From: a bacterium
GTDB lineage: Bacteria; UBA8248
Reading direction: 5' to 3'
Length of the DNA stretch: 64,000 nucleotides
Assembly (NCBI GenBank): GCA_965207065.1
Contig: OZ242260.1
Coordinates: 2,144,001 to 2,208,000, forward strand
Position 1 is the stretch's first letter, and each line of letters begins with the position of its first letter. The notes beneath the pieces were generated by a model. That model was given only the letters and a program-made list of their open reading frames with translations. It searched no databases and was not told the origin of the DNA. Shown here piece by piece: positions 1 through 64,000 of the stretch. The translations under genes and the position numbers were made by a program.

Positions 1-9639: not shown

Positions 9640-9923
9640 AAAGAAGGGGAAGGACACGAGCAGGGCGGTTTTTTCATCTGGCATTCCCCACGGGATGCCT
9701 GACCCCTCAAGGGGAGTGTTGTCCTCACTCTCGTCGGTCGTCTAAATATCCTGTAGCGCGACCTGTCCCTACGAAAACGGCTACGTGTTTCTCATGTGGA
9801 CAAAATAAACTACTGGCCGATGCCTCATCCGCATTTCATCGCTACGCCCCCTCTCATCCCCCCTCCCGGTTGGTTTCCTATTCCATGAAATGGTAATTTG
9901 ATTTCGAAACGGGAGGATGCGTC

Positions 9924-10847
9924 TTGCACAGGTATTCATTCATCATTCTGGCGACGGTCTTGGGGTTGTTGGTCCATCTGGCGGGCGACGCCCTGGCCGG
10001 ACCCGCGGAGTCGGTAGGCCCCACGGCGTCTGCGCCTTTCGTCGTGGTGATCGACCCCGGCCACGGAGGGCGGGATGCGGGAAGCCGCGGCGCGCTGCTT
10101 CAGGAGAAGGATTTCACCCTCCGCGCAGCGAAGATGCTGGCCGCGCTCCTCTCCAGACGCCCGGAAGTGAAGGCGATTTTGACGCGCGAGGCCGACACGG
10201 AGATGACCGCCGTGCAGCGCGCCTCGGTGGCGAACTACAACGCCGCCGCCTTGTTCCTCACCCTGCATGCGGACGCCTCCTGGCGGCCCGGGGCGCGGGG
10301 GCCGGCCATCATGGTGGCGGCGCCCAGGCGACCGCCGCGCGTGGCGGGAGAGCCGGCCCGGGCCGTGGCGTTTCGCTGGCAGCGGAGCCAGAACATTCAC
10401 CTGGCCTCGAACCGCCGCTTCGCCCTGAACCTGCAGAAGCGCTTCGCCGCCATCCGCGCGGGCGAAAAACCCCCGCTCCACATTCTGGCCGTGCGCGATC
10501 TCGAGGGCGCGCGCATGCCGGCTGCCTACGTGAGCCTGGGCGTCATCAGTACGCCCGAAGACGAGGCGCGCCTGAGCGAGATAGCGGAAGAGGGTCCATA
10601 CCTCACGGCGCTCGCCGGGGAGGTGCTCAGGTTCGCCGGCCTCACCGAAGACCTGCCGCCCAAACCGGTTGAACCTGCAGAAGCCGCGCCGCCAGAATCA
10701 TCGCAGGCGCCCGAGTCATCGGAGCAGCCCGAATCGCCTCAGCAGCCTGAATCATCTGAATCGCAAGCCGCGCCGTCTGAATCGCCGCAGCCCGGTGAGA
10801 GTGCGCCTGAGGCGCAAAACGCCGCTCCCGTAGGGGAGGGGCGCTGA
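9924..10847 (+). CDS. N-acetylmuramoyl-L-alanine amidase (Amidase_3), possibly degenerate
   Basis: Signal peptide, IDPGHGG, EKD, LHADA; Pro/Glu/Ser-rich tail. Confidence 0.85.
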   Translation: MHRYSFIILATVLGLLVHLAGDALAGPAESVGPTASAPFVVVIDPGHGGRDAGSRGALLQEKDFTLRAAKMLAALLSRRPEVKAILTREADTEMTAVQRASVANYNAAALFLTLHADASWRPGARGPAIMVAAPRRPPRVAGEPARAVAFRWQRSQNIHLASNRRFALNLQKRFAAIRAGEKPPLHILAVRDLEGARMPAAYVSLGVISTPEDEARLSEIAEEGPYLTALAGEVLRFAGLTEDLPPKPVEPAEAAPPESSQAPESSEQPESPQQPESSESQAAPSESPQPGESAPEAQNAAPVGEGR

Positions 10848-10848
10848 C

Positions 10849-11643
10849 ATGCTCAAGAAGATCGGGCTCGCCGTCTTGATCATCGCCGTGAGCGGAGCGC
10901 TCGTGTGGAATTACCAGGAAGCCGTCCTGGAATTCCTGGAGCGGGGCCGCGACGCCGCACTCGACCCCGCGCGTCGAGACGCCGCGCGCGCGCCGAGCGT
11001 GAAGAAGACGCTTTATTTCGCAGGCGTCGAGGAAGACCTGCTGGTTCCCTATCCCGTGGAAGTGGAGATAGGGAAGAACAACGTCGACACCTTGCGCAAC
11101 GTGCTGGAGGCTCTCATCGCCGGACCCCAGGGGGAGGGATACGCGCCGGTTATCCCGAAAGGCACGAAGCTGCGCATGACGTTTCCGGGGCCGGACGGGA
11201 TCGTCTACGTCGATTTCGACGAGACCTTGCGCGACGCGCACCCGGGCGGCGTGTGGGCGGAGTTGATGACCGCATACGGCGTCGCCGGCACCGTGGTCAG
11301 GAATTTTCCGGATCTCTTCGATCGCGTCGTGCTGCTCATCGGGGGGCAGGAAGCCCAGAGCATCGCGGGCTCGCTCGCCATCACGGGTCCGCTCCGGGTG
11401 CGCGAGGAGTTGATGTCGGAGGAGGCATCTGCGCCCGAGGCGGGTGGTTCTCCACCGGCAACGCCAAACGCGACTGCGGAGAGCGACGCGCCCGTTGCGG
11501 CCACCGGGCAGCCTCCCGCAAACGCCGTCGGCGTGCCCAAGGAGACCCTCCCGCCGGTGGGAAGCTCTCCGGTCGATCCCGTCGGCGTGCCGCAGAAAAA
11601 GCCGGGCGTCGGCGCGGTGGGCGCGCCCGGAAACTCCCGTTAA
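10849..11643 (+). CDS. GerMN domain-containing protein
   Basis: N-terminal TM helix; LEALIAGP...IPKGTKL...VYVDF...V.LLIGG; follows the amidase. Confidence 0.85.
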   Translation: MLKKIGLAVLIIAVSGALVWNYQEAVLEFLERGRDAALDPARRDAARAPSVKKTLYFAGVEEDLLVPYPVEVEIGKNNVDTLRNVLEALIAGPQGEGYAPVIPKGTKLRMTFPGPDGIVYVDFDETLRDAHPGGVWAELMTAYGVAGTVVRNFPDLFDRVVLLIGGQEAQSIAGSLAITGPLRVREELMSEEASAPEAGGSPPATPNATAESDAPVAATGQPPANAVGVPKETLPPVGSSPVDPVGVPQKKPGVGAVGAPGNSR

Positions 11644-11757
11644 GGGAGCGATCTTCATAGGGGTCGCATGCTAAGCTTTTCAACAGCTTCCTGTAATTCG
11701 CGTTAGGCGCACGCCTCGCGAATGGATTCCCCCCGAACCCCCCAACCCCCTTTGACA

Positions 11758-11914
11758 GGGTCTGTTGAAAAACCCGGAGAAGGGAGTTCGCGGTTTTTGT
11801 AGGGGCCGCATATATGCGGCCCTTTTGGTGGGAAATTGGTGCGGGGCGCATATATGCGCCCCCTACACATTCACATACGTCGAACCGCAGAGTTGGGACT
11901 TTTTCAACAACCCC
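11758..11914. mobile_element. 157-bp MITE with 5-bp TSD (TGACA) carrying a GTAG REP doublet
   Basis: Ends GGGTCTGTTGAAAAA / TTTTTCAACAACCCC; TGACA at 11753-11757 and 11915-11919; REPs at 11799-11823 and 11843-11866. Confidence 0.85.
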
Positions 11915-12089
11915 TGACAGGGGGGCTTTTCTTTCACCCCCTCGTCGGGGGGCATCGCCTTTTCTTTCCTATATAAGCGTCATGGCCCAGACGATGGAAA
12001 GCGAATTCCTGTCGAGGGGTTTTGACTTTACCCCCCTGTTAAGGCGGGGGTACGGGGGGGTTGGCGAGTCGAGCGTATGGTTTCGTCCG

Positions 12090-13469
12090 TTAGTCCGCCG
12101 CGCACGCCTCGCGTATCGCCTCATCCAGGACGCGCACCATCCGGCTTATCTCCTCGTTCGTCACGCAATATGGCGGCATCAGGACGACGACGTCGCCCAG
12201 GGGCCGCACGGCGAGGCCGCGCTTTCTCGCCGCCAGGATAACCGCGCGCCCCTTGCGCTCGGCGGGCGTGTAGGGTTCCTTGCTTTCTTTCTCCTTCAAT
12301 AGCTCCACGCCCACCATCCAGCCCAGGCCGCGCACCTCGCCCGCGTGGGGGTTGTTTTTCAGTTTATCGAGTTCGCTCCACAGATGCGCTATCTTCGCCC
12401 GGTTTATCTGGATGGTGTTTTCCCGCTCGAAAATCTCGAGGTTCGCCAGTGCCGCGGCGCAGCCCAGGGGGTTTCCCGTGTAGGAGTGTCCGTGAAAAAA
12501 TGTGCGGCCCGTCTCGGGCGCGCCGCGGAATGCGCCAAAAATTTCCTCGGTGGCGAGCGTCGCCGCGAGCGGCAGGTAGCCGCCCGTGATTCCCTTGGCG
12601 AGGCACAGGATGTCCGGGGCCACGCCCTCGTGCTCGCAGGCGAACATGGGGCCGGTGCGACCGAAGCCCGTCGCCACCTCGTCCGCTATCAGGAGCACGT
12701 CGTGTTCCGTGCACGCCTCGCGCACTTTCTTGAGAAAGCCGGGCGGCTGCACGATGATTCCCGCCGCTCCCTGCACCATCGGTTCCACCGCCACGGCGGC
12801 GAGATGAGGCGCGTTTTCCTCGATTTGCTGCACGATTTCATCGCCCGAACAGACGGAGCATGGCGGACGCTCCGCTCCCCTCGGGCACCAGAAGCAATAG
12901 GGCGCCTCAGCTCTCATGGTCTGGAAGAGAAGAGGCCCGAAGATGTGGTGGAACAGGTCGATTCCGCCCAGCGACACCGCACCGACCGTATCGCCGTGGT
13001 AGGCCAGGTTGAGCGTGAGAAAGCGGTCCTTCTCGGGCTTCGGGTCTTTCCTTTGTTTTTGGTACTGAAAGGCCATCTTGAGGGCGATTTCCACCGCCGT
13101 CGCGCCCGAGTCCGAATAGAAGACTCGGGCGAGGCCCGCCGGTGCGATTTGCGCGAGCTTCTCGGCAAGCTCGATGGCGGCGGGGTTCGCCATGCCCAGT
13201 TGGGTGGTGTGGGCGATCCGCCCGAGTTGCGCGCGAACCGCCTCGTCTATCTCTTCCTTGCGGTGTCCGTGGATGTTCACCCACAGGGATGATACGCCGT
13301 CGAGATATCGCTTGCCTTCTACGTCGATCAGGTACGCCCCCTCGCCGCGCTCGACGACGAGCGGGGGGTCCTCGCTCTCCCATTCGTCCATGGGGGTGAA
13401 GGGATGCCAGAGGTGCTTCCTGTCCGCGTCTGCCAGGCGGCGGAGGCGCTGCGTTTCGTCGGTGCTCAT
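12090..13469 (-). CDS. bioA: Adenosylmethionine-8-amino-7-oxononanoate aminotransferase
   Basis: HLWHPFT, DGVSSLWVNIHGH, YHGDT, ADEVATGFGRTG, AKGITGGYLPL, FFHGHSYTGNP. Confidence 0.95.
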   Translation of the reverse strand: MSTDETQRLRRLADADRKHLWHPFTPMDEWESEDPPLVVERGEGAYLIDVEGKRYLDGVSSLWVNIHGHRKEEIDEAVRAQLGRIAHTTQLGMANPAAIELAEKLAQIAPAGLARVFYSDSGATAVEIALKMAFQYQKQRKDPKPEKDRFLTLNLAYHGDTVGAVSLGGIDLFHHIFGPLLFQTMRAEAPYCFWCPRGAERPPCSVCSGDEIVQQIEENAPHLAAVAVEPMVQGAAGIIVQPPGFLKKVREACTEHDVLLIADEVATGFGRTGPMFACEHEGVAPDILCLAKGITGGYLPLAATLATEEIFGAFRGAPETGRTFFHGHSYTGNPLGCAAALANLEIFERENTIQINRAKIAHLWSELDKLKNNPHAGEVRGLGWMVGVELLKEKESKEPYTPAERKGRAVILAARKRGLAVRPLGDVVVLMPPYCVTNEEISRMVRVLDEAIREACAAD

Positions 13470-14245
13470 GCGGGGCGTTCGGCGAGGATGACGGCTTCCT
13501 GCTCGTCGAATACGTATTCGCCGTCCTCCTCGCGCGGGTCGAGCCAGTAGGATATCGCGGGCGAGGCGTTTTCGAGATACTTGCGAAGCGACGCCTTGTC
13601 CGCATCCGTGAGATGGGGGCGCTTCACCCAATGGGAGAGCACCATCTTCTTCCTCAGGGTCTCGGAATAGAGGACGCGGAAACCGGCGGCTTCCAGCATC
13701 TCCACCAGGCCGGGCAGGCTGTCGCAGCGGTTGTGGCTCGGGTCGCGCAGGCGCTCGAAATCGTTGTAGCTATCGAGTTCCCTGGGTTCTTCGGGCGCGA
13801 TGTTGTCGATGTAGATGAGCCTGCCGCCCGGTTTCAGGACGCGGAACATCTCGCGCATCGAGGCCGGAACGTCCGGGAAATGATGCGGTGCGATGCGCAC
13901 CGATACCGTATCGAGCGCACCCGTCTGAACGGCGATGTTCTCGGCGTCGGTCCTGAGATAGGAGACGTTCCCGATTCCTCTCTCTTCACCCAGCCTGCGC
14001 GCGGAGTCGAGCATCCCGGCGGTCAAATCGCTCGCGATGACGTGGCGGCATTTATCCGCCATCTGGAAGGCGGTGTGGCCCGCGCCCGTGGCGATGTCCA
14101 GATGGACCCCGCCGCTCGGGTTCAGCACCTCGGCCGCGCGCGCGAGGGAGCTGCTCCGCGCGTGGGGCGCGCTGGTGACGTAGTAGTCCGAATCCTGGTT
14201 GTATATCTTCTGTACGGCCTCTCGCTGCTCCCGGGACGTGTCCAT
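13466..14245 (-). CDS. Class I SAM-dependent methyltransferase
   Basis: LDIATGAGHT, APHHFPD, RVLKPGG, RDPSH; stop overlaps the bioA start. Confidence 0.88.
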   Translation of the reverse strand: MDTSREQREAVQKIYNQDSDYYVTSAPHARSSSLARAAEVLNPSGGVHLDIATGAGHTAFQMADKCRHVIASDLTAGMLDSARRLGEERGIGNVSYLRTDAENIAVQTGALDTVSVRIAPHHFPDVPASMREMFRVLKPGGRLIYIDNIAPEEPRELDSYNDFERLRDPSHNRCDSLPGLVEMLEAAGFRVLYSETLRKKMVLSHWVKRPHLTDADKASLRKYLENASPAISYWLDPREEDGEYVFDEQEAVILAERPA

Positions 14246-14321
14246 GCGGCTCCTCAATGAGAACTGGAATATCGGTTTGCGGGGGGAGTATTTCCCAAAA
14301 GTCGGTTTTGGGGCAAGCGCC

Positions 14322-14948
14322 CTAGGGGGTCCTCAAAACCGCGCGGGCGGGCGCGCCGTCTCGCCCCGGGAGGAGGGCGGGCAGGGCGATGAGTTCATAA
14401 TCCCCCTCGTGCGCATGGCTAAGATGAAGACCCTCGAGCAACACGACGCCGCGGGGCATCAGCAGCCGGTGCACCGGCGCATCGCCCTCGGGCGGGTCCA
14501 CGGAGAGATAATCCACGCCCAGGAGCGTCATTCCGTTATCGAGCAGAAGCTGTGCGGCTTCCGGCGTCATGTGGCAGAAATTCGGATCGAACGGCTTCTC
14601 CCACCATCGTGCATCCGAATTTCGCGTCTTGATGAGAAAGCGCGTGGCGCCTTCGAGGTTCTTGGTGCTTAATTCTTCCGATGTGATGCACTCGTGGTTT
14701 TCTATCTCGATCACCCGGGCGGGACCCATCAGGGTCTCCAAAGAGAGCGCTTCCACGCCGTCCTCTCCGGGCAGGAAGTGCACCGGCGCGTCCACGTGCG
14801 TGCCCGTGTGCAGGCAAAGGCTCGCTTCCGTCAGGCAGACCGAATCCCCCGCTTTGAAAGAAGCGTGAAAGCGAAGTTTGAGTTCCGGATCCCCCGGCCA
14901 CCGCGGCATCCCCTCTTGTATCGGTATGGTGATGTCAATGACGTCCAT
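14322..14948 (-). CDS. Cyclase family protein / kynurenine formamidase-like (copy 1)
   Basis: HTGTHVDAP, GVDYLS, DGAPARAV. Confidence 0.9.
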   Translation of the reverse strand: MDVIDITIPIQEGMPRWPGDPELKLRFHASFKAGDSVCLTEASLCLHTGTHVDAPVHFLPGEDGVEALSLETLMGPARVIEIENHECITSEELSTKNLEGATRFLIKTRNSDARWWEKPFDPNFCHMTPEAAQLLLDNGMTLLGVDYLSVDPPEGDAPVHRLLMPRGVVLLEGLHLSHAHEGDYELIALPALLPGRDGAPARAVLRTP

Positions 14949-15067
14949 GCCGCTCCTCCCGCCCGAAAGATAGCAGAAAAGGGATGCGGACGCCGGGGGA
15001 GTGGACGAACCGCTGCGCGCGCAGGAGGGCTCTCATAGGGATCAAAAAATCGGTATTCAGGATGTTG

Positions 15068-15697
15068 CTAGAGCGATCTCAATACCGCGCGGGCGGGCGC
15101 GCCGTCTCGCCCCGGGAGGAGGGCGGGCAGGGCGATGAGCTCGTAATCGCCCTCGGGCGCGTTCGCCAGGTTCAGGCCTTCGAGCAGGACGACGCCCAGC
15201 GGCATCAGCAGCGTGTGGACGGGCACGTTGGGGTCGGGCGCATCCACGCCGAGATAGTCCACGCCCAGAAGCTCCATCCCGTGGTCGTAGAGAAGCTGTC
15301 CCGCTCCCGCCGTCATGTGGCAGTAGTCGGGGCTGTAGGGTTTCGACCACCACTGATCTTCCGAGTTCCGCGTCTTGATGAGAAATCGCGTGGCGCCTTC
15401 GAGATTCTTGGTGGCGAGTTCCTCCGCGGTGATGCACTCGTGGTTTTCGACTGCGATCACCCGGGCGGGACCCATGAGGGTTTCGAGGTTGAGCGTCTCG
15501 ATCCCGCCCGCATCGTGGAGATAGTGCATGGGCGCGTCCAGATGCGTGCCGGTGTGCACGCCGATGGTGGCTTCGGTGAGGCAGACGTCGTCGCCTGCGT
15601 CGAAGGATTTGTGAAAGCGCATCGAAAGCCCCGGATTCCCGGGATAGATGGGCATTTCGCCTTCCACTACGGGAACGGATATGTCGATGATTTCCAT
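15068..15697 (-). CDS. Cyclase family protein / kynurenine formamidase-like (copy 2)
   Basis: HTGTHLDAP, GVDYLG, DGAPARAV; paralog of 14322-14948. Confidence 0.9.
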   Translation of the reverse strand: MEIIDISVPVVEGEMPIYPGNPGLSMRFHKSFDAGDDVCLTEATIGVHTGTHLDAPMHYLHDAGGIETLNLETLMGPARVIAVENHECITAEELATKNLEGATRFLIKTRNSEDQWWSKPYSPDYCHMTAGAGQLLYDHGMELLGVDYLGVDAPDPNVPVHTLLMPLGVVLLEGLNLANAPEGDYELIALPALLPGRDGAPARAVLRSL

Positions 15698-15803
15698 GGC
15701 TCTCCTCCGGCGGGATGGGGTGGGATAGGATGAGGCCAGAATATCAAAAATCGGCGGCAGGTGTCCAAGCGGGGGATTTCGGGGGGAGGAAGAGGTCTCC
15801 TCC

Positions 15804-16178
15804 TCACGATTTAAGCGATTGGACGGCGCTTCCCGTCGGATGGCCGTCGCGCTGCCACCAGTCGAGCCCGCCCATGAGTTCCTTCACCCGAAAGCCCAGC
15901 CGCGTCATGTTGAGCGCACCCTTGGTCGAGGCGTTGCAGCCGATGCCGTCGCAGTAGGTGACGATGAGGGCCTCCCCCTCGAGATGCGCGGTGGTCTCGG
16001 GGTTCATCTGCCGGTGCGGGATGTTGATCGCGCCCGGGATGTGCTCTTGCTCATACGCCTCGGGCGAGCGCGCATCGATAACGACGACGTTTTCGCCTTG
16101 TTCCATCGCGACTTTCAGGTCCCACGAATCGGTTTCATAGGCCAGTTTGTTGGCGTAGTGGTCGAGCTGTTGGTTCAT
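15804..16178 (-). CDS. Rhodanese-like domain protein
   Basis: VIDAR...HIPGAINIP, YCDGIGCNAS, GGLDWW. Confidence 0.9.
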   Translation of the reverse strand: MNQQLDHYANKLAYETDSWDLKVAMEQGENVVVIDARSPEAYEQEHIPGAINIPHRQMNPETTAHLEGEALIVTYCDGIGCNASTKGALNMTRLGFRVKELMGGLDWWQRDGHPTGSAVQSLKS

Positions 16179-16233
16179 TGCAGATCCTTAAATTTATGCG
16201 TTCATCATATTTGTGGGGCAGCCCCATACGCCC

Positions 16234-17340
16234 CTACTCGTGCACGACGACGCTGCGGGCCACCTCGCCGTTTAAGAGCGCGTCGTAGGCCTCGTTGATC
16301 TGCTCGATGGGCCACACCTTGGTGAGCAGGTCGTCTAAGTTCAGCTTGCCGGCCATGTAGAGGTCGATGAGCCGGGGCACGAAGATGCGCGGGTTGGACG
16401 AGCCGTACAGGGAGCCGATGAGGCGCTTTTCCTCCGTCACGAGGGAGACGGGGGGGATCGAGACCCTCGATTTCACGTCCGCGATGCCCACGATGACGGC
16501 CGTGCCGCCCGTGCGCACGCTCTCGAACGCGGTGGACATCACCTCGGGCACGCCGATGAGCTCGAAGGCGTAGTGCGCGCCCTTGCCGTCGGTGAGCGCG
16601 CGGATGGCCTCCACTGCGTCCTCGTCCGAGGAGTTCACCGTGTGCGTCGCGCCGAATTTCTTCGCCATCTCGAGCTTGTTCTGCATCAGGTCGACCGCGA
16701 TGATGGGCTCCGCCCCGATGAGGGCCGCCCCCTGCACCGCGTTCAGCCCCACGCCGCCCGCGCCGAACACGGCCACGCTCTCGCCCGGTCGCACCTGCGC
16801 GCCGTTCACCACCGCGCCCACGCCCGTGATGACCGCGCAGCTCACCACCGCCGCTTTTTCGAGTGACATGTCTTCTCGAATCTTCATGACCGATTTCTCG
16901 GACATCACCGAGTGGGAGCTGAACGTGGAGACGCCGAGGAAGTGGTGCACCCGCTCGCCGTTGATCGAGAAGCGCGTCGTGCCGTCCGAGAGCGTGCCGT
17001 CGGCCCGCATGCGGATGCCCTCGCCGCAGATGGCGGGCCGTCCCGCGAGGCAGAGATCGCACGCGCCGCAGCTGTAGCGCCAGACGGTGACCACGTGATC
17101 GCCGGGCTTCACCGACGTCACGCCGGGTCCCACCTCTTCCACGACGCCTGCGCCCTCGTGTCCCATGATGATGGGCGTGGGCACCGGGAACAAACCCGCG
17201 ATGGCGTGGTGGTCGCTGTGGCAGACGCCGCCCGCGCGGTAGTGCACGAGCACCTCTCCCTCCTTGGGCGGTTCCACCTCGATGGGTTCGATGGTCATCG
17301 GTTTGCCGACTTCGTGGAAGATGGCTGCTTTCATGGGCAC
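16234..17340 (-). CDS. Zn-dependent alcohol dehydrogenase (class III-like)
   Basis: GVCHSD, GHEGAG, CGACDLC...C, GAGGVG. Confidence 0.92.
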   Translation of the reverse strand: MPMKAAIFHEVGKPMTIEPIEVEPPKEGEVLVHYRAGGVCHSDHHAIAGLFPVPTPIIMGHEGAGVVEEVGPGVTSVKPGDHVVTVWRYSCGACDLCLAGRPAICGEGIRMRADGTLSDGTTRFSINGERVHHFLGVSTFSSHSVMSEKSVMKIREDMSLEKAAVVSCAVITGVGAVVNGAQVRPGESVAVFGAGGVGLNAVQGAALIGAEPIIAVDLMQNKLEMAKKFGATHTVNSSDEDAVEAIRALTDGKGAHYAFELIGVPEVMSTAFESVRTGGTAVIVGIADVKSRVSIPPVSLVTEEKRLIGSLYGSSNPRIFVPRLIDLYMAGKLNLDDLLTKVWPIEQINEAYDALLNGEVARSVVVHE

Positions 17341-17494
17341 GCTCCTCGGTCGATGGGTAGGCGCGAGGTTCTGTGAACCCCGACCGTATTCTGTGATTTT
17401 TCGTATTCATACCCGAAAACGGGGGGAATTGCACACGCCGGTTCTCTTTGGGCGTTGCAAGTCGGGGAGCATCCGTATATGCTCTTGGGAGATA

Positions 17495-17580
17495 GTTCCT
17501 GCTAGGGGTGTATGTGCTGAGAGCCTGGAATCGCGGGCAACCCTTGGAACCTGCACTGGGTAATTCCAGCGAAGGGAAGC
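17495..17580 (+). ncRNA. TPP riboswitch
   Basis: AGGGGTG...CTGAGA...ACCCTTGGAACCTG...GGGTAATTCCAGCGAAGGGAA directly upstream of thiS-thiG-thiE. Confidence 0.92.
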
Positions 17581-17604
17581 GGGCCAAAGAATCCGGGTAT
17601 TTTG

Positions 17605-17634
17605 GCCGCTCCCGTATCGCGGGGCGGCTTTTTT
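17605..17634 (+). terminator. Intrinsic terminator of the TPP riboswitch expression platform
   Basis: GCCGCTCCCG...CGGGGCGGC stem followed by T6; competing pairing of 17578-17588 with 17601-17610. Confidence 0.7.
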
Positions 17635-17688
17635 GATGGGACGTATCTTGATGGAGAAGTTTCGGGTGTCGCATGAGGAGATGAGTTC

Positions 17689-17889
17689 TTGCAAGTCCGG
17701 GTGAACGGAGAGGACAGGGAGCTTACAGAGGGCGTGAGCGTCGCCGCTCTTCTGGAGTCCATGGAGCTTGGGGTGAACGGCATCGCCGTGGCGCTCAACA
17801 TGGAGATTGTCCGCCGGGGCGAATACGGGGACACGCAGTTATCCGATGGGGATGAGGTCGAGATCGTCCGCGCCGTGGGCGGGGGCTGA
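17689..17889 (+). CDS. thiS: Sulfur carrier protein ThiS
   Basis: 66 aa, VNGE start, C-terminal VGGG. Confidence 0.93.
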   Translation: MQVRVNGEDRELTEGVSVAALLESMELGVNGIAVALNMEIVRRGEYGDTQLSDGDEVEIVRAVGGG

Positions 17890-17940
17890 TCGTATATGAT
17901 AACGGGCGCGGCCATGGAGCCTGCGCCGGGAGGGGGTGTG

Positions 17941-18714
17941 ATGAGCACGTATGAGATCGGGGGCAGAACTTTTACTTCCCGCCTATTGGTGGGTTCGGGC
18001 AAATATCCGAGTTTCGCCGTGATGCGCGATTCACTCGAGGCGAGCGGGACGGAGATCGTCACTGTCGCCGTGCGCCGCGTGGACCTGGAAGATGATTCCT
18101 CGGAGGGTTTCTGGGCGCATTTCGATAAGGAAAAATATACGATGCTGCCCAACACGGCGGGCTGCTACGACGTGAAGAGCGCGGTGACGACGGCGCGGCT
18201 CGCTCGCGAGGTCACCGGATCCGACTTCGTGAAGGTCGAGGTCATCGGCGATGAGGACACGCTCTTCCCCGACAACGAGGGCCTACTCGAGGCGTGCCGG
18301 ATCCTGCTGGATGACGGCTTCATCGTCCTGCCCTACTGCATCGACGACCCGGTCATCTGCAAGAAGCTGGAGCAAATGGGCTGCCACGCAGTCATGCCGC
18401 TGGCCGCGCCGATAGGCTCTGGCTTAGGAATACGGAATCCCTACAACCTCAGGATAATCCTCGAGCAGATATCGGTTCCCGTCATCGTGGATGCGGGCGT
18501 GGGCACGGCTTCGGACGCCGCGGTGGCGATGGAGCTCGGCGCGGCCGCCGTCCTGATGCAGACGGCCATCGCGGGCGCGGACGATCCGGTGAAGATGGCG
18601 CGCGCCATGAACCTCGCCGTCGAGTCGGGCAGGCTCGCGTATGAGGCCGGGCGCATCCCCATGAAGCTCTACGCCACGGCGTCGAGTCCGCTGGCCGGCG
18701 TCATCGGCTCCTGA
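17941..18714 (+). CDS. thiG: Thiazole synthase
   Basis: [36 protein letters not shown]. Confidence 0.96.
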
Positions 18715-18732
18715 GCCGCTTTCGGCGAGATT

Positions 18733-19359
18733 TTGGAATCATCGGCGTTCGACCCGCTCTACCTCATCACGGACAGGAACGCTGCCCCGTCTGGCGACTT
18801 CCTGAGCGCGCTGGAAGCCGCCCTCTCGGGCGGGGTGCGCTTCGTTCAGTTCCGCGAAAAGGATCTGCCTGTTGATGAGCGCCTGAAGCTGGGGCGGGAA
18901 GTCACCTCCCTCGCGAATGAACACGGCGCATGCCTGATTGTGAACGGCGATATTGACTTGGCTGATGCCCTGGAAGCTGACGGCGTGCACCTCGGCAAGG
19001 GCACGGTGAGCGTCTCTGCGTTGCGCGCGGGAGGCTATAAGGGCCTCATCGGCTATTCCGCCCATTCGGGAGAAGAAGCGGCGCGCGCATTCTCAGAAGG
19101 CGCGGATTTCGTCACGCTGAGTCCCGTATTTCCCACCAACAGCAAATTCTCAGCCGGCCCCGTCCTTGGTCTCGATAAGTTCGAGCGTGAACTCGCAATT
19201 GCGAACGGCCGCGTCTACGCACTGGGCGGCGTGGGGGCTGAGAACGCTTCATCGTGTATCGAGAGAGGCGCGCACGGAGTCGGCCTCATCGGCGCGATCC
19301 TGGCGGCCGACGACCCTGCTCACGCGGCGCGGGAGGTGCGCGCGGCGCTCACTGTTTGA
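18733..19359 (+). CDS. thiE: Thiamine phosphate synthase (ThiE/TenI family)
   Basis: LYLITDR, VQFREK, GVHLG, SAH, SPVFPT.SK, ALGG. Confidence 0.85.
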   Translation: MESSAFDPLYLITDRNAAPSGDFLSALEAALSGGVRFVQFREKDLPVDERLKLGREVTSLANEHGACLIVNGDIDLADALEADGVHLGKGTVSVSALRAGGYKGLIGYSAHSGEEAARAFSEGADFVTLSPVFPTNSKFSAGPVLGLDKFERELAIANGRVYALGGVGAENASSCIERGAHGVGLIGAILAADDPAHAAREVRAALTV

Positions 19360-19471
19360 TCCGTCCTGTTGCTTTCCCCGCACGGCTACTTGAGAAATCC
19401 GCGCGAATATCCAACAATAGCGAACATCGCCATCGATATGATTTCACCTGACCGAGCCGGGAGGTATTCTC

Positions 19472-21427
<1,956 letters not shown>

Positions 21428-21459
21428 GCGCGCGAGATAGTAGCGCAATAGAATTACTT

Positions 21460-21543
21460 GTAGGTGGCGACCCCTCATCGGGGTCGCCCCTCACATGTTA
21501 TGCGTCCCTTGCAGCACGTAGGGACAACCCCCCGTGGTTGTCC
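21460..21543. repeat. Two GTAG-type REP hairpins
   Basis: GTAGGTGGCGACCCC...GGGGTCGCC and GTAGGGACAACC...GGTTGTCC. Confidence 0.7.
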
Positions 21544-21687
21544 GTCATTACTTCCATCCGCCGGGCGAGGGTTCCTCCGGGAGTGCCCGGCGATTTGGCG
21601 GCGCGCGCGGGGAGGTGGTATCTTGGCTGTGCGCGAGGATGTTTAAAGACCCATCTGAATTTCTAATCTGAAAAGGTGGGGCAAGAG

Positions 21688-21978
21688 ATGACCGATTACC
21701 AATTCTACATGTTGCTGGCCACGTCCGCCGGGCCCGTCGTGGCGCTCGGCGTCGGCGGCGCGCAATGCCTGCTGATCTTCAGCGGACTCCGGCAGATGCA
21801 GGCGGCCTCACGCGCGCGGGAGCAGTTGCACGCAGAAACCATGACGGCCATGGAATCGCGGCACGCGGAAACGATGGCGGCTCACACGGAAACGATGGCG
21901 GCATTGGAAAGGCGACATGCCGAAAACATGGCCGCGCTGAAAGAGCTCATCCGCCGTACGGGAAACGGGATCGAGTAA
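21688..21978 (+). CDS. Small membrane-anchored coiled-coil protein with HAETM repeats
   Basis: Hydrophobic N-terminus, four H[AT]E[TN]M repeats. Confidence 0.6.
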   Translation: MTDYQFYMLLATSAGPVVALGVGGAQCLLIFSGLRQMQAASRAREQLHAETMTAMESRHAETMAAHTETMAALERRHAENMAALKELIRRTGNGIE

Positions 21979-22028
21979 TTGCGCCGCAAGGGTGCGTGAT
22001 TTCGAAGCGTAATACGTTGCCTGTCCCT

Positions 22029-23741
22029 TCACTCCGCCTTTTCGAGCATCTCTCGCGCGTGCTCTCTCGCGGCGTCGGTGATCTCCAGCCCCGTTCCCAT
22101 GCGGGCGATCTCCTCCACGCGCTCATCGTCATAGAGAAGTTCGACGCGCGTCTGCGTGCGATCGCCTTCGACGTGCTTTTCCACCCGGAAGTGCCGATTA
22201 CCCAGGCTCGCGACCTGGGGCAGGTGGGTGACGACGAGCACCTGATGGCTCGCCGACACACCTTTGAGCTTTCTTCCCACCACCTCGGCCACGGCCCCGC
22301 CGACCCCTGCGTCCACCTCGTCGAAGATGAGGGTGGGGATCAGGTCGGCGCGCCTCAGGACGGATTCCAGGGCCAGCATCAGCCGCGATAGCTCGCCGCC
22401 CGAGGCGACCCGGCTCAAAGACCTTGGCGGCTCACCGGGGTTGGGCGAGAAATGAAATTGCGCGCGGTCGACGCCGTCGGCGCGAACGGCCACCGCGCGC
22501 CCGTCCATTTTGATAAAGCCCTCGGGGTCTTCTGTGTGCGTGATGAGCGTTTCGAATTTCGCGCCGGTAAGACTCAATTCACCCAACGCCTCTTCCATAC
22601 GCGCATCGAGGTCTTGGGCGGCGCGCGCCCTTTTCTCGGACAGCGCGAGGGCGGATTTTGCGAGGTCGGTCCGGAGCGAATCACGCTCCGCCATGAGGCG
22701 CGCCTCGGTTCCCTCCTCATCTGAAATCGCGGCGAGTTGCTCGCGGCTTTCCTCGAGATACGCGAGGCATTCCGTCTCATCGCTCCCGTATTTCCTGATC
22801 ATCTCGCGTATCAGCGCGCGCCTGGCCTCCAGGGTTTCGAGGCGCTCGGGGTCGTGCTCGATACCTTCCGCGTAGTCGCGAAGCGAATCGGCGAGGCTCT
22901 CAAGCTGCGCCTGAGCGGATGCGGCTTCCTCGGAAAGAGAACCCAGGGATTCATCAAGATTCGCCATGCCATCGAGTTCGCGCTGTATTTCACCCGTTTT
23001 CTCGACTACCGACCCTTCCGCCTCGTAGAGCCGCTCATAGAGCGAAGCGGCGCCCTCTATCAGGCGGCCCGCGTTTCTGAGCCTGGGCAATTCGGCCTCG
23101 ACCTCCACGAGTTCGCCAGCGCGCAGCGCGGCTTTTTCCAACTCTTCCACCTGAAAGCGCAGGAGGTCCGCCCTCTGGGCGCGCTCGCGCACGCCCTCTC
23201 TGTGCGCTCCTAGTCTTTCTTCGGCGGTTTTCAGATTGCGCACCATCTCGCCCAAGGCGGCACTTTCCCCGCTCGTTTGCGCGAAATCATCCAGAAGCCC
23301 CAGGTGGGATGCGGGGCGCAGGAGGCTTTGGTGCGCGTGCTGGCCGTGGATGTTTACGAGGCGCTCGCCCACACGGGAGAGCAGCGACGCCGTGCCCAGG
23401 ACGCCGTTCAAGTAAATGCGGCTTCTGCCGGTCTCCGCCACCCGTCGCCGCACGATGAGTTCGCCGCCCTCGATCTCCACGCCTGCGTCTTCGAGCAGGG
23501 AGCGGGCCGCAAGGCCGCCCGCGGTGTCGGGTATTTCGAAAAGCGATTCGACGATCGCCTCTTTCGCGCCCGCCCGAACGAGGTCACCGCCTGCGCGTGC
23601 GCCCAGGGTGAGGTTGAGAGCGCCAAAGATGATGGATTTTCCGGCGCCCGTCTCGCCCGTCAGGACGTTCAATCCCGGGCCGAAGGCGATTTCCAGGTCG
23701 TCGATGATGGCGAAATTCGTGATCTTGAGGAGGCGGAGCAT
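22029..23741 (-). CDS. recN: DNA repair protein RecN
   Basis: TGETGAGKS, IHGQH, ASGGELSR, FDEVDAG, THLPQVA. Confidence 0.96.
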   Translation of the reverse strand: MLRLLKITNFAIIDDLEIAFGPGLNVLTGETGAGKSIIFGALNLTLGARAGGDLVRAGAKEAIVESLFEIPDTAGGLAARSLLEDAGVEIEGGELIVRRRVAETGRSRIYLNGVLGTASLLSRVGERLVNIHGQHAHQSLLRPASHLGLLDDFAQTSGESAALGEMVRNLKTAEERLGAHREGVRERAQRADLLRFQVEELEKAALRAGELVEVEAELPRLRNAGRLIEGAASLYERLYEAEGSVVEKTGEIQRELDGMANLDESLGSLSEEAASAQAQLESLADSLRDYAEGIEHDPERLETLEARRALIREMIRKYGSDETECLAYLEESREQLAAISDEEGTEARLMAERDSLRTDLAKSALALSEKRARAAQDLDARMEEALGELSLTGAKFETLITHTEDPEGFIKMDGRAVAVRADGVDRAQFHFSPNPGEPPRSLSRVASGGELSRLMLALESVLRRADLIPTLIFDEVDAGVGGAVAEVVGRKLKGVSASHQVLVVTHLPQVASLGNRHFRVEKHVEGDRTQTRVELLYDDERVEEIARMGTGLEITDAAREHAREMLEKAE

Positions 23742-23748
23742 CGGGGTT

Positions 23749-24654
23749 TTAAGTTTTCCGCCCGCCACGCGGGTGGGTCTCCCACAGGAGTTTCTCCCGC
23801 AGGGTTTCGAAGAAATCCGCCCCCTTGGGCCTGATGATCCGCACGGGGGTCCGGCTTTTCCTGATTTTCACCGAATCGCCGGCTTCGAGTTCGCACCCGG
23901 GAAAGCCGTCGAGCGTGAGTAGAACCTCTCGGCCCTCCGCTTCGGTATCCGGGAAGATGGTGATTTCCAGATCCGCCTCGGCGGGGACGACGATGGGCCG
24001 GTTGCTGAGCGTGTGCGGGCATATCGGGTTGATGAGCATCACGTTCAGATCGGGCAGCACGAGCGGCCCGCCCGCGGAGAGCGAATAGGCCGTGGAGCCC
24101 GTCGGCGTGGCGACGATGAGCCCGTCCGCCCGGAAATAGCCCAGATGCCGGCCTTCCAACTGAACCTCGTATTCGACCATGCGCGCCAGTGGCCCGGTGG
24201 TGAGCACGATGTCGTTCAGCGAATCGGACAGCGCGGGCGGCGCACCCCCGTTTTTCCGCACCGAAGCGCCGAGCCGCATGCGCGATTCGGTGGAAAACTC
24301 CTTTTTTACCAGAATCCTCTCGAGCGCGGGGTAGAGCTCGGCCTGGGGAATGTCGGCCAGAAAGCCCAGATGCCCGGTGTTGATGCCCAAAAGCAGGGGG
24401 GATTCCTCCCCGATGTTGTGAGCGGTACGCAGCATGGAGCCGTCGCCGCCGAAGACGATGACCAGATCGGCGCGCCTGACGACTTCTTCGCGGGGCAGCC
24501 CGGTCTCCTCTCCCGCCATCCGGGCCGTATCCATGTCGAGGTGAACCTCGAAGCCCCTTCCTTTCAGCCAGGCGGTAAGGCCGGTGAAGTCGAGTGGGCT
24601 TTTTTGCGCTTCCGACCATGCCGTCAGTGCGATGTTTTCGATGTTCGTCGCCAC
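23749..24654 (-). CDS. nadK: NAD kinase
   Basis: GGDGS, GHLGFL, LND, DGLIVATPTGSTAYSLSAGGP. Confidence 0.95.
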   Translation of the reverse strand: MATNIENIALTAWSEAQKSPLDFTGLTAWLKGRGFEVHLDMDTARMAGEETGLPREEVVRRADLVIVFGGDGSMLRTAHNIGEESPLLLGINTGHLGFLADIPQAELYPALERILVKKEFSTESRMRLGASVRKNGGAPPALSDSLNDIVLTTGPLARMVEYEVQLEGRHLGYFRADGLIVATPTGSTAYSLSAGGPLVLPDLNVMLINPICPHTLSNRPIVVPAEADLEITIFPDTEAEGREVLLTLDGFPGCELEAGDSVKIRKSRTPVRIIRPKGADFFETLREKLLWETHPRGGRKT

Positions 24655-24727
24655 GTGATGGATCTCCCGAATCAGTGTCGGTGGCAAGGTATCCCAGGGT
24701 CTGCGCCCCGGCAACCGCCCCCGCCGC

Positions 24728-25645
24728 TCATCCGCGCGCCTGCAACGCGGCGTCTTTTCTCCGCCTGGGCAGACGCCTCCAGTAGCGGCAGGCGTCCTGC
24801 AGGGGACAGCCCGCGCAGAGTTTTACGTTTCGCTTGCTCGGGCAATGCTTGAGGATGCCCATCCTTGAGATGGCGAAATCGTAGCGCACCGGGTCGTCCG
24901 GGTCGATGCGCTTCAGGTTTCCGGTGATCTCGAGCGCCATCTTGAGGTCCGGCGTTTTTCTGTCGGTGAGTCCCAAAAGGCGCCCGATGCGCGCGATGTG
25001 GGTGTCGAGCGGTATGATGAGCTGGTGCGTTTTCGGTCCTTTCCACAACCCCAGGTCCAGGCCGTCGTCGGGCCGCACCATCCACCGGAGGAACAGGTGG
25101 AGCCGCTTGCACGCGCTGCCGCTCGCAGGATCCGGCAGGAGGTAGGAAATGCCGCGCTCGACCTTTGCGTTCGCTGACGACGCCGGGAGGGAGCGAAGCA
25201 GGCGGTCCCTGAATCTTTTGAGCGCCCCCTGGAGGGTTTCCTCATCTGCGCGGTAGCCCTGGAGAAACAATGCTTCGAGAGAACCCTCCCTCCTGAGCGC
25301 GGCCCCGATCGCCTGGGCGAAGAAACTGATGGCCTCCGGCCCCACCCACCGGTGGTAGAGGCCCTCGAAGAGACGGGCGCTTTCTTCGGGAGAGCAGCGG
25401 CGCAGCGCGGCGGCCGGCCGTGGGCCGAGCCGCTCCATGATGCGCTTTACGCTCATCCGTATGGCGGCGGCGTTGCCGAATGCGAGCGATGCGCTCAGGA
25501 ACGCCGCGACCTCGCGGTCCCGCGCGCCCCGGTAGGCATGCGCGATTCCGAGCGGGTCGGTGGCGAGATAGGCGTCGTGATAGGTGCGGGCGAGCGCGTC
25601 GAGCTTCTCCTTGAGAAGTGGCACGTCTGCGTTTCTGAGGGCCAC
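24728..25645 (-). CDS. TIGR02757/DUF2400 family protein
   Basis: SACKRLHLFLRWMVR, PLDTHIAR, DPVRYDFA, C-terminal Cys cluster. Confidence 0.88.
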   Translation of the reverse strand: MALRNADVPLLKEKLDALARTYHDAYLATDPLGIAHAYRGARDREVAAFLSASLAFGNAAAIRMSVKRIMERLGPRPAAALRRCSPEESARLFEGLYHRWVGPEAISFFAQAIGAALRREGSLEALFLQGYRADEETLQGALKRFRDRLLRSLPASSANAKVERGISYLLPDPASGSACKRLHLFLRWMVRPDDGLDLGLWKGPKTHQLIIPLDTHIARIGRLLGLTDRKTPDLKMALEITGNLKRIDPDDPVRYDFAISRMGILKHCPSKRNVKLCAGCPLQDACRYWRRLPRRRKDAALQARG

Positions 25646-26094
25646 TAGAACGCACCCCTCGAGTCGAGGAGCAGGGTGACGGGGCCGTCGTTCACGAGCG
25701 ATACCTCCATCATCGCGCCGAATCGGCCCGCCGCGACGCGGAGCCCGAGTTTTTCGACCTGCGCGACGAACCGTTCATAGAGAGGCTCCGCCTGCTCGGG
25801 CGGAGCCGCGGCGATGAAGGCGGGGCGCCTCCCTTTTCGGCAGTCGCCGTGCAGGGTGAACTGGCTGACGACGAGCATCGCTCCGCCCGAATCGAGAAGC
25901 GAGAGGTTCATCTTCTGCGCCTCATCGGCGAATATTCTCAGGTTCGATATCTTCTCGGCGAGAAAATCGGCGTCTTTCTCGTTATCCTCACGTCCGACCC
26001 CCAGAAAAACGAGGAGTCCGCCCCGGATTTCTCCCACGACATCGGAATCCACCCGGACGCAGGCCTCACGCACGCGCTGAACTACGGCTCTCAT
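25645..26094 (-). CDS. dtd: D-aminoacyl-tRNA deacylase
   Basis: [19 protein letters not shown]. Confidence 0.96.
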
Positions 26095-26366
26095 TCTTGC
26101 TTATCCCCGGCAGTCATTTCATTTTCTCCTTCTACCCCGAAACCGCTTTTGCAGGTGATGGTGTCCAGAGTATATGTCGAGACCATTGAAATTCAACGTT
26201 CTCGAACCCATGAGCTTGCAAGGAGGCGTTTCCATGCCAATGAGTGGCTTGCGCAGTTGAAAAGAAAAGGACAATATGCGAGAAATCTTCTGCGGCATAT
26301 TTCGCATGGTTCATTCAAATCTAGGTCCATACTGCATCATGTTCTTTGCCACAATGGGGGCGGCCA

Positions 26367-26969
26367 TTGTCCAGCGCGGAAAAATTGTCCAAAAAGAATG
26401 TGTTCACCACGTTCGAGGTGGCGGAAATCTGCGACGTCACGCCGGTCACGATTCAGAACTGGATAGACAAGGGCTGGCTGCGTGCTTACCGAACGCCCGG
26501 AGGCCATAGAAGGGTCAGAAAAGAGGCGCTCCTCGCTTTCCTGGAATCACGCGACATGCCCCACCCATTCCCGGAGAAGGGAGGCGTTCCCCGGGTGCTG
26601 ATCGTGAACGGCGACCTGGGGCTCGCCGACTCTCTCAAAGAAGCGCTCTCGCTCGAAGAGCCGGACTATGACATTGCGGTGGCGCACGACGGGTTTCGGG
26701 CCGGCGTTCTCTATTCCGCTGCGCATCCGGACGTAGTGATACTCGACCTGAATCATTCAAGCGTGGATGGTTATGAGGTGTGCCGTCAGATCAAGCAGGG
26801 TGAGGCCGGCGGCGAAACAGTCGTCCTGGCGCTCGGCGGCGTCGACGGGGACGAACGCAAGCGTATTCTGGAGGTGGGCGCAGCGCATTGCCTCCCGAAG
26901 CCGGTGGATGCCGTGGGTCTCAGGAACCTGGTGAAAGAGGTCATACTGAATCGCTGGAGGTCCGCTTAG
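26367..26969 (+). CDS. Response regulator with N-terminal excisionase/MerR-like HTH
   Basis: FTTFEVAEIC...WIDKG...RTPGGHRR, then receiver domain (VILDL, KP). Confidence 0.85.
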   Translation: MSSAEKLSKKNVFTTFEVAEICDVTPVTIQNWIDKGWLRAYRTPGGHRRVRKEALLAFLESRDMPHPFPEKGGVPRVLIVNGDLGLADSLKEALSLEEPDYDIAVAHDGFRAGVLYSAAHPDVVILDLNHSSVDGYEVCRQIKQGEAGGETVVLALGGVDGDERKRILEVGAAHCLPKPVDAVGLRNLVKEVILNRWRSA

Positions 26970-27034
26970 TCGCGCCTCGTAATTATCTTGGTGGTGCCGG
27001 GCGCATCGCCCGTATCGGGCGAGGAATTTTTCGG

Positions 27035-27922
27035 CTAGTTCTCCCTGGACGCGTCCTCATCGGCGCCCCGGTTTCTCAGGAAGCGCTCCAGTTCCCTGGC
27101 AAGATCATCTCCCGAGGGAAGCTCGCCCGGCTGGGTTTCCTCGTCAAAGCCGTCGTCTCTGAGTTTGAGTTGTTCCACGTAATCTTTCACCGATTTGTTC
27201 TTCTCGAGCGCCTCATCGACTTTCTCCTCGAATTCATGCGCGCCCGCTTCGAGTTCGGAGAGATTGAGGGGATAGGAGAGGAAGTCACCGAGCCGCTCCA
27301 CCAGGGCGAGCGCCGCCTTCGGGTTGGGCGTCACGTTCACGTAGTGGGGCACGTTCGCCCACACGCTCACGGCGGGGAGGTTTTCGTCGCGGAACAGATT
27401 GTTCAGTACACCGACGATTCCGGTGGGTCCCTCATAGCGCGAGGGATTGAGGCCGAGTTGAGAAGCAATATCCGGGTTCGTGGAGGTGCCGGTGATCCGG
27501 ACGCGGTTTCGGTGATAGACGTCGGCGAGCAGGGCGCCTACCGTCACGGCCATACGCACCCGGCATTCGCGCACCATGGACAGAATAAGTTTCGAAAAGC
27601 GCCCCCATTGCAGATGAGGCTCCACGCCCAGAAACACCACCACGTCGTGTTCGAGGTTCGGCGTCTCGCAGGCGTAGAACGTGTTCGAGGGCCAGGTGAT
27701 TTTCCGGCGGCTGTCCTCATCGAGGCTCACATGGGGCCGCATGTCCTGAAAATTATAGAAGGGGTCGGAATCGATTTGGGCGAATTCCGAACCCCCCATT
27801 TTCTCGGTGATGAAACTCGCGGCGGTCGTGGCGGCGCTGCTGGCGTCGTTCCAGCCCGCGAAAGCCATGAGCAGAGCGGGGTCTCTGAGTTTCGGCGTTT
27901 CCTTGATTTCGAGATATTCCAT
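27035..27922 (-). CDS. PAC2 family (proteasome assembly chaperone-like) protein
   Basis: AFAGWNDA, GVEPHLQW, GALLADV, YEGPTGIVGVL, WANVPHY, ELERFLR. Confidence 0.88.
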   Translation of the reverse strand: MEYLEIKETPKLRDPALLMAFAGWNDASSAATTAASFITEKMGGSEFAQIDSDPFYNFQDMRPHVSLDEDSRRKITWPSNTFYACETPNLEHDVVVFLGVEPHLQWGRFSKLILSMVRECRVRMAVTVGALLADVYHRNRVRITGTSTNPDIASQLGLNPSRYEGPTGIVGVLNNLFRDENLPAVSVWANVPHYVNVTPNPKAALALVERLGDFLSYPLNLSELEAGAHEFEEKVDEALEKNKSVKDYVEQLKLRDDGFDEETQPGELPSGDDLARELERFLRNRGADEDASREN

Positions 27923-28166
27923 TTGTTTGTCCCCCCTGTGCCGCATTATGAATCCAAGGAAAAAGAAAGACGACCATTGTATGAGGTCTCAGGTGGGGAT
28001 TCAATCCTTTATTTCGGGGATTGTCCTGCGGCGTTTGATGGAGGCGCGTCCGTGGGATATAAATTTTCAGCCTGCGGGCCATTCCGGCAGATGGAGGGAT
28101 CTTCCTTCATTCGAAGAAGTGGCGTTAAGGAGCGGGCCGAATGCGGTTGAACGTGAGGGATCAGTT

Positions 28167-28949
28167 ATGAACGCCCCCGAATCGGCGGGAATGAAGGATA
28201 AGGTGGTTCTGGTGACGGGCGGTGCGCGGGGCATTGGCGCAGCCATTGCGAGGCGCTTCGCGCGAGAGGGCGCGCACCTGGTCCTGAATCACAGGGACGG
28301 CAAAGGCAGATCCGCCCGGATGGCGGGCGAGCTTTGCCGGGAGGCCGAAGCCGCCGGTAGCCGTGCGGTCGCCATCCCGGCCGACATTTCGAAGAAAGAC
28401 GCCGTCAAGGCCATGTTCGCGCAGGTGGAAGAGGAGTTCGGGCGGCTCGACGCGCTCATCCTGAACGCGGCGCGCGCGCCCTTCAAGCCATGGGAGAAGC
28501 TATTGGAGCGTGATCTCAAGCTCCTGGTGGAGACGAATTTTCTGGGCAACGTCTTCTGTCTGCAGGGAGCGCTTCCGCTGCTCTCACGCCAGGGCGGAGC
28601 CGTCGTGTTCATTTCGAGTCTGGGGAGCCGTTTCTATCATCCTGAATACCCGCTCGGTCCCATGAAAGCGGCGATGGAGGCGGCGGTCAGGCATTGGGCG
28701 GAGAGTTTCGAGGAGAGAGGCGTGTCGGTCAACGCCGTCTGCGCGGGTCTCGTGAAGACGGATTCGTTCAAGACGCTGCGCATGATTCAGCCGGAGTTGG
28801 CCGAGCTGCCGGAGCGCTATTTCGTGACGCCCGGGGAAGTGGCCGAATCGGTCTATTTTCTCGCGGATGCCGGCGCGGCTTCCATCCGGGGACAGACTCT
28901 CGTGGTCGACAGGGGGCTCAGCAACCGGCTGAACCGCCCCCCGGGGTGA
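28167..28949 (+). CDS. SDR oxidoreductase, FabL-like enoyl-ACP reductase
   Basis: TGGARGIG, LNAA, ISSLGSR...Y-x5-KAAMEA resembling FabL; RBS GAGGGA. Confidence 0.75.
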   Translation: MNAPESAGMKDKVVLVTGGARGIGAAIARRFAREGAHLVLNHRDGKGRSARMAGELCREAEAAGSRAVAIPADISKKDAVKAMFAQVEEEFGRLDALILNAARAPFKPWEKLLERDLKLLVETNFLGNVFCLQGALPLLSRQGGAVVFISSLGSRFYHPEYPLGPMKAAMEAAVRHWAESFEERGVSVNAVCAGLVKTDSFKTLRMIQPELAELPERYFVTPGEVAESVYFLADAGAASIRGQTLVVDRGLSNRLNRPPG

Positions 28950-29086
28950 TGGAACGAGGGAGATTCATCGGGGAAGGTTGCTTTTCGCAACTCTCCTTGG
29001 TTTTATACGCTTGAATGAGCAGGGAATTTTCACGCGCACCCATACGCGAGGATGTGCTACGTGCTTGATCGTTACAGAGGACAACC

Positions 29087-29650
29087 ATGTCGCAAAACCT
29101 GATATCGGACGATACGATTTTAGATGAAGTGAAAAAGGCGATCGCCCACACCACGGGGATCGACGAGGAAACCATCGAGTCGGACAGTTCCCTGGTGGAT
29201 GACCTGGGTGTTTTGTCGCTCGATTTTCTGGATGTGAACTTTCGCCTCGAACAAGTGTTCGGCATCAAGATGGCGCGCAACTTCGTTCTGGAGCACGTGG
29301 AGGAGATGTTCGGCGAAGGCGTGGCCATCAACGAGGAGAGCGAGGTGACGGACACAGGGGTCGAGGTCTTGAAGCTGCGCCTCCATGAGGCGGCGGCGGA
29401 TCTGGAGCCGGGTATCCCCGTGGATGAGCTCCCGGCCCTCGTAACGCCGAAGACGCTGGCGGGCGCTGTGCGCGACGTGCTGAACTGCCTGCCCGAGAAG
29501 AGTCCGGCGGGGGCGGATTGGAAGGCCGAGGATGGAACGCGCATCGTCTGCGCCGAGACGAACGAACCCGCCTCTTTGCCCAGCGGTGATGAAGTGGTCC
29601 AGAACTGGCTGAACCGGACGCAAGAGGAAAAAGGCCTCTTCTCCGCCTGA
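29087..29650 (+). CDS. Extended acyl carrier protein (187 aa)
   Basis: Acidic ACP N-terminus with LGVLSLDFLDVNFRLEQVFGI, then a long insertion and extension. Confidence 0.8.
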   Translation: MSQNLISDDTILDEVKKAIAHTTGIDEETIESDSSLVDDLGVLSLDFLDVNFRLEQVFGIKMARNFVLEHVEEMFGEGVAINEESEVTDTGVEVLKLRLHEAAADLEPGIPVDELPALVTPKTLAGAVRDVLNCLPEKSPAGADWKAEDGTRIVCAETNEPASLPSGDEVVQNWLNRTQEEKGLFSA

Positions 29651-29692
29651 GGGACTGCTTCAACCAAGCCATTTTACCGGGAGAACATGTGA

Positions 29693-31003
29693 ATGGCCGG
29701 TAGCGGCAGACGGGTCGTGATCACCGGATACGGGGCGATGACGCCTCTGGGCGGAGACGTCACCTCCACGTTCGACGCCGCGCGCGAGGGTCGCTCGGGC
29801 ATCGACGTAGTGCGCCACTTCGACCCCGAAAAACTGCCCTGCCGCATCGCCGGCGAGGTGGATGATGAATGGATCGCCTCGCAGGAGAACGGCGCGGGCC
29901 GCAGGCTCGATAAATTTTCCACCCGGGGCGTGCGCATGATGCGCGTGGCCGTATCCGAGGCGGCGCAGACGGCGCGCCTGGGTGAAGTTTCAGAGCGTAA
30001 GCGAATCGGCGTTGCGCTCGGCTCCCACGGCGATCACCCCCAGGTCGAAGAATTGCTCCGTATCTTCCCCTTCTGGAAGCCCGATAGCAGCGACCCCTTG
30101 CAGGGCGGGTGGGACATCCAGGGACTCAAAAGCCGCGGCGTCTATGATCTGATGACGTTTTTCAGAAGAAAGTCCGACGTGGCGACCTCGGTCGTCGCCC
30201 TCGATTTCGACTGCCGGGGTCCCATGGTCTCCATCTGCTCGGCCTGTGCGGCGGGGGCGCAGGCTATAGGCGAGTCCGTGCGCCTCATTCGCGACAATAA
30301 GGCCGACGTCATGGTGGCGGGTGGCTGCGAGGCGCCTATCACCTATGTGGGGTTTCTCGGCTTCGTCCTGCTCACTGCGCTTGTGGAGCGGTACGAAACC
30401 CCGCAGAGCGCGTCACGTCCCTTCGACAGGAGGAGAAACGGCTTCGTGATGTCGGAAGGCGCGGGCGCGATGATTCTCGAGAGCTACGAGCACGCGCGCG
30501 CGCGGGGGGCCGAAATTTTGGGCGAAGTGCTCGGCTACGGCGATTCCTCGGATGCGTTTCGCATCACCGACATGCACCCGAGGGGCCTGGGCGCGGTGTT
30601 CGCCATGAAAAAGGCGATTGAAGACGCGCGGCTCGCGCCCGATGCGGTCGAATACATCAACGCGCACGGCACCTCGACGCCCAAGAACGATTCGACCGAA
30701 ACCAGGGCCGTCAAGGAAGTCTTCGGCGCTCACGCGGAGAAGATACCGATCAGCTCCAACAAATCCATGATCGGCCACACCATCGGCGCGGCCGGGGCCG
30801 TCGAGGCGATTCTGGCCGTGGAGGGAATGCGCCGATCGGAAATCCTGCCGACCATCAATTATCAGAACCGCGACCCCAAGTGCGACCTCGACTACGTGCC
30901 CAACGAGACAAGGGCGCAGGCCCACCGCGTGGCTCTCTCCAACAGCTTCGGATTCGGCGGGCAGAACGCCTGCCTTTGTCTGGGCGGCCCCGAGATCGCG
31001 TGA
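29693..31003 (+). CDS. Beta-ketoacyl-ACP synthase (FabF-like), Cys-His-His intact
   Basis: SACAAG, NAHGTST, KSMIGH, SNSFGFGG. Confidence 0.93.
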   Translation: MAGSGRRVVITGYGAMTPLGGDVTSTFDAAREGRSGIDVVRHFDPEKLPCRIAGEVDDEWIASQENGAGRRLDKFSTRGVRMMRVAVSEAAQTARLGEVSERKRIGVALGSHGDHPQVEELLRIFPFWKPDSSDPLQGGWDIQGLKSRGVYDLMTFFRRKSDVATSVVALDFDCRGPMVSICSACAAGAQAIGESVRLIRDNKADVMVAGGCEAPITYVGFLGFVLLTALVERYETPQSASRPFDRRRNGFVMSEGAGAMILESYEHARARGAEILGEVLGYGDSSDAFRITDMHPRGLGAVFAMKKAIEDARLAPDAVEYINAHGTSTPKNDSTETRAVKEVFGAHAEKIPISSNKSMIGHTIGAAGAVEAILAVEGMRRSEILPTINYQNRDPKCDLDYVPNETRAQAHRVALSNSFGFGGQNACLCLGGPEIA

Positions 31004-32190
31004 ATTTTTCATCCATACCGATCACCGGCGCCGGCCTGGTAACGGCGGCGGGGCGAGGCGTCGAACCCGCCTGGGAGGCCCTTTGCGCGGGGCGTTCCCT
31101 ACTCGCTTTGGACACAGACCCCGAACTCGCCGGTTTTCCTCCCATCGAAACAGCTCGGTGCGCGCGGATCGACCCCGAATCGGTCGGGGCGGACCGCCGC
31201 GCGGCGAGAACCATGGGTCATCATACCCATATGCTCCTGGCGGCGGTTCACGATTTGGTGACCGGCGCCCCTGCCGTTTCGGAGATGGAAGAGGATGAAA
31301 TCGCATTTTTCGCAGGGATGGACTCGGTCGATCCGGGGAAAGACGATTTGATGGGCGCGGTGAGAGACTCGGGAGACCGGGTGGACCTCGTGCATTTCTT
31401 CAGCGAGGGGATGGACACCATCCCTCCGCTTTGGCCGTTGAGCATGGTGAACGCGATAGGTTTCAGCCAGGCCGCGATTCAGCACAGGTGGCGGGGCGAG
31501 AACGCCGTTTTCAGCGCAGGCCCGGAGGCGGCGGCGCGCGCCGCCTGCGAGGCGGCGGATTCCATATGTACAGGCAAGGCGAGACTCGCTCTTTGCGCCG
31601 GCGTGAGCGGGGTGGTTTCCGCCCGCATGCTGGCCCGCGCGCAGCGGCGCGGCGTCTGGCCCCAGGCGGGGGGTCTGGGCGAGGGCGCGGGTGTAATTCG
31701 CATCGAGAAGCCAGAAGAAATCGACCGGTCCAAAATACTCGGTTGGCTTAAAGGATATTCTTCTGTTCGTGCGCTCAAAAAACGAGGCGGCCTCGCCCGA
31801 GCGGTTCAAACATCGGCCGAAGGCGCTCTCGCAAGCGCTGTTCTCATGCCTGATAAAGTAGACCTTCTCGTGATTCACGGGGAGGGGGAGCCTCGGGCGA
31901 ATAAGGCGGAGGCGCAAGCGATTCGCGCTCTTTTGGGCGGCCACAAGCCTTGGGGGCTTGCGACGAAGGGCGTATTCGGCCACCTTTGGGGGGGAAGCCC
32001 GGTGCTGGACCTGATTATGGCGATGAAAGCTCTGGCCGTAGGCGCCCCGCCTCCCACTTCTGTAGCGGAGGGCGGATTGTTTCGCGATGCGGCGGGTGGT
32101 CCCGGGCGGGATGAACTCGAAAACGCGCTCGTGTTGCTCCAGGGCTTCGACGGCGTGTGTGCGGCTTTCGTGGTGGGCAAGAGCGCTTGA
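31000..32190 (+). CDS. Ketosynthase-fold protein lacking catalytic Cys (chain-length-factor-like)
   Basis: GTG start overlaps the previous TGA; ITGAGLVT, GEGAG, HGEG, KGVFGH; SAGPEAA at the Cys position. Confidence 0.8.
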   Translation: MNFSSIPITGAGLVTAAGRGVEPAWEALCAGRSLLALDTDPELAGFPPIETARCARIDPESVGADRRAARTMGHHTHMLLAAVHDLVTGAPAVSEMEEDEIAFFAGMDSVDPGKDDLMGAVRDSGDRVDLVHFFSEGMDTIPPLWPLSMVNAIGFSQAAIQHRWRGENAVFSAGPEAAARAACEAADSICTGKARLALCAGVSGVVSARMLARAQRRGVWPQAGGLGEGAGVIRIEKPEEIDRSKILGWLKGYSSVRALKKRGGLARAVQTSAEGALASAVLMPDKVDLLVIHGEGEPRANKAEAQAIRALLGGHKPWGLATKGVFGHLWGGSPVLDLIMAMKALAVGAPPPTSVAEGGLFRDAAGGPGRDELENALVLLQGFDGVCAAFVVGKSA

Positions 32191-32205
32191 CGGGAGAACA
32201 AGAAA

Positions 32206-32658
32206 TTGCGGTTTCTCTATTTCGATCAGATCAAAGAAGTTGTGCGAGGTGAGCGCATCGTGGGTGTCAAGACGTTTCCGCTCTCGGAAGCGTACCTGAA
32301 CGCCCATTTCACTCGTGCCCCGCGCGTGCCCGGCTCGATCCTCATCGAGGCGATGGCGCAGATTACGGGTTGGCTCGTGGTCTACACCTATGATTTCAAG
32401 ACCCCGTGCGTCATCTCGCTCATCGACGATGTGGAGGTGGCGAGCGATCTGCGCCCCGGAGTGTCCGTGGAGATTCATGGCGAGATGATCGACACGAACG
32501 AGCGAGCGAGCCTGTGCCGCGCGCGAATCGAAAAAGACGGCGTTCCCGTGGCGAGGGCCGAGAGGCTCGTATATCCCCACTTTCCCAACGAAGATACCGA
32601 AGGCCTAAAGGAGCGCTTTAGAAACTATGGCTGGCTGGCGTTCGAGGAAACTGCATGA
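32206..32658 (+). CDS. FabZ/FabA-like 3-hydroxyacyl-ACP dehydratase 1
   Basis: HF...PRVPGSILIEAMAQ. Confidence 0.88.
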   Translation: MRFLYFDQIKEVVRGERIVGVKTFPLSEAYLNAHFTRAPRVPGSILIEAMAQITGWLVVYTYDFKTPCVISLIDDVEVASDLRPGVSVEIHGEMIDTNERASLCRARIEKDGVPVARAERLVYPHFPNEDTEGLKERFRNYGWLAFEETA

Positions 32659-33920
32659 GCGCGCAGGTATTCATCACCGGACTCGGCATGGTGACCTCAT
32701 TGGGGGCAGACGTGGAGACTTGCTGGCGACGTGCGCTTGCCGGTGAATCGGGACTCGCGCCGATTGCGTCTTTCGACGCGAAGGCGCTGCCCATCGCGGG
32801 TGCCGGCGAGGTCACCGAGGAGTCGCTCCGCGCCATCAGGGAGAGATTGCCCGAGGAATACGCAGGCGAGGGGGAGCGCAGGGTGTTGTTCGCGCTCGAC
32901 GCCGCGCAAAGTGCGATGACGGACGCCGGGATGCGCCCCGGCGATTACGCGCCCGAACGCGCGGGCGTGGTGATGGGAACCGGTCTGAGCAGCTACCGGC
33001 TGGAGGATTTCGCGGCCTGGGCGGACCCCGAAAACGGATTCGACGCCGTGCGCTTCGCCAGAGAACTCGAGATGACGCAAGAAACGGGTTACTTCAACAA
33101 CCCGCCCGAGCGGGCGACGTCGAAGATGGCGGAGTGGTTCGAACTCGCAGGCCCCACCGGCACCATCACCTCCGCCTGTGCGGCGGCGGGACAGGCGATA
33201 GGACTCGGGATGCGAATGATCCGGAGGGGCGAGGCGGACGTGGTTCTTTGCGGCGGGGCCGATTCGATGATCCATCCCGTCGGAATGGCCATATTCCTCC
33301 TGCTGGGTGCTGCGTCCAAATCGAAAGTTCCCGTTTGCCGCCCGTTCGACAGGAAACGCACAGGCCTCGCCGTGGGCGAAGGGGCGGGCGTGGTGGTTCT
33401 CGAATCAGAAGCCCATGCGCGCAAGCGGGGCGCTGCGCCCTGCGCCGCACTATCGGGCTACGGGGCGAGCATGGACGCTCATCAGGTGACAGCCCCGCAC
33501 CCGGCGGGCCGCGGAGCCGTTCGCGCGATGAGCGAGGCGTTGGGGGATGCGGGTCTCACGCCCGGTGACGTCGCCTACGTCAATGCGCACGGCACGGGCA
33601 CGAAACTGAACGATCCGGTCGAGTCCAGGGCGATTCGCGAGGTGTTCGGCGCGGGGGCGGATGCGCTGGCGGTGAGTTCGTCCAAATCCATGATTGGGCA
33701 TCTTATCGCCGCTTGCGGCGCGCCCGAGTTTATCTTCACGGCCTTGAGCGTGGCGCGCGACATCGTGCATCCTACGGCGAATCTAGAGAACCCGGACCCG
33801 AAGTGCGATCTCGACTACGTGGCCGAGGGGGCGAGAGAGATGCCCGTGCCCGCCGCCATCACGAATTCCTTCGGTTTCGGCGGACAAAACGCCACACTCC
33901 TCGTGAGCAAGGCGGCTTAG
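32655..33920 (+). CDS. Beta-ketoacyl-ACP synthase (FabF-like), Cys-His-His intact
   Basis: SACAAA, NAHGTGT, KSMIGH, NSFGFGG. Confidence 0.93.
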   Translation: MSAQVFITGLGMVTSLGADVETCWRRALAGESGLAPIASFDAKALPIAGAGEVTEESLRAIRERLPEEYAGEGERRVLFALDAAQSAMTDAGMRPGDYAPERAGVVMGTGLSSYRLEDFAAWADPENGFDAVRFARELEMTQETGYFNNPPERATSKMAEWFELAGPTGTITSACAAAGQAIGLGMRMIRRGEADVVLCGGADSMIHPVGMAIFLLLGAASKSKVPVCRPFDRKRTGLAVGEGAGVVVLESEAHARKRGAAPCAALSGYGASMDAHQVTAPHPAGRGAVRAMSEALGDAGLTPGDVAYVNAHGTGTKLNDPVESRAIREVFGAGADALAVSSSKSMIGHLIAACGAPEFIFTALSVARDIVHPTANLENPDPKCDLDYVAEGAREMPVPAAITNSFGFGGQNATLLVSKAA

Positions 33921-33945
33921 CAACCCAGAAGAAAGGTGATTCGCA

Positions 33946-34698
33946 ATGAAAATCGATTTGAGCGGAAAAATCGCGCTGGTGACCGGGGGCGGTCGGGGCA
34001 TCGGTCGCGCCTGCTGCACGGCGCTGGCCGAGGCGGGCGCTTCGGTGGCGATCAACTACAGCCGCTCGGCGGAGGCCGCCGAGGAGGTGAAGGGGGAGAT
34101 CGAGGCGGCCGGCGGGCAGGCGAATACCTACCAGGCCGACGTCTCCTCTTTCGAAGACGTGACGGCGATGTTCGAGAAGGTGAAGGCGGATTTCGGCACA
34201 CTCGACATCCTGGTGAACAACGCGGGCGTCATTCAGGACGGCTTGCTGCTCACCATGAAGCCCGCGGGCTGGCGCAAGGTGCTCGGTGTGAGCCTGGACG
34301 GCGCCTACCACTGCACGAAGGCGGCAGGCGAGATCATGCTCAGAAAGCGCTCCGGCAAGGTGATCAGCATTTCCTCCGTCATGGGGGTCTCGGGGGGAGC
34401 CGGTCAGACGAACTACGCTTCCGCCAAGGCGGGCATCATCGCCTTCATGCGCGCCTGCGCCGCCGAGATGGGTAAACGCGGCATCCAGTTCAACACCATT
34501 TTACCGGGCATGATCGTCACCGACATGAGCGAGCGCGTGCGCGAGAAGGGCGGCGACGTGATTATGGGACGCATACCGGCGGGCCGCTTCGGCGAACCGG
34601 AGGACGTGGCCAGGCTCGTGGTGTTCCTGGCGTCGGCGGAATCGGATTACATCAACGGCCAGGCGATAGCCGTGGACGGCGGCCTGCTCACCGGCTAG
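33946..34698 (+). CDS. fabG: 3-oxoacyl-ACP reductase
   Basis: TGGGRGIG, NNAG, GQTNYASAKAG, VDGG. Confidence 0.9.
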   Translation: MKIDLSGKIALVTGGGRGIGRACCTALAEAGASVAINYSRSAEAAEEVKGEIEAAGGQANTYQADVSSFEDVTAMFEKVKADFGTLDILVNNAGVIQDGLLLTMKPAGWRKVLGVSLDGAYHCTKAAGEIMLRKRSGKVISISSVMGVSGGAGQTNYASAKAGIIAFMRACAAEMGKRGIQFNTILPGMIVTDMSERVREKGGDVIMGRIPAGRFGEPEDVARLVVFLASAESDYINGQAIAVDGGLLTG

Positions 34699-34715
34699 GG
34701 CGGGGGATATTCAGG

Positions 34716-35132
34716 ATGCGGCTGTACCAGGGGGTGGATTTGGTGGAGGTGGCGCGCCTGAAGGAAGCCTACGAGCGCCACGAGGCGTTCGGCGAGGACG
34801 TTTTCACCGATGCCGAGCGGACGTATTGCCTGAAGCGCCGCAATCCCTACCCCCATTTCGCGGCCCGCTTCGCTGCGAAAGAGGCCTGCCTCAAGGCTTT
34901 CGGCCTCGGCATTTCCGAACCGGGCGGGCTGGGCGGCAGGGGCCGCCTGCGCGAGATTGAGGTGGAATCGGCGGCTTCGGGCAAGCCCACGCTCAAACTG
35001 AGCGGTTCGATGGAGCGGATGAGCGCGCGCAAGAAGATCACCCGGTTCACCGTTTCGCTGAGCCATACGCTGGAGTTGGCGGTGGCCCAGGTGATTCTCC
35101 TGGGTGAGGACGCGCCGGAAGAGGCGGATTAG
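34716..35132 (+). CDS. acpS: Holo-ACP synthase (phosphopantetheinyl transferase)
   Basis: GVDLVE, AARFAAKEA..KA, SLSH. Confidence 0.92.
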   Translation: MRLYQGVDLVEVARLKEAYERHEAFGEDVFTDAERTYCLKRRNPYPHFAARFAAKEACLKAFGLGISEPGGLGGRGRLREIEVESAASGKPTLKLSGSMERMSARKKITRFTVSLSHTLELAVAQVILLGEDAPEEAD

Positions 35133-35143
35133 GGGGCGGTGAA

Positions 35144-35596
35144 TTGAGATACATGCTTGTGGACAGGGTGACGGCGTGGGAGGCGGGGGTCTCCATCCAG
35201 GGGGTGAAGAACATTACGATGAGCGAGGATTTTCTGGAGTATCACTTCCCCCGGTTCCCCGTCATGCCGGGCGCGCTGATATTCGAGGCGCTGGTGCAGC
35301 TTGCAGGCTGGCTGGAGGCGGCGGGTTCGGATTTCAACCGGTGGATTCTTTTGGAAAAGGTCCGGAGCGTCAGGTACTATGGATTCGCCTTTCCGGGGGA
35401 TCAGGTTCTCCTGAACGTGGAGGCGCGTGGAGAGGAAGAAGGACTCAATAATTTCAGGGGAGTGGCCACCGTGGAGGGGGAGCGCCGGGTGGTCGCCGAT
35501 TTTGCCGGAAAGGTGGCGCCGCTTGCGGATTATGAAGACCCCGAGGAGCAGCGCCATCATTTTCGTGTTTTAAGACGCGAGGTTCGGTTGAGTTAG
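35144..35596 (+). CDS. FabZ/FabA-like 3-hydroxyacyl-ACP dehydratase 2
   Basis: MLVDRV, HFPRFPVMPGALIFEA. Confidence 0.9.
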   Translation: MRYMLVDRVTAWEAGVSIQGVKNITMSEDFLEYHFPRFPVMPGALIFEALVQLAGWLEAAGSDFNRWILLEKVRSVRYYGFAFPGDQVLLNVEARGEEEGLNNFRGVATVEGERRVVADFAGKVAPLADYEDPEEQRHHFRVLRREVRLS

Positions 35597-35608
35597 GCGG
35601 AATGAGCG

Positions 35609-36907
35609 ATGCGAGGCGAAAAAGTATGGATAACGGGCGTGGGGCTGTTGACCGCCATAGGCGGGAGCGCAGGGGAGAACTGGAAATCGCTCCGCGCCGG
35701 AAAATGCGGGGTCGACCACCATCCGAGCAAGGAGAATGCGTCTCTTCCGGGTAATTTCGCCTACCACGGCGTCGTTTCCGGCCATGAAGACCCGCCCGAG
35801 GTGCCGCCCAAACTAGCTAGCCAGCGGAAGTTCCTGAACAGAAGCTCCATCCTGGGGCTTCACGCCGCCGCCGAGGCGGTGGCCTGCGCTGGACTCGATA
35901 TGGGCGAGGTGTCACCTGAGAGAAAATCCCTCTACGTGGGTTCGGGCGATTTCACGAGGGTGGGCTACGTGGATTTCTACGCGGCGCTCAAGGAGACGGC
36001 AGGCGATTCGTGGGAGGCGCCGGAACCCGCCTTGCTTAACGAGGCGGCGCTCCACAGGGTAAGTCCTTTTTACCTGCTCGAAGGCCTGCCCAACAATCTT
36101 TTCAGCTATTTATCGTCCATGTACGAATTTATGGGGCCGAATGGCAGCTTCTCCAGTCTTTCTTCCTGCGGAGCGCAGGCGCTCGAAAACTGCGATCGCG
36201 TGCTCCGCTTTGGCGAAGCCGACGTCGGCCTGGTCGTGGGCTGCGGTAGTTGGGCGCACCCCATGATGCTCCTGGAACTAGACGGCCTGGGCATTCTCTC
36301 CCAGGCGAAAGAGGGCGCGGCGTCGTTCCGGCCTTTCGATAAGAGGCGCGATGGATTCTTTCCCGGAGAGGGCGCCGCCGCCCTGGTGCTCGAGAGCGCC
36401 GAATCCGCCCAAGCGCGTGGCGCAAAGCCCCTGGGCCGCGTGATGGGAACGGCGAATTGCCAGGAATACTCCACTGAACGCTATATTCCCGTTCCAACCG
36501 GAGCGGTGCGCCATTCGGTGGAATCGGCGGTGGCCGAGGCGGACATAGAACCCGATGATCTGGCTTTCATCCTTCCCCACGGAAGCGCGACGCCCCGGGG
36601 AGACGCGGGCGAATTGTCCGCCTTGCTGGAATTCAGCGATCAGGTGAAGGACCCGGTTCCGCTTGCCGGCTGGAAGCCTTATACGGGACACATGGGCTCA
36701 GCCAGCGATTTGGCCGAGATCGTGCTGGGGCTCTGCGCCTTGAAAGACGGCCGCCTTCCGCCCACGCCGGGTTTCGAGCGCAAAGACGACGCGTTCGATG
36801 CCCTCCACATCCCCACCGTGGAATGCGCCGTCGCGGGGGCCGCGTTCTTGTCCCTGAGCCACGGCATCGGCGGGCAATCCTCCGCGACCATCGTCGCCGC
36901 GCCGTGA
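35609..36907 (+). CDS. Ketosynthase-fold protein with Ser at the catalytic Cys position
   Basis: SSLSSCGAQA aligns to CSACAAGAQA; RPFD, GEGAA, HGSAT, KPYTGH retained. Confidence 0.85.
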   Translation: MRGEKVWITGVGLLTAIGGSAGENWKSLRAGKCGVDHHPSKENASLPGNFAYHGVVSGHEDPPEVPPKLASQRKFLNRSSILGLHAAAEAVACAGLDMGEVSPERKSLYVGSGDFTRVGYVDFYAALKETAGDSWEAPEPALLNEAALHRVSPFYLLEGLPNNLFSYLSSMYEFMGPNGSFSSLSSCGAQALENCDRVLRFGEADVGLVVGCGSWAHPMMLLELDGLGILSQAKEGAASFRPFDKRRDGFFPGEGAAALVLESAESAQARGAKPLGRVMGTANCQEYSTERYIPVPTGAVRHSVESAVAEADIEPDDLAFILPHGSATPRGDAGELSALLEFSDQVKDPVPLAGWKPYTGHMGSASDLAEIVLGLCALKDGRLPPTPGFERKDDAFDALHIPTVECAVAGAAFLSLSHGIGGQSSATIVAAP

Positions 36908-37890
36908 GCAAACCCAAAGAGTCCACCAGGAGAAAGCGCAGCAAAGACAAGGGCGCATTTCACCAATGGGTGGAATACGCCCTGATCATCTCGGTTTTGA
37001 GGCTGATTCGCATGCTCCCCTACGGGGTCTGCCGTGCGTTCTCCGTCATAGTCGGGGAGGCGATTTTCCGGTTCGCTCCGAGGAGAAGGCGCATCGCGCG
37101 CGCCAACCTGCGCATCGCGTTTCCCGAACTCGACGAGGCGCAGCGCCTGGTTCTGGCGAGGCGCAGTTGCCGTTCGTTCATACTCACCTGTCTGGAGGGA
37201 GCGAAGTTTCTCACCCATTTCGATTTGCGGCGCGCAGAGAAAACGGTGCGCGATATCGTGGACGGCGCAGAAGAGACGATAGATAAGGTGCGGGCAATTC
37301 ACGAGGATGCGGGTGGCTGCGTGTTCGTCGTGCCGCATCTGGGGAACTGGGAATTCCTCGCCCATGCCGGCGCACTGGCGGGGATTCCGCTCACAGTCCC
37401 CGTACGTCCCCTGGACAACCGGAAGCTCGAAGCCTCGCTGTATCAAATGCGCGCATCCTCCGGGCAGGAGATATTATCCAAGAAAAACGCTTTCTTCCAT
37501 CTGCGCGAGGCGCTGCGCAAGGGCCGCTCGGTGGCGATTCTCGCGGATCAGAACGCGGGCGGCGATGGAATCGACGCGCCGTTCTTCGGCAAGCCCGCCA
37601 GGACGACGCCCGCCCCCGCCGCGCTCGCAGTCCTTTACAATCGGCCCCTCGTCCTGATCTCTTGCCTGAGAAAAGGCGATGACCGCCGTTACGAAATATT
37701 GCTGAGCGAGCCGATAACGCCCGACATGAACGCGCCAAGCGCAAAGAAAGAAATCGAGAGGCTGACGAAAACCGTGAACGAGGAGACGGAAAATTTTATT
37801 CGAAAGGGGCCGGAGCAGTACCTGTGGATTCATGACAGGTGGAAACTCACGAAAAGCCAGGGTCGTGCGCGCTGGGCCGGTTCAGGGTGA
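36904..37890 (+). CDS. Lipid A late acyltransferase-like (LpxL/HtrB family)
   Basis: ANLRIAFP, HLGNWE, ILADQ, FFG, PEQYLWIHDRWK; GTG start overlaps the previous stop. Confidence 0.88.
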   Translation: MSKPKESTRRKRSKDKGAFHQWVEYALIISVLRLIRMLPYGVCRAFSVIVGEAIFRFAPRRRRIARANLRIAFPELDEAQRLVLARRSCRSFILTCLEGAKFLTHFDLRRAEKTVRDIVDGAEETIDKVRAIHEDAGGCVFVVPHLGNWEFLAHAGALAGIPLTVPVRPLDNRKLEASLYQMRASSGQEILSKKNAFFHLREALRKGRSVAILADQNAGGDGIDAPFFGKPARTTPAPAALAVLYNRPLVLISCLRKGDDRRYEILLSEPITPDMNAPSAKKEIERLTKTVNEETENFIRKGPEQYLWIHDRWKLTKSQGRARWAGSG

Positions 37891-38286
37891 GGATGGAGAG
37901 GAGGCGGTTTCTTTCAGGTGCTTGAAGAAGGGGTCGCCCAGTTTTTCGAGTATCGACTCGAGCTTTTCCGTGCAGTCGCAATCCCCGCAGACGGGATAGC
38001 CCTCGCAATCCTCCGGTTTCCGGGCGAAGCGCACGTCGATTTCCTCGAAATACGCCTCCCAGTAGGGTAGTTCCTCATACAGCTCATAACCCGGCCCGAA
38101 CGCCTCGCGGCAGTAGCAGACCTCGAGCCAGCGAACCTGGCCCTCCTTGGTAAGACGCGCCTTTTTCATGCACTTCAGGAAAGTTTGGTGCGCGATGGAG
38201 CCGCGCCCGAGTTCACCGGACTCGATGGCTTTTAGCAAAGCCGCGCCTTTACCCTCGATGACTTTTCCGCGCACCAGATACCGCAT
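37882..38286 (-). CDS. Hypothetical Cys-rich protein
   Basis: Protein-like ORF with RBS GGAGG; VCYC and C-x5-CxxCxC motifs. Confidence 0.75.
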   Translation of the reverse strand: MRYLVRGKVIEGKGAALLKAIESGELGRGSIAHQTFLKCMKKARLTKEGQVRWLEVCYCREAFGPGYELYEELPYWEAYFEEIDVRFARKPEDCEGYPVCGDCDCTEKLESILEKLGDPFFKHLKETASSPSSP

Positions 38287-38427
38287 GGAACCTCCATGGG
38301 TTTTTCATGAATCCTTCATTCGATTGTAACATAGGCGTTATGATTCATGTATAGATTGCCAAAGGCTTCGAGTATCGACGGCGTACAACGCCAAAGCGAG
38401 GAACGGATGAACACAGGGGCAGGCGGA

Positions 38428-39888
38428 ATGACGGACAAACCAATCGAAATCACCATGGTGGCGAGCGAGATGTTTCCTTTCGCCAAATCGGGCGGACTAG
38501 GCGACGTCATCGGCGCGCTGCCTTTGGCCCTGGGGCGGATGGGCCACAAGGTCTGCGTCTATCTGCCCGCGTACCGCTCCATTTTACGGGAATATGAGAT
38601 TGAGCCTCCCGGACAGGTCTCAGATGTCTTTTCCGATGCTCACTACGAGATATTCTCGCTCGAACACGAGGGCGTTTCGGTCAGACTCGTCGCAGCGGAT
38701 GACCTGTTCGATAGGGACGGATTCTACGGGGACGCGCGCGGGCCGTTCCCCGACAATGCGGAGCGCTACGCCCGCTTCGCAAGGGGTGCGCTCTCCCACA
38801 TGGAGCATGAAAGAGCCTATCCGTCCGTCATCCATTGCCATGACTGGCAAAGCGCCTTGATTCCGCCCTTGCTGGAATACCGCCGCGCGGACGATGAGAA
38901 ATGGAGCGGAGTCTCCTCCGTTTTCACCATCCACAACCTGGCGTATCAGGGCCGGTTCCACCCGGATGATTTTGCGCATACATGCCTGCCTGATGAGGCG
39001 ATGGGCATGGAGGGACTCGAGTTTCATGGCGACGTGAATTTCATGAAGGGCGGCATTTTGTTCAGCAACGTCTTCTCCACCGTGAGCGAGCGGTATGCGC
39101 AGGAGATGCTGACGGAAGAGCAGGGAGAGGGGCTCGAAGGGGTGGTCGTTCTCAGAAAAAATTCTTTGTTCGGCATCATGAACGGCATCGACGACGCGGT
39201 CTGGAACCCGGAGACCGACCCGCACATTTCGGCGCCGTTCTCGAGCGCGCACCCGGATGGCAAGGCGAAGTGCAAGGCCGCGCTTCAGGCGGAGTTGGCG
39301 CTGGACCCGGACGCGGGGGGGCCTTTGTGCGTCGTCGTCTCTCGGCTGGCGCATCAGAAGGGAATCGACCTGATTCTCGAAACGATGGATGAACTGATGG
39401 ATTCAGGCATAAGCCTGGCCATCCTGGGAACCGGGGAGGAGGAGCTGGAAGAAGGACTCGCCGAGGCCGCCTCTTCTCACCGGGGCCGGATGGCCTTCGT
39501 GCCCGCCTACGACGAAGCGCTCTCTCACCGCATGTACGCGGGGGGCGACGTCCTGCTCATGCCCTCGCGCTATGAACCCTCGGGCCTGAACCAGTTATAC
39601 GCCATGCGCTACGGCACCCTGCCTTACGTCCGGCGGGTCGGGGGGCTTGCGGATTCGGTTTCCTCGTCACCCATACCCGACCCGGATGCCGACACCGGTT
39701 TTCATTTCGATCAGTTCGTCCCGGCCGAATTTCTCGCCGGGATGGAGGAAATTTGCCGGGTGTTTTTGGATCTGGGGCTTTGGCGTATGATGATGCGCAA
39801 CGCGATGGAGAAGGATTCCGGCTGGGACGGCGTCGCGCCCCGCTATGTCGAGTTGTACGAGAAGGCGATGCGCCCGCAGACGCGTTGA
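38428..39888 (+). CDS. glgA: Glycogen synthase
   Basis: KSGGLGDV, HCHDW, TIHNLAYQG, PSRYEP, GGLADSV. Confidence 0.95.
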   Translation: MTDKPIEITMVASEMFPFAKSGGLGDVIGALPLALGRMGHKVCVYLPAYRSILREYEIEPPGQVSDVFSDAHYEIFSLEHEGVSVRLVAADDLFDRDGFYGDARGPFPDNAERYARFARGALSHMEHERAYPSVIHCHDWQSALIPPLLEYRRADDEKWSGVSSVFTIHNLAYQGRFHPDDFAHTCLPDEAMGMEGLEFHGDVNFMKGGILFSNVFSTVSERYAQEMLTEEQGEGLEGVVVLRKNSLFGIMNGIDDAVWNPETDPHISAPFSSAHPDGKAKCKAALQAELALDPDAGGPLCVVVSRLAHQKGIDLILETMDELMDSGISLAILGTGEEELEEGLAEAASSHRGRMAFVPAYDEALSHRMYAGGDVLLMPSRYEPSGLNQLYAMRYGTLPYVRRVGGLADSVSSSPIPDPDADTGFHFDQFVPAEFLAGMEEICRVFLDLGLWRMMMRNAMEKDSGWDGVAPRYVELYEKAMRPQTR

Positions 39889-39914
39889 GACGAATCGGAC
39901 AAAGGAGCCAGAGC

Positions 39915-41144
39915 TTGGATTCACGCGATCCCAGAGTCATATCCTTCGTCATGGCGGGCGGCGCCGGAAACAGGCTTCGCCCCCTGACGGTCGCGCGCGG
40001 CAAGCCGGCCGTGCCGTTCGGCTCGAAATACCGCATCATCGACTTCGTGCTGAGCAATCTGGTGAACTCGGGCTATCAGTCCATCTACGTGCTGGTGCAG
40101 TACCTGGCGCAATCATTAATAGAACATTTGCGGCGTTCGTGGAACATCAGCGGAACGCTAGGGAAAAATTTCGTGACGGCCGTCCCGCCCCAGCAGCGCG
40201 CCGGCGAGTTCTGGTTCAAGGGAACGGCCGATTCCATCCACCAGAACAGGAACCTCGTGACCGACAATGCGCCCGACATCGTCCTGGTGTTCGGGGCGGA
40301 CCACATCTACCGCATGGACGTGAGCCAGATGGTTCGCTTCCATCTCGAAAGCGGGGCGGACGCTACCATATCGGCCCTGCCCGCGCCGGTCGAAGACGCC
40401 CGGGAATTCGGCGTGCTGGCCGTGAACGAAACGGGCCGAGTGGAGAGTTTCGACGAAAAACCCGTCCACCCCCGGCCCATGCCGGGCGATCCCTCGCGTG
40501 CATTATGCTCCATGGGGAATTATGTGTTTTCCTCACAGGTGCTGATGGATGCGCTCATCAGCGACGCGGCGCGCGAAGGGGAGCACGACTTCGGGCGCAC
40601 GATCATCCCCGCATTGCTGGGCGAGCGCAAAAAACTCTTTGCCTATGATTTCATGAAAAACGAGATCCCGGGCGTCAGGCACACCGAGGAGAGGGGCTAC
40701 TGGCGCGACGTGGGGACCATCAAGAGCTACTGGGAGACGCAGATGGATCTCCTGGGAGAAGCGCCGCGCCTCGATTTGAGCAACCCCGACTGGCCGATAC
40801 ACACCAGCGCTTACCCGGGGCCGGGCAGCCGCATCGTATCCACCCGGGTGGATAACGCCTTGATCGGAGAGGGATGCCAGATTATGGGGGCGCGGATCGA
40901 GCGCTCCGTCATCGGTCGCGGCGTGATCATAGAAAAGGGAGCGGAGGTTGTCGATTCCATCGTCATGGATCACACCCGCATCGGAGCCGGGGCGAAGCTT
41001 GATAAAGCGATTGTCGACAGGTTCAACCAGATCGGAGCGGGCGCATCGGTAGTGATTGAAGAGGCCGATTCCTACCCCGGCGCCGTCTCCGATACTTCCG
41101 GCATCATCGTCTTGCCGCGCGGGTTCACCCGGCCGGTCATATAA
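39915..41144 (+). CDS. glgC: Glucose-1-phosphate adenylyltransferase
   Basis: AGGAGNRL, KPAVPFG, GTAD, SMGNY, YWRDVGT; TTG start with RBS AAGGAG. Confidence 0.95.
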   Translation: MDSRDPRVISFVMAGGAGNRLRPLTVARGKPAVPFGSKYRIIDFVLSNLVNSGYQSIYVLVQYLAQSLIEHLRRSWNISGTLGKNFVTAVPPQQRAGEFWFKGTADSIHQNRNLVTDNAPDIVLVFGADHIYRMDVSQMVRFHLESGADATISALPAPVEDAREFGVLAVNETGRVESFDEKPVHPRPMPGDPSRALCSMGNYVFSSQVLMDALISDAAREGEHDFGRTIIPALLGERKKLFAYDFMKNEIPGVRHTEERGYWRDVGTIKSYWETQMDLLGEAPRLDLSNPDWPIHTSAYPGPGSRIVSTRVDNALIGEGCQIMGARIERSVIGRGVIIEKGAEVVDSIVMDHTRIGAGAKLDKAIVDRFNQIGAGASVVIEEADSYPGAVSDTSGIIVLPRGFTRPVI

Positions 41145-41149
41145 TTCCC

Positions 41150-42643
41150 ATGCGCCTGGCTGACATCCGTACCCGCGCCGAGGAGTTCCTCGGAGAGTCA
41201 CGGAGGGAGTGGTACGAGGTCGGCGCGGGCCTCAAGGAAGACGTGCGCCTGAGCGAGATTTTTGCCGAATACGCCGACCTTTTCACCCGCGATAACATCG
41301 AGACACTTACCTCCCTCGCCGATTCGGCGGACGATGAAGACGAGTCCCTGAGGTTGGCCGAACTGCGTGGTTTCCTGACCCTGGCCCATATACGCAACGA
41401 GACCAGGGATTTGAGCGAGAAGGCGCTTCTCTTCGAGACCAAGACGACGGTGGAAACGCCCGAGGGCGAGTCCATCCCCTACCGGCAAAGCGCCGTTGCG
41501 CTCCTGAACGAATCGAACCGCGAGAAGCGGACTTTTCTGGAAAACGCCCGCTGTGAGGCCCTGGCGGAGAAGAACGTATTTCTGGAGCAGATTCACCGCG
41601 CTACCCACGGGATGGCCGATGACCTGGAGTTCGAGGGCTACCTAGGGATGATGGCGGCGCTGAAGCGCTATGAGCTTGAGCCGGTCAGGGACGAGATGCA
41701 GCGTTTTCTGGAATGCACCGGCGCGCTTTACGCAGAGGCGATGGAAGAGGCGCTGATCCGGATGGATGTTCCGCTTTCTTCTGCACAGCGCCACGATGCG
41801 CAGTTCTGTTTTCGCGGTTCCGAGTACGACGCTCTTTTCCCGGCGGAGAAAATCGAACCCTCGGCGCGGGAGGTGTGCGCCTCGATGGGCCTCGATCTCT
41901 CGGCGGAGGGCCGGGTACGCCTCGACATCGAGGATCGCCCGCTCAAGAGCCCCCGCGCGTTTTGCGCCTCGATTCGCGTGCCAGAGGAGGTCTATCTCGT
42001 CATCAGGCCCCGGGGCGGCTATGACGATTACAGCGCGTTCTGGCACGAACTCGGCCACGCGCTCCATTTCGCAGGCGTGGCGGCGGATGCGCCATTCGAG
42101 TGGAAGCGCCTGGGGGACAACTCCGTGACGGAGGGGTTCGCCATGCTCTTCGATCACCTGCTGCTCGAGCCGCTCTGGCTGGAGGATGCACTGGGCGGAG
42201 AGGCCTCGGACTACGCGGCGTTTCTGGCGCACCATGCGCTTTTTGAACTCTATATGCTCAGGCGCTATGCGGCGAAAATCGACTATGAACTCACACTCCA
42301 CCAGGGCGCTGATCTGACGGGCAAGGACGACGCCTACCGGGAAAAACTCAGTTCAGCGACGGGGGTGGAATACCCGCGAATATCCTATCTCGACGACGTG
42401 GACCCGTTTTTCTACTGCGCGAACTACCTGAGGGCATGGATGCTCCAGGCCCAGATGGCCGAGGTCCTGAAGACGAAATTCGGGGAGAGATGGTGGGCCA
42501 ATCGCGAGAGCGGCGGGTTCCTGATGGAAATCTGGCGCGACGGGCAGCGCCATGACGGCGATTCCCTCTCCCGCCACCTGGGCTACCGGCGTCTCACAAC
42601 GGAGCCGCTCGAGGCGCAGATCAGGAATCTCATGCCGCACTAG
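41150..42643 (+). CDS. M3-like (gluzincin) zinc metallopeptidase
   Basis: KSPRAFC, HELGH, downstream EGFAMLF. Confidence 0.8.
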   Translation: MRLADIRTRAEEFLGESRREWYEVGAGLKEDVRLSEIFAEYADLFTRDNIETLTSLADSADDEDESLRLAELRGFLTLAHIRNETRDLSEKALLFETKTTVETPEGESIPYRQSAVALLNESNREKRTFLENARCEALAEKNVFLEQIHRATHGMADDLEFEGYLGMMAALKRYELEPVRDEMQRFLECTGALYAEAMEEALIRMDVPLSSAQRHDAQFCFRGSEYDALFPAEKIEPSAREVCASMGLDLSAEGRVRLDIEDRPLKSPRAFCASIRVPEEVYLVIRPRGGYDDYSAFWHELGHALHFAGVAADAPFEWKRLGDNSVTEGFAMLFDHLLLEPLWLEDALGGEASDYAAFLAHHALFELYMLRRYAAKIDYELTLHQGADLTGKDDAYREKLSSATGVEYPRISYLDDVDPFFYCANYLRAWMLQAQMAEVLKTKFGERWWANRESGGFLMEIWRDGQRHDGDSLSRHLGYRRLTTEPLEAQIRNLMPH

Positions 42644-42660
42644 CGGAAATGCGGGCTACT

Positions 42661-43005
42661 CCTGCTGTGGTTGTTGAAAGAGCCCTCCTGACAAGGGAGT
42701 AGGGGGTTACTGCCCCGATAAGCGAGGGTTTAACGCGACCGATGAAAGTGTGAGAACCACTCCCCCCTTGAGGGGGAGTCAACGAGACAAGGGCGAAGCC
42801 CGCAGGCGAGTTGATGGGGGGAGTTTCATCTGTGGCATGTCCCCCCACCGAATCGGTCTTCGCATAAACCGCTCGGCCTCTTCGACTCCCCCTCAAGGGG
42901 GGAGTGAAATTCAGCGCGCTCCCTCTGTGTGACTTTTTCAACAGGCCCTTCAAGGGGGAGAGTTTCTTGTATTTTTATCAAGACTTTCTCAACAACCGCC
43001 AGTAG
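42661..43005. mobile_element. Nested MITE/REP composite
   Basis: GGTTGTTGAAAG at 42669, REP doublet 42759-42905, right ends GACTTTTTCAACAGGCCC (42931-42948) and GACTTTCTCAACAACC (42982-42997). Confidence 0.8.
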
Positions 43006-43033
43006 GAACACACGCACATTATCCGCACACAGC

Positions 43034-44098
43034 CTAAAGCGTGACGGCTTGGCCCTCCTTGCACGAGCGGTCCGCCGCCATGGTGAGGGCGAGTACGTCT
43101 CTCGCGTGCGCGCCCGTGGCGAGTCCCACGCCGCCGATTCCCAGGATGTGGCGCACGAAAGCGTCGGTCTCCTCCTTCATGGGGCCGAAGAACTCGCCCA
43201 TCACGAAATCTCCCGGCATGGCGGAGCCCAGGAAGGCGACGTTCACCTGGTGTTCGGGCGTGTAGGGGCAGGGAATCGGATCCTCGGGCGCTAGTATTAC
43301 GTCGCGGTGCGCGTCGTCCACGTTCAGCGAGCCTTTGGTGCCTTGCAGGTCGACCTCCATCGTCGCCGTGTATGCGGGCCAGTGGTGGGGCGGGAGCCAG
43401 CTCGTACCCAGCGTGGCCACGCTCCCGTCGTCGAAGGTGACGATCATCCACTGGAAATCGTCGCGGTTGTATTTCTTGAACACGAAGCTCGCCGCGCGGG
43501 CGTAGACCTCGACGGGCTTTTTCCCCTCCATGTACCAGAGGATGAGGTCGACCATGTAGGTGAGCGTGTTGATGGAGGGCGTGGTGTTGGGCGATCGCTT
43601 CGCCACGGCCTCGCCCACGGCGCGCGTCACGTAAATCTTGCCGAGCGCCATCACGATGTCGCCGAGCTGGCCGGCGAAGGCCGCCTGCTTGGCGAGCAGG
43701 AAACGCCTCCTGTAGCGCTGGGTGTAGCCCACGAAAATCTCGGCGCCCGACGCATCGGCTTTCGTCAGGATGTCGTCCGCCTCGTCGAGGTCCAAGACGA
43801 AGGGCTTCTCGATGAGCACGGGCTTTCCGAGTTCGGCCGCGAGCGCCGCCGGGCCGTGATGAAACTCCTCATCCGATGAAACGATGACGGCGCCCACGCG
43901 CTCGTCCCGTATCGCCACCTCGTATTTCTCCGTCGCCACGTCGGCCCGCACCGACTCCGCGAGGCGATCCAGCTTCTCGGGCACGATGTCGCACACGGCG
44001 AGGTAGTCCACCTGGGGGATCTGCGCGCAAGAATGCGCCCTGAGCGTTCCGATGCCGCCTGCACCGATGACGGCTACTCCTGTCGTTTTCACAATCAT
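43034..44098 (-). CDS. Gfo/Idh/MocA family oxidoreductase
   Basis: GAGGIG Rossmann motif, IEKP. Confidence 0.88.
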   Translation of the reverse strand: MIVKTTGVAVIGAGGIGTLRAHSCAQIPQVDYLAVCDIVPEKLDRLAESVRADVATEKYEVAIRDERVGAVIVSSDEEFHHGPAALAAELGKPVLIEKPFVLDLDEADDILTKADASGAEIFVGYTQRYRRRFLLAKQAAFAGQLGDIVMALGKIYVTRAVGEAVAKRSPNTTPSINTLTYMVDLILWYMEGKKPVEVYARAASFVFKKYNRDDFQWMIVTFDDGSVATLGTSWLPPHHWPAYTATMEVDLQGTKGSLNVDDAHRDVILAPEDPIPCPYTPEHQVNVAFLGSAMPGDFVMGEFFGPMKEETDAFVRHILGIGGVGLATGAHARDVLALTMAADRSCKEGQAVTL

Positions 44099-44187
44099 CT
44101 CCTCACTTTAATTTGCATCCGGTTCATTCTGGGGGAATAATCCCCTCTGTCTAATATCAAGGTTCCCATCATAGTCTGGAGAATTCC

Positions 44188-45165
44188 ATGCGCATCGATG
44201 TTCAGACCCATCATGTACCACAAGCCTACGTCCGGGCGCTCGCCGCCCGCTCCGATTTCCCGCGCTACGAGAAGGCGGGGGATTTCTGGTGGGCGTGGGC
44301 GAGCCCGGAACAAAAACTCCCGATGCGGCTACCCGCCCTGGACATCGATATCAAGCTCGCCGAGATGGATGAGCAGGAAATCGATATTGCCCTAATCAGC
44401 ATCAACATTCCAGGCCCGGACCTCGCCAAAAGCCCCGAAGACGCGGATGAACTCGCGAGAATCGGGAACGACGGCCTGGCCGAGGCGGCGGAGCGTCACC
44501 CGGAACGGTTCCGGGGGGTGGCCTCGCTCGGTTTCGGCGATATGGACGCGACCTGCCGCGAACTCGAGCGCTGCGTGGACGATCTCGGTTTCGTGGGCCT
44601 TCAGGTCTTCGCCTACATCGGCGGCGAACGCTACATCGACGACGCTGCTCATGAACCCCTGTGGGGACTTCTGGCCGAGCGCGGGGTGCCGCTCGTGCTG
44701 CATCCGGGGCCTTCTCCCTCCGGGCCGCAATATGAAGATCACTGGCTGGGGCCGATGATCGGCTTTATGTTCGATGAGTGTCTGGCGGCGCTGAGGCTCA
44801 TTTTGAGCGGCGTGCTCGAGCGTCACCCGAACCTCAAGGTGTTGTTGCCGCACGGGGGCGCCTCTCTTCCGCTGTTCATCGGGCGGGTGGACAACCTGAG
44901 TTCGCGCTACCGCGACGAGCAGGAACTCATTACGCGCGACCCGAGCGAATACTTCGAGCGCTTCTATACGGACTCGGTGGTTCACTCGCAGACGGCGCTC
45001 GAGTTCTCCTTACAGGAGATGGGCGCATCTCGCATGATGTTCGCGAGCGACGCCCCCTGGGTGCCCGTGAAGCGCCACGCCGATATGATGGACGCGCTGG
45101 ATATTTCACCGGAGGATGCGGAGCAAATCTGGAGCGGCACGGCGAAAGCGTTTTTCGGGCTGTAG
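44188..45165 (+). CDS. Amidohydrolase_2 family protein (ACMSD-like decarboxylase/hydrolase)
   Basis: IDVQTH, LHP, PHGG, FASDAP. Confidence 0.85.
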   Translation: MRIDVQTHHVPQAYVRALAARSDFPRYEKAGDFWWAWASPEQKLPMRLPALDIDIKLAEMDEQEIDIALISINIPGPDLAKSPEDADELARIGNDGLAEAAERHPERFRGVASLGFGDMDATCRELERCVDDLGFVGLQVFAYIGGERYIDDAAHEPLWGLLAERGVPLVLHPGPSPSGPQYEDHWLGPMIGFMFDECLAALRLILSGVLERHPNLKVLLPHGGASLPLFIGRVDNLSSRYRDEQELITRDPSEYFERFYTDSVVHSQTALEFSLQEMGASRMMFASDAPWVPVKRHADMMDALDISPEDAEQIWSGTAKAFFGL

Positions 45166-45175
45166 AGCGTCCGCC

Positions 45176-45631
45176 TCACGCGTCGCTTCTGAGCAGCATG
45201 CGCTTCACGTCGTATTCGAGCACCACCTCGCCCTTTTGGTTGAGCACTCTCTGGTGTGTGGAGACGACGCCGCGATCAGGCCTGCTCCTGGAGGGTCGCA
45301 CGTCTATCGTCTCGACTTCGACCGTGAGCGTATCGCCCACGTAGACAGGCGCACGCGCCACGAGGCCGTCCACGCCCAGGAGTGCGACGGCGTAATCGTG
45401 CAGGACGCCCGTCTGGACGATGAGGGTATCCGCGATGCCGCAGGTGAAAAGGGCCGGCGCCATGCGCCTTTCATGGCCCTTATCCCTTAAAAACTCCATG
45501 TCGAGAAACAGGCTTTCCGTATAGCCCACGAGGTTGACGTAGTTCACCACGTCGGTCTCGGTGATGGTCCTGCCCCGGGTGGTGAATTTGCTTCCAATTT
45601 CCCATTTTTCAAACGCAACGCCTTCGCTCAT
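45176..45631 (-). CDS. MaoC-family dehydratase
   Basis: GRTITETD, APVYVGDTL, NQKGEVV. Confidence 0.87.
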   Translation of the reverse strand: MSEGVAFEKWEIGSKFTTRGRTITETDVVNYVNLVGYTESLFLDMEFLRDKGHERRMAPALFTCGIADTLIVQTGVLHDYAVALLGVDGLVARAPVYVGDTLTVEVETIDVRPSRSRPDRGVVSTHQRVLNQKGEVVLEYDVKRMLLRSDA

Positions 45632-45869
45632 GTAACCTGAAACCTCCTGATTGATGGTGTGATACCGCGGGAGGCGATTCTACAGGCGGGGGCAGGAATC
45701 TTCAAAGTTCGCGGGGGATCTTCTTGTGGGGAAGGATACGAGAGACGTGAAGTCTTTGATTCGAGAATGGCTACATCTATACTGACCTGCATGAATTGAC
45801 CGAGTACTTGTCCATGCCCGATATTCCCGAATAACGACGCCAAAGGTTGCCCGGAGTGTGTATATCGTT

Positions 45870-46712
45870 ATGACGCGCATCGTGTGCTGGAACATCGCCA
45901 AGAGAAAACGACCATGGACGGAACTGCTGGAGATGGATGCGGACGTCGCCTTGCTGCAAGAGACGGATGCGCCACCTTCTGACTTGGGGCGTGCGGTCGA
46001 TACGGGGCCTCAAGGCTACTGGGAGCCATGGGAGGAGGGACTCTACGACAGGGGGGCGATGATCGTGAAGCTCTCAGAACGCGTCGAGGTCGAATGGTTC
46101 AGGCGTATTTTTCCGATCAGCGCAGCGAAGCGCGATGAAATCCCGGTCAGCGGCATCGGAACCATTGCCGCCGCCAGGGTAGTTCCGGCGGATGGGGAGC
46201 CGTTCATCGCGGTGTCGATGTATGCGCGTTGGCTCAAGCCACATGTCACGACCGATACGAAATGGGGGGTAGGCTACCCGGACGCATCCGCCCACCGGAT
46301 CATCTCGGATCTGTCCGTCTTCATCGGCGATTTGGATCCTTCGACGCATCGCATTCTGGCGGCCGGCGACCTCAACACGATATACGGCGCGACGGATGAC
46401 AATCGGCTGGCGCTCCCGGCGCGGGACCGCACGATCTTCGATCGCATGGACGCGCTGGGTCTGGAATTCATCGGGCCTCGGCACCCGAACGGCAGGCTGG
46501 CGAAGCCCACGCCGCAAGGGTTGCCGAAAGATACGAAGAACGTTCCGACCTACCACACGACGAGGCAATCTCCCAGGACCGCCCAGAATCAGCTCGATTA
46601 CATCTTCGCCTCACGGGGGTTCCACGAGAGCGTAACCGTCCGCGCCCTGAACGGCGTCAATGAATGGGGTTCGAGTGATCACTGCCGAATTTGGATAGAA
46701 GTCGGTCCGTAA
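45870..46712 (+). CDS. Endonuclease/exonuclease/phosphatase family protein
   Basis: CWNI, LLQE, AGDLN, LDYIF, SDH. Confidence 0.87.
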   Translation: MTRIVCWNIAKRKRPWTELLEMDADVALLQETDAPPSDLGRAVDTGPQGYWEPWEEGLYDRGAMIVKLSERVEVEWFRRIFPISAAKRDEIPVSGIGTIAAARVVPADGEPFIAVSMYARWLKPHVTTDTKWGVGYPDASAHRIISDLSVFIGDLDPSTHRILAAGDLNTIYGATDDNRLALPARDRTIFDRMDALGLEFIGPRHPNGRLAKPTPQGLPKDTKNVPTYHTTRQSPRTAQNQLDYIFASRGFHESVTVRALNGVNEWGSSDHCRIWIEVGP

Positions 46713-46713
46713 A

Positions 46714-46903
46714 GGCGCTGTTGGAATAGTCCCGATGAATGAGGGTTAGACGCGACCGACGCGAATGGAAGAACCACTCCCCCCTTGAGGGGTCGGGCAT
46801 CCCGAGGGGAATGCCCGATGAAAAAGTCATCGTCGGGGGTGCGATGGTTCTGTAGTGACAGCCCCTCCTCGGGGCTGTCCCACAGGTCGCGACCTGTCCC
46901 TAC
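46714..46903. mobile_element. Degenerate MITE/REP composite
   Basis: 46727-46790 resembles 42714-42775; 46776-46826 resembles the reverse complement of 9669-9720; GTAG-REP half at 46882-46903. Confidence 0.75.
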
Positions 46904-47112
46904 GGTGAACGATTCGATGATCGGTATGCCCTCCCCAGCCGACTGCTTACGCTAAACCACGGAGTCATCGCTTCGGTGTTAAATAGAATAATCGACTAAA
47001 TATCAATATCTTAACAGAGATGGAACCCGGCATCGTCAAAATGTTATAATTCGCAAGTCGCCGGTAGACTCTTTCCCGGCAGGTGGGAAAAGTTCAAGAG
47101 GGGGATGGCCAG

Positions 47113-47865
47113 ATGAGGCGTTTAGGACTCTCCATCGCATTGAGTATTTTGGCGGTTGTTTTTCTGGTGAATGACGCGGCGGCTGATAAGCGCCAAGGCC
47201 GGCGCCACGGGATTAAGCGGCATCATAAATATAAATCGCAGAGACACCACAGGGCGCGCCAGCACCGCAAATGGCATCGCCGTCACCGTCGTCCCCGCAC
47301 TATCGTTCGCCATAACTTCTGGATCGGCCCCAGCTACGTCTCTCCGGTCTGGTACGGCTATCCGGTCTACACTGGCCCGCGCGTTATTTACCGTTCCTAC
47401 CCACGTGAGCGTTATGTTTACAGCTCCCCGGATTATGGCTGCGCATCCTATGTCGCGGGTAACGACAACGAGGTTCTCGGCTCGGTAATCGGCGCGATCG
47501 GCGGCGGCGTCATCGGCCATCAGGTCGGCAGGGGCAGCGGACAGGCGCTGGCCACCTTCGCGGGCGTGCTGCTCGGCAGCGTCGTCGGCGGGCAGATTGG
47601 ACGCGACCTGGACGAAGCCGAGCGGCTCAAGCTCGCGAGCACCACGCAGTACGCGCTCGAGAACCAGCGATCGGGTACGCGCACCGTGTGGGACAACCCC
47701 GACAGGCGGGTGTGCGGCGTCGTGGTTCCCAAGCCGGCATTCAAGAACGAACTCGACCAGTATTGCCGGGAGTTCCAGCAGACGATTGTCATCGACGGCA
47801 AAAAGCAGAGCGCCTACGGCACCGCCTGCAGGCAACCCGACGGGCAGTGGAAGATCGCCAACTAG
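47113..47865 (+). CDS. RT0821/Lpp0805-family (17-kDa surface antigen-like) glycine-zipper protein
   Basis: Signal peptide, glycine zipper, WDNPD, YCREFQQTIVIDG, YGTACRQPDGQW. Confidence 0.88.
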   Translation: MRRLGLSIALSILAVVFLVNDAAADKRQGRRHGIKRHHKYKSQRHHRARQHRKWHRRHRRPRTIVRHNFWIGPSYVSPVWYGYPVYTGPRVIYRSYPRERYVYSSPDYGCASYVAGNDNEVLGSVIGAIGGGVIGHQVGRGSGQALATFAGVLLGSVVGGQIGRDLDEAERLKLASTTQYALENQRSGTRTVWDNPDRRVCGVVVPKPAFKNELDQYCREFQQTIVIDGKKQSAYGTACRQPDGQWKIAN

Positions 47866-47883
47866 GCAGCCGACGCCTGAAAC

Positions 47884-48924
47884 CTAATCCATCACGATGA
47901 CCGCGCGGCCCGTAACGGCCGCCACTTCCAGCCGTTCGTGTACCTTTTCCACCTCATCGACGTTGAACGAGTAGGTCTCCGTCACCACGGGCCAGGCGTC
48001 GCCCCGCGCCACGAGGTCGAGCGATTCCTTGAGTTCCTGTTTCGAACAGTAGCGGCTGCCCATGAGTTCGAGTTCTTTGTTCACCATATTGCGCGACGCG
48101 GCCTGAAACGGCTGCCCCGTACCGCCCAGCGTCACGAGGCGTCCGCCGATGCCTAAGGCCTGAAAACCCGCTTCCATCGTGGAGGCGGAGGAGACGAAAT
48201 CGACCACCACGTCCACGCCCTGGCCGTTCGTCAAGTCCATGAGCGCGCCTGCAACGTCTTCCTGGGATGCGTCGACGGCCTCGTCCGCGCCCACGTCCCG
48301 GCACTTGCCGAGCTTGTTCGCCGCGACGTCCACGGCGATGACCCTGGCGTGCGCCCACTTGGCCATCATCACCATGTGGATGCCCACGCCGCCGCCCGCG
48401 CCGATGACGGCCACGTTCTCAAGTGGCGCGATGCGCGCGCGCTTCGTTACTTTATACGGGGTGGCTATCGCGTCGCAGATGACGGAGACTTCCGCCGCGT
48501 TGTTCTCATAGTCGAGCCCGGCGGGGATTTTGATGAAATTCCGCGCGGGCAGCTTGATGTATTCGGCATAGGCGCCCTGCACCTGGCGGCCGATGTAGCC
48601 CGTGAAATTCTCGCACAGTGTCTCGCGGTTGATGAGGCACCACTTGCACCTCCCGCAAGTGACGTAGAAATGAGCGGTCACCGCGTCGCCCTCCTGCAGG
48701 CCTTCCACGCCCTCGCCCAGGGCGGTGATGACGGCGGTGATCTCGTGCCCGATGATGAGGGGATAATCCACCCCGGGCACCCGGCCCATGCGGGCGTGGT
48801 GGATCGTCAGCCCGGCGCCGCAGGCCAGCACCTTCGCGACCGCTTCCCCCGGACCCGGCACGGGGTCTGGATATTCTTCCTCGACAAAGGGTTTTCCCGG
48901 TTCTCTCAGCACCATCGCCTTCAA
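47884..48924 (-). CDS. Zinc-binding MDR-family dehydrogenase
   Basis: GHE, CGRCKWC...C, GAGGGVG. Confidence 0.88.
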   Translation of the reverse strand: MKAMVLREPGKPFVEEEYPDPVPGPGEAVAKVLACGAGLTIHHARMGRVPGVDYPLIIGHEITAVITALGEGVEGLQEGDAVTAHFYVTCGRCKWCLINRETLCENFTGYIGRQVQGAYAEYIKLPARNFIKIPAGLDYENNAAEVSVICDAIATPYKVTKRARIAPLENVAVIGAGGGVGIHMVMMAKWAHARVIAVDVAANKLGKCRDVGADEAVDASQEDVAGALMDLTNGQGVDVVVDFVSSASTMEAGFQALGIGGRLVTLGGTGQPFQAASRNMVNKELELMGSRYCSKQELKESLDLVARGDAWPVVTETYSFNVDEVEKVHERLEVAAVTGRAVIVMD

Positions 48925-49057
48925 AGGGCGTCCTCCTCGTAAAATGGAATGGAATTTCGAAGGCTCGATTACAGCACATAGGCGCGCGGCTAGGCAACGA
49001 GGGGCGGATGACGTACCCTCGGTCGGTCGGCATCAAACAACAGGAAGCGAAAGCACG

Positions 49058-49441
49058 ATGAATGAACCTCTCGTTACCGAGGAAAGAACGTTCGACGCGA
49101 ATCGCGCGGCGAAGACCACGCTGCTGGTCGGCGTGCTGCTCGTTATCTTCACCGCGTCGGCGATGTATACGAACCAGCCGGGCAGGGTGGGCTACGGCTG
49201 GGCGACGCTGGCCGGAGGGGCGGCCTTGGGTCTTTTCGGACTGGCGACCCTGCGGGGGTTCGCGTGGTGCTGTTATCTCTCGGCCCTGGTGCTGGGCGTG
49301 TTCGATTTTATTTGGATGGTGCGGGTGCTCGAGGGTTTCGACATGGGCCTCGCCATCTGGATAGCGATATGTTTTTTCTCCATCCGGGAAATCTGGCCGG
49401 GAATCGACGAGAAATTTCCCTGGGTGAAGCGCAATCCCTAG
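49058..49441 (+). CDS. Hypothetical membrane protein (about 4 TM helices)
   Basis: Hydrophobic ORF filling the gap between genes. Confidence 0.65.
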   Translation: MNEPLVTEERTFDANRAAKTTLLVGVLLVIFTASAMYTNQPGRVGYGWATLAGGAALGLFGLATLRGFAWCCYLSALVLGVFDFIWMVRVLEGFDMGLAIWIAICFFSIREIWPGIDEKFPWVKRNP

Positions 49442-49466
49442 AGAGGGACCGCGTTTCCATCCTCTA

Positions 49467-50573
49467 TTACAATCTATCCATCACGTAGCGGACGCACTCG
49501 AAATGGCGGGGCGCATCGCTTGGTGTGAAATCTGGCGCATTCAAGGCCCATAACGGCACGACGCTTTCGTGGACTGAGCCGTGACTTCTCAAGTGAACCT
49601 CGCGCTCGGCCTCATCCATCACGCCGAAAACGGTCTCAGAATCCGCCAGCACCATGATGTCGCCCACCCGCTCGGCCATTAGCTGAAAGCGCGCGGCGGC
49701 CTCATGCCGCGAAAGCGCATCGTCAATGCCAGGGCGTGCTTTGAGGATATCGATAGCCTCGGCGAGAGTATCCTCGTTTTGCAGGTGAACGTAGGCGGCG
49801 CCTCCCTGGTTCCCGTGGTGGACGACGTAGCGGTCCTTGATGATGGGTACTGCCTCCGCAGTTTGTCCGCGGTTTCTCAAGATGACACCCGGGTCCAACG
49901 CCCGCCTCTTGTCAAGCATACCGTGGTCGGCCGTGATGAAGACCGCGCCATCTTGGTGTGTGCGTATCCAGCTATCGACCAGCTTGCCGATTTCCGCATC
50001 GAGCGCGGCGTGGTGCGCTTGCGCTTCTGTGTGCTCTGGGCCGTATTTGTGCTGCAGGTAATCCGTGGTGGTGACGTAGAGGAGGTCCGGCTTTTGCGCT
50101 TCCAGCACCGCGCGCGCCGCCCGCAGGAGCCATAGGTTCACGGCGCCGCTGTAGATATCCTCCTTTGCGCCTGCTATTCGGGTGAGCCAATCCGGCGGGT
50201 CTTCTGCGGTGACGACCGTGCCCGCCCCCTTGCCGATCATGTCGCAGAGTTTTTGTTTGGAGGCCAGGACGGCGGTCTTAAGCCCCGCACCACGGCCCAT
50301 CTCCATGAGGGTGGGCGCGAGAACGAATCCCCCCGATTCCATGTAGACTTCTTCGCCCGTGTCAGTGTTCAGGAAATAGTTGGCCGTAATGCCGTGCGCG
50401 GCGGGGGGCGCGCCGCAGATCATCGAGACGTTGTTCACGTTGGTGACCGAAGGCATCTGGCACGAAACGGTGAATCGCGCGCCTTCGCTCGCGATTCTAT
50501 CGAGATTCGGCGTGGGGGATGCCTCGAAATAGTCGGGGTCGCCGCCGTCTATGAGGATGATGAGGGCGCGCAT
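49467..50573 (-). CDS. phnA: Phosphonoacetate hydrolase-like alkaline phosphatase superfamily protein
   Basis: IDG, MPSVTNVNN, TTDYLQHK, TADHGM, LRSHG. Confidence 0.8.
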   Translation of the reverse strand: MRALIILIDGGDPDYFEASPTPNLDRIASEGARFTVSCQMPSVTNVNNVSMICGAPPAAHGITANYFLNTDTGEEVYMESGGFVLAPTLMEMGRGAGLKTAVLASKQKLCDMIGKGAGTVVTAEDPPDWLTRIAGAKEDIYSGAVNLWLLRAARAVLEAQKPDLLYVTTTDYLQHKYGPEHTEAQAHHAALDAEIGKLVDSWIRTHQDGAVFITADHGMLDKRRALDPGVILRNRGQTAEAVPIIKDRYVVHHGNQGGAAYVHLQNEDTLAEAIDILKARPGIDDALSRHEAAARFQLMAERVGDIMVLADSETVFGVMDEAEREVHLRSHGSVHESVVPLWALNAPDFTPSDAPRHFECVRYVMDRL

Positions 50574-50594
50574 TCTGGATTGGCGGCCCGGAAT

Positions 50595-51875
50595 TCAGCC
50601 CAAACGCCTTAAAGCCTTGGCGCCGATGTCTTTTCTCAAATACGCGTCTTCCCAGTAAATCAGGTCGCTCGCCTCGTACGCGCGCGCGATGGCGGCGCGG
50701 ATGTCCATTCCCCTCGCGGTGACGCCGAGCACGCGGCCTCCGGCGGTTACTATAGCGTCTTCGTCGTTCAGGGCCGTCCCGGCGTGGAAGACGTGAACGC
50801 CGGGCATGGCGTCGGCGTCCTCGATCCCGTGAATCGTATCGCCTTTGCGGTAGGCGTCCGGGTAGCCGCCCGCCGCCATGACGACGCAGACGGCGGCGTC
50901 TTGTGAATAGCGTATCGTCGTCTCATGCAGCCGCCCCTCGACGCACGCCATGAGGATGGGCAGCAGATCCCCCTCCATTCGGGTGAGCAACGGCTGGCAT
51001 TCGGGGTCGCCGAAGCGGCAGTTGAATTCCAGCACTTTGAGCTCATCACCCTGCACCATGAGGCCGGCGTAGAGAATCCCCTTATAGGGAGTGCCACGCC
51101 TCGCCATGGCGCGGATGGCGGGCTTGATGACGGTTTCGAGCGCGCGTTCCTCTAAAACGCCCGAGAGCACGGGCGCAGGCGAATACGCGCCCATGCCGCC
51201 CGTGTTGGGGCCGGTGTCGCCCTCGCCGATGGCCTTGTGATCCTGCGCGGAGGCCATGGGAAGCGCGGTTTCCCCGTCTGCGAACGCGAGAAAACTCGCC
51301 TCCTCGCCCTCTAAAAATTCCTCCACCACGCATTTGTCGCCCGCCTCGCCGAACGCTCTTTCCTCCATGATTTGGGATATGGCCGCATGCGCGCTCGGGA
51401 CGTCTGGGCAAAGCAGCACACCCTTACCGGCGGCGAGGCCGTCCGCCTTGACCGCCCACGCGCCGCCGCGCTGCAATACGAAATCCTTCGCCGCGCCTGC
51501 GTCTTCGAAAACGCCGTAGGCGGCGGTAGGGATACCCGCCTCGTCCATCAGGGCTTTTGAGAACGCCTTGCTCGCCTCGATGCGGGCGGCTTCGGCCGAT
51601 GGCCCGAACGCCGGGATTCCGAGCGCTTCCAGTTCGTCTACCAGCCCCAGGGCCAAGGGGGCTTCGGGGCCGACGACGACCAGACCCGGTTTTTCCTCTT
51701 TCGCCAGAGAAAGGAGGTTCGCGATGTCCTCGGCGCCGACGGGCGCATTCCGCCCGACACGGGCTGTGCCCGCGTTACCGGGAGCGCAGACGACTTCCTC
51801 CACGTCGGGGCTTTGGCTGAGTTTCCAGGCCAGAGTGTGCTCGCGTCCGCCCCCGCCGATAATGATGACCTTCAT
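50595..51875 (-). CDS. purD: Phosphoribosylamine-glycine ligase
   Basis: GGGGREH, GPEAPL, KADGLAAGKG, GPNTGGMG, RFGDPE. Confidence 0.97.
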   Translation of the reverse strand: MKVIIIGGGGREHTLAWKLSQSPDVEEVVCAPGNAGTARVGRNAPVGAEDIANLLSLAKEEKPGLVVVGPEAPLALGLVDELEALGIPAFGPSAEAARIEASKAFSKALMDEAGIPTAAYGVFEDAGAAKDFVLQRGGAWAVKADGLAAGKGVLLCPDVPSAHAAISQIMEERAFGEAGDKCVVEEFLEGEEASFLAFADGETALPMASAQDHKAIGEGDTGPNTGGMGAYSPAPVLSGVLEERALETVIKPAIRAMARRGTPYKGILYAGLMVQGDELKVLEFNCRFGDPECQPLLTRMEGDLLPILMACVEGRLHETTIRYSQDAAVCVVMAAGGYPDAYRKGDTIHGIEDADAMPGVHVFHAGTALNDEDAIVTAGGRVLGVTARGMDIRAAIARAYEASDLIYWEDAYLRKDIGAKALRRLG

Positions 51876-51951
51876 CGGAAGTTCCCGTTAGTGAGTGGTG
51901 ATGTCCACAACCTAAGGCGGAGCGAAAAAGGTGTCAAACGATCCGGACGCA

Positions 51952-52722
51952 TCAGCTCATATCGCCCAGCGCGTGCTGCACGATGGTGAGGAGCGATACG
52001 GGCGCGGTGTCTGCGCGCAGGATTCTGGGACCCAGAGACACCGGCAGGAAACCGCAATCCATCGCCTCTTTCGCTTCCTCGTCCGTGAGATCGCCCTCAG
52101 GGCCCGTGAGGATGGCGACGCGAAGCGGCGCGCCTGCGCCGGCCTCACCCACGCGAGATAGCGCTTCTTTTGCGGGGATAGCGTCTTCTCCCAGATACCC
52201 CATCAACTTGAGGTCGAAACCATCCGTCTCTGCGAGATATTCCGCCAGCCCGCCTGGTGGATGCGCCGTGGGTGGAGGCACGCGGTCGCACTGCTTGGCG
52301 GCTTCCATGACGATGCGCCGCCAGCGGTTGTGACGATCGGCGCTTCTTTTTTCTTGAATCCTCACTTCGCACCGTTCGAGCGCAAGCGGATGGAAGGCAT
52401 CGGCGCCCAGTTCGCAGCCTTTCTGGAGGACCCACTCGAAGCGCTCCCCTTTGAGCAGGGGGACGCCCAAGGCGATTGATGTGGGAGAGGGCGGTCTCAT
52501 CGGCAGGTGCTCGATGATTCGGGCGGTGCTCTCACCGGCGGTTATTTCCGTTAGCTCCACCTTGTACTCGCGTCCATCCTCAGTCGCGGCGCGGCAGATT
52601 GCGCCCGCCCCCATCTTTAAGACGCGGCGGATGTGCGCGGATTCCTCCGCTCCCAGGATGACCTGCTCGCCCTTAACCGCGTCCGGGGGAACGTAGAAAA
52701 GCCGCAGTCCGTCGCGCGTCAT
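51952..52722 (-). CDS. rsmE: 16S rRNA m3U1498 methyltransferase
   Basis: H..RVL, EAAKQC, GPEG, LGPRILRADTA. Confidence 0.93.
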   Translation of the reverse strand: MTRDGLRLFYVPPDAVKGEQVILGAEESAHIRRVLKMGAGAICRAATEDGREYKVELTEITAGESTARIIEHLPMRPPSPTSIALGVPLLKGERFEWVLQKGCELGADAFHPLALERCEVRIQEKRSADRHNRWRRIVMEAAKQCDRVPPPTAHPPGGLAEYLAETDGFDLKLMGYLGEDAIPAKEALSRVGEAGAGAPLRVAILTGPEGDLTDEEAKEAMDCGFLPVSLGPRILRADTAPVSLLTIVQHALGDMS

Positions 52723-53597
52723 GGCTTCGCCACCTCGACGCTGGACCATTCCTCGATTCGGTTCGTTCTCTCGAGGGTGAAACCGGCCTCTTTATAGATA
52801 CGAGCGAGAGTCTCAACCTGCTCGTAGCCGATGCCGGAGAGAACGGCCCGGCCCCCCGGGGCGAGCGCCCCGTGAACCAGCGGCGCGAGTTCCCTGAGGG
52901 CGTCCAGGAAGATGTTCGCCGCGATGAAATCGACCCGGCCCCACCAGTCTTTGAGTGCGCCTGCCGAAAGCGTGGTGCCCAGCGTCGTCATGCGGTCACC
53001 CACCCCGTTTCGCTCCGCAAGCGTTTTGGTCTCCTCCACGGCCTTGGGGTCCAGGTCGAGCGCGACGACGTGTTCTGCGCCATGGAGGAGGGCGGCGACG
53101 CCCAGGATGCCGGTGCCGGATCCTAAGTCCACCATGCGCCCGGGGGGTTTTCTGCCGCATTGGCTCTCAATCGCGAGCAGTACCAGGCGGGTGGAGGGGT
53201 GCCTGCCGGTGCCGAAGGCGAGGCCTGGTTCGAGCGTCAACGCAACGCGCCCCTCGGGCGTCCCGCCTTCATCCCAGGGGGGCTTCACCCAGAGTTTCTC
53301 GCCGTAGGCTTCGCCCTTGAAATGACCGCGCGACTGGGCGATCCAGTCCTGATCCTCGATGTTCCTGAGGGTGATGGCGCTCTTCTCGACGCCCAGTGTG
53401 GCGAGGAGCGCCTCTATCGCGCGGAGTTTTCCGGTCGCGCCGTCTTCAAGAGCGATGTGCGTGATGAGCAGCGATGCGCCCTCCTCACCTTCTCGCTCCT
53501 CAACGGCGGACGCGCCCACATCCAGTATGCGGGCGGCGGTGTCTTCGGCCAGAGCCTCACGAACCTCGATGATGAGTTCGAGCCATTTTTTCGTCAC
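52719..53597 (-). CDS. prmA: Ribosomal protein L11 methyltransferase
   Basis: PGLAFGTGRHPST, DLGSGTGIL, ANI, LSGI. Confidence 0.93.
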   Translation of the reverse strand: MTKKWLELIIEVREALAEDTAARILDVGASAVEEREGEEGASLLITHIALEDGATGKLRAIEALLATLGVEKSAITLRNIEDQDWIAQSRGHFKGEAYGEKLWVKPPWDEGGTPEGRVALTLEPGLAFGTGRHPSTRLVLLAIESQCGRKPPGRMVDLGSGTGILGVAALLHGAEHVVALDLDPKAVEETKTLAERNGVGDRMTTLGTTLSAGALKDWWGRVDFIAANIFLDALRELAPLVHGALAPGGRAVLSGIGYEQVETLARIYKEAGFTLERTNRIEEWSSVEVAKP

Positions 53598-53610
53598 AGG
53601 CTCTCGCGTT

Positions 53611-54696
53611 TTACTCCGGCAGCCGAACCACGGCCGAGCCCGCCGTCGCCAGTTCGCCTTCCTGGTTCGTTCCGGTGATCTCGACCTTCACGGTGCGCTC
53701 GGCGTCGTTTTTCTCGACCACCTCCCCCTTGTGCCAGATGGTGTCGCCGTAGATCATGGGGCGGCGCACCTGGACGTAGAGGTTCTTCAGGAACGCGTCG
53801 TCCCCCATCCAGTTCGTGATGTAGGGGCTCACCCATGCGAAGCGCATGACGCCGTTGTCGAAAGGCCCGGGCATCCCGCGCCCCGAGGCGAGGTTGAAGT
53901 CCTCGTGCTGCTGGGAGTTTTTGACCTTGATCCCGATCTGGGGGATCAGGACGGCGTTGTGCGGCGCTTTCTTGAGGTCGAGATATCCGCGCCTGCCTGC
54001 CTTGTAGGAGGGCCCGTTGCCTGCGTTCCAGGCCACCATGTCGCCGATGGTGAGGGGGCCGCGGAGCATGGACGGGAGTTCATCGCCGACGGACACGTCC
54101 GCGAAGCGGCGCTTCTCGCCCCCCTGTCTTTCTTCCGCTTGATAGGCGTTTTCGATTTCTGTGAATTCCGCCTCCTCGTACTTCTTGACGGGCCTCTCGT
54201 AGAGGAGCGTGTTTCCCTCCTGTAAGGTGCGGATCATCGTGCCGGTGCCCCTGGCGACGACTTCATCCGCCTCGTTCCAGTAGGTGCATTCCGAGATGAT
54301 GAAGATGAGCTGGCGGCCCGCCTTGTTCGTCTTGACGAAGGAATCCTTCTGGACCGACTCCGCGCGCAGTTTGGTTCCCTGGGGGATGGGTTTTTCCCAC
54401 TCGAATTCCACGCCGCCGATTAGGGAGGAGAGGGGCACTTCCATGGGCGCTCCGTGGAGGATCGGGTAAAGGACCGACACCAGAAACGCGGGCGGCGCCA
54501 TGATGTTCCCGTGTGAGGAGCCGGATGCGTATCCGGCGTCCAGCCAGAGCGGGTTGTCGTCGTCGATGCCGTATGCGAAGTGGCGGATGGCGTCGGCGCT
54601 CGCCTCGTTGTTCCATGCCTCGCGCTCGCGCACGGGCCGGCCGTTCAGTGCTTGTGTCTTCTCGATGAACTCATCGATGTGCGCTTGATTCGACAA
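53611..54696 (-). CDS. Tandem MaoC/FAS1-like double hotdog dehydratase
   Basis: DAIRHFAYGIDDDNPLW...APPAF; second half with GMPGPFDNG, YGDT, NQEG. Confidence 0.8.
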   Translation of the reverse strand: MSNQAHIDEFIEKTQALNGRPVREREAWNNEASADAIRHFAYGIDDDNPLWLDAGYASGSSHGNIMAPPAFLVSVLYPILHGAPMEVPLSSLIGGVEFEWEKPIPQGTKLRAESVQKDSFVKTNKAGRQLIFIISECTYWNEADEVVARGTGTMIRTLQEGNTLLYERPVKKYEEAEFTEIENAYQAEERQGGEKRRFADVSVGDELPSMLRGPLTIGDMVAWNAGNGPSYKAGRRGYLDLKKAPHNAVLIPQIGIKVKNSQQHEDFNLASGRGMPGPFDNGVMRFAWVSPYITNWMGDDAFLKNLYVQVRRPMIYGDTIWHKGEVVEKNDAERTVKVEITGTNQEGELATAGSAVVRLPE

Positions 54697-54804
54697 TGTT
54701 GGATGCTCCTGTGTCTGTTGTTCGTGGAAGTATCGGCTGGTGTATGTTTTCGGAAAAGTTATGTAGCAGGAAAAGCCGGGCGCAACAAGGCGGCCCGCGC
54801 CACC

Positions 54805-55890
54805 TCATTCGAGAAGGGATTTCATTTTATCGAGAAACGTCCGGGTTCGTGGATGGGTGGACGGCGAGGAGATTCTCTGGAACTCGGCCAGAATCTCGCG
54901 CTGGCGCTCGCTGAGCTTGGTGGGCGTTTCGATGATCACGCGGACCTGCATATCGCCCGCGCCCCGTCCCCCTGCAGGCGAGAGGCCCTCTCCTTTCAGG
55001 CGAAAGACCCGGCCCGACTGGGTTCCAGCGGGAATCTTGATACTCCGCGCGCCCTTGAGGGTGGGCGTGAGGGCCTCGTGGCCGAGGGCGGCCTGGGAGA
55101 TGCTCACCGGCAGATCGAAGAGAATGTCGTTGCCCTCTCTTCGGAACAGGGGGTGGGGTTTCGCGCGCACCGTGACGATGAGGTTTCCCGCCTCGCCCGA
55201 TCGCGCGTCCTCATCGCCCTTGCCCCTGATCTTGATCTGAGCGCCCTCTTTGGTCGCGGCGGGAATCGCCACCCCCAGATTCTCCCGGCTGCTCGTGACG
55301 CCTTCTCCCCCGCAGTCCCGGCACGCGAGACCTGTGTGTTCGCCGCTGCCGTCGCAAGCGGAGCAGGGAATGCGCAGCTCCGCGAGGCCCTGTTTGTAGC
55401 GCACCTCGCCCGCGCCCTTGCACGCCGGGCAGGCGCTCATCCGCGCGCCCGCCTCAGCGCCGCGCCCCGCGCATGAGGCGCAGCGAACGCGGCGTGATAA
55501 GGCGATCTCTTTTTCGGTGTCTCGCGTCAATTCCTCGAGCGTCACCTCGACGTGGGCGTGCAAGTCCCGAGACGCGACTTTTTTCTCATCCACAGGTTCG
55601 CGCGCGTTCTTGAAAATATGGGAGAAGATGTCTTCCCATTTTTCCTCGTACTCGCCTCTTTTACGCGAAGATTTCCGCGCGCGAGACGCCCCGCGAAGGT
55701 CCGAGCGTTTCGGGTTTTGGAGGACTTCGTGGGCGATGACGACCTGCTTGAAGCGTTTTTCGGCGTCGGGGTCGCCCGGGTTTCTGTCCGGATGGAATTC
55801 CAGCGCCAGCTTCTTGTAGGCGCTTTTGAGTTGGGAGGAAGAGGGGTTTTTGTCCAGTCCCAGAATCTTGAGAGCGTCGGCGACCTTCAA
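54805..55890 (-). CDS. dnaJ: DnaJ chaperone
   Basis: J domain HPD, four CxxCxGxG repeats, C-terminal IPAGTQSG. Confidence 0.88.
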   Translation of the reverse strand: MKVADALKILGLDKNPSSSQLKSAYKKLALEFHPDRNPGDPDAEKRFKQVVIAHEVLQNPKRSDLRGASRARKSSRKRGEYEEKWEDIFSHIFKNAREPVDEKKVASRDLHAHVEVTLEELTRDTEKEIALSRRVRCASCAGRGAEAGARMSACPACKGAGEVRYKQGLAELRIPCSACDGSGEHTGLACRDCGGEGVTSSRENLGVAIPAATKEGAQIKIRGKGDEDARSGEAGNLIVTVRAKPHPLFRREGNDILFDLPVSISQAALGHEALTPTLKGARSIKIPAGTQSGRVFRLKGEGLSPAGGRGAGDMQVRVIIETPTKLSERQREILAEFQRISSPSTHPRTRTFLDKMKSLLE

Positions 55891-55939
55891 GGAATCATGA
55901 CCTCCGCCGGGGAGCCGGGGATGAAAGCGTTGTTATCGC

Positions 55940-56992
55940 CTATCGCTTACCGGAGGAGAGGAATTTCGACACCGAATCCGCCGTCCATTCCACAAGCGAG
56001 ACGGCGCGATCGTAGCGCATGCGCTTGGGGCCGATGATGCCGATGCTGCCCAGCGGGCGGTCGTCCATATAGTAGCGCTGGGCGACGACGCTGCAATCCT
56101 TCATCTCCTCGAAATCGTTTTCCGAACCGATGAGTATGGTGATGTCCTCGGAGCCGAGGCACTTGTCCAGCAGGCGCACGAGCTTCTCCCGCTCCTCGAA
56201 CGTGCGGTAGAGGGTCTGGAGTTTCTCGGCGTTGGTGGCGAAGTCCGGCTGTGAGAACACGCGTGAGGCCCCTTCCACGAAGAGGGATTCCTGCACGGCT
56301 TCGTTCTCCGAGAGCGCATCGTTGCTGAGCTTGAGGGCCTGCTGATAGAGGGTGTCGAGGTTGTCCCGCGCAAGGGACATCTTCTGGATGATCTTCTCGC
56401 GCACTTCTTTAAGAGCGAGGCCGCTGAACTCATCGTTCAGCATGTTTGAGATTCGGTTCAACTCGTCCTGGCTCACGGGAGTCTCCATCGGGATGACGCG
56501 GTTTTGCACCACCCCGCTCATCGAGACGATGACGGCCAGTGTTTTTTCCTCCGACATCTTCACGAAGTTGATGTGCTTGAAGTGGAGCTGCTCCCCCGCG
56601 GGCAGGAGCACGAGCCCCGCCGTGTTGGTGAGTTCCGAGAGCACGCGCGTGGCCTGCGCGAGCACCTGTTCGATTTGAGCGGCCTGCGCGGAAGCGTCCA
56701 GGCGCATGGATTCCTGCTCCTCGCTCGTGAGGGTATGGGAATCCATCAGGTCGTCGACGAAGATGCGATACCCCAGGTCGGTGGGGAGCCTGCCGGAGGA
56801 GATGTGGGGTTTGGTGAGGAAGCCCGCATCGGCCAGATCGCTCATGATGTTGCGGATGGTGGCGGGGCTCAGGGCGAGGTCCGAATGTTTCGAGAGCGTG
56901 CGGCTCCCCACGGGTTCGCCCGTATCCACGAAAATGTTGATGATGGCGCGCAGGATTTCGCGATTTCTCTGGGCAAGTTCCAGGGCGTCCAT
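55940..56992 (-). CDS. hrcA: Heat-inducible transcription repressor HrcA
   Basis: EPVGSRTL, SPATIRN.M, PH.SSGR.PT..GYR, GIIGPKRMRY. Confidence 0.96.
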   Translation of the reverse strand: MDALELAQRNREILRAIINIFVDTGEPVGSRTLSKHSDLALSPATIRNIMSDLADAGFLTKPHISSGRLPTDLGYRIFVDDLMDSHTLTSEEQESMRLDASAQAAQIEQVLAQATRVLSELTNTAGLVLLPAGEQLHFKHINFVKMSEEKTLAVIVSMSGVVQNRVIPMETPVSQDELNRISNMLNDEFSGLALKEVREKIIQKMSLARDNLDTLYQQALKLSNDALSENEAVQESLFVEGASRVFSQPDFATNAEKLQTLYRTFEEREKLVRLLDKCLGSEDITILIGSENDFEEMKDCSVVAQRYYMDDRPLGSIGIIGPKRMRYDRAVSLVEWTADSVSKFLSSGKR

Positions 56993-57036
56993 ATCGCGAG
57001 TCTCCCGGCGCGGCGTCTTCGTCGCTGAATTTCGGT

Positions 57037-57063
57037 GTGGCACTCCGGCGTATGGAGTGCTAA
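57037..57063 (-). promoter_or_regulatory. CIRCE operator (HrcA binding site)
   Basis: Minus strand TTAGCACTC-N9-GAGTGCCAC upstream of hrcA. Confidence 0.92.
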
Positions 57064-57070
57064 TTTATGC

Positions 57071-57099
57071 AAGATATGGAGAGATTTTCCCCCTGTCAA
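57071..57099 (-). promoter_or_regulatory. Sigma70-type promoter of hrcA
   Basis: Minus strand TTGACA-17 nt-TATCTT immediately upstream of CIRCE. Confidence 0.75.
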
Positions 57100-57145
57100 G
57101 CGGGTGATGCCTGGGGCAGGGGTAGTATTTTACCGAGGTAAGCCG

Positions 57146-59374
57146 ATGTCGAACGCATGGACGAGAGCCTTACGGACGATATTCAGGCGATTGCCAGGGC
57201 GGCCTCCGCCGCCGCGCTCAGGGCCTGTGCATGAAGCCGGGGGTTCGGCGCGCTCGCGCATCGCCCAGTCGCGCCGGGCGAACCGGAAGTTCCAGTACTG
57301 CACGATAGGCGCTACGTTCGTTCTGATAGTGGTATTGAGTTTTCTCTCTTACCGGATCTACGTGGACACCAAGGTCGAGATAGAGGAAAGATCCAACCGC
57401 CGGCAACTCCTTCTCGTGGAGCAGGCCGGCGACCGGATCGCCTCCTTCCTCGAGGCGCTCACGGCGACTTTGCGCTACAGCGCGGGGTTTCTGCGCACCA
57501 TCGAACCCGATCATCCAGGGCGTATGGCGGTGATGATGGGACTCTACGAAAGGCTGGGCGGGAGGTTTCGCGTGAGCGAGTTGGGCTACCTGCAGGGCGG
57601 CCACGCGCCGGGCGACGCGATACCGAAGGAATACCTTGAAAAACTGGCGAACTGCCCCTTGTCGCAAGGCGCCTGTATTCTCGTAATTCGGGACGAAGCC
57701 AAAAAGGTTGCCTCCTTGTTCGCGGCGGTGCCCGTGGAGCATAAAGAGGATGGAACTGAAGGGGGAGAAGCGCAGCGAAAGCGCGACTGGCTCTACGCGC
57801 GAATTTCCATGGCGGACCTGGTGCGCGCTTTCGTCGAACCCGTTCAATCAGGAGGCCGCGAGCGGGCTTGGCTCGTGGACGCGGAGGGGAGAATTATCCT
57901 CCCTCCGGGGATTCCCCGGCTGGAGGGCGTAAAATTGTCCACCCTTGCGCTTGAACTGGGGGATGGGAGACTCGAAAAACTCGCCGGGCGCATGCAGAAA
58001 GAAGTGAATGGTTTCGATTGGCACCTCGACCTCAGGCCTGCGAAAAAAGAAAAACGCTTGCGATACCTGACGGCTTTCAGCAACTTCCCGGTCGGGGAGG
58101 AGAAATGGACTTTCGCCCTCACGGCGCCCTCCACCGAGTTCGTCGGCTTGATCGGACGCTTGTTCCGAAAAGGTCTGCTCCTGACGGCTTTCGGGTTCGT
58201 CGCCCTGGTTCTGGCCGCTCTCTTGATACTCGACCGCGAGCGCAGACGCATACGGGCCGAGGACAGAATCCACTGGTCCGAGCAGGTGCTGGAGAGCAAC
58301 AGGCGTCTCCAGGCGCTGTTCGACGGTATCACGGACGCCATCGGCATTCTGGACAAGGACTTCCGCATCCGGATGCTCAACCGCTCGATGGGCAGGCTCT
58401 TCGGACGCGATGTATCCGATTTGCTGGATCAGAAATGGGAGGATTCGCCGCTCACCACAGTGCCGGAGTCTTTCGTCGAGCGGTCCCTCGTGATCGAGAC
58501 GTTCGAGACCGGCGAACCGGGATTTTTCGAAAAATCGATAACGTGGGAGGATGGCCGCCGGATGGATATGGAATACTATACCTATCCGATTCTCGACGCC
58601 TCGGGGGCGACGCTCCAGGTGATTTTGTATTTGAAGGACGTGACCGAGCGCAAGGCGCTCGAAAACGAGGTTCTCCAAAGCGAGAGGCTCTCGGTTGTGG
58701 GCAAGATGAGCGAGCAGGTGGCGCATTCCATACGCAATCCGCTCTCGGCCATCAACCTGAACGCGGAATTGCTCGGTGATGAGTTGTCGCAATTCAAGGA
58801 GGCGGACACCTCCGAGGCTTGGACGCTACTCAAATCCGTACGGGCGGAAGTGGATATCCTCAGGCAGGTGACGGCCGATTATCTCAAATTCGTGCGAATG
58901 CCCAGTCTGGAGAGAACGTCTTTAGACTGCAACGAGATGATCGAGGATTTACTGGACCTGCATGCGGAAGTGGCGGCGAGCAGAAAAATCCACATTGAAA
59001 AGCAACTTGAACGGGACATTCCCGAGGTGATCCTGGATGAAACGCAGATGCGCGTCGCGATTCAGAACCTCATCTCGAACGGCTTCGACGCGATGCCCGA
59101 CGGCGGTCGCCTCCTGGTGAAGACCGAACTGGAAAACCAGCATCTCGCCATCCGGATATCGGACAGCGGAGAAGGCATCTGCCACGAGGAGCAGGCTTCG
59201 TTGTTCACGCCGTTTTTCACGACCAAAGTGGACGGAACCGGCCTCGGCCTCGTTTTGAGCCGCCAAATCATCACCGAGCACGGGGGGAGCATCCACTTCG
59301 AGAGCGAGGAGGGGGAGGGCGCCACTTTCATCGTCGAACTCCCGCTCCCGGTTGCGCTGGAGGCGAAGACATGA
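57146..59374 (+). CDS. Membrane sensor histidine kinase with PAS domain
   Basis: Two TM helices, PAS, AHSIRNPL H-box, N box, DSGEG, PFFTTK, GTGLGL. Confidence 0.92.
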   Translation: MSNAWTRALRTIFRRLPGRPPPPRSGPVHEAGGSARSRIAQSRRANRKFQYCTIGATFVLIVVLSFLSYRIYVDTKVEIEERSNRRQLLLVEQAGDRIASFLEALTATLRYSAGFLRTIEPDHPGRMAVMMGLYERLGGRFRVSELGYLQGGHAPGDAIPKEYLEKLANCPLSQGACILVIRDEAKKVASLFAAVPVEHKEDGTEGGEAQRKRDWLYARISMADLVRAFVEPVQSGGRERAWLVDAEGRIILPPGIPRLEGVKLSTLALELGDGRLEKLAGRMQKEVNGFDWHLDLRPAKKEKRLRYLTAFSNFPVGEEKWTFALTAPSTEFVGLIGRLFRKGLLLTAFGFVALVLAALLILDRERRRIRAEDRIHWSEQVLESNRRLQALFDGITDAIGILDKDFRIRMLNRSMGRLFGRDVSDLLDQKWEDSPLTTVPESFVERSLVIETFETGEPGFFEKSITWEDGRRMDMEYYTYPILDASGATLQVILYLKDVTERKALENEVLQSERLSVVGKMSEQVAHSIRNPLSAINLNAELLGDELSQFKEADTSEAWTLLKSVRAEVDILRQVTADYLKFVRMPSLERTSLDCNEMIEDLLDLHAEVAASRKIHIEKQLERDIPEVILDETQMRVAIQNLISNGFDAMPDGGRLLVKTELENQHLAIRISDSGEGICHEEQASLFTPFFTTKVDGTGLGLVLSRQIITEHGGSIHFESEEGEGATFIVELPLPVALEAKT

Positions 59375-60750
59375 ACGACCACGCCGGAGCGCGCGTGCTG
59401 GTTGTGGACGATAAGCGCGGCAGCCGCGAAGCTCTCCAGAAGATGATCGCCAAGGAAGGGTTCGACGTCACGATGGCCCACGACGCGGAGACCGCCGCCG
59501 GGATGTTCGGCGCAGAGCCCGCAAATCTGGTGATCACTGATCTCAGAATGCCCGGGATGGACGGCATCGGTTTGCTGAAAGAGGTGAAGCGCCTCAGCCC
59601 GGAAACGGAAGTGATTCTGATCTCGGGCGCCGGGAGCATCGAGTCGGCCGTCGAGGCGATGCGCGAGGGGGCGTATGATTTTCTGACCAAGCCTTTGGAG
59701 CGCCTGGTTGTACTCAAGGCGATAGACAAGGCGCTTGAAAAACAAGCCCTTATGCGCGAGAACGCGGACTTGAGGGCGCAGCTCCAGAGCCTGAGAGACA
59801 CATCGGGCATGATGGGGGATCACCCCTCGATTCGCCGGGTGAAGGACATGGTCCGCCAGGTCGCGCCCACATCCGCCACGGTCCTGATTCTGGGCGAGAG
59901 CGGTACGGGCAAGGAACTAGTGGCGAATGCCATCCACGAGGGGAGCGAGAGGTCGGGCAAGGCGATGGTGAAGGTGAACTGCGCCGCGTTGCCTGAAACG
60001 CTCCTTGAGAGCGAACTGTTCGGCTACGAGCGCGGGGCGTTTACGGGCGCGGTAGGCCGAAAGGAGGGCCGCTTCAAGATCGCGCACGAGGGCACGCTGT
60101 TTCTCGATGAAATCGGGGACATGCCTCTCGTCCTTCAGCCGAAGATTCTCCGTGTTTTGCAGGAAGGAGAATTCGAGCGCGTCGGCGGAACGGAGACTTT
60201 GAAGGTAGATGCGCGAATCGTGGCCTCCACGAACGCGGAATTGCAAACCGCCGTGGCCGAGAAGAGGTTTCGCGAGGATTTATATTATCGCCTGAACGTG
60301 ATCACCATACACATGCCCGCCCTGAGGGATCGGCGAAGCGATATTCCACTGCTCGCCGAGCATTTCCTCCAGCGCCTGGCCGCGAAAAACAACCGGCCCG
60401 TTCTCGCATTTTCGCGCGAGGCGCTCGATGCGATGTCGAATTACCATTGGCCGGGAAATGTGCGCGAACTCGAAAACATGGTGGAGCGCGCCGTGGTGCT
60501 GAGCCGCGGAGAGATTCTCTCGGTGGATGACCTGCCTGCGCAAATTGCCCGGGGCGAGCCCGTAAACGGGGAGCAGTCCGTGGCGTCGGACTTGCCGCTC
60601 ATCAACCTGGAAGTCGGCACCCCGCTCGCGGAAGTCGAGCGGCGGGTCATTCTGGAAACACTCCGGCATACGGGCGGTGACAAGAGCGCCGCCGCACGCC
60701 TTCTGGGAATCGCCACGCGCACCATTTACCGGAAACTGGACGGAAGCTGA
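59371..60750 (+). CDS. Sigma54-dependent response regulator (NtrC/ZraR family)
   Basis: Receiver domain, GESGTGKE, GAFTGA, FLDEIG, WPGNVREL, Fis-type HTH. Confidence 0.95.
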   Translation: MNDHAGARVLVVDDKRGSREALQKMIAKEGFDVTMAHDAETAAGMFGAEPANLVITDLRMPGMDGIGLLKEVKRLSPETEVILISGAGSIESAVEAMREGAYDFLTKPLERLVVLKAIDKALEKQALMRENADLRAQLQSLRDTSGMMGDHPSIRRVKDMVRQVAPTSATVLILGESGTGKELVANAIHEGSERSGKAMVKVNCAALPETLLESELFGYERGAFTGAVGRKEGRFKIAHEGTLFLDEIGDMPLVLQPKILRVLQEGEFERVGGTETLKVDARIVASTNAELQTAVAEKRFREDLYYRLNVITIHMPALRDRRSDIPLLAEHFLQRLAAKNNRPVLAFSREALDAMSNYHWPGNVRELENMVERAVVLSRGEILSVDDLPAQIARGEPVNGEQSVASDLPLINLEVGTPLAEVERRVILETLRHTGGDKSAAARLLGIATRTIYRKLDGS

Positions 60751-60823
60751 TCGCTCGCGCATCGCTCGTTTCATGAGCGGGTTGTGGTAAGGTGTTGCGC
60801 GTGAATTTTCTGGGAGTTTGCCG

Positions 60824-61477
60824 ATGCGGGGCCGTTTCATCACGTTCGAAGGTGTGGAGGGTTGCGGCAAGTCGACCCAGTTGGCGCATCTGCGGGATTG
60901 GATGGAAGAAGCGGGCCTCCCGGTTCTCGCCACGCGCGAGCCCGGGGGCACGAAGGTTGGGGAGGGAATTCGAAGAATGCTTCTCGCCCGGCGCGAGGAA
61001 GGGCTCGACGCCGCCACGGAACTCCTGCTCTACGAGGCGGACAGGGCGCAGCACGTGAGCGAGGTGATTCGTCCGGCCCTGGAGGCCGGCACGCACGTTC
61101 TTTGCGATCGGTTCTTCGACTCCACGACGGCGTACCAGGCATTCGGACGGGGGCTGGACGAGGAGACGGTGCTGGAGTTGAACCGTATGGCGAGCGGGGG
61201 ACTTGTTCCCGACTTGACGCTATTGTTCTCCGTAATGCTTGAAGAAGGCCTCAATCGCGCGCGCGGCGGGAGTAGTGGCGACCGGCTCGAAGGCGAGAGT
61301 CTGGCGTTTCACCGCCGGGTGCAGGCGGGCTTCATGGCGCTGGCGAAGCGCGAGCCTGATCGTTTTTGTGTGTTAGGCGAGGGCGCGATTGAGCAGGTGC
61401 ACGAAGAGGTGGTGGCTATCGTGAAGGAAAGGTTCGAATGGGCTGGGAATCCATCCGCGGCCAGGACGCGGCCCTAG
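60824..61477 (+). CDS. tmk: Thymidylate kinase
   Basis: FEGVEGCGKST, TREPGG, DRF..ST.AYQ. Confidence 0.95.
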   Translation: MRGRFITFEGVEGCGKSTQLAHLRDWMEEAGLPVLATREPGGTKVGEGIRRMLLARREEGLDAATELLLYEADRAQHVSEVIRPALEAGTHVLCDRFFDSTTAYQAFGRGLDEETVLELNRMASGGLVPDLTLLFSVMLEEGLNRARGGSSGDRLEGESLAFHRRVQAGFMALAKREPDRFCVLGEGAIEQVHEEVVAIVKERFEWAGNPSAARTRP

Positions 61478-62463
61478 ACCTGCTGCGAAGGGATTTATCC
61501 TCCGGGCAACTAGCGGGCGCTTATCTGTTTTATGGCCCCGACGGGGTCGGCAAGGCGAGCGTTGCGCGCCTTTTCGCCCAGGCCCTGCAATGCACGGGCG
61601 ATGCGCCGCCGTGCGGGCGATGTGCAGCGTGCGAGAAAATGCTGGCGAACGCGCACCCCGACCTCGTCTTCATCGGCCCGCCCGCGGGGTCTCGTTCCAT
61701 CAAGGCGGAGGAAATCAGAGAGGAGGTCATCCGGCGCACCCATCAGCGTCCCAACGAGGGGATGCGGCAGGTTTTCATCATCGATGACGCCCATCTGCTC
61801 ACGCGTGTGAGCCAGAACGTCCTTCTCAAGACGCTGGAGGAGCCGAACGCAGCCACGATATTGATTCTGGTGACGCCGAATCTCCACACATTATTGCCGA
61901 CGATCATCTCGCGCTGCAGGAGGCTCAGGTTCCAGGCCCTGGCGCGCGCGGATATTGCCGCCATTCTCGATGAGCACATCGGGGAGGAGGGCGCGGACGT
62001 GGAAAAGCTCGTCTCCCTCAGCATGGGCAGGTTGGGCGTCGCCATGTCTTCCGACGTCGAGGCCCTCGCCGAGCGCCGGGACGAGGCGATGCGGTTCCTG
62101 GAGGAGTTGAGCGCGCCGGCGGGCCGGGCGGACGAGGTGGCCCTCATCACGCTCGCCTCGGAGCGGGCGGGGAGTGGGGCTGCGGGCAGAAACGAGACGA
62201 TTCTCTTTTTGGAAATGCTTCGCGGGCTGCTTCGCGATATACTCATCACCCAGGAAGCGCCCGAGGCGATTGAATTGTGGCACACGGACATTCGGGCGGC
62301 GTTGGCCGCCATGGGAGAGCGCTGGGGAAGCGCAGGTCTCACCAAGGCCCTCGAGAGGGTGGGAGAGGCCATGCGCGACGTGGGCGGCGGGAATACCAAC
62401 CCGTCCCTGACGCTCGAGACTCTGGTATATTCCCTGCGGGAGACGGTTCCCGCCGGGGTTTGA
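61438..62463 (+). CDS. holB: DNA polymerase III delta' subunit
   Basis: AYLFYGPDGVGK, CGRCAAC, HPD, LLKTLEEP, TIISRC; follows tmk. Confidence 0.92.
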   Translation: MGWESIRGQDAALDLLRRDLSSGQLAGAYLFYGPDGVGKASVARLFAQALQCTGDAPPCGRCAACEKMLANAHPDLVFIGPPAGSRSIKAEEIREEVIRRTHQRPNEGMRQVFIIDDAHLLTRVSQNVLLKTLEEPNAATILILVTPNLHTLLPTIISRCRRLRFQALARADIAAILDEHIGEEGADVEKLVSLSMGRLGVAMSSDVEALAERRDEAMRFLEELSAPAGRADEVALITLASERAGSGAAGRNETILFLEMLRGLLRDILITQEAPEAIELWHTDIRAALAAMGERWGSAGLTKALERVGEAMRDVGGGNTNPSLTLETLVYSLRETVPAGV

Positions 62464-62472
62464 GGTGATCGA

Positions 62473-63411
62473 ATGAGTGAAACAGGCAATGGCGGCGTCG
62501 CCGTCGAAGCGACGCCCGAAACGTGCAAGATCGGCGTGGTCGGGGTCAAGACGCGTTTCGGCGCGAAACCGGTACATCACACCTATGGGGATCTGCGCCT
62601 TCGTGTCGGCATGAAGGTCATGATCAAGAAAAAGGACGAGGATAAGGAGTTCGGCGAGATATCCGAAAACCCCCGGATCATGGATGCGCGCTATTATCCC
62701 GAGGACCTCCCCGAGGTGGTGCAGATAGCCACCGAGGATGACGAGAAAAAGGTGGCCCGCTCCGAGGCGAACGAGAAGAGCGCCTATGATTTTTGCCGGA
62801 TGAAGATATCCGAGCTCAAACTGCCCATGCGCCTCATCGAGGTTCGCTACATTCACTCGAACAAGAAGGCGACGTTTTATTTCTCCTCCGACGGACGCGT
62901 GGATTTCCGCAAGCTGGTGCGGATACTCGCCGAGCGCCTTTCGGTTCGCGTGGAGATGCGCCAGATCGGCGTGCGCGACGAGGCGGGCATGAAGGGCGGC
63001 TGCGGGGATTGCGGGCGCACCTATTGCTGCAGTTCCTTTCTCAAGTCGTTCGACCCCATTTCCGTCCGTATGGCGAAGGATCAGAATCTGAGCCTGAATC
63101 CCGTCAAGCTCTCCGGCGGCTGCGGCCGGCTCAAGTGCTGCCTCCGCTTCGAGCATTCCCACTACGTGTCGGTGAAGAAGAAGTTGCCCGCGTGCAAGAA
63201 GAAGGTGGGCGGCTGCGACTGCGGCGCGACCGTCGTGCGCCAGGACCTGCTCAAGGAAGAGGTGACCCTCGCTCTCGAAACCGGAGACTTCATGACGGTG
63301 GGCGCGGAGGACTTGATGCGCTTGCCCACGGGCCAGTTTTCTCTTAAAACCGGCGTCCAGAACGATACGCCCCTCAACGTCTTGCCAAAGGAAAACGGCC
63401 CCAAACGATGA
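62473..63411 (+). CDS. PSP1/RicT (YaaT) family protein
   Basis: RVDFRKLV, RQIGVRDEA, CGR..CC, MAKDQNLSLNP.KLSG.CGRLKCCL. Confidence 0.92.
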   Translation: MSETGNGGVAVEATPETCKIGVVGVKTRFGAKPVHHTYGDLRLRVGMKVMIKKKDEDKEFGEISENPRIMDARYYPEDLPEVVQIATEDDEKKVARSEANEKSAYDFCRMKISELKLPMRLIEVRYIHSNKKATFYFSSDGRVDFRKLVRILAERLSVRVEMRQIGVRDEAGMKGGCGDCGRTYCCSSFLKSFDPISVRMAKDQNLSLNPVKLSGGCGRLKCCLRFEHSHYVSVKKKLPACKKKVGGCDCGATVVRQDLLKEEVTLALETGDFMTVGAEDLMRLPTGQFSLKTGVQNDTPLNVLPKENGPKR

Positions 63412-64000
63412 GCCAAAAACCATTTTACGTCTCCACGCCGATTTACTACGTCAACGACAAGCCGCACCTCGGTCATGCCTACACGACGGTAGCGTGCGAC
63501 GCCAAGGCCCGCTTCCACAGACTGCGCGGCGAGCCGACGCAGTTTCTCACCGGAACCGACGAGCATGGCCAGAAGCTGGAGCGCGCGGCCCGAGAAGCCG
63601 GCATGGACCCCCTGGCGTTCTGCGACATGAACAGCGCGAAGTTCCGAGAACTCTGGGAGAAGCTCGACATCTCCTATGACGATTACATCCGCACGACCGA
63701 GGAGCGCCACATTCGCGGCGTGCAGGAACTCTGGCGGCGCGTGGAGGCGGCGGGCGACATCTACCTGGGCGCTTACGCCGGCTGGTACGCCGTCCGCGAC
63801 GAGGCGTTTTATACCGAGAGCGAACTTACCGATGGTCCGGACGGTAAAAAGATCGGGCCGACGGGCGCCGAGGTCGAATGGGTGGAGGAGCCGAGCTATT
63901 TCTTCCGCCTGAGCAAGTACGCCGAGCCGCTCCTCGAGCATTATGAGAAATACCCCCAGTTCGTTCAGCCCGAGAGCCGGAGGAACGAGGTGATGAGCTT
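63408..64000 (+). CDS. metG: Methionyl-tRNA synthetase (5' part, truncated by the window end)
   Basis: MSQKPFYVSTPIYYVNDKPHLGHAYTT, TGTDEHGQK, YFFRLSKY; not in the ORF track because it has no stop. Confidence 0.95.
   Translation, partial: MSQKPFYVSTPIYYVNDKPHLGHAYTTVACDAKARFHRLRGEPTQFLTGTDEHGQKLERAAREAGMDPLAFCDMNSAKFRELWEKLDISYDDYIRTTEERHIRGVQELWRRVEAAGDIYLGAYAGWYAVRDEAFYTESELTDGPDGKKIGPTGAEVEWVEEPSYFFRLSKYAEPLLEHYEKYPQFVQPESRRNEVMS

Follow-up and report, generated by a model that had tools for sequence, protein, structure and literature searches.

An accessory type II fatty-acid synthase operon ending in an LpxL-family acyltransferase in a Nitrospinota-like bacterium, with a possible role in lipid A acylation

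Does an operon of fatty-acid synthase genes in an uncultured Nitrospinota-like bacterium build a special acyl chain, and is that chain handed to lipid A? The operon lies in a window of 64,000 nucleotides, which is the whole stretch of DNA that was analysed. As shown in Table 1, Pfam searches of the open reading frames confirmed the eleven co-oriented genes at 28167-37890 that had been described in a sequence-only reading. The overlapping start and stop codons of that description were read in the sequence at three junctions: KS1 and CLF1 shared GTGA (31000-31003), DH1 and KS2 shared ATGA (32655-32658), and KS3 and AT shared GTGA (36904-36907). The genes said to be absent (FabD, FabH, PlsX, radical SAM, adenylation and exporter genes) were not detected by Pfam within 28167-37890. 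There was also no glycosyltransferase inside the cluster, and the closest one, at 38347-39888, encoded a glycogen/starch synthase and preceded a GlgC-like gene (Pfam). No published description of this cluster was found in the literature.

Table 1. Genes of the operon, with their best family matches and the curated cut-offs of those families.
Gene	Position	Strand	Product and match
ER	28167-28949	+	FabL-like SDR enoyl-ACP reductase, 260 aa; adh_short_C2 E 4.8e-48; best NCBIfam FabL NF005975, 183 bits (below cut-off 328)
ACP	29087-29650	+	Dedicated acyl carrier protein, 187 aa; PP-binding E 1.7e-6; best NCBIfam PRK06508, 49 bits (below cut-off 83)
KS1	29693-31003	+	Condensing FabF-like ketosynthase; NF005589, 437 bits (above cut-off 387)
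CLF1	31000-32190	+	Non-condensing KS-like subunit; weak ketoacyl-synt Pfam matches
DH1	32206-32658	+	FabZ-like dehydratase (FabA-like Pfam); PF07977 E 2.5e-10; FabZ NF000582, 57 bits (below cut-off 113)
KS2	32655-33920	+	Second condensing ketosynthase; TIGR03150, 378 bits (below cut-off 494)
KR	33946-34698	+	FabG-type ketoreductase; TIGR01830, 280 bits; FabG subfamily NF009466, 237.5 bits (above cut-off 222)
AcpS	34716-35132	+	Holo-ACP synthase; ACPS E 2.5e-15; TIGR00516, 67.6 bits (above cut-off 59.8)
DH2	35144-35596	+	FabZ-like dehydratase; PF07977 E 5e-18; FabZ NF000582, 89.8 bits (below cut-off 113)
KS3	35609-36907	+	KS-like subunit, active-site Cys to Ser
AT	36904-37890	+	LpxL-family acyltransferase, 328 aa; Lip_A_acyltrans (PF03279) E 1.1e-51, 176 bits; TIGR02207, 110 bits (below cut-off 297.8)

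The carrier protein was composed of an ACP core and an extension of about 110 residues, and Ser44 in the motif LSLD was invariant among 18 aligned homologues. Its AF2 model had a mean pLDDT of 90.5. The top Foldseek matches in the PDB were 3LMO/2KW2, the specialised ACP RPA2022, which aligned over 122 columns with a weak E-value of 2.7e-3, compared with only about 65 columns for ordinary ACPs. A CxxC...CxxC pattern was present in relatives of the ACP, and one Cys was left in the 187-aa protein. The fold comparison suggests an AcpXL-like carrier, the nearest solved fold being that of an AcpXL-type ACP.

The active sites divided the ketosynthase-like proteins into two kinds. In KS1, the Cys-His-Lys-His residues were kept in all covered columns, with one exception (Lys to Arg in locus L039), and the protein shared 42% identity with the housekeeping FabF of the same genome. 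In KS2, Cys and both His were found in 17 of 17 rows and Lys in 16, with Asn in its place in locus L034. The active-site Cys of CLF1 was Pro here and Ala, Pro or Gly across all 17 rows. Alignment to E. coli FabF showed that KS3 kept His-Lys-His and carried Ser for Cys; this Ser was found in all 18 covered rows, including Nocardia. CLF1, without any nucleophile, and KS3 may act as partners of the condensing enzymes, and KS3 could have a priming role by malonyl-ACP decarboxylation or acyl transfer.

The best solved relative of ER was the NADPH enoyl-ACP reductase 3OIC (127 bits versus 108 for FabG types). FabL of Bacillus subtilis (3OIC/3OID) is thus the nearest relative of ER among solved proteins and NCBIfam families, but ER stayed below the family cut-off, and its HMMER alignment had a one-residue gap before the conserved Lys. 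A second FabL-like SDR was encoded elsewhere in the genome and was conserved in 27 of 31 relatives, cluster-less ones included; ER is an extra copy. Moreover, KR scored highest among the 51 SDR matches in the genome to TIGR01830 (next, 251.8 bits), none of which reached the cut-off of 297.75. No fabG was present between fabD and acpP at the housekeeping fab locus. As judged from these scores, KR is the best FabG candidate of the genome and probably also serves as its housekeeping FabG. Two PF01648 matches were found in the genome, the cluster AcpS and one in a PKS region, and the former was the only AcpS-type phosphopantetheinyl transferase. In 9 of 18 same-genus genomes, it was the sole PF01648 match and the only phosphopantetheinyl transferase found. 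A second, canonical AcpS was present in all five tested cluster-bearing genomes of other phyla, which we counted in favour of a dedicated origin of the cluster AcpS.

A separate fab locus (yceD-plsX-fabH-fabD-acpP-fabF) was found elsewhere in the genome, as were lpxD-fabZ-lpxA-lpxI-lpxB-kdtA-lpxK and lpxC, which make up the full Raetz pathway. FabD, FabH, AcpP, FabF and FabZ were thus encoded outside the operon. The housekeeping FabD was the only stand-alone FabD-like ORF, with a weaker match inside a large PKS ORF, so malonyl loading must rely on it. The sequence-only reading was upheld in its gene content, in the separate fab and lpx genes, in the synteny of AT and in a gene set unlike those of the rhizobial acpXL and aryl-polyene clusters. 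Its view of the operon as self-contained, with reductases and a PPTase of its own as marks of a stand-alone pathway, did not hold. The operon contains, in part, fab-type genes without a better copy elsewhere in the genome: AT is the sole PF03279 protein, AcpS the only one of its type and KR the best FabG candidate.

The order ER-ACP-KS-KS-like-DH-KS-KR-AcpS-DH-KS-like-AT recurred in Nitrospinota, NC10, Thermodesulfovibrionales, Syntrophobacteraceae and Acidobacteriota. Eight other loci, which belong to at least four named phyla, matched all 11 genes. Between 9 and 11 of the genes followed the order seen here (ACP and KS1 were swapped in two loci), an arrangement far beyond chance. Shorter forms still ending in AT were found in five further loci. 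Of the 22 loci with a near-full-length ACP match, 13 thus kept AT in synteny with the KS genes; these are labelled Nitrospinota, NC10, Thermodesulfovibrionales, Syntrophobacteraceae/delta, Binatia and Acidobacteriota. The other nine comprised three at contig ends, five with ER-ACP-KS1 only and one without AT. ER-ACP-KS1 was present in 22 of 22, which made ER the most conserved partner of the ACP. The five ER-ACP-KS1-only loci were from Nitrospirota and had no AT nearby. In three Nitrospirota loci, ER-ACP-KS1 adjoined lpxD-fabZ-lpxA-lpxI-gnnA/B-like genes, as assigned by Pfam in L033 and by shared ORF clusters in the other two. The Planctomycetota locus L045 had no KS3 or AT match, and a Nocardia module had no AT. 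Since these versions occur without AT, the module can feed other ends. Furthermore, five genomes of the host's family without the special ACP (90-98% complete) retained exactly KR-AcpS-AT; that AcpS was their only PF01648 match, and the other 8 of the 11 genes were missing.

A single PF03279 match per genome was found in 28 of 30 matching relatives. As in E. coli LpxL/LpxP/LpxM and A. baumannii LpxM (5KN7), the HX4E dyad was present in AT (PHLGNWE, aligned with H132-E137 of E. coli LpxL), and the best solved relative was 5KN7, a lipid A lauroyl acyltransferase. Also in keeping with such a late acyltransferase, the genome encodes a complete lipid A pathway and no other member of the family. Unlike these enzymes, AT fell below the TIGR02207 cut-off and belonged to a distinct clade travelling with the synthase cluster. 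The cluster-linked ATs formed a single clade (14 rows in one tree and 19 in another; SH-aLRT 99), separate from E. coli LpxL/P and from the ATs of acpXL-like clusters, which were the clusters sampled, the true rhizobial AcpXL and LpxXL sequences being outside the trees. They shared 27-30% identity with the single LpxL of other families in the same order and class and stood apart from it in the trees.

On balance, we consider it probable that the eight dispensable genes make a special chain on the AcpXL-like carrier, that AT passes it to lipid A, and that KR, AcpS and AT have also replaced FabG, AcpS and LpxL. ER, ACP, KS1, KS2, CLF1, KS3, DH1 and DH2 would form an accessory type II fatty-acid synthase, in which the chain would be elongated on the synthase's own carrier with malonyl units from the housekeeping FabD. 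AT would take the chain from the special ACP and, by analogy, attach it as a secondary acyl group of lipid A, like LpxXL with AcpXL-bound C28 in rhizobia. According to one study, the rhizobial/Agrobacterium acpXL-fabZXL-fabF2XL-fabF1XL-adhA2XL-lpxXL cluster provides lipid A with its 27-OH-C28 chain, and fabF2XL and adhA2XL mutants lose this C28, which is replaced by ordinary fatty acids (PMC11901934). Both systems have a dedicated carrier (here with an AcpXL-type ACP as its nearest solved fold), FabZ-like and two FabF-like genes of their own in one orientation and a Lip_A_acyltrans-family end, and both leave the remaining steps to housekeeping enzymes. The claimed mismatch was nevertheless borne out: the present operon lacks adhA2XL and encodes, in addition, an ER, a KR, an AcpS, one more dehydratase and two KS-like subunits that do not condense. 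The carrier has about double the length and includes a degenerate zinc-ribbon extension, and KR, AcpS and AT are at the same time the only or best versions that the cell has.

A less likely reading is that the eight genes supply the membrane at large with a special fatty acid and that AT is an ordinary LpxL replacement; the product might be an unsaturated chain, made by the DH-KS pairs in the FabA-FabB manner, or a chain of phospholipids or another envelope lipid. DH1-KS2 and DH2-KS3 do sit as adjacent pairs, the Nitrospirota loci do without AT, and KR, AcpS and AT outlive the loss of the other eight genes as housekeeping genes would. In the remnant genomes, AT must use ordinary acyl-ACP, so AT may lie next to the other genes for housekeeping reasons and not for a dedicated hand-off. 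Against this reading, AT and the KS genes have moved together between phyla, with AT forming one clade, and the dedicated carrier, with its AcpXL-type nearest fold, points to dedicated transfer. Moreover, KS3, the partner of DH2, has no condensing Cys, and Pfam found no PlsX/PlsY/PlsC-type gene in the cluster.

ApeD is proposed to anchor the aryl-polyene product to a lipid, and the operon could similarly be a reducing type II PKS for a polyene-like pigment or a signalling lipid (in the aryl-polyene or AfsA-type butenolide manner) with the LpxL-family enzyme as anchor, which we regard as improbable. The homologous Nocardia module adjoins genes for AfsA, an aminotransferase, an FAD oxidoreductase and a radical SAM protein of the B12 type. 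In another study, ApeO-ApeC is a KS-CLF pair (PMC8358021), and the operon resembles this arrangement in its pairing of a KS with a KS-like protein that lacks Cys and in its two dehydratases. Aryl-polyene clusters and the operon also have in common that these two dehydratases are of the hot-dog type and that a further KS, a KR and an acyltransferase of the LpxL family are present. Unlike aryl-polyene clusters, the operon has a conserved enoyl reductase, and a Pfam search in and beside it found neither an adenylating enzyme or thioesterase nor a glycosyltransferase or an MMPL or LolA-type export gene. No flanking gene family common to different phyla was found. CLF1 and KS3 had FabF as their closest solved protein, and the actinorhodin PKS KS and KS-like chains, the sole PKS entries in their structure lists, were weak and lower.

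That the operon is an ordinary housekeeping synthase in an odd arrangement is largely refuted and very improbable. Its AcpS-type PPTase and its PF03279 acyltransferase are indeed the genome's only ones, and its KR is the best FabG candidate, but plsX-fabH-fabD-acpP-fabF and lpxD-fabZ-lpxA exist elsewhere, the housekeeping FabF matched E. coli FabF with 477 bits versus 297 for KS1, most of the operon is dispensable in the family, and other phyla have the cluster plus a canonical AcpS. A ladderane-like or otherwise cyclised lipid is hardly credible: there are multiple FabF and FabZ paralogues, and distant ACP relatives occur in DH-ACP-DH-KS loci of Planctomycetota, including Kuenenia, but the Kuenenia loci match the ACP core alone (residues 2-99) in a different gene order, and the Pfam search of the cluster gave no candidate for cyclisation, such as a radical SAM enzyme or a desaturase.

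In the favoured reading of an accessory synthase serving lipid A, KR, AcpS and AT would have stepped in for the canonical FabG, AcpS and LpxL that the host's family has lost. Since these three would do the jobs of the canonical enzymes, the operon as a whole would be indispensable to the cell, and its eight specialised genes would not.

The 11 plus-strand genes that the sequence-only reading had described were recovered by ORF calling with Pfam and NCBIfam, and start/stop overlaps were found at three of the junctions (GTGA, ATGA, and GTGA). The genome, G000, is a single contig of 4.48 Mb and 96% complete, in which the window corresponds to G000:C1:2144001-2208000. A divergent PAC2-family gene borders the operon on the 5' side, and a convergent ORF followed by glgA- and glgC-like genes on the 3' side. 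No G+C break was seen across the cluster, and the promoter and terminator scan of the window from 27 to 39 kb gave counts not above those of shuffles. Short contigs (150-390 nt) from two runs, possibly of DNA rather than RNA, matched ER, ACP, AcpS, DH2/KS3, and AT.

Features of the operon, its flanks, and related loci
Feature	Sequence	Position	Strand	Description	Evidence
Operon	window	28167-37890	+	11 genes, in the order of the following rows	ORFs, Pfam, NCBIfam
ER	window		+	FabL-like SDR	Pfam, NCBIfam
ACP	window	29087-29650	+	187 aa, carrier protein	Pfam, NCBIfam
KS1	window		+	ketosynthase	Pfam, NCBIfam
CLF1	window		+	KS-like	Pfam, NCBIfam
DH1	window		+	FabZ-like	Pfam, NCBIfam
KS2	window		+	ketosynthase	Pfam, NCBIfam
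KR	window		+	FabG-like	Pfam, NCBIfam
AcpS	window		+	holo-ACP synthase	Pfam, NCBIfam
DH2	window		+	FabZ-like	Pfam, NCBIfam
KS3	window		+	KS-like	Pfam, NCBIfam
AT	window		+	Lip_A_acyltrans family	Pfam, NCBIfam
Upstream gene	window	24728-25645	-	DUF2400 protein	
Upstream gene	window	26346-26969	+	response regulator with N-terminal MerR/HTH_17 domain	
Upstream gene	window	27035-27946	-	PAC2-family protein	
Convergent ORF	window	37882-38286	-	134 aa, no Pfam match; overlaps AT gene end; conserved in L025	
Downstream ORF	window	41150-42643	+	497 aa, no Pfam match	
PKS region	G000:C1, outside window	1325415-1340273		PKS-like ORF of 3475 aa (domains: KS, AT-like, KR-like, carrier); more carrier proteins close by	
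Sfp-like PPTase	G000:C1	1336681-1337001		near the PKS-like ORF	
NMO/FabK-like ORF	G000:C1	1983543-1984679			
Second FabL-like SDR	G000:C1	4223139-4223981			
ER-ACP-KS1 trio	L033	1927-11860		Nitrospirota, beside lipid A genes	Pfam
Nocardia module	L047	1320-20200		no LpxL-type acyltransferase	
AcpS and LpxL-type gene	L119 (G030)	10004-11255		distant relative without the cluster	

The distribution of the cluster was followed through ACP, its dedicated carrier. Of 385 candidates, 120 were homologous to it at E<=1e-3, with source names including Nitrospinae/Nitrospinota, Tectomicrobia, and Nitrospirae. With each species represented by a single genome, 80 loci were retained, and the 22 with a near-full-length ACP match were classed by tblastn with the 11 operon proteins. 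All 11 genes were matched in eight of them (L025, L026, L029, L035, L037, L039, L043, and L044), with the order of ACP and KS1 swapped in L043 and L044. L034 and L042 ended in AT with one or two gene matches missing in each, L028, L031, and L038 were short forms lacking CLF1 and KS2, and one Planctomycetota locus had no KS3 or AT. ER-ACP-KS1 alone was found in five loci, all from Nitrospirota, and contig ends cut three of the 22. Beyond the cluster's own families (KS, SDR, ACP, DH, AT, and AcpS), no flanking family was shared by more than five of the 28 loci compared, in a comparison that used greedy ORF choice and in which some picked ORFs were antisense.

Among 51 genomes of the phylum, ACP was present in 35 of the 41 other members of the family of G000 and in none of the ten members of other families. 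Five of the six genomes of this family without ACP (G042 and G050-G053) keep exactly KR-AcpS-AT; in these remnants AcpS is the sole PF01648 match, and AT is of the cluster type. The operon is divided into a dispensable specialised synthase of eight genes (ER, ACP, KS1, CLF1, DH1, KS2, DH2, and KS3) and the genes KR, AcpS, and AT, which the family cannot lose.

The sequence-only reading had regarded the operon's own PPTase and reductase as signs of a stand-alone pathway. This was not supported, and KR, AcpS, and AT have instead probably replaced fabG, acpS, and lpxL. The canonical locus yceD-plsX-fabH-fabD-acpP-fabF-rnc is present in G000, carries the only stand-alone FabD-like ORF of the genome, and has no fabG between fabD and acpP. 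KR scored 280.3 against TIGR01830 (FabG), under the cut-off of 297.75, and 237.5 against the subfamily NF009466, over the cut-off of 222. Among the 51 SDRs of G000 matched by the FabG model, KR ranked first (280 bits, the next 251.8) and none reached the cut-off; E. coli FabG also had its best match in KR (185.7 vs. 168.6 bits). In eight of 12 relatives outside the family, none with the 187-aa ACP, the best KR match directly adjoins acpP, the canonical fabG position.

AcpS scored 67.6 bits against TIGR00516, above the cut-off of 59.8. Two PF01648 matches were found in G000, the cluster AcpS and one within the PKS region. Since the cluster AcpS is the sole PF01648 match in nine of 18 same-genus genomes, including single-contig genomes 99-100% complete, it must also serve the housekeeping carrier AcpP. 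All five cluster carriers tested from other phyla have a further canonical AcpS, which indicates that the cluster AcpS began as a dedicated copy; further strong PF03279 members were found in at least three of these five.

Against the FabL equivalog NF005975, ER scored 183 bits, below the cut-off of 328, and this was still its best family by 42 bits. Its best solved relative was 3OIC, an NADPH enoyl-ACP reductase (127 bits, vs. 108 for FabG types). ER was considered as the only enoyl reductase, since it is the best G000 match of E. coli FabI (55.8 bits) and there is no FabI orthologue. This was ruled out by a second FabL-like SDR (132 bits with the FabL model, Y-x6-K motif), which is conserved in 27 of 31 relatives, those lacking the cluster included. 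The clade as a whole has no FabI (one of 31 relatives matched, weakly), and the second SDR, because of its wide occurrence there, probably serves the clade as housekeeping enoyl-ACP reductase. The cluster ER is an extra copy, as the second SDR is conserved with or without the cluster. An NMO/FabK-like ORF was rejected for the housekeeping role (105.6 bits vs. the FabK cut-off of 453; in 16 of 31 relatives).

The lipid A genes of G000 comprise bamA-ompH-lpxD-fabZ-lpxA-GFO-lpxI-lpxB-...-kdtA-lpxK, plus lpxC. AT belongs to PF03279, the LpxL/LpxM/LpxP/PatA family (176 bits vs. a cut-off of 22.3), and has the HX4(D/E) dyad; its HX4E motif PHLGNWE aligns with HFLTLE of E. coli LpxL (H132-E137). It missed the LpxL/LpxP subfamily TIGR02207 (110.2 bits vs. 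297.8). G000 has no PF03279 match besides AT, and the family was found in 30 of 31 relatives, with exactly one match in 28 of these 30. In the 17 same-genus genomes with both genes, AT lies approximately 7-8 kb from ACP on the same strand. Outside the cluster, a canonical AcpS was also found to adjoin a single LpxL-type gene, in L119.

In a tree of 38 rows, 14 cluster-linked ATs formed one clade (SH-aLRT 99), and the single ATs of ten relatives without the cluster (27-30% identical to the AT of G000) and E. coli LpxL/M/P fell outside it. Ten loci from Verrucomicrobiota and Pseudomonadota have a simpler cluster, SDR-KR-ACP-(DH)-KS-KS-AT, here termed acpXL-like; their ATs, used for the LpxXL lineage in place of experimentally defined LpxXL sequences, formed their own clade (support 100) apart from the cluster-linked ones. 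In a second tree, from which EcLpxM and L093 were left out as long branches, five remnant ATs were added, and the clade, now of 19 rows, was again supported at 99. L095, with an AT fragment of just 137 aa, was left out of both trees. The synteny of the acyltransferase with the KS genes in related genomes, on which the earlier proposal depended, was thus upheld, since the cluster-linked ATs form one clade in both trees.

The ketosynthases were aligned against E. coli FabF and the FabF of G000. Cys-His-Lys-His is intact in KS1 and KS2; the active-site Cys is replaced by Pro in CLF1 and by Ser in KS3, the latter with His-Lys-His kept. These states recur in homologues from related loci: Cys in 28/28 rows for KS1 and 17/17 for KS2, Ser in all 18 covered rows for KS3 (five Nocardia rows among them), and Ala, Pro, or Gly in 17/17 CLF1-type rows. 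With the Cys-His-His triad and an NF005589 score of 437 (cut-off 387), KS1 qualifies as a FabF; KS2 has the triad but scored 367. Judging from the active-site states, KS3 may take part in priming, either by decarboxylating malonyl-ACP or by transferring an acyl group, and the ketosynthases may pair with the KS-like subunits.

The best NCBIfam model for ACP was PRK06508, which we take to be the AcpXL model (49 bits vs. a cut-off of 83). In alignment A1, Ser44 is invariant, and the C-terminal extension of distant relatives carries four Cys in a zinc-ribbon-like CxxC...CxxC arrangement, of which the family of G000 keeps just one invariant Cys, C155. The AlphaFold model of ACP (pLDDT 90.5) had its best Foldseek PDB match in the specialised ACP RPA2022 (3LMO/2KW2; 122 columns, TMt 0.63), with a weak E of 2.7e-3.

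In three Nitrospirota loci (L027, L032, and L033), the ER-ACP(187 aa)-KS1 trio adjoins lipid A genes, just after lpxD-fabZ-lpxA-lpxI and GnnA/GnnB-like genes and with an SLT/LysM gene on the opposite strand between. In L033 these neighbours were assigned by Pfam (lpxD, lpxA, lpxI, and, as the GnnA/GnnB-like genes, a GFO oxidoreductase and a DegT aminotransferase), and the other two loci were tied in by shared ORF clusters. In L033 the trio is followed, 1.2 kb further downstream, by a B12-binding radical SAM gene. Five Nocardia loci (L047-L051) hold a homologous module, ACP-KS-KS-like-DH-KS-radical SAM-AcpS-KR-DH-KS(Ser)-ER, with no LpxL-type acyltransferase. Its neighbours encode an AfsA hot-dog protein, a class-III aminotransferase, and an FAD oxidoreductase, and the whole resembles a cluster for a specialised metabolite that uses the same acyl-chain module.

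Aryl-polyene clusters are not known to have an enoyl reductase and contain an adenylating starter enzyme, a thioesterase, a glycosyltransferase, and MMPL/LolA export genes. Unlike them, the operon has a conserved ER, and Pfam found no adenylating enzyme, thioesterase, glycosyltransferase, or MMPL/LolA export gene in the window between 24 and 42.6 kb. The conserved ER, together with the lack of starter, export, or cyclising genes, speaks against an aryl-polyene or a ladderane pathway. The AcpXL-LpxXL system places an (omega-1)-hydroxy C26-C30 chain on lipid A. Its gene set, according to the available text of PMC11901934, is acpXL, fabZXL, fabF2XL, fabF1XL, adhA2XL, and lpxXL. The operon likewise has ACP, DH, KS, and AT; it lacks the alcohol dehydrogenase and has five extra gene types (ER, KR, AcpS, CLF1, and KS3). 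The acpXL-lpxXL cluster is the closest known system, by likeness of logic and not by membership, because the gene set differs, scores fell short of the curated cut-offs, and the cluster-linked ATs form a clade of their own. No published description of the cluster was found in the literature, subscription journals and supplements aside; PMC9426513, in its available part, was unrelated.

The specialised part would elongate a chain on its own carrier, as every needed function is present save malonyl loading. Acylation of lipid A by this chain is the best explanation, and we lean slightly toward it, because the lipid A pathway of G000 is complete and AT is its one candidate for a late acyltransferase, because AT and the synthase have travelled together across phyla, and because the carrier is AcpXL-like. 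The remnants, which keep AT but not ACP, show that AT can also work without the special carrier. This parallels the rhizobial VLCFA mutants, whose lipid A, in the available text of PMC11901934, bears ordinary fatty acids instead. In view of the remnants, the special chain may also, with lower probability, go to a destination other than lipid A.

Extending the lipid A explanation, we tentatively propose that the operon arose independently as a multi-phylum counterpart of the rhizobial VLCFA system. On this view an extra-long or otherwise unusual chain would be made on the enlarged zinc-ribbon carrier by two ketosynthases, each paired with a KS-like protein of altered catalytic site, and lipid A would then receive it. 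The operon, once imported into a Nitrospinota-like family, would there have displaced the essential fabG, acpS, and lpxL, and by this displacement an accessory pathway would now be part of core lipid metabolism.

The probable replacement of fabG, acpS, and lpxL by KR, AcpS, and AT, which came with an imported cluster and are all that reduced genomes retain of it, would be a clear example from nature of essential-gene displacement. It also cautions against taking an operon's own PPTase and reductase as evidence of a stand-alone pathway. With its 11 genes, among them a conserved Ser-for-Cys ketosynthase paralogue and a carrier with a zinc-ribbon extension, the operon is compact enough to be expressed heterologously. 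If a dedicated synthase feeds the sole late acyltransferase, an unusual lipid is to be expected in the outer membrane of Nitrospinota, NC10, Thermodesulfovibrionia, Binatia, and other lineages that carry the operon, bacteria that are ecologically important and mostly uncultured.
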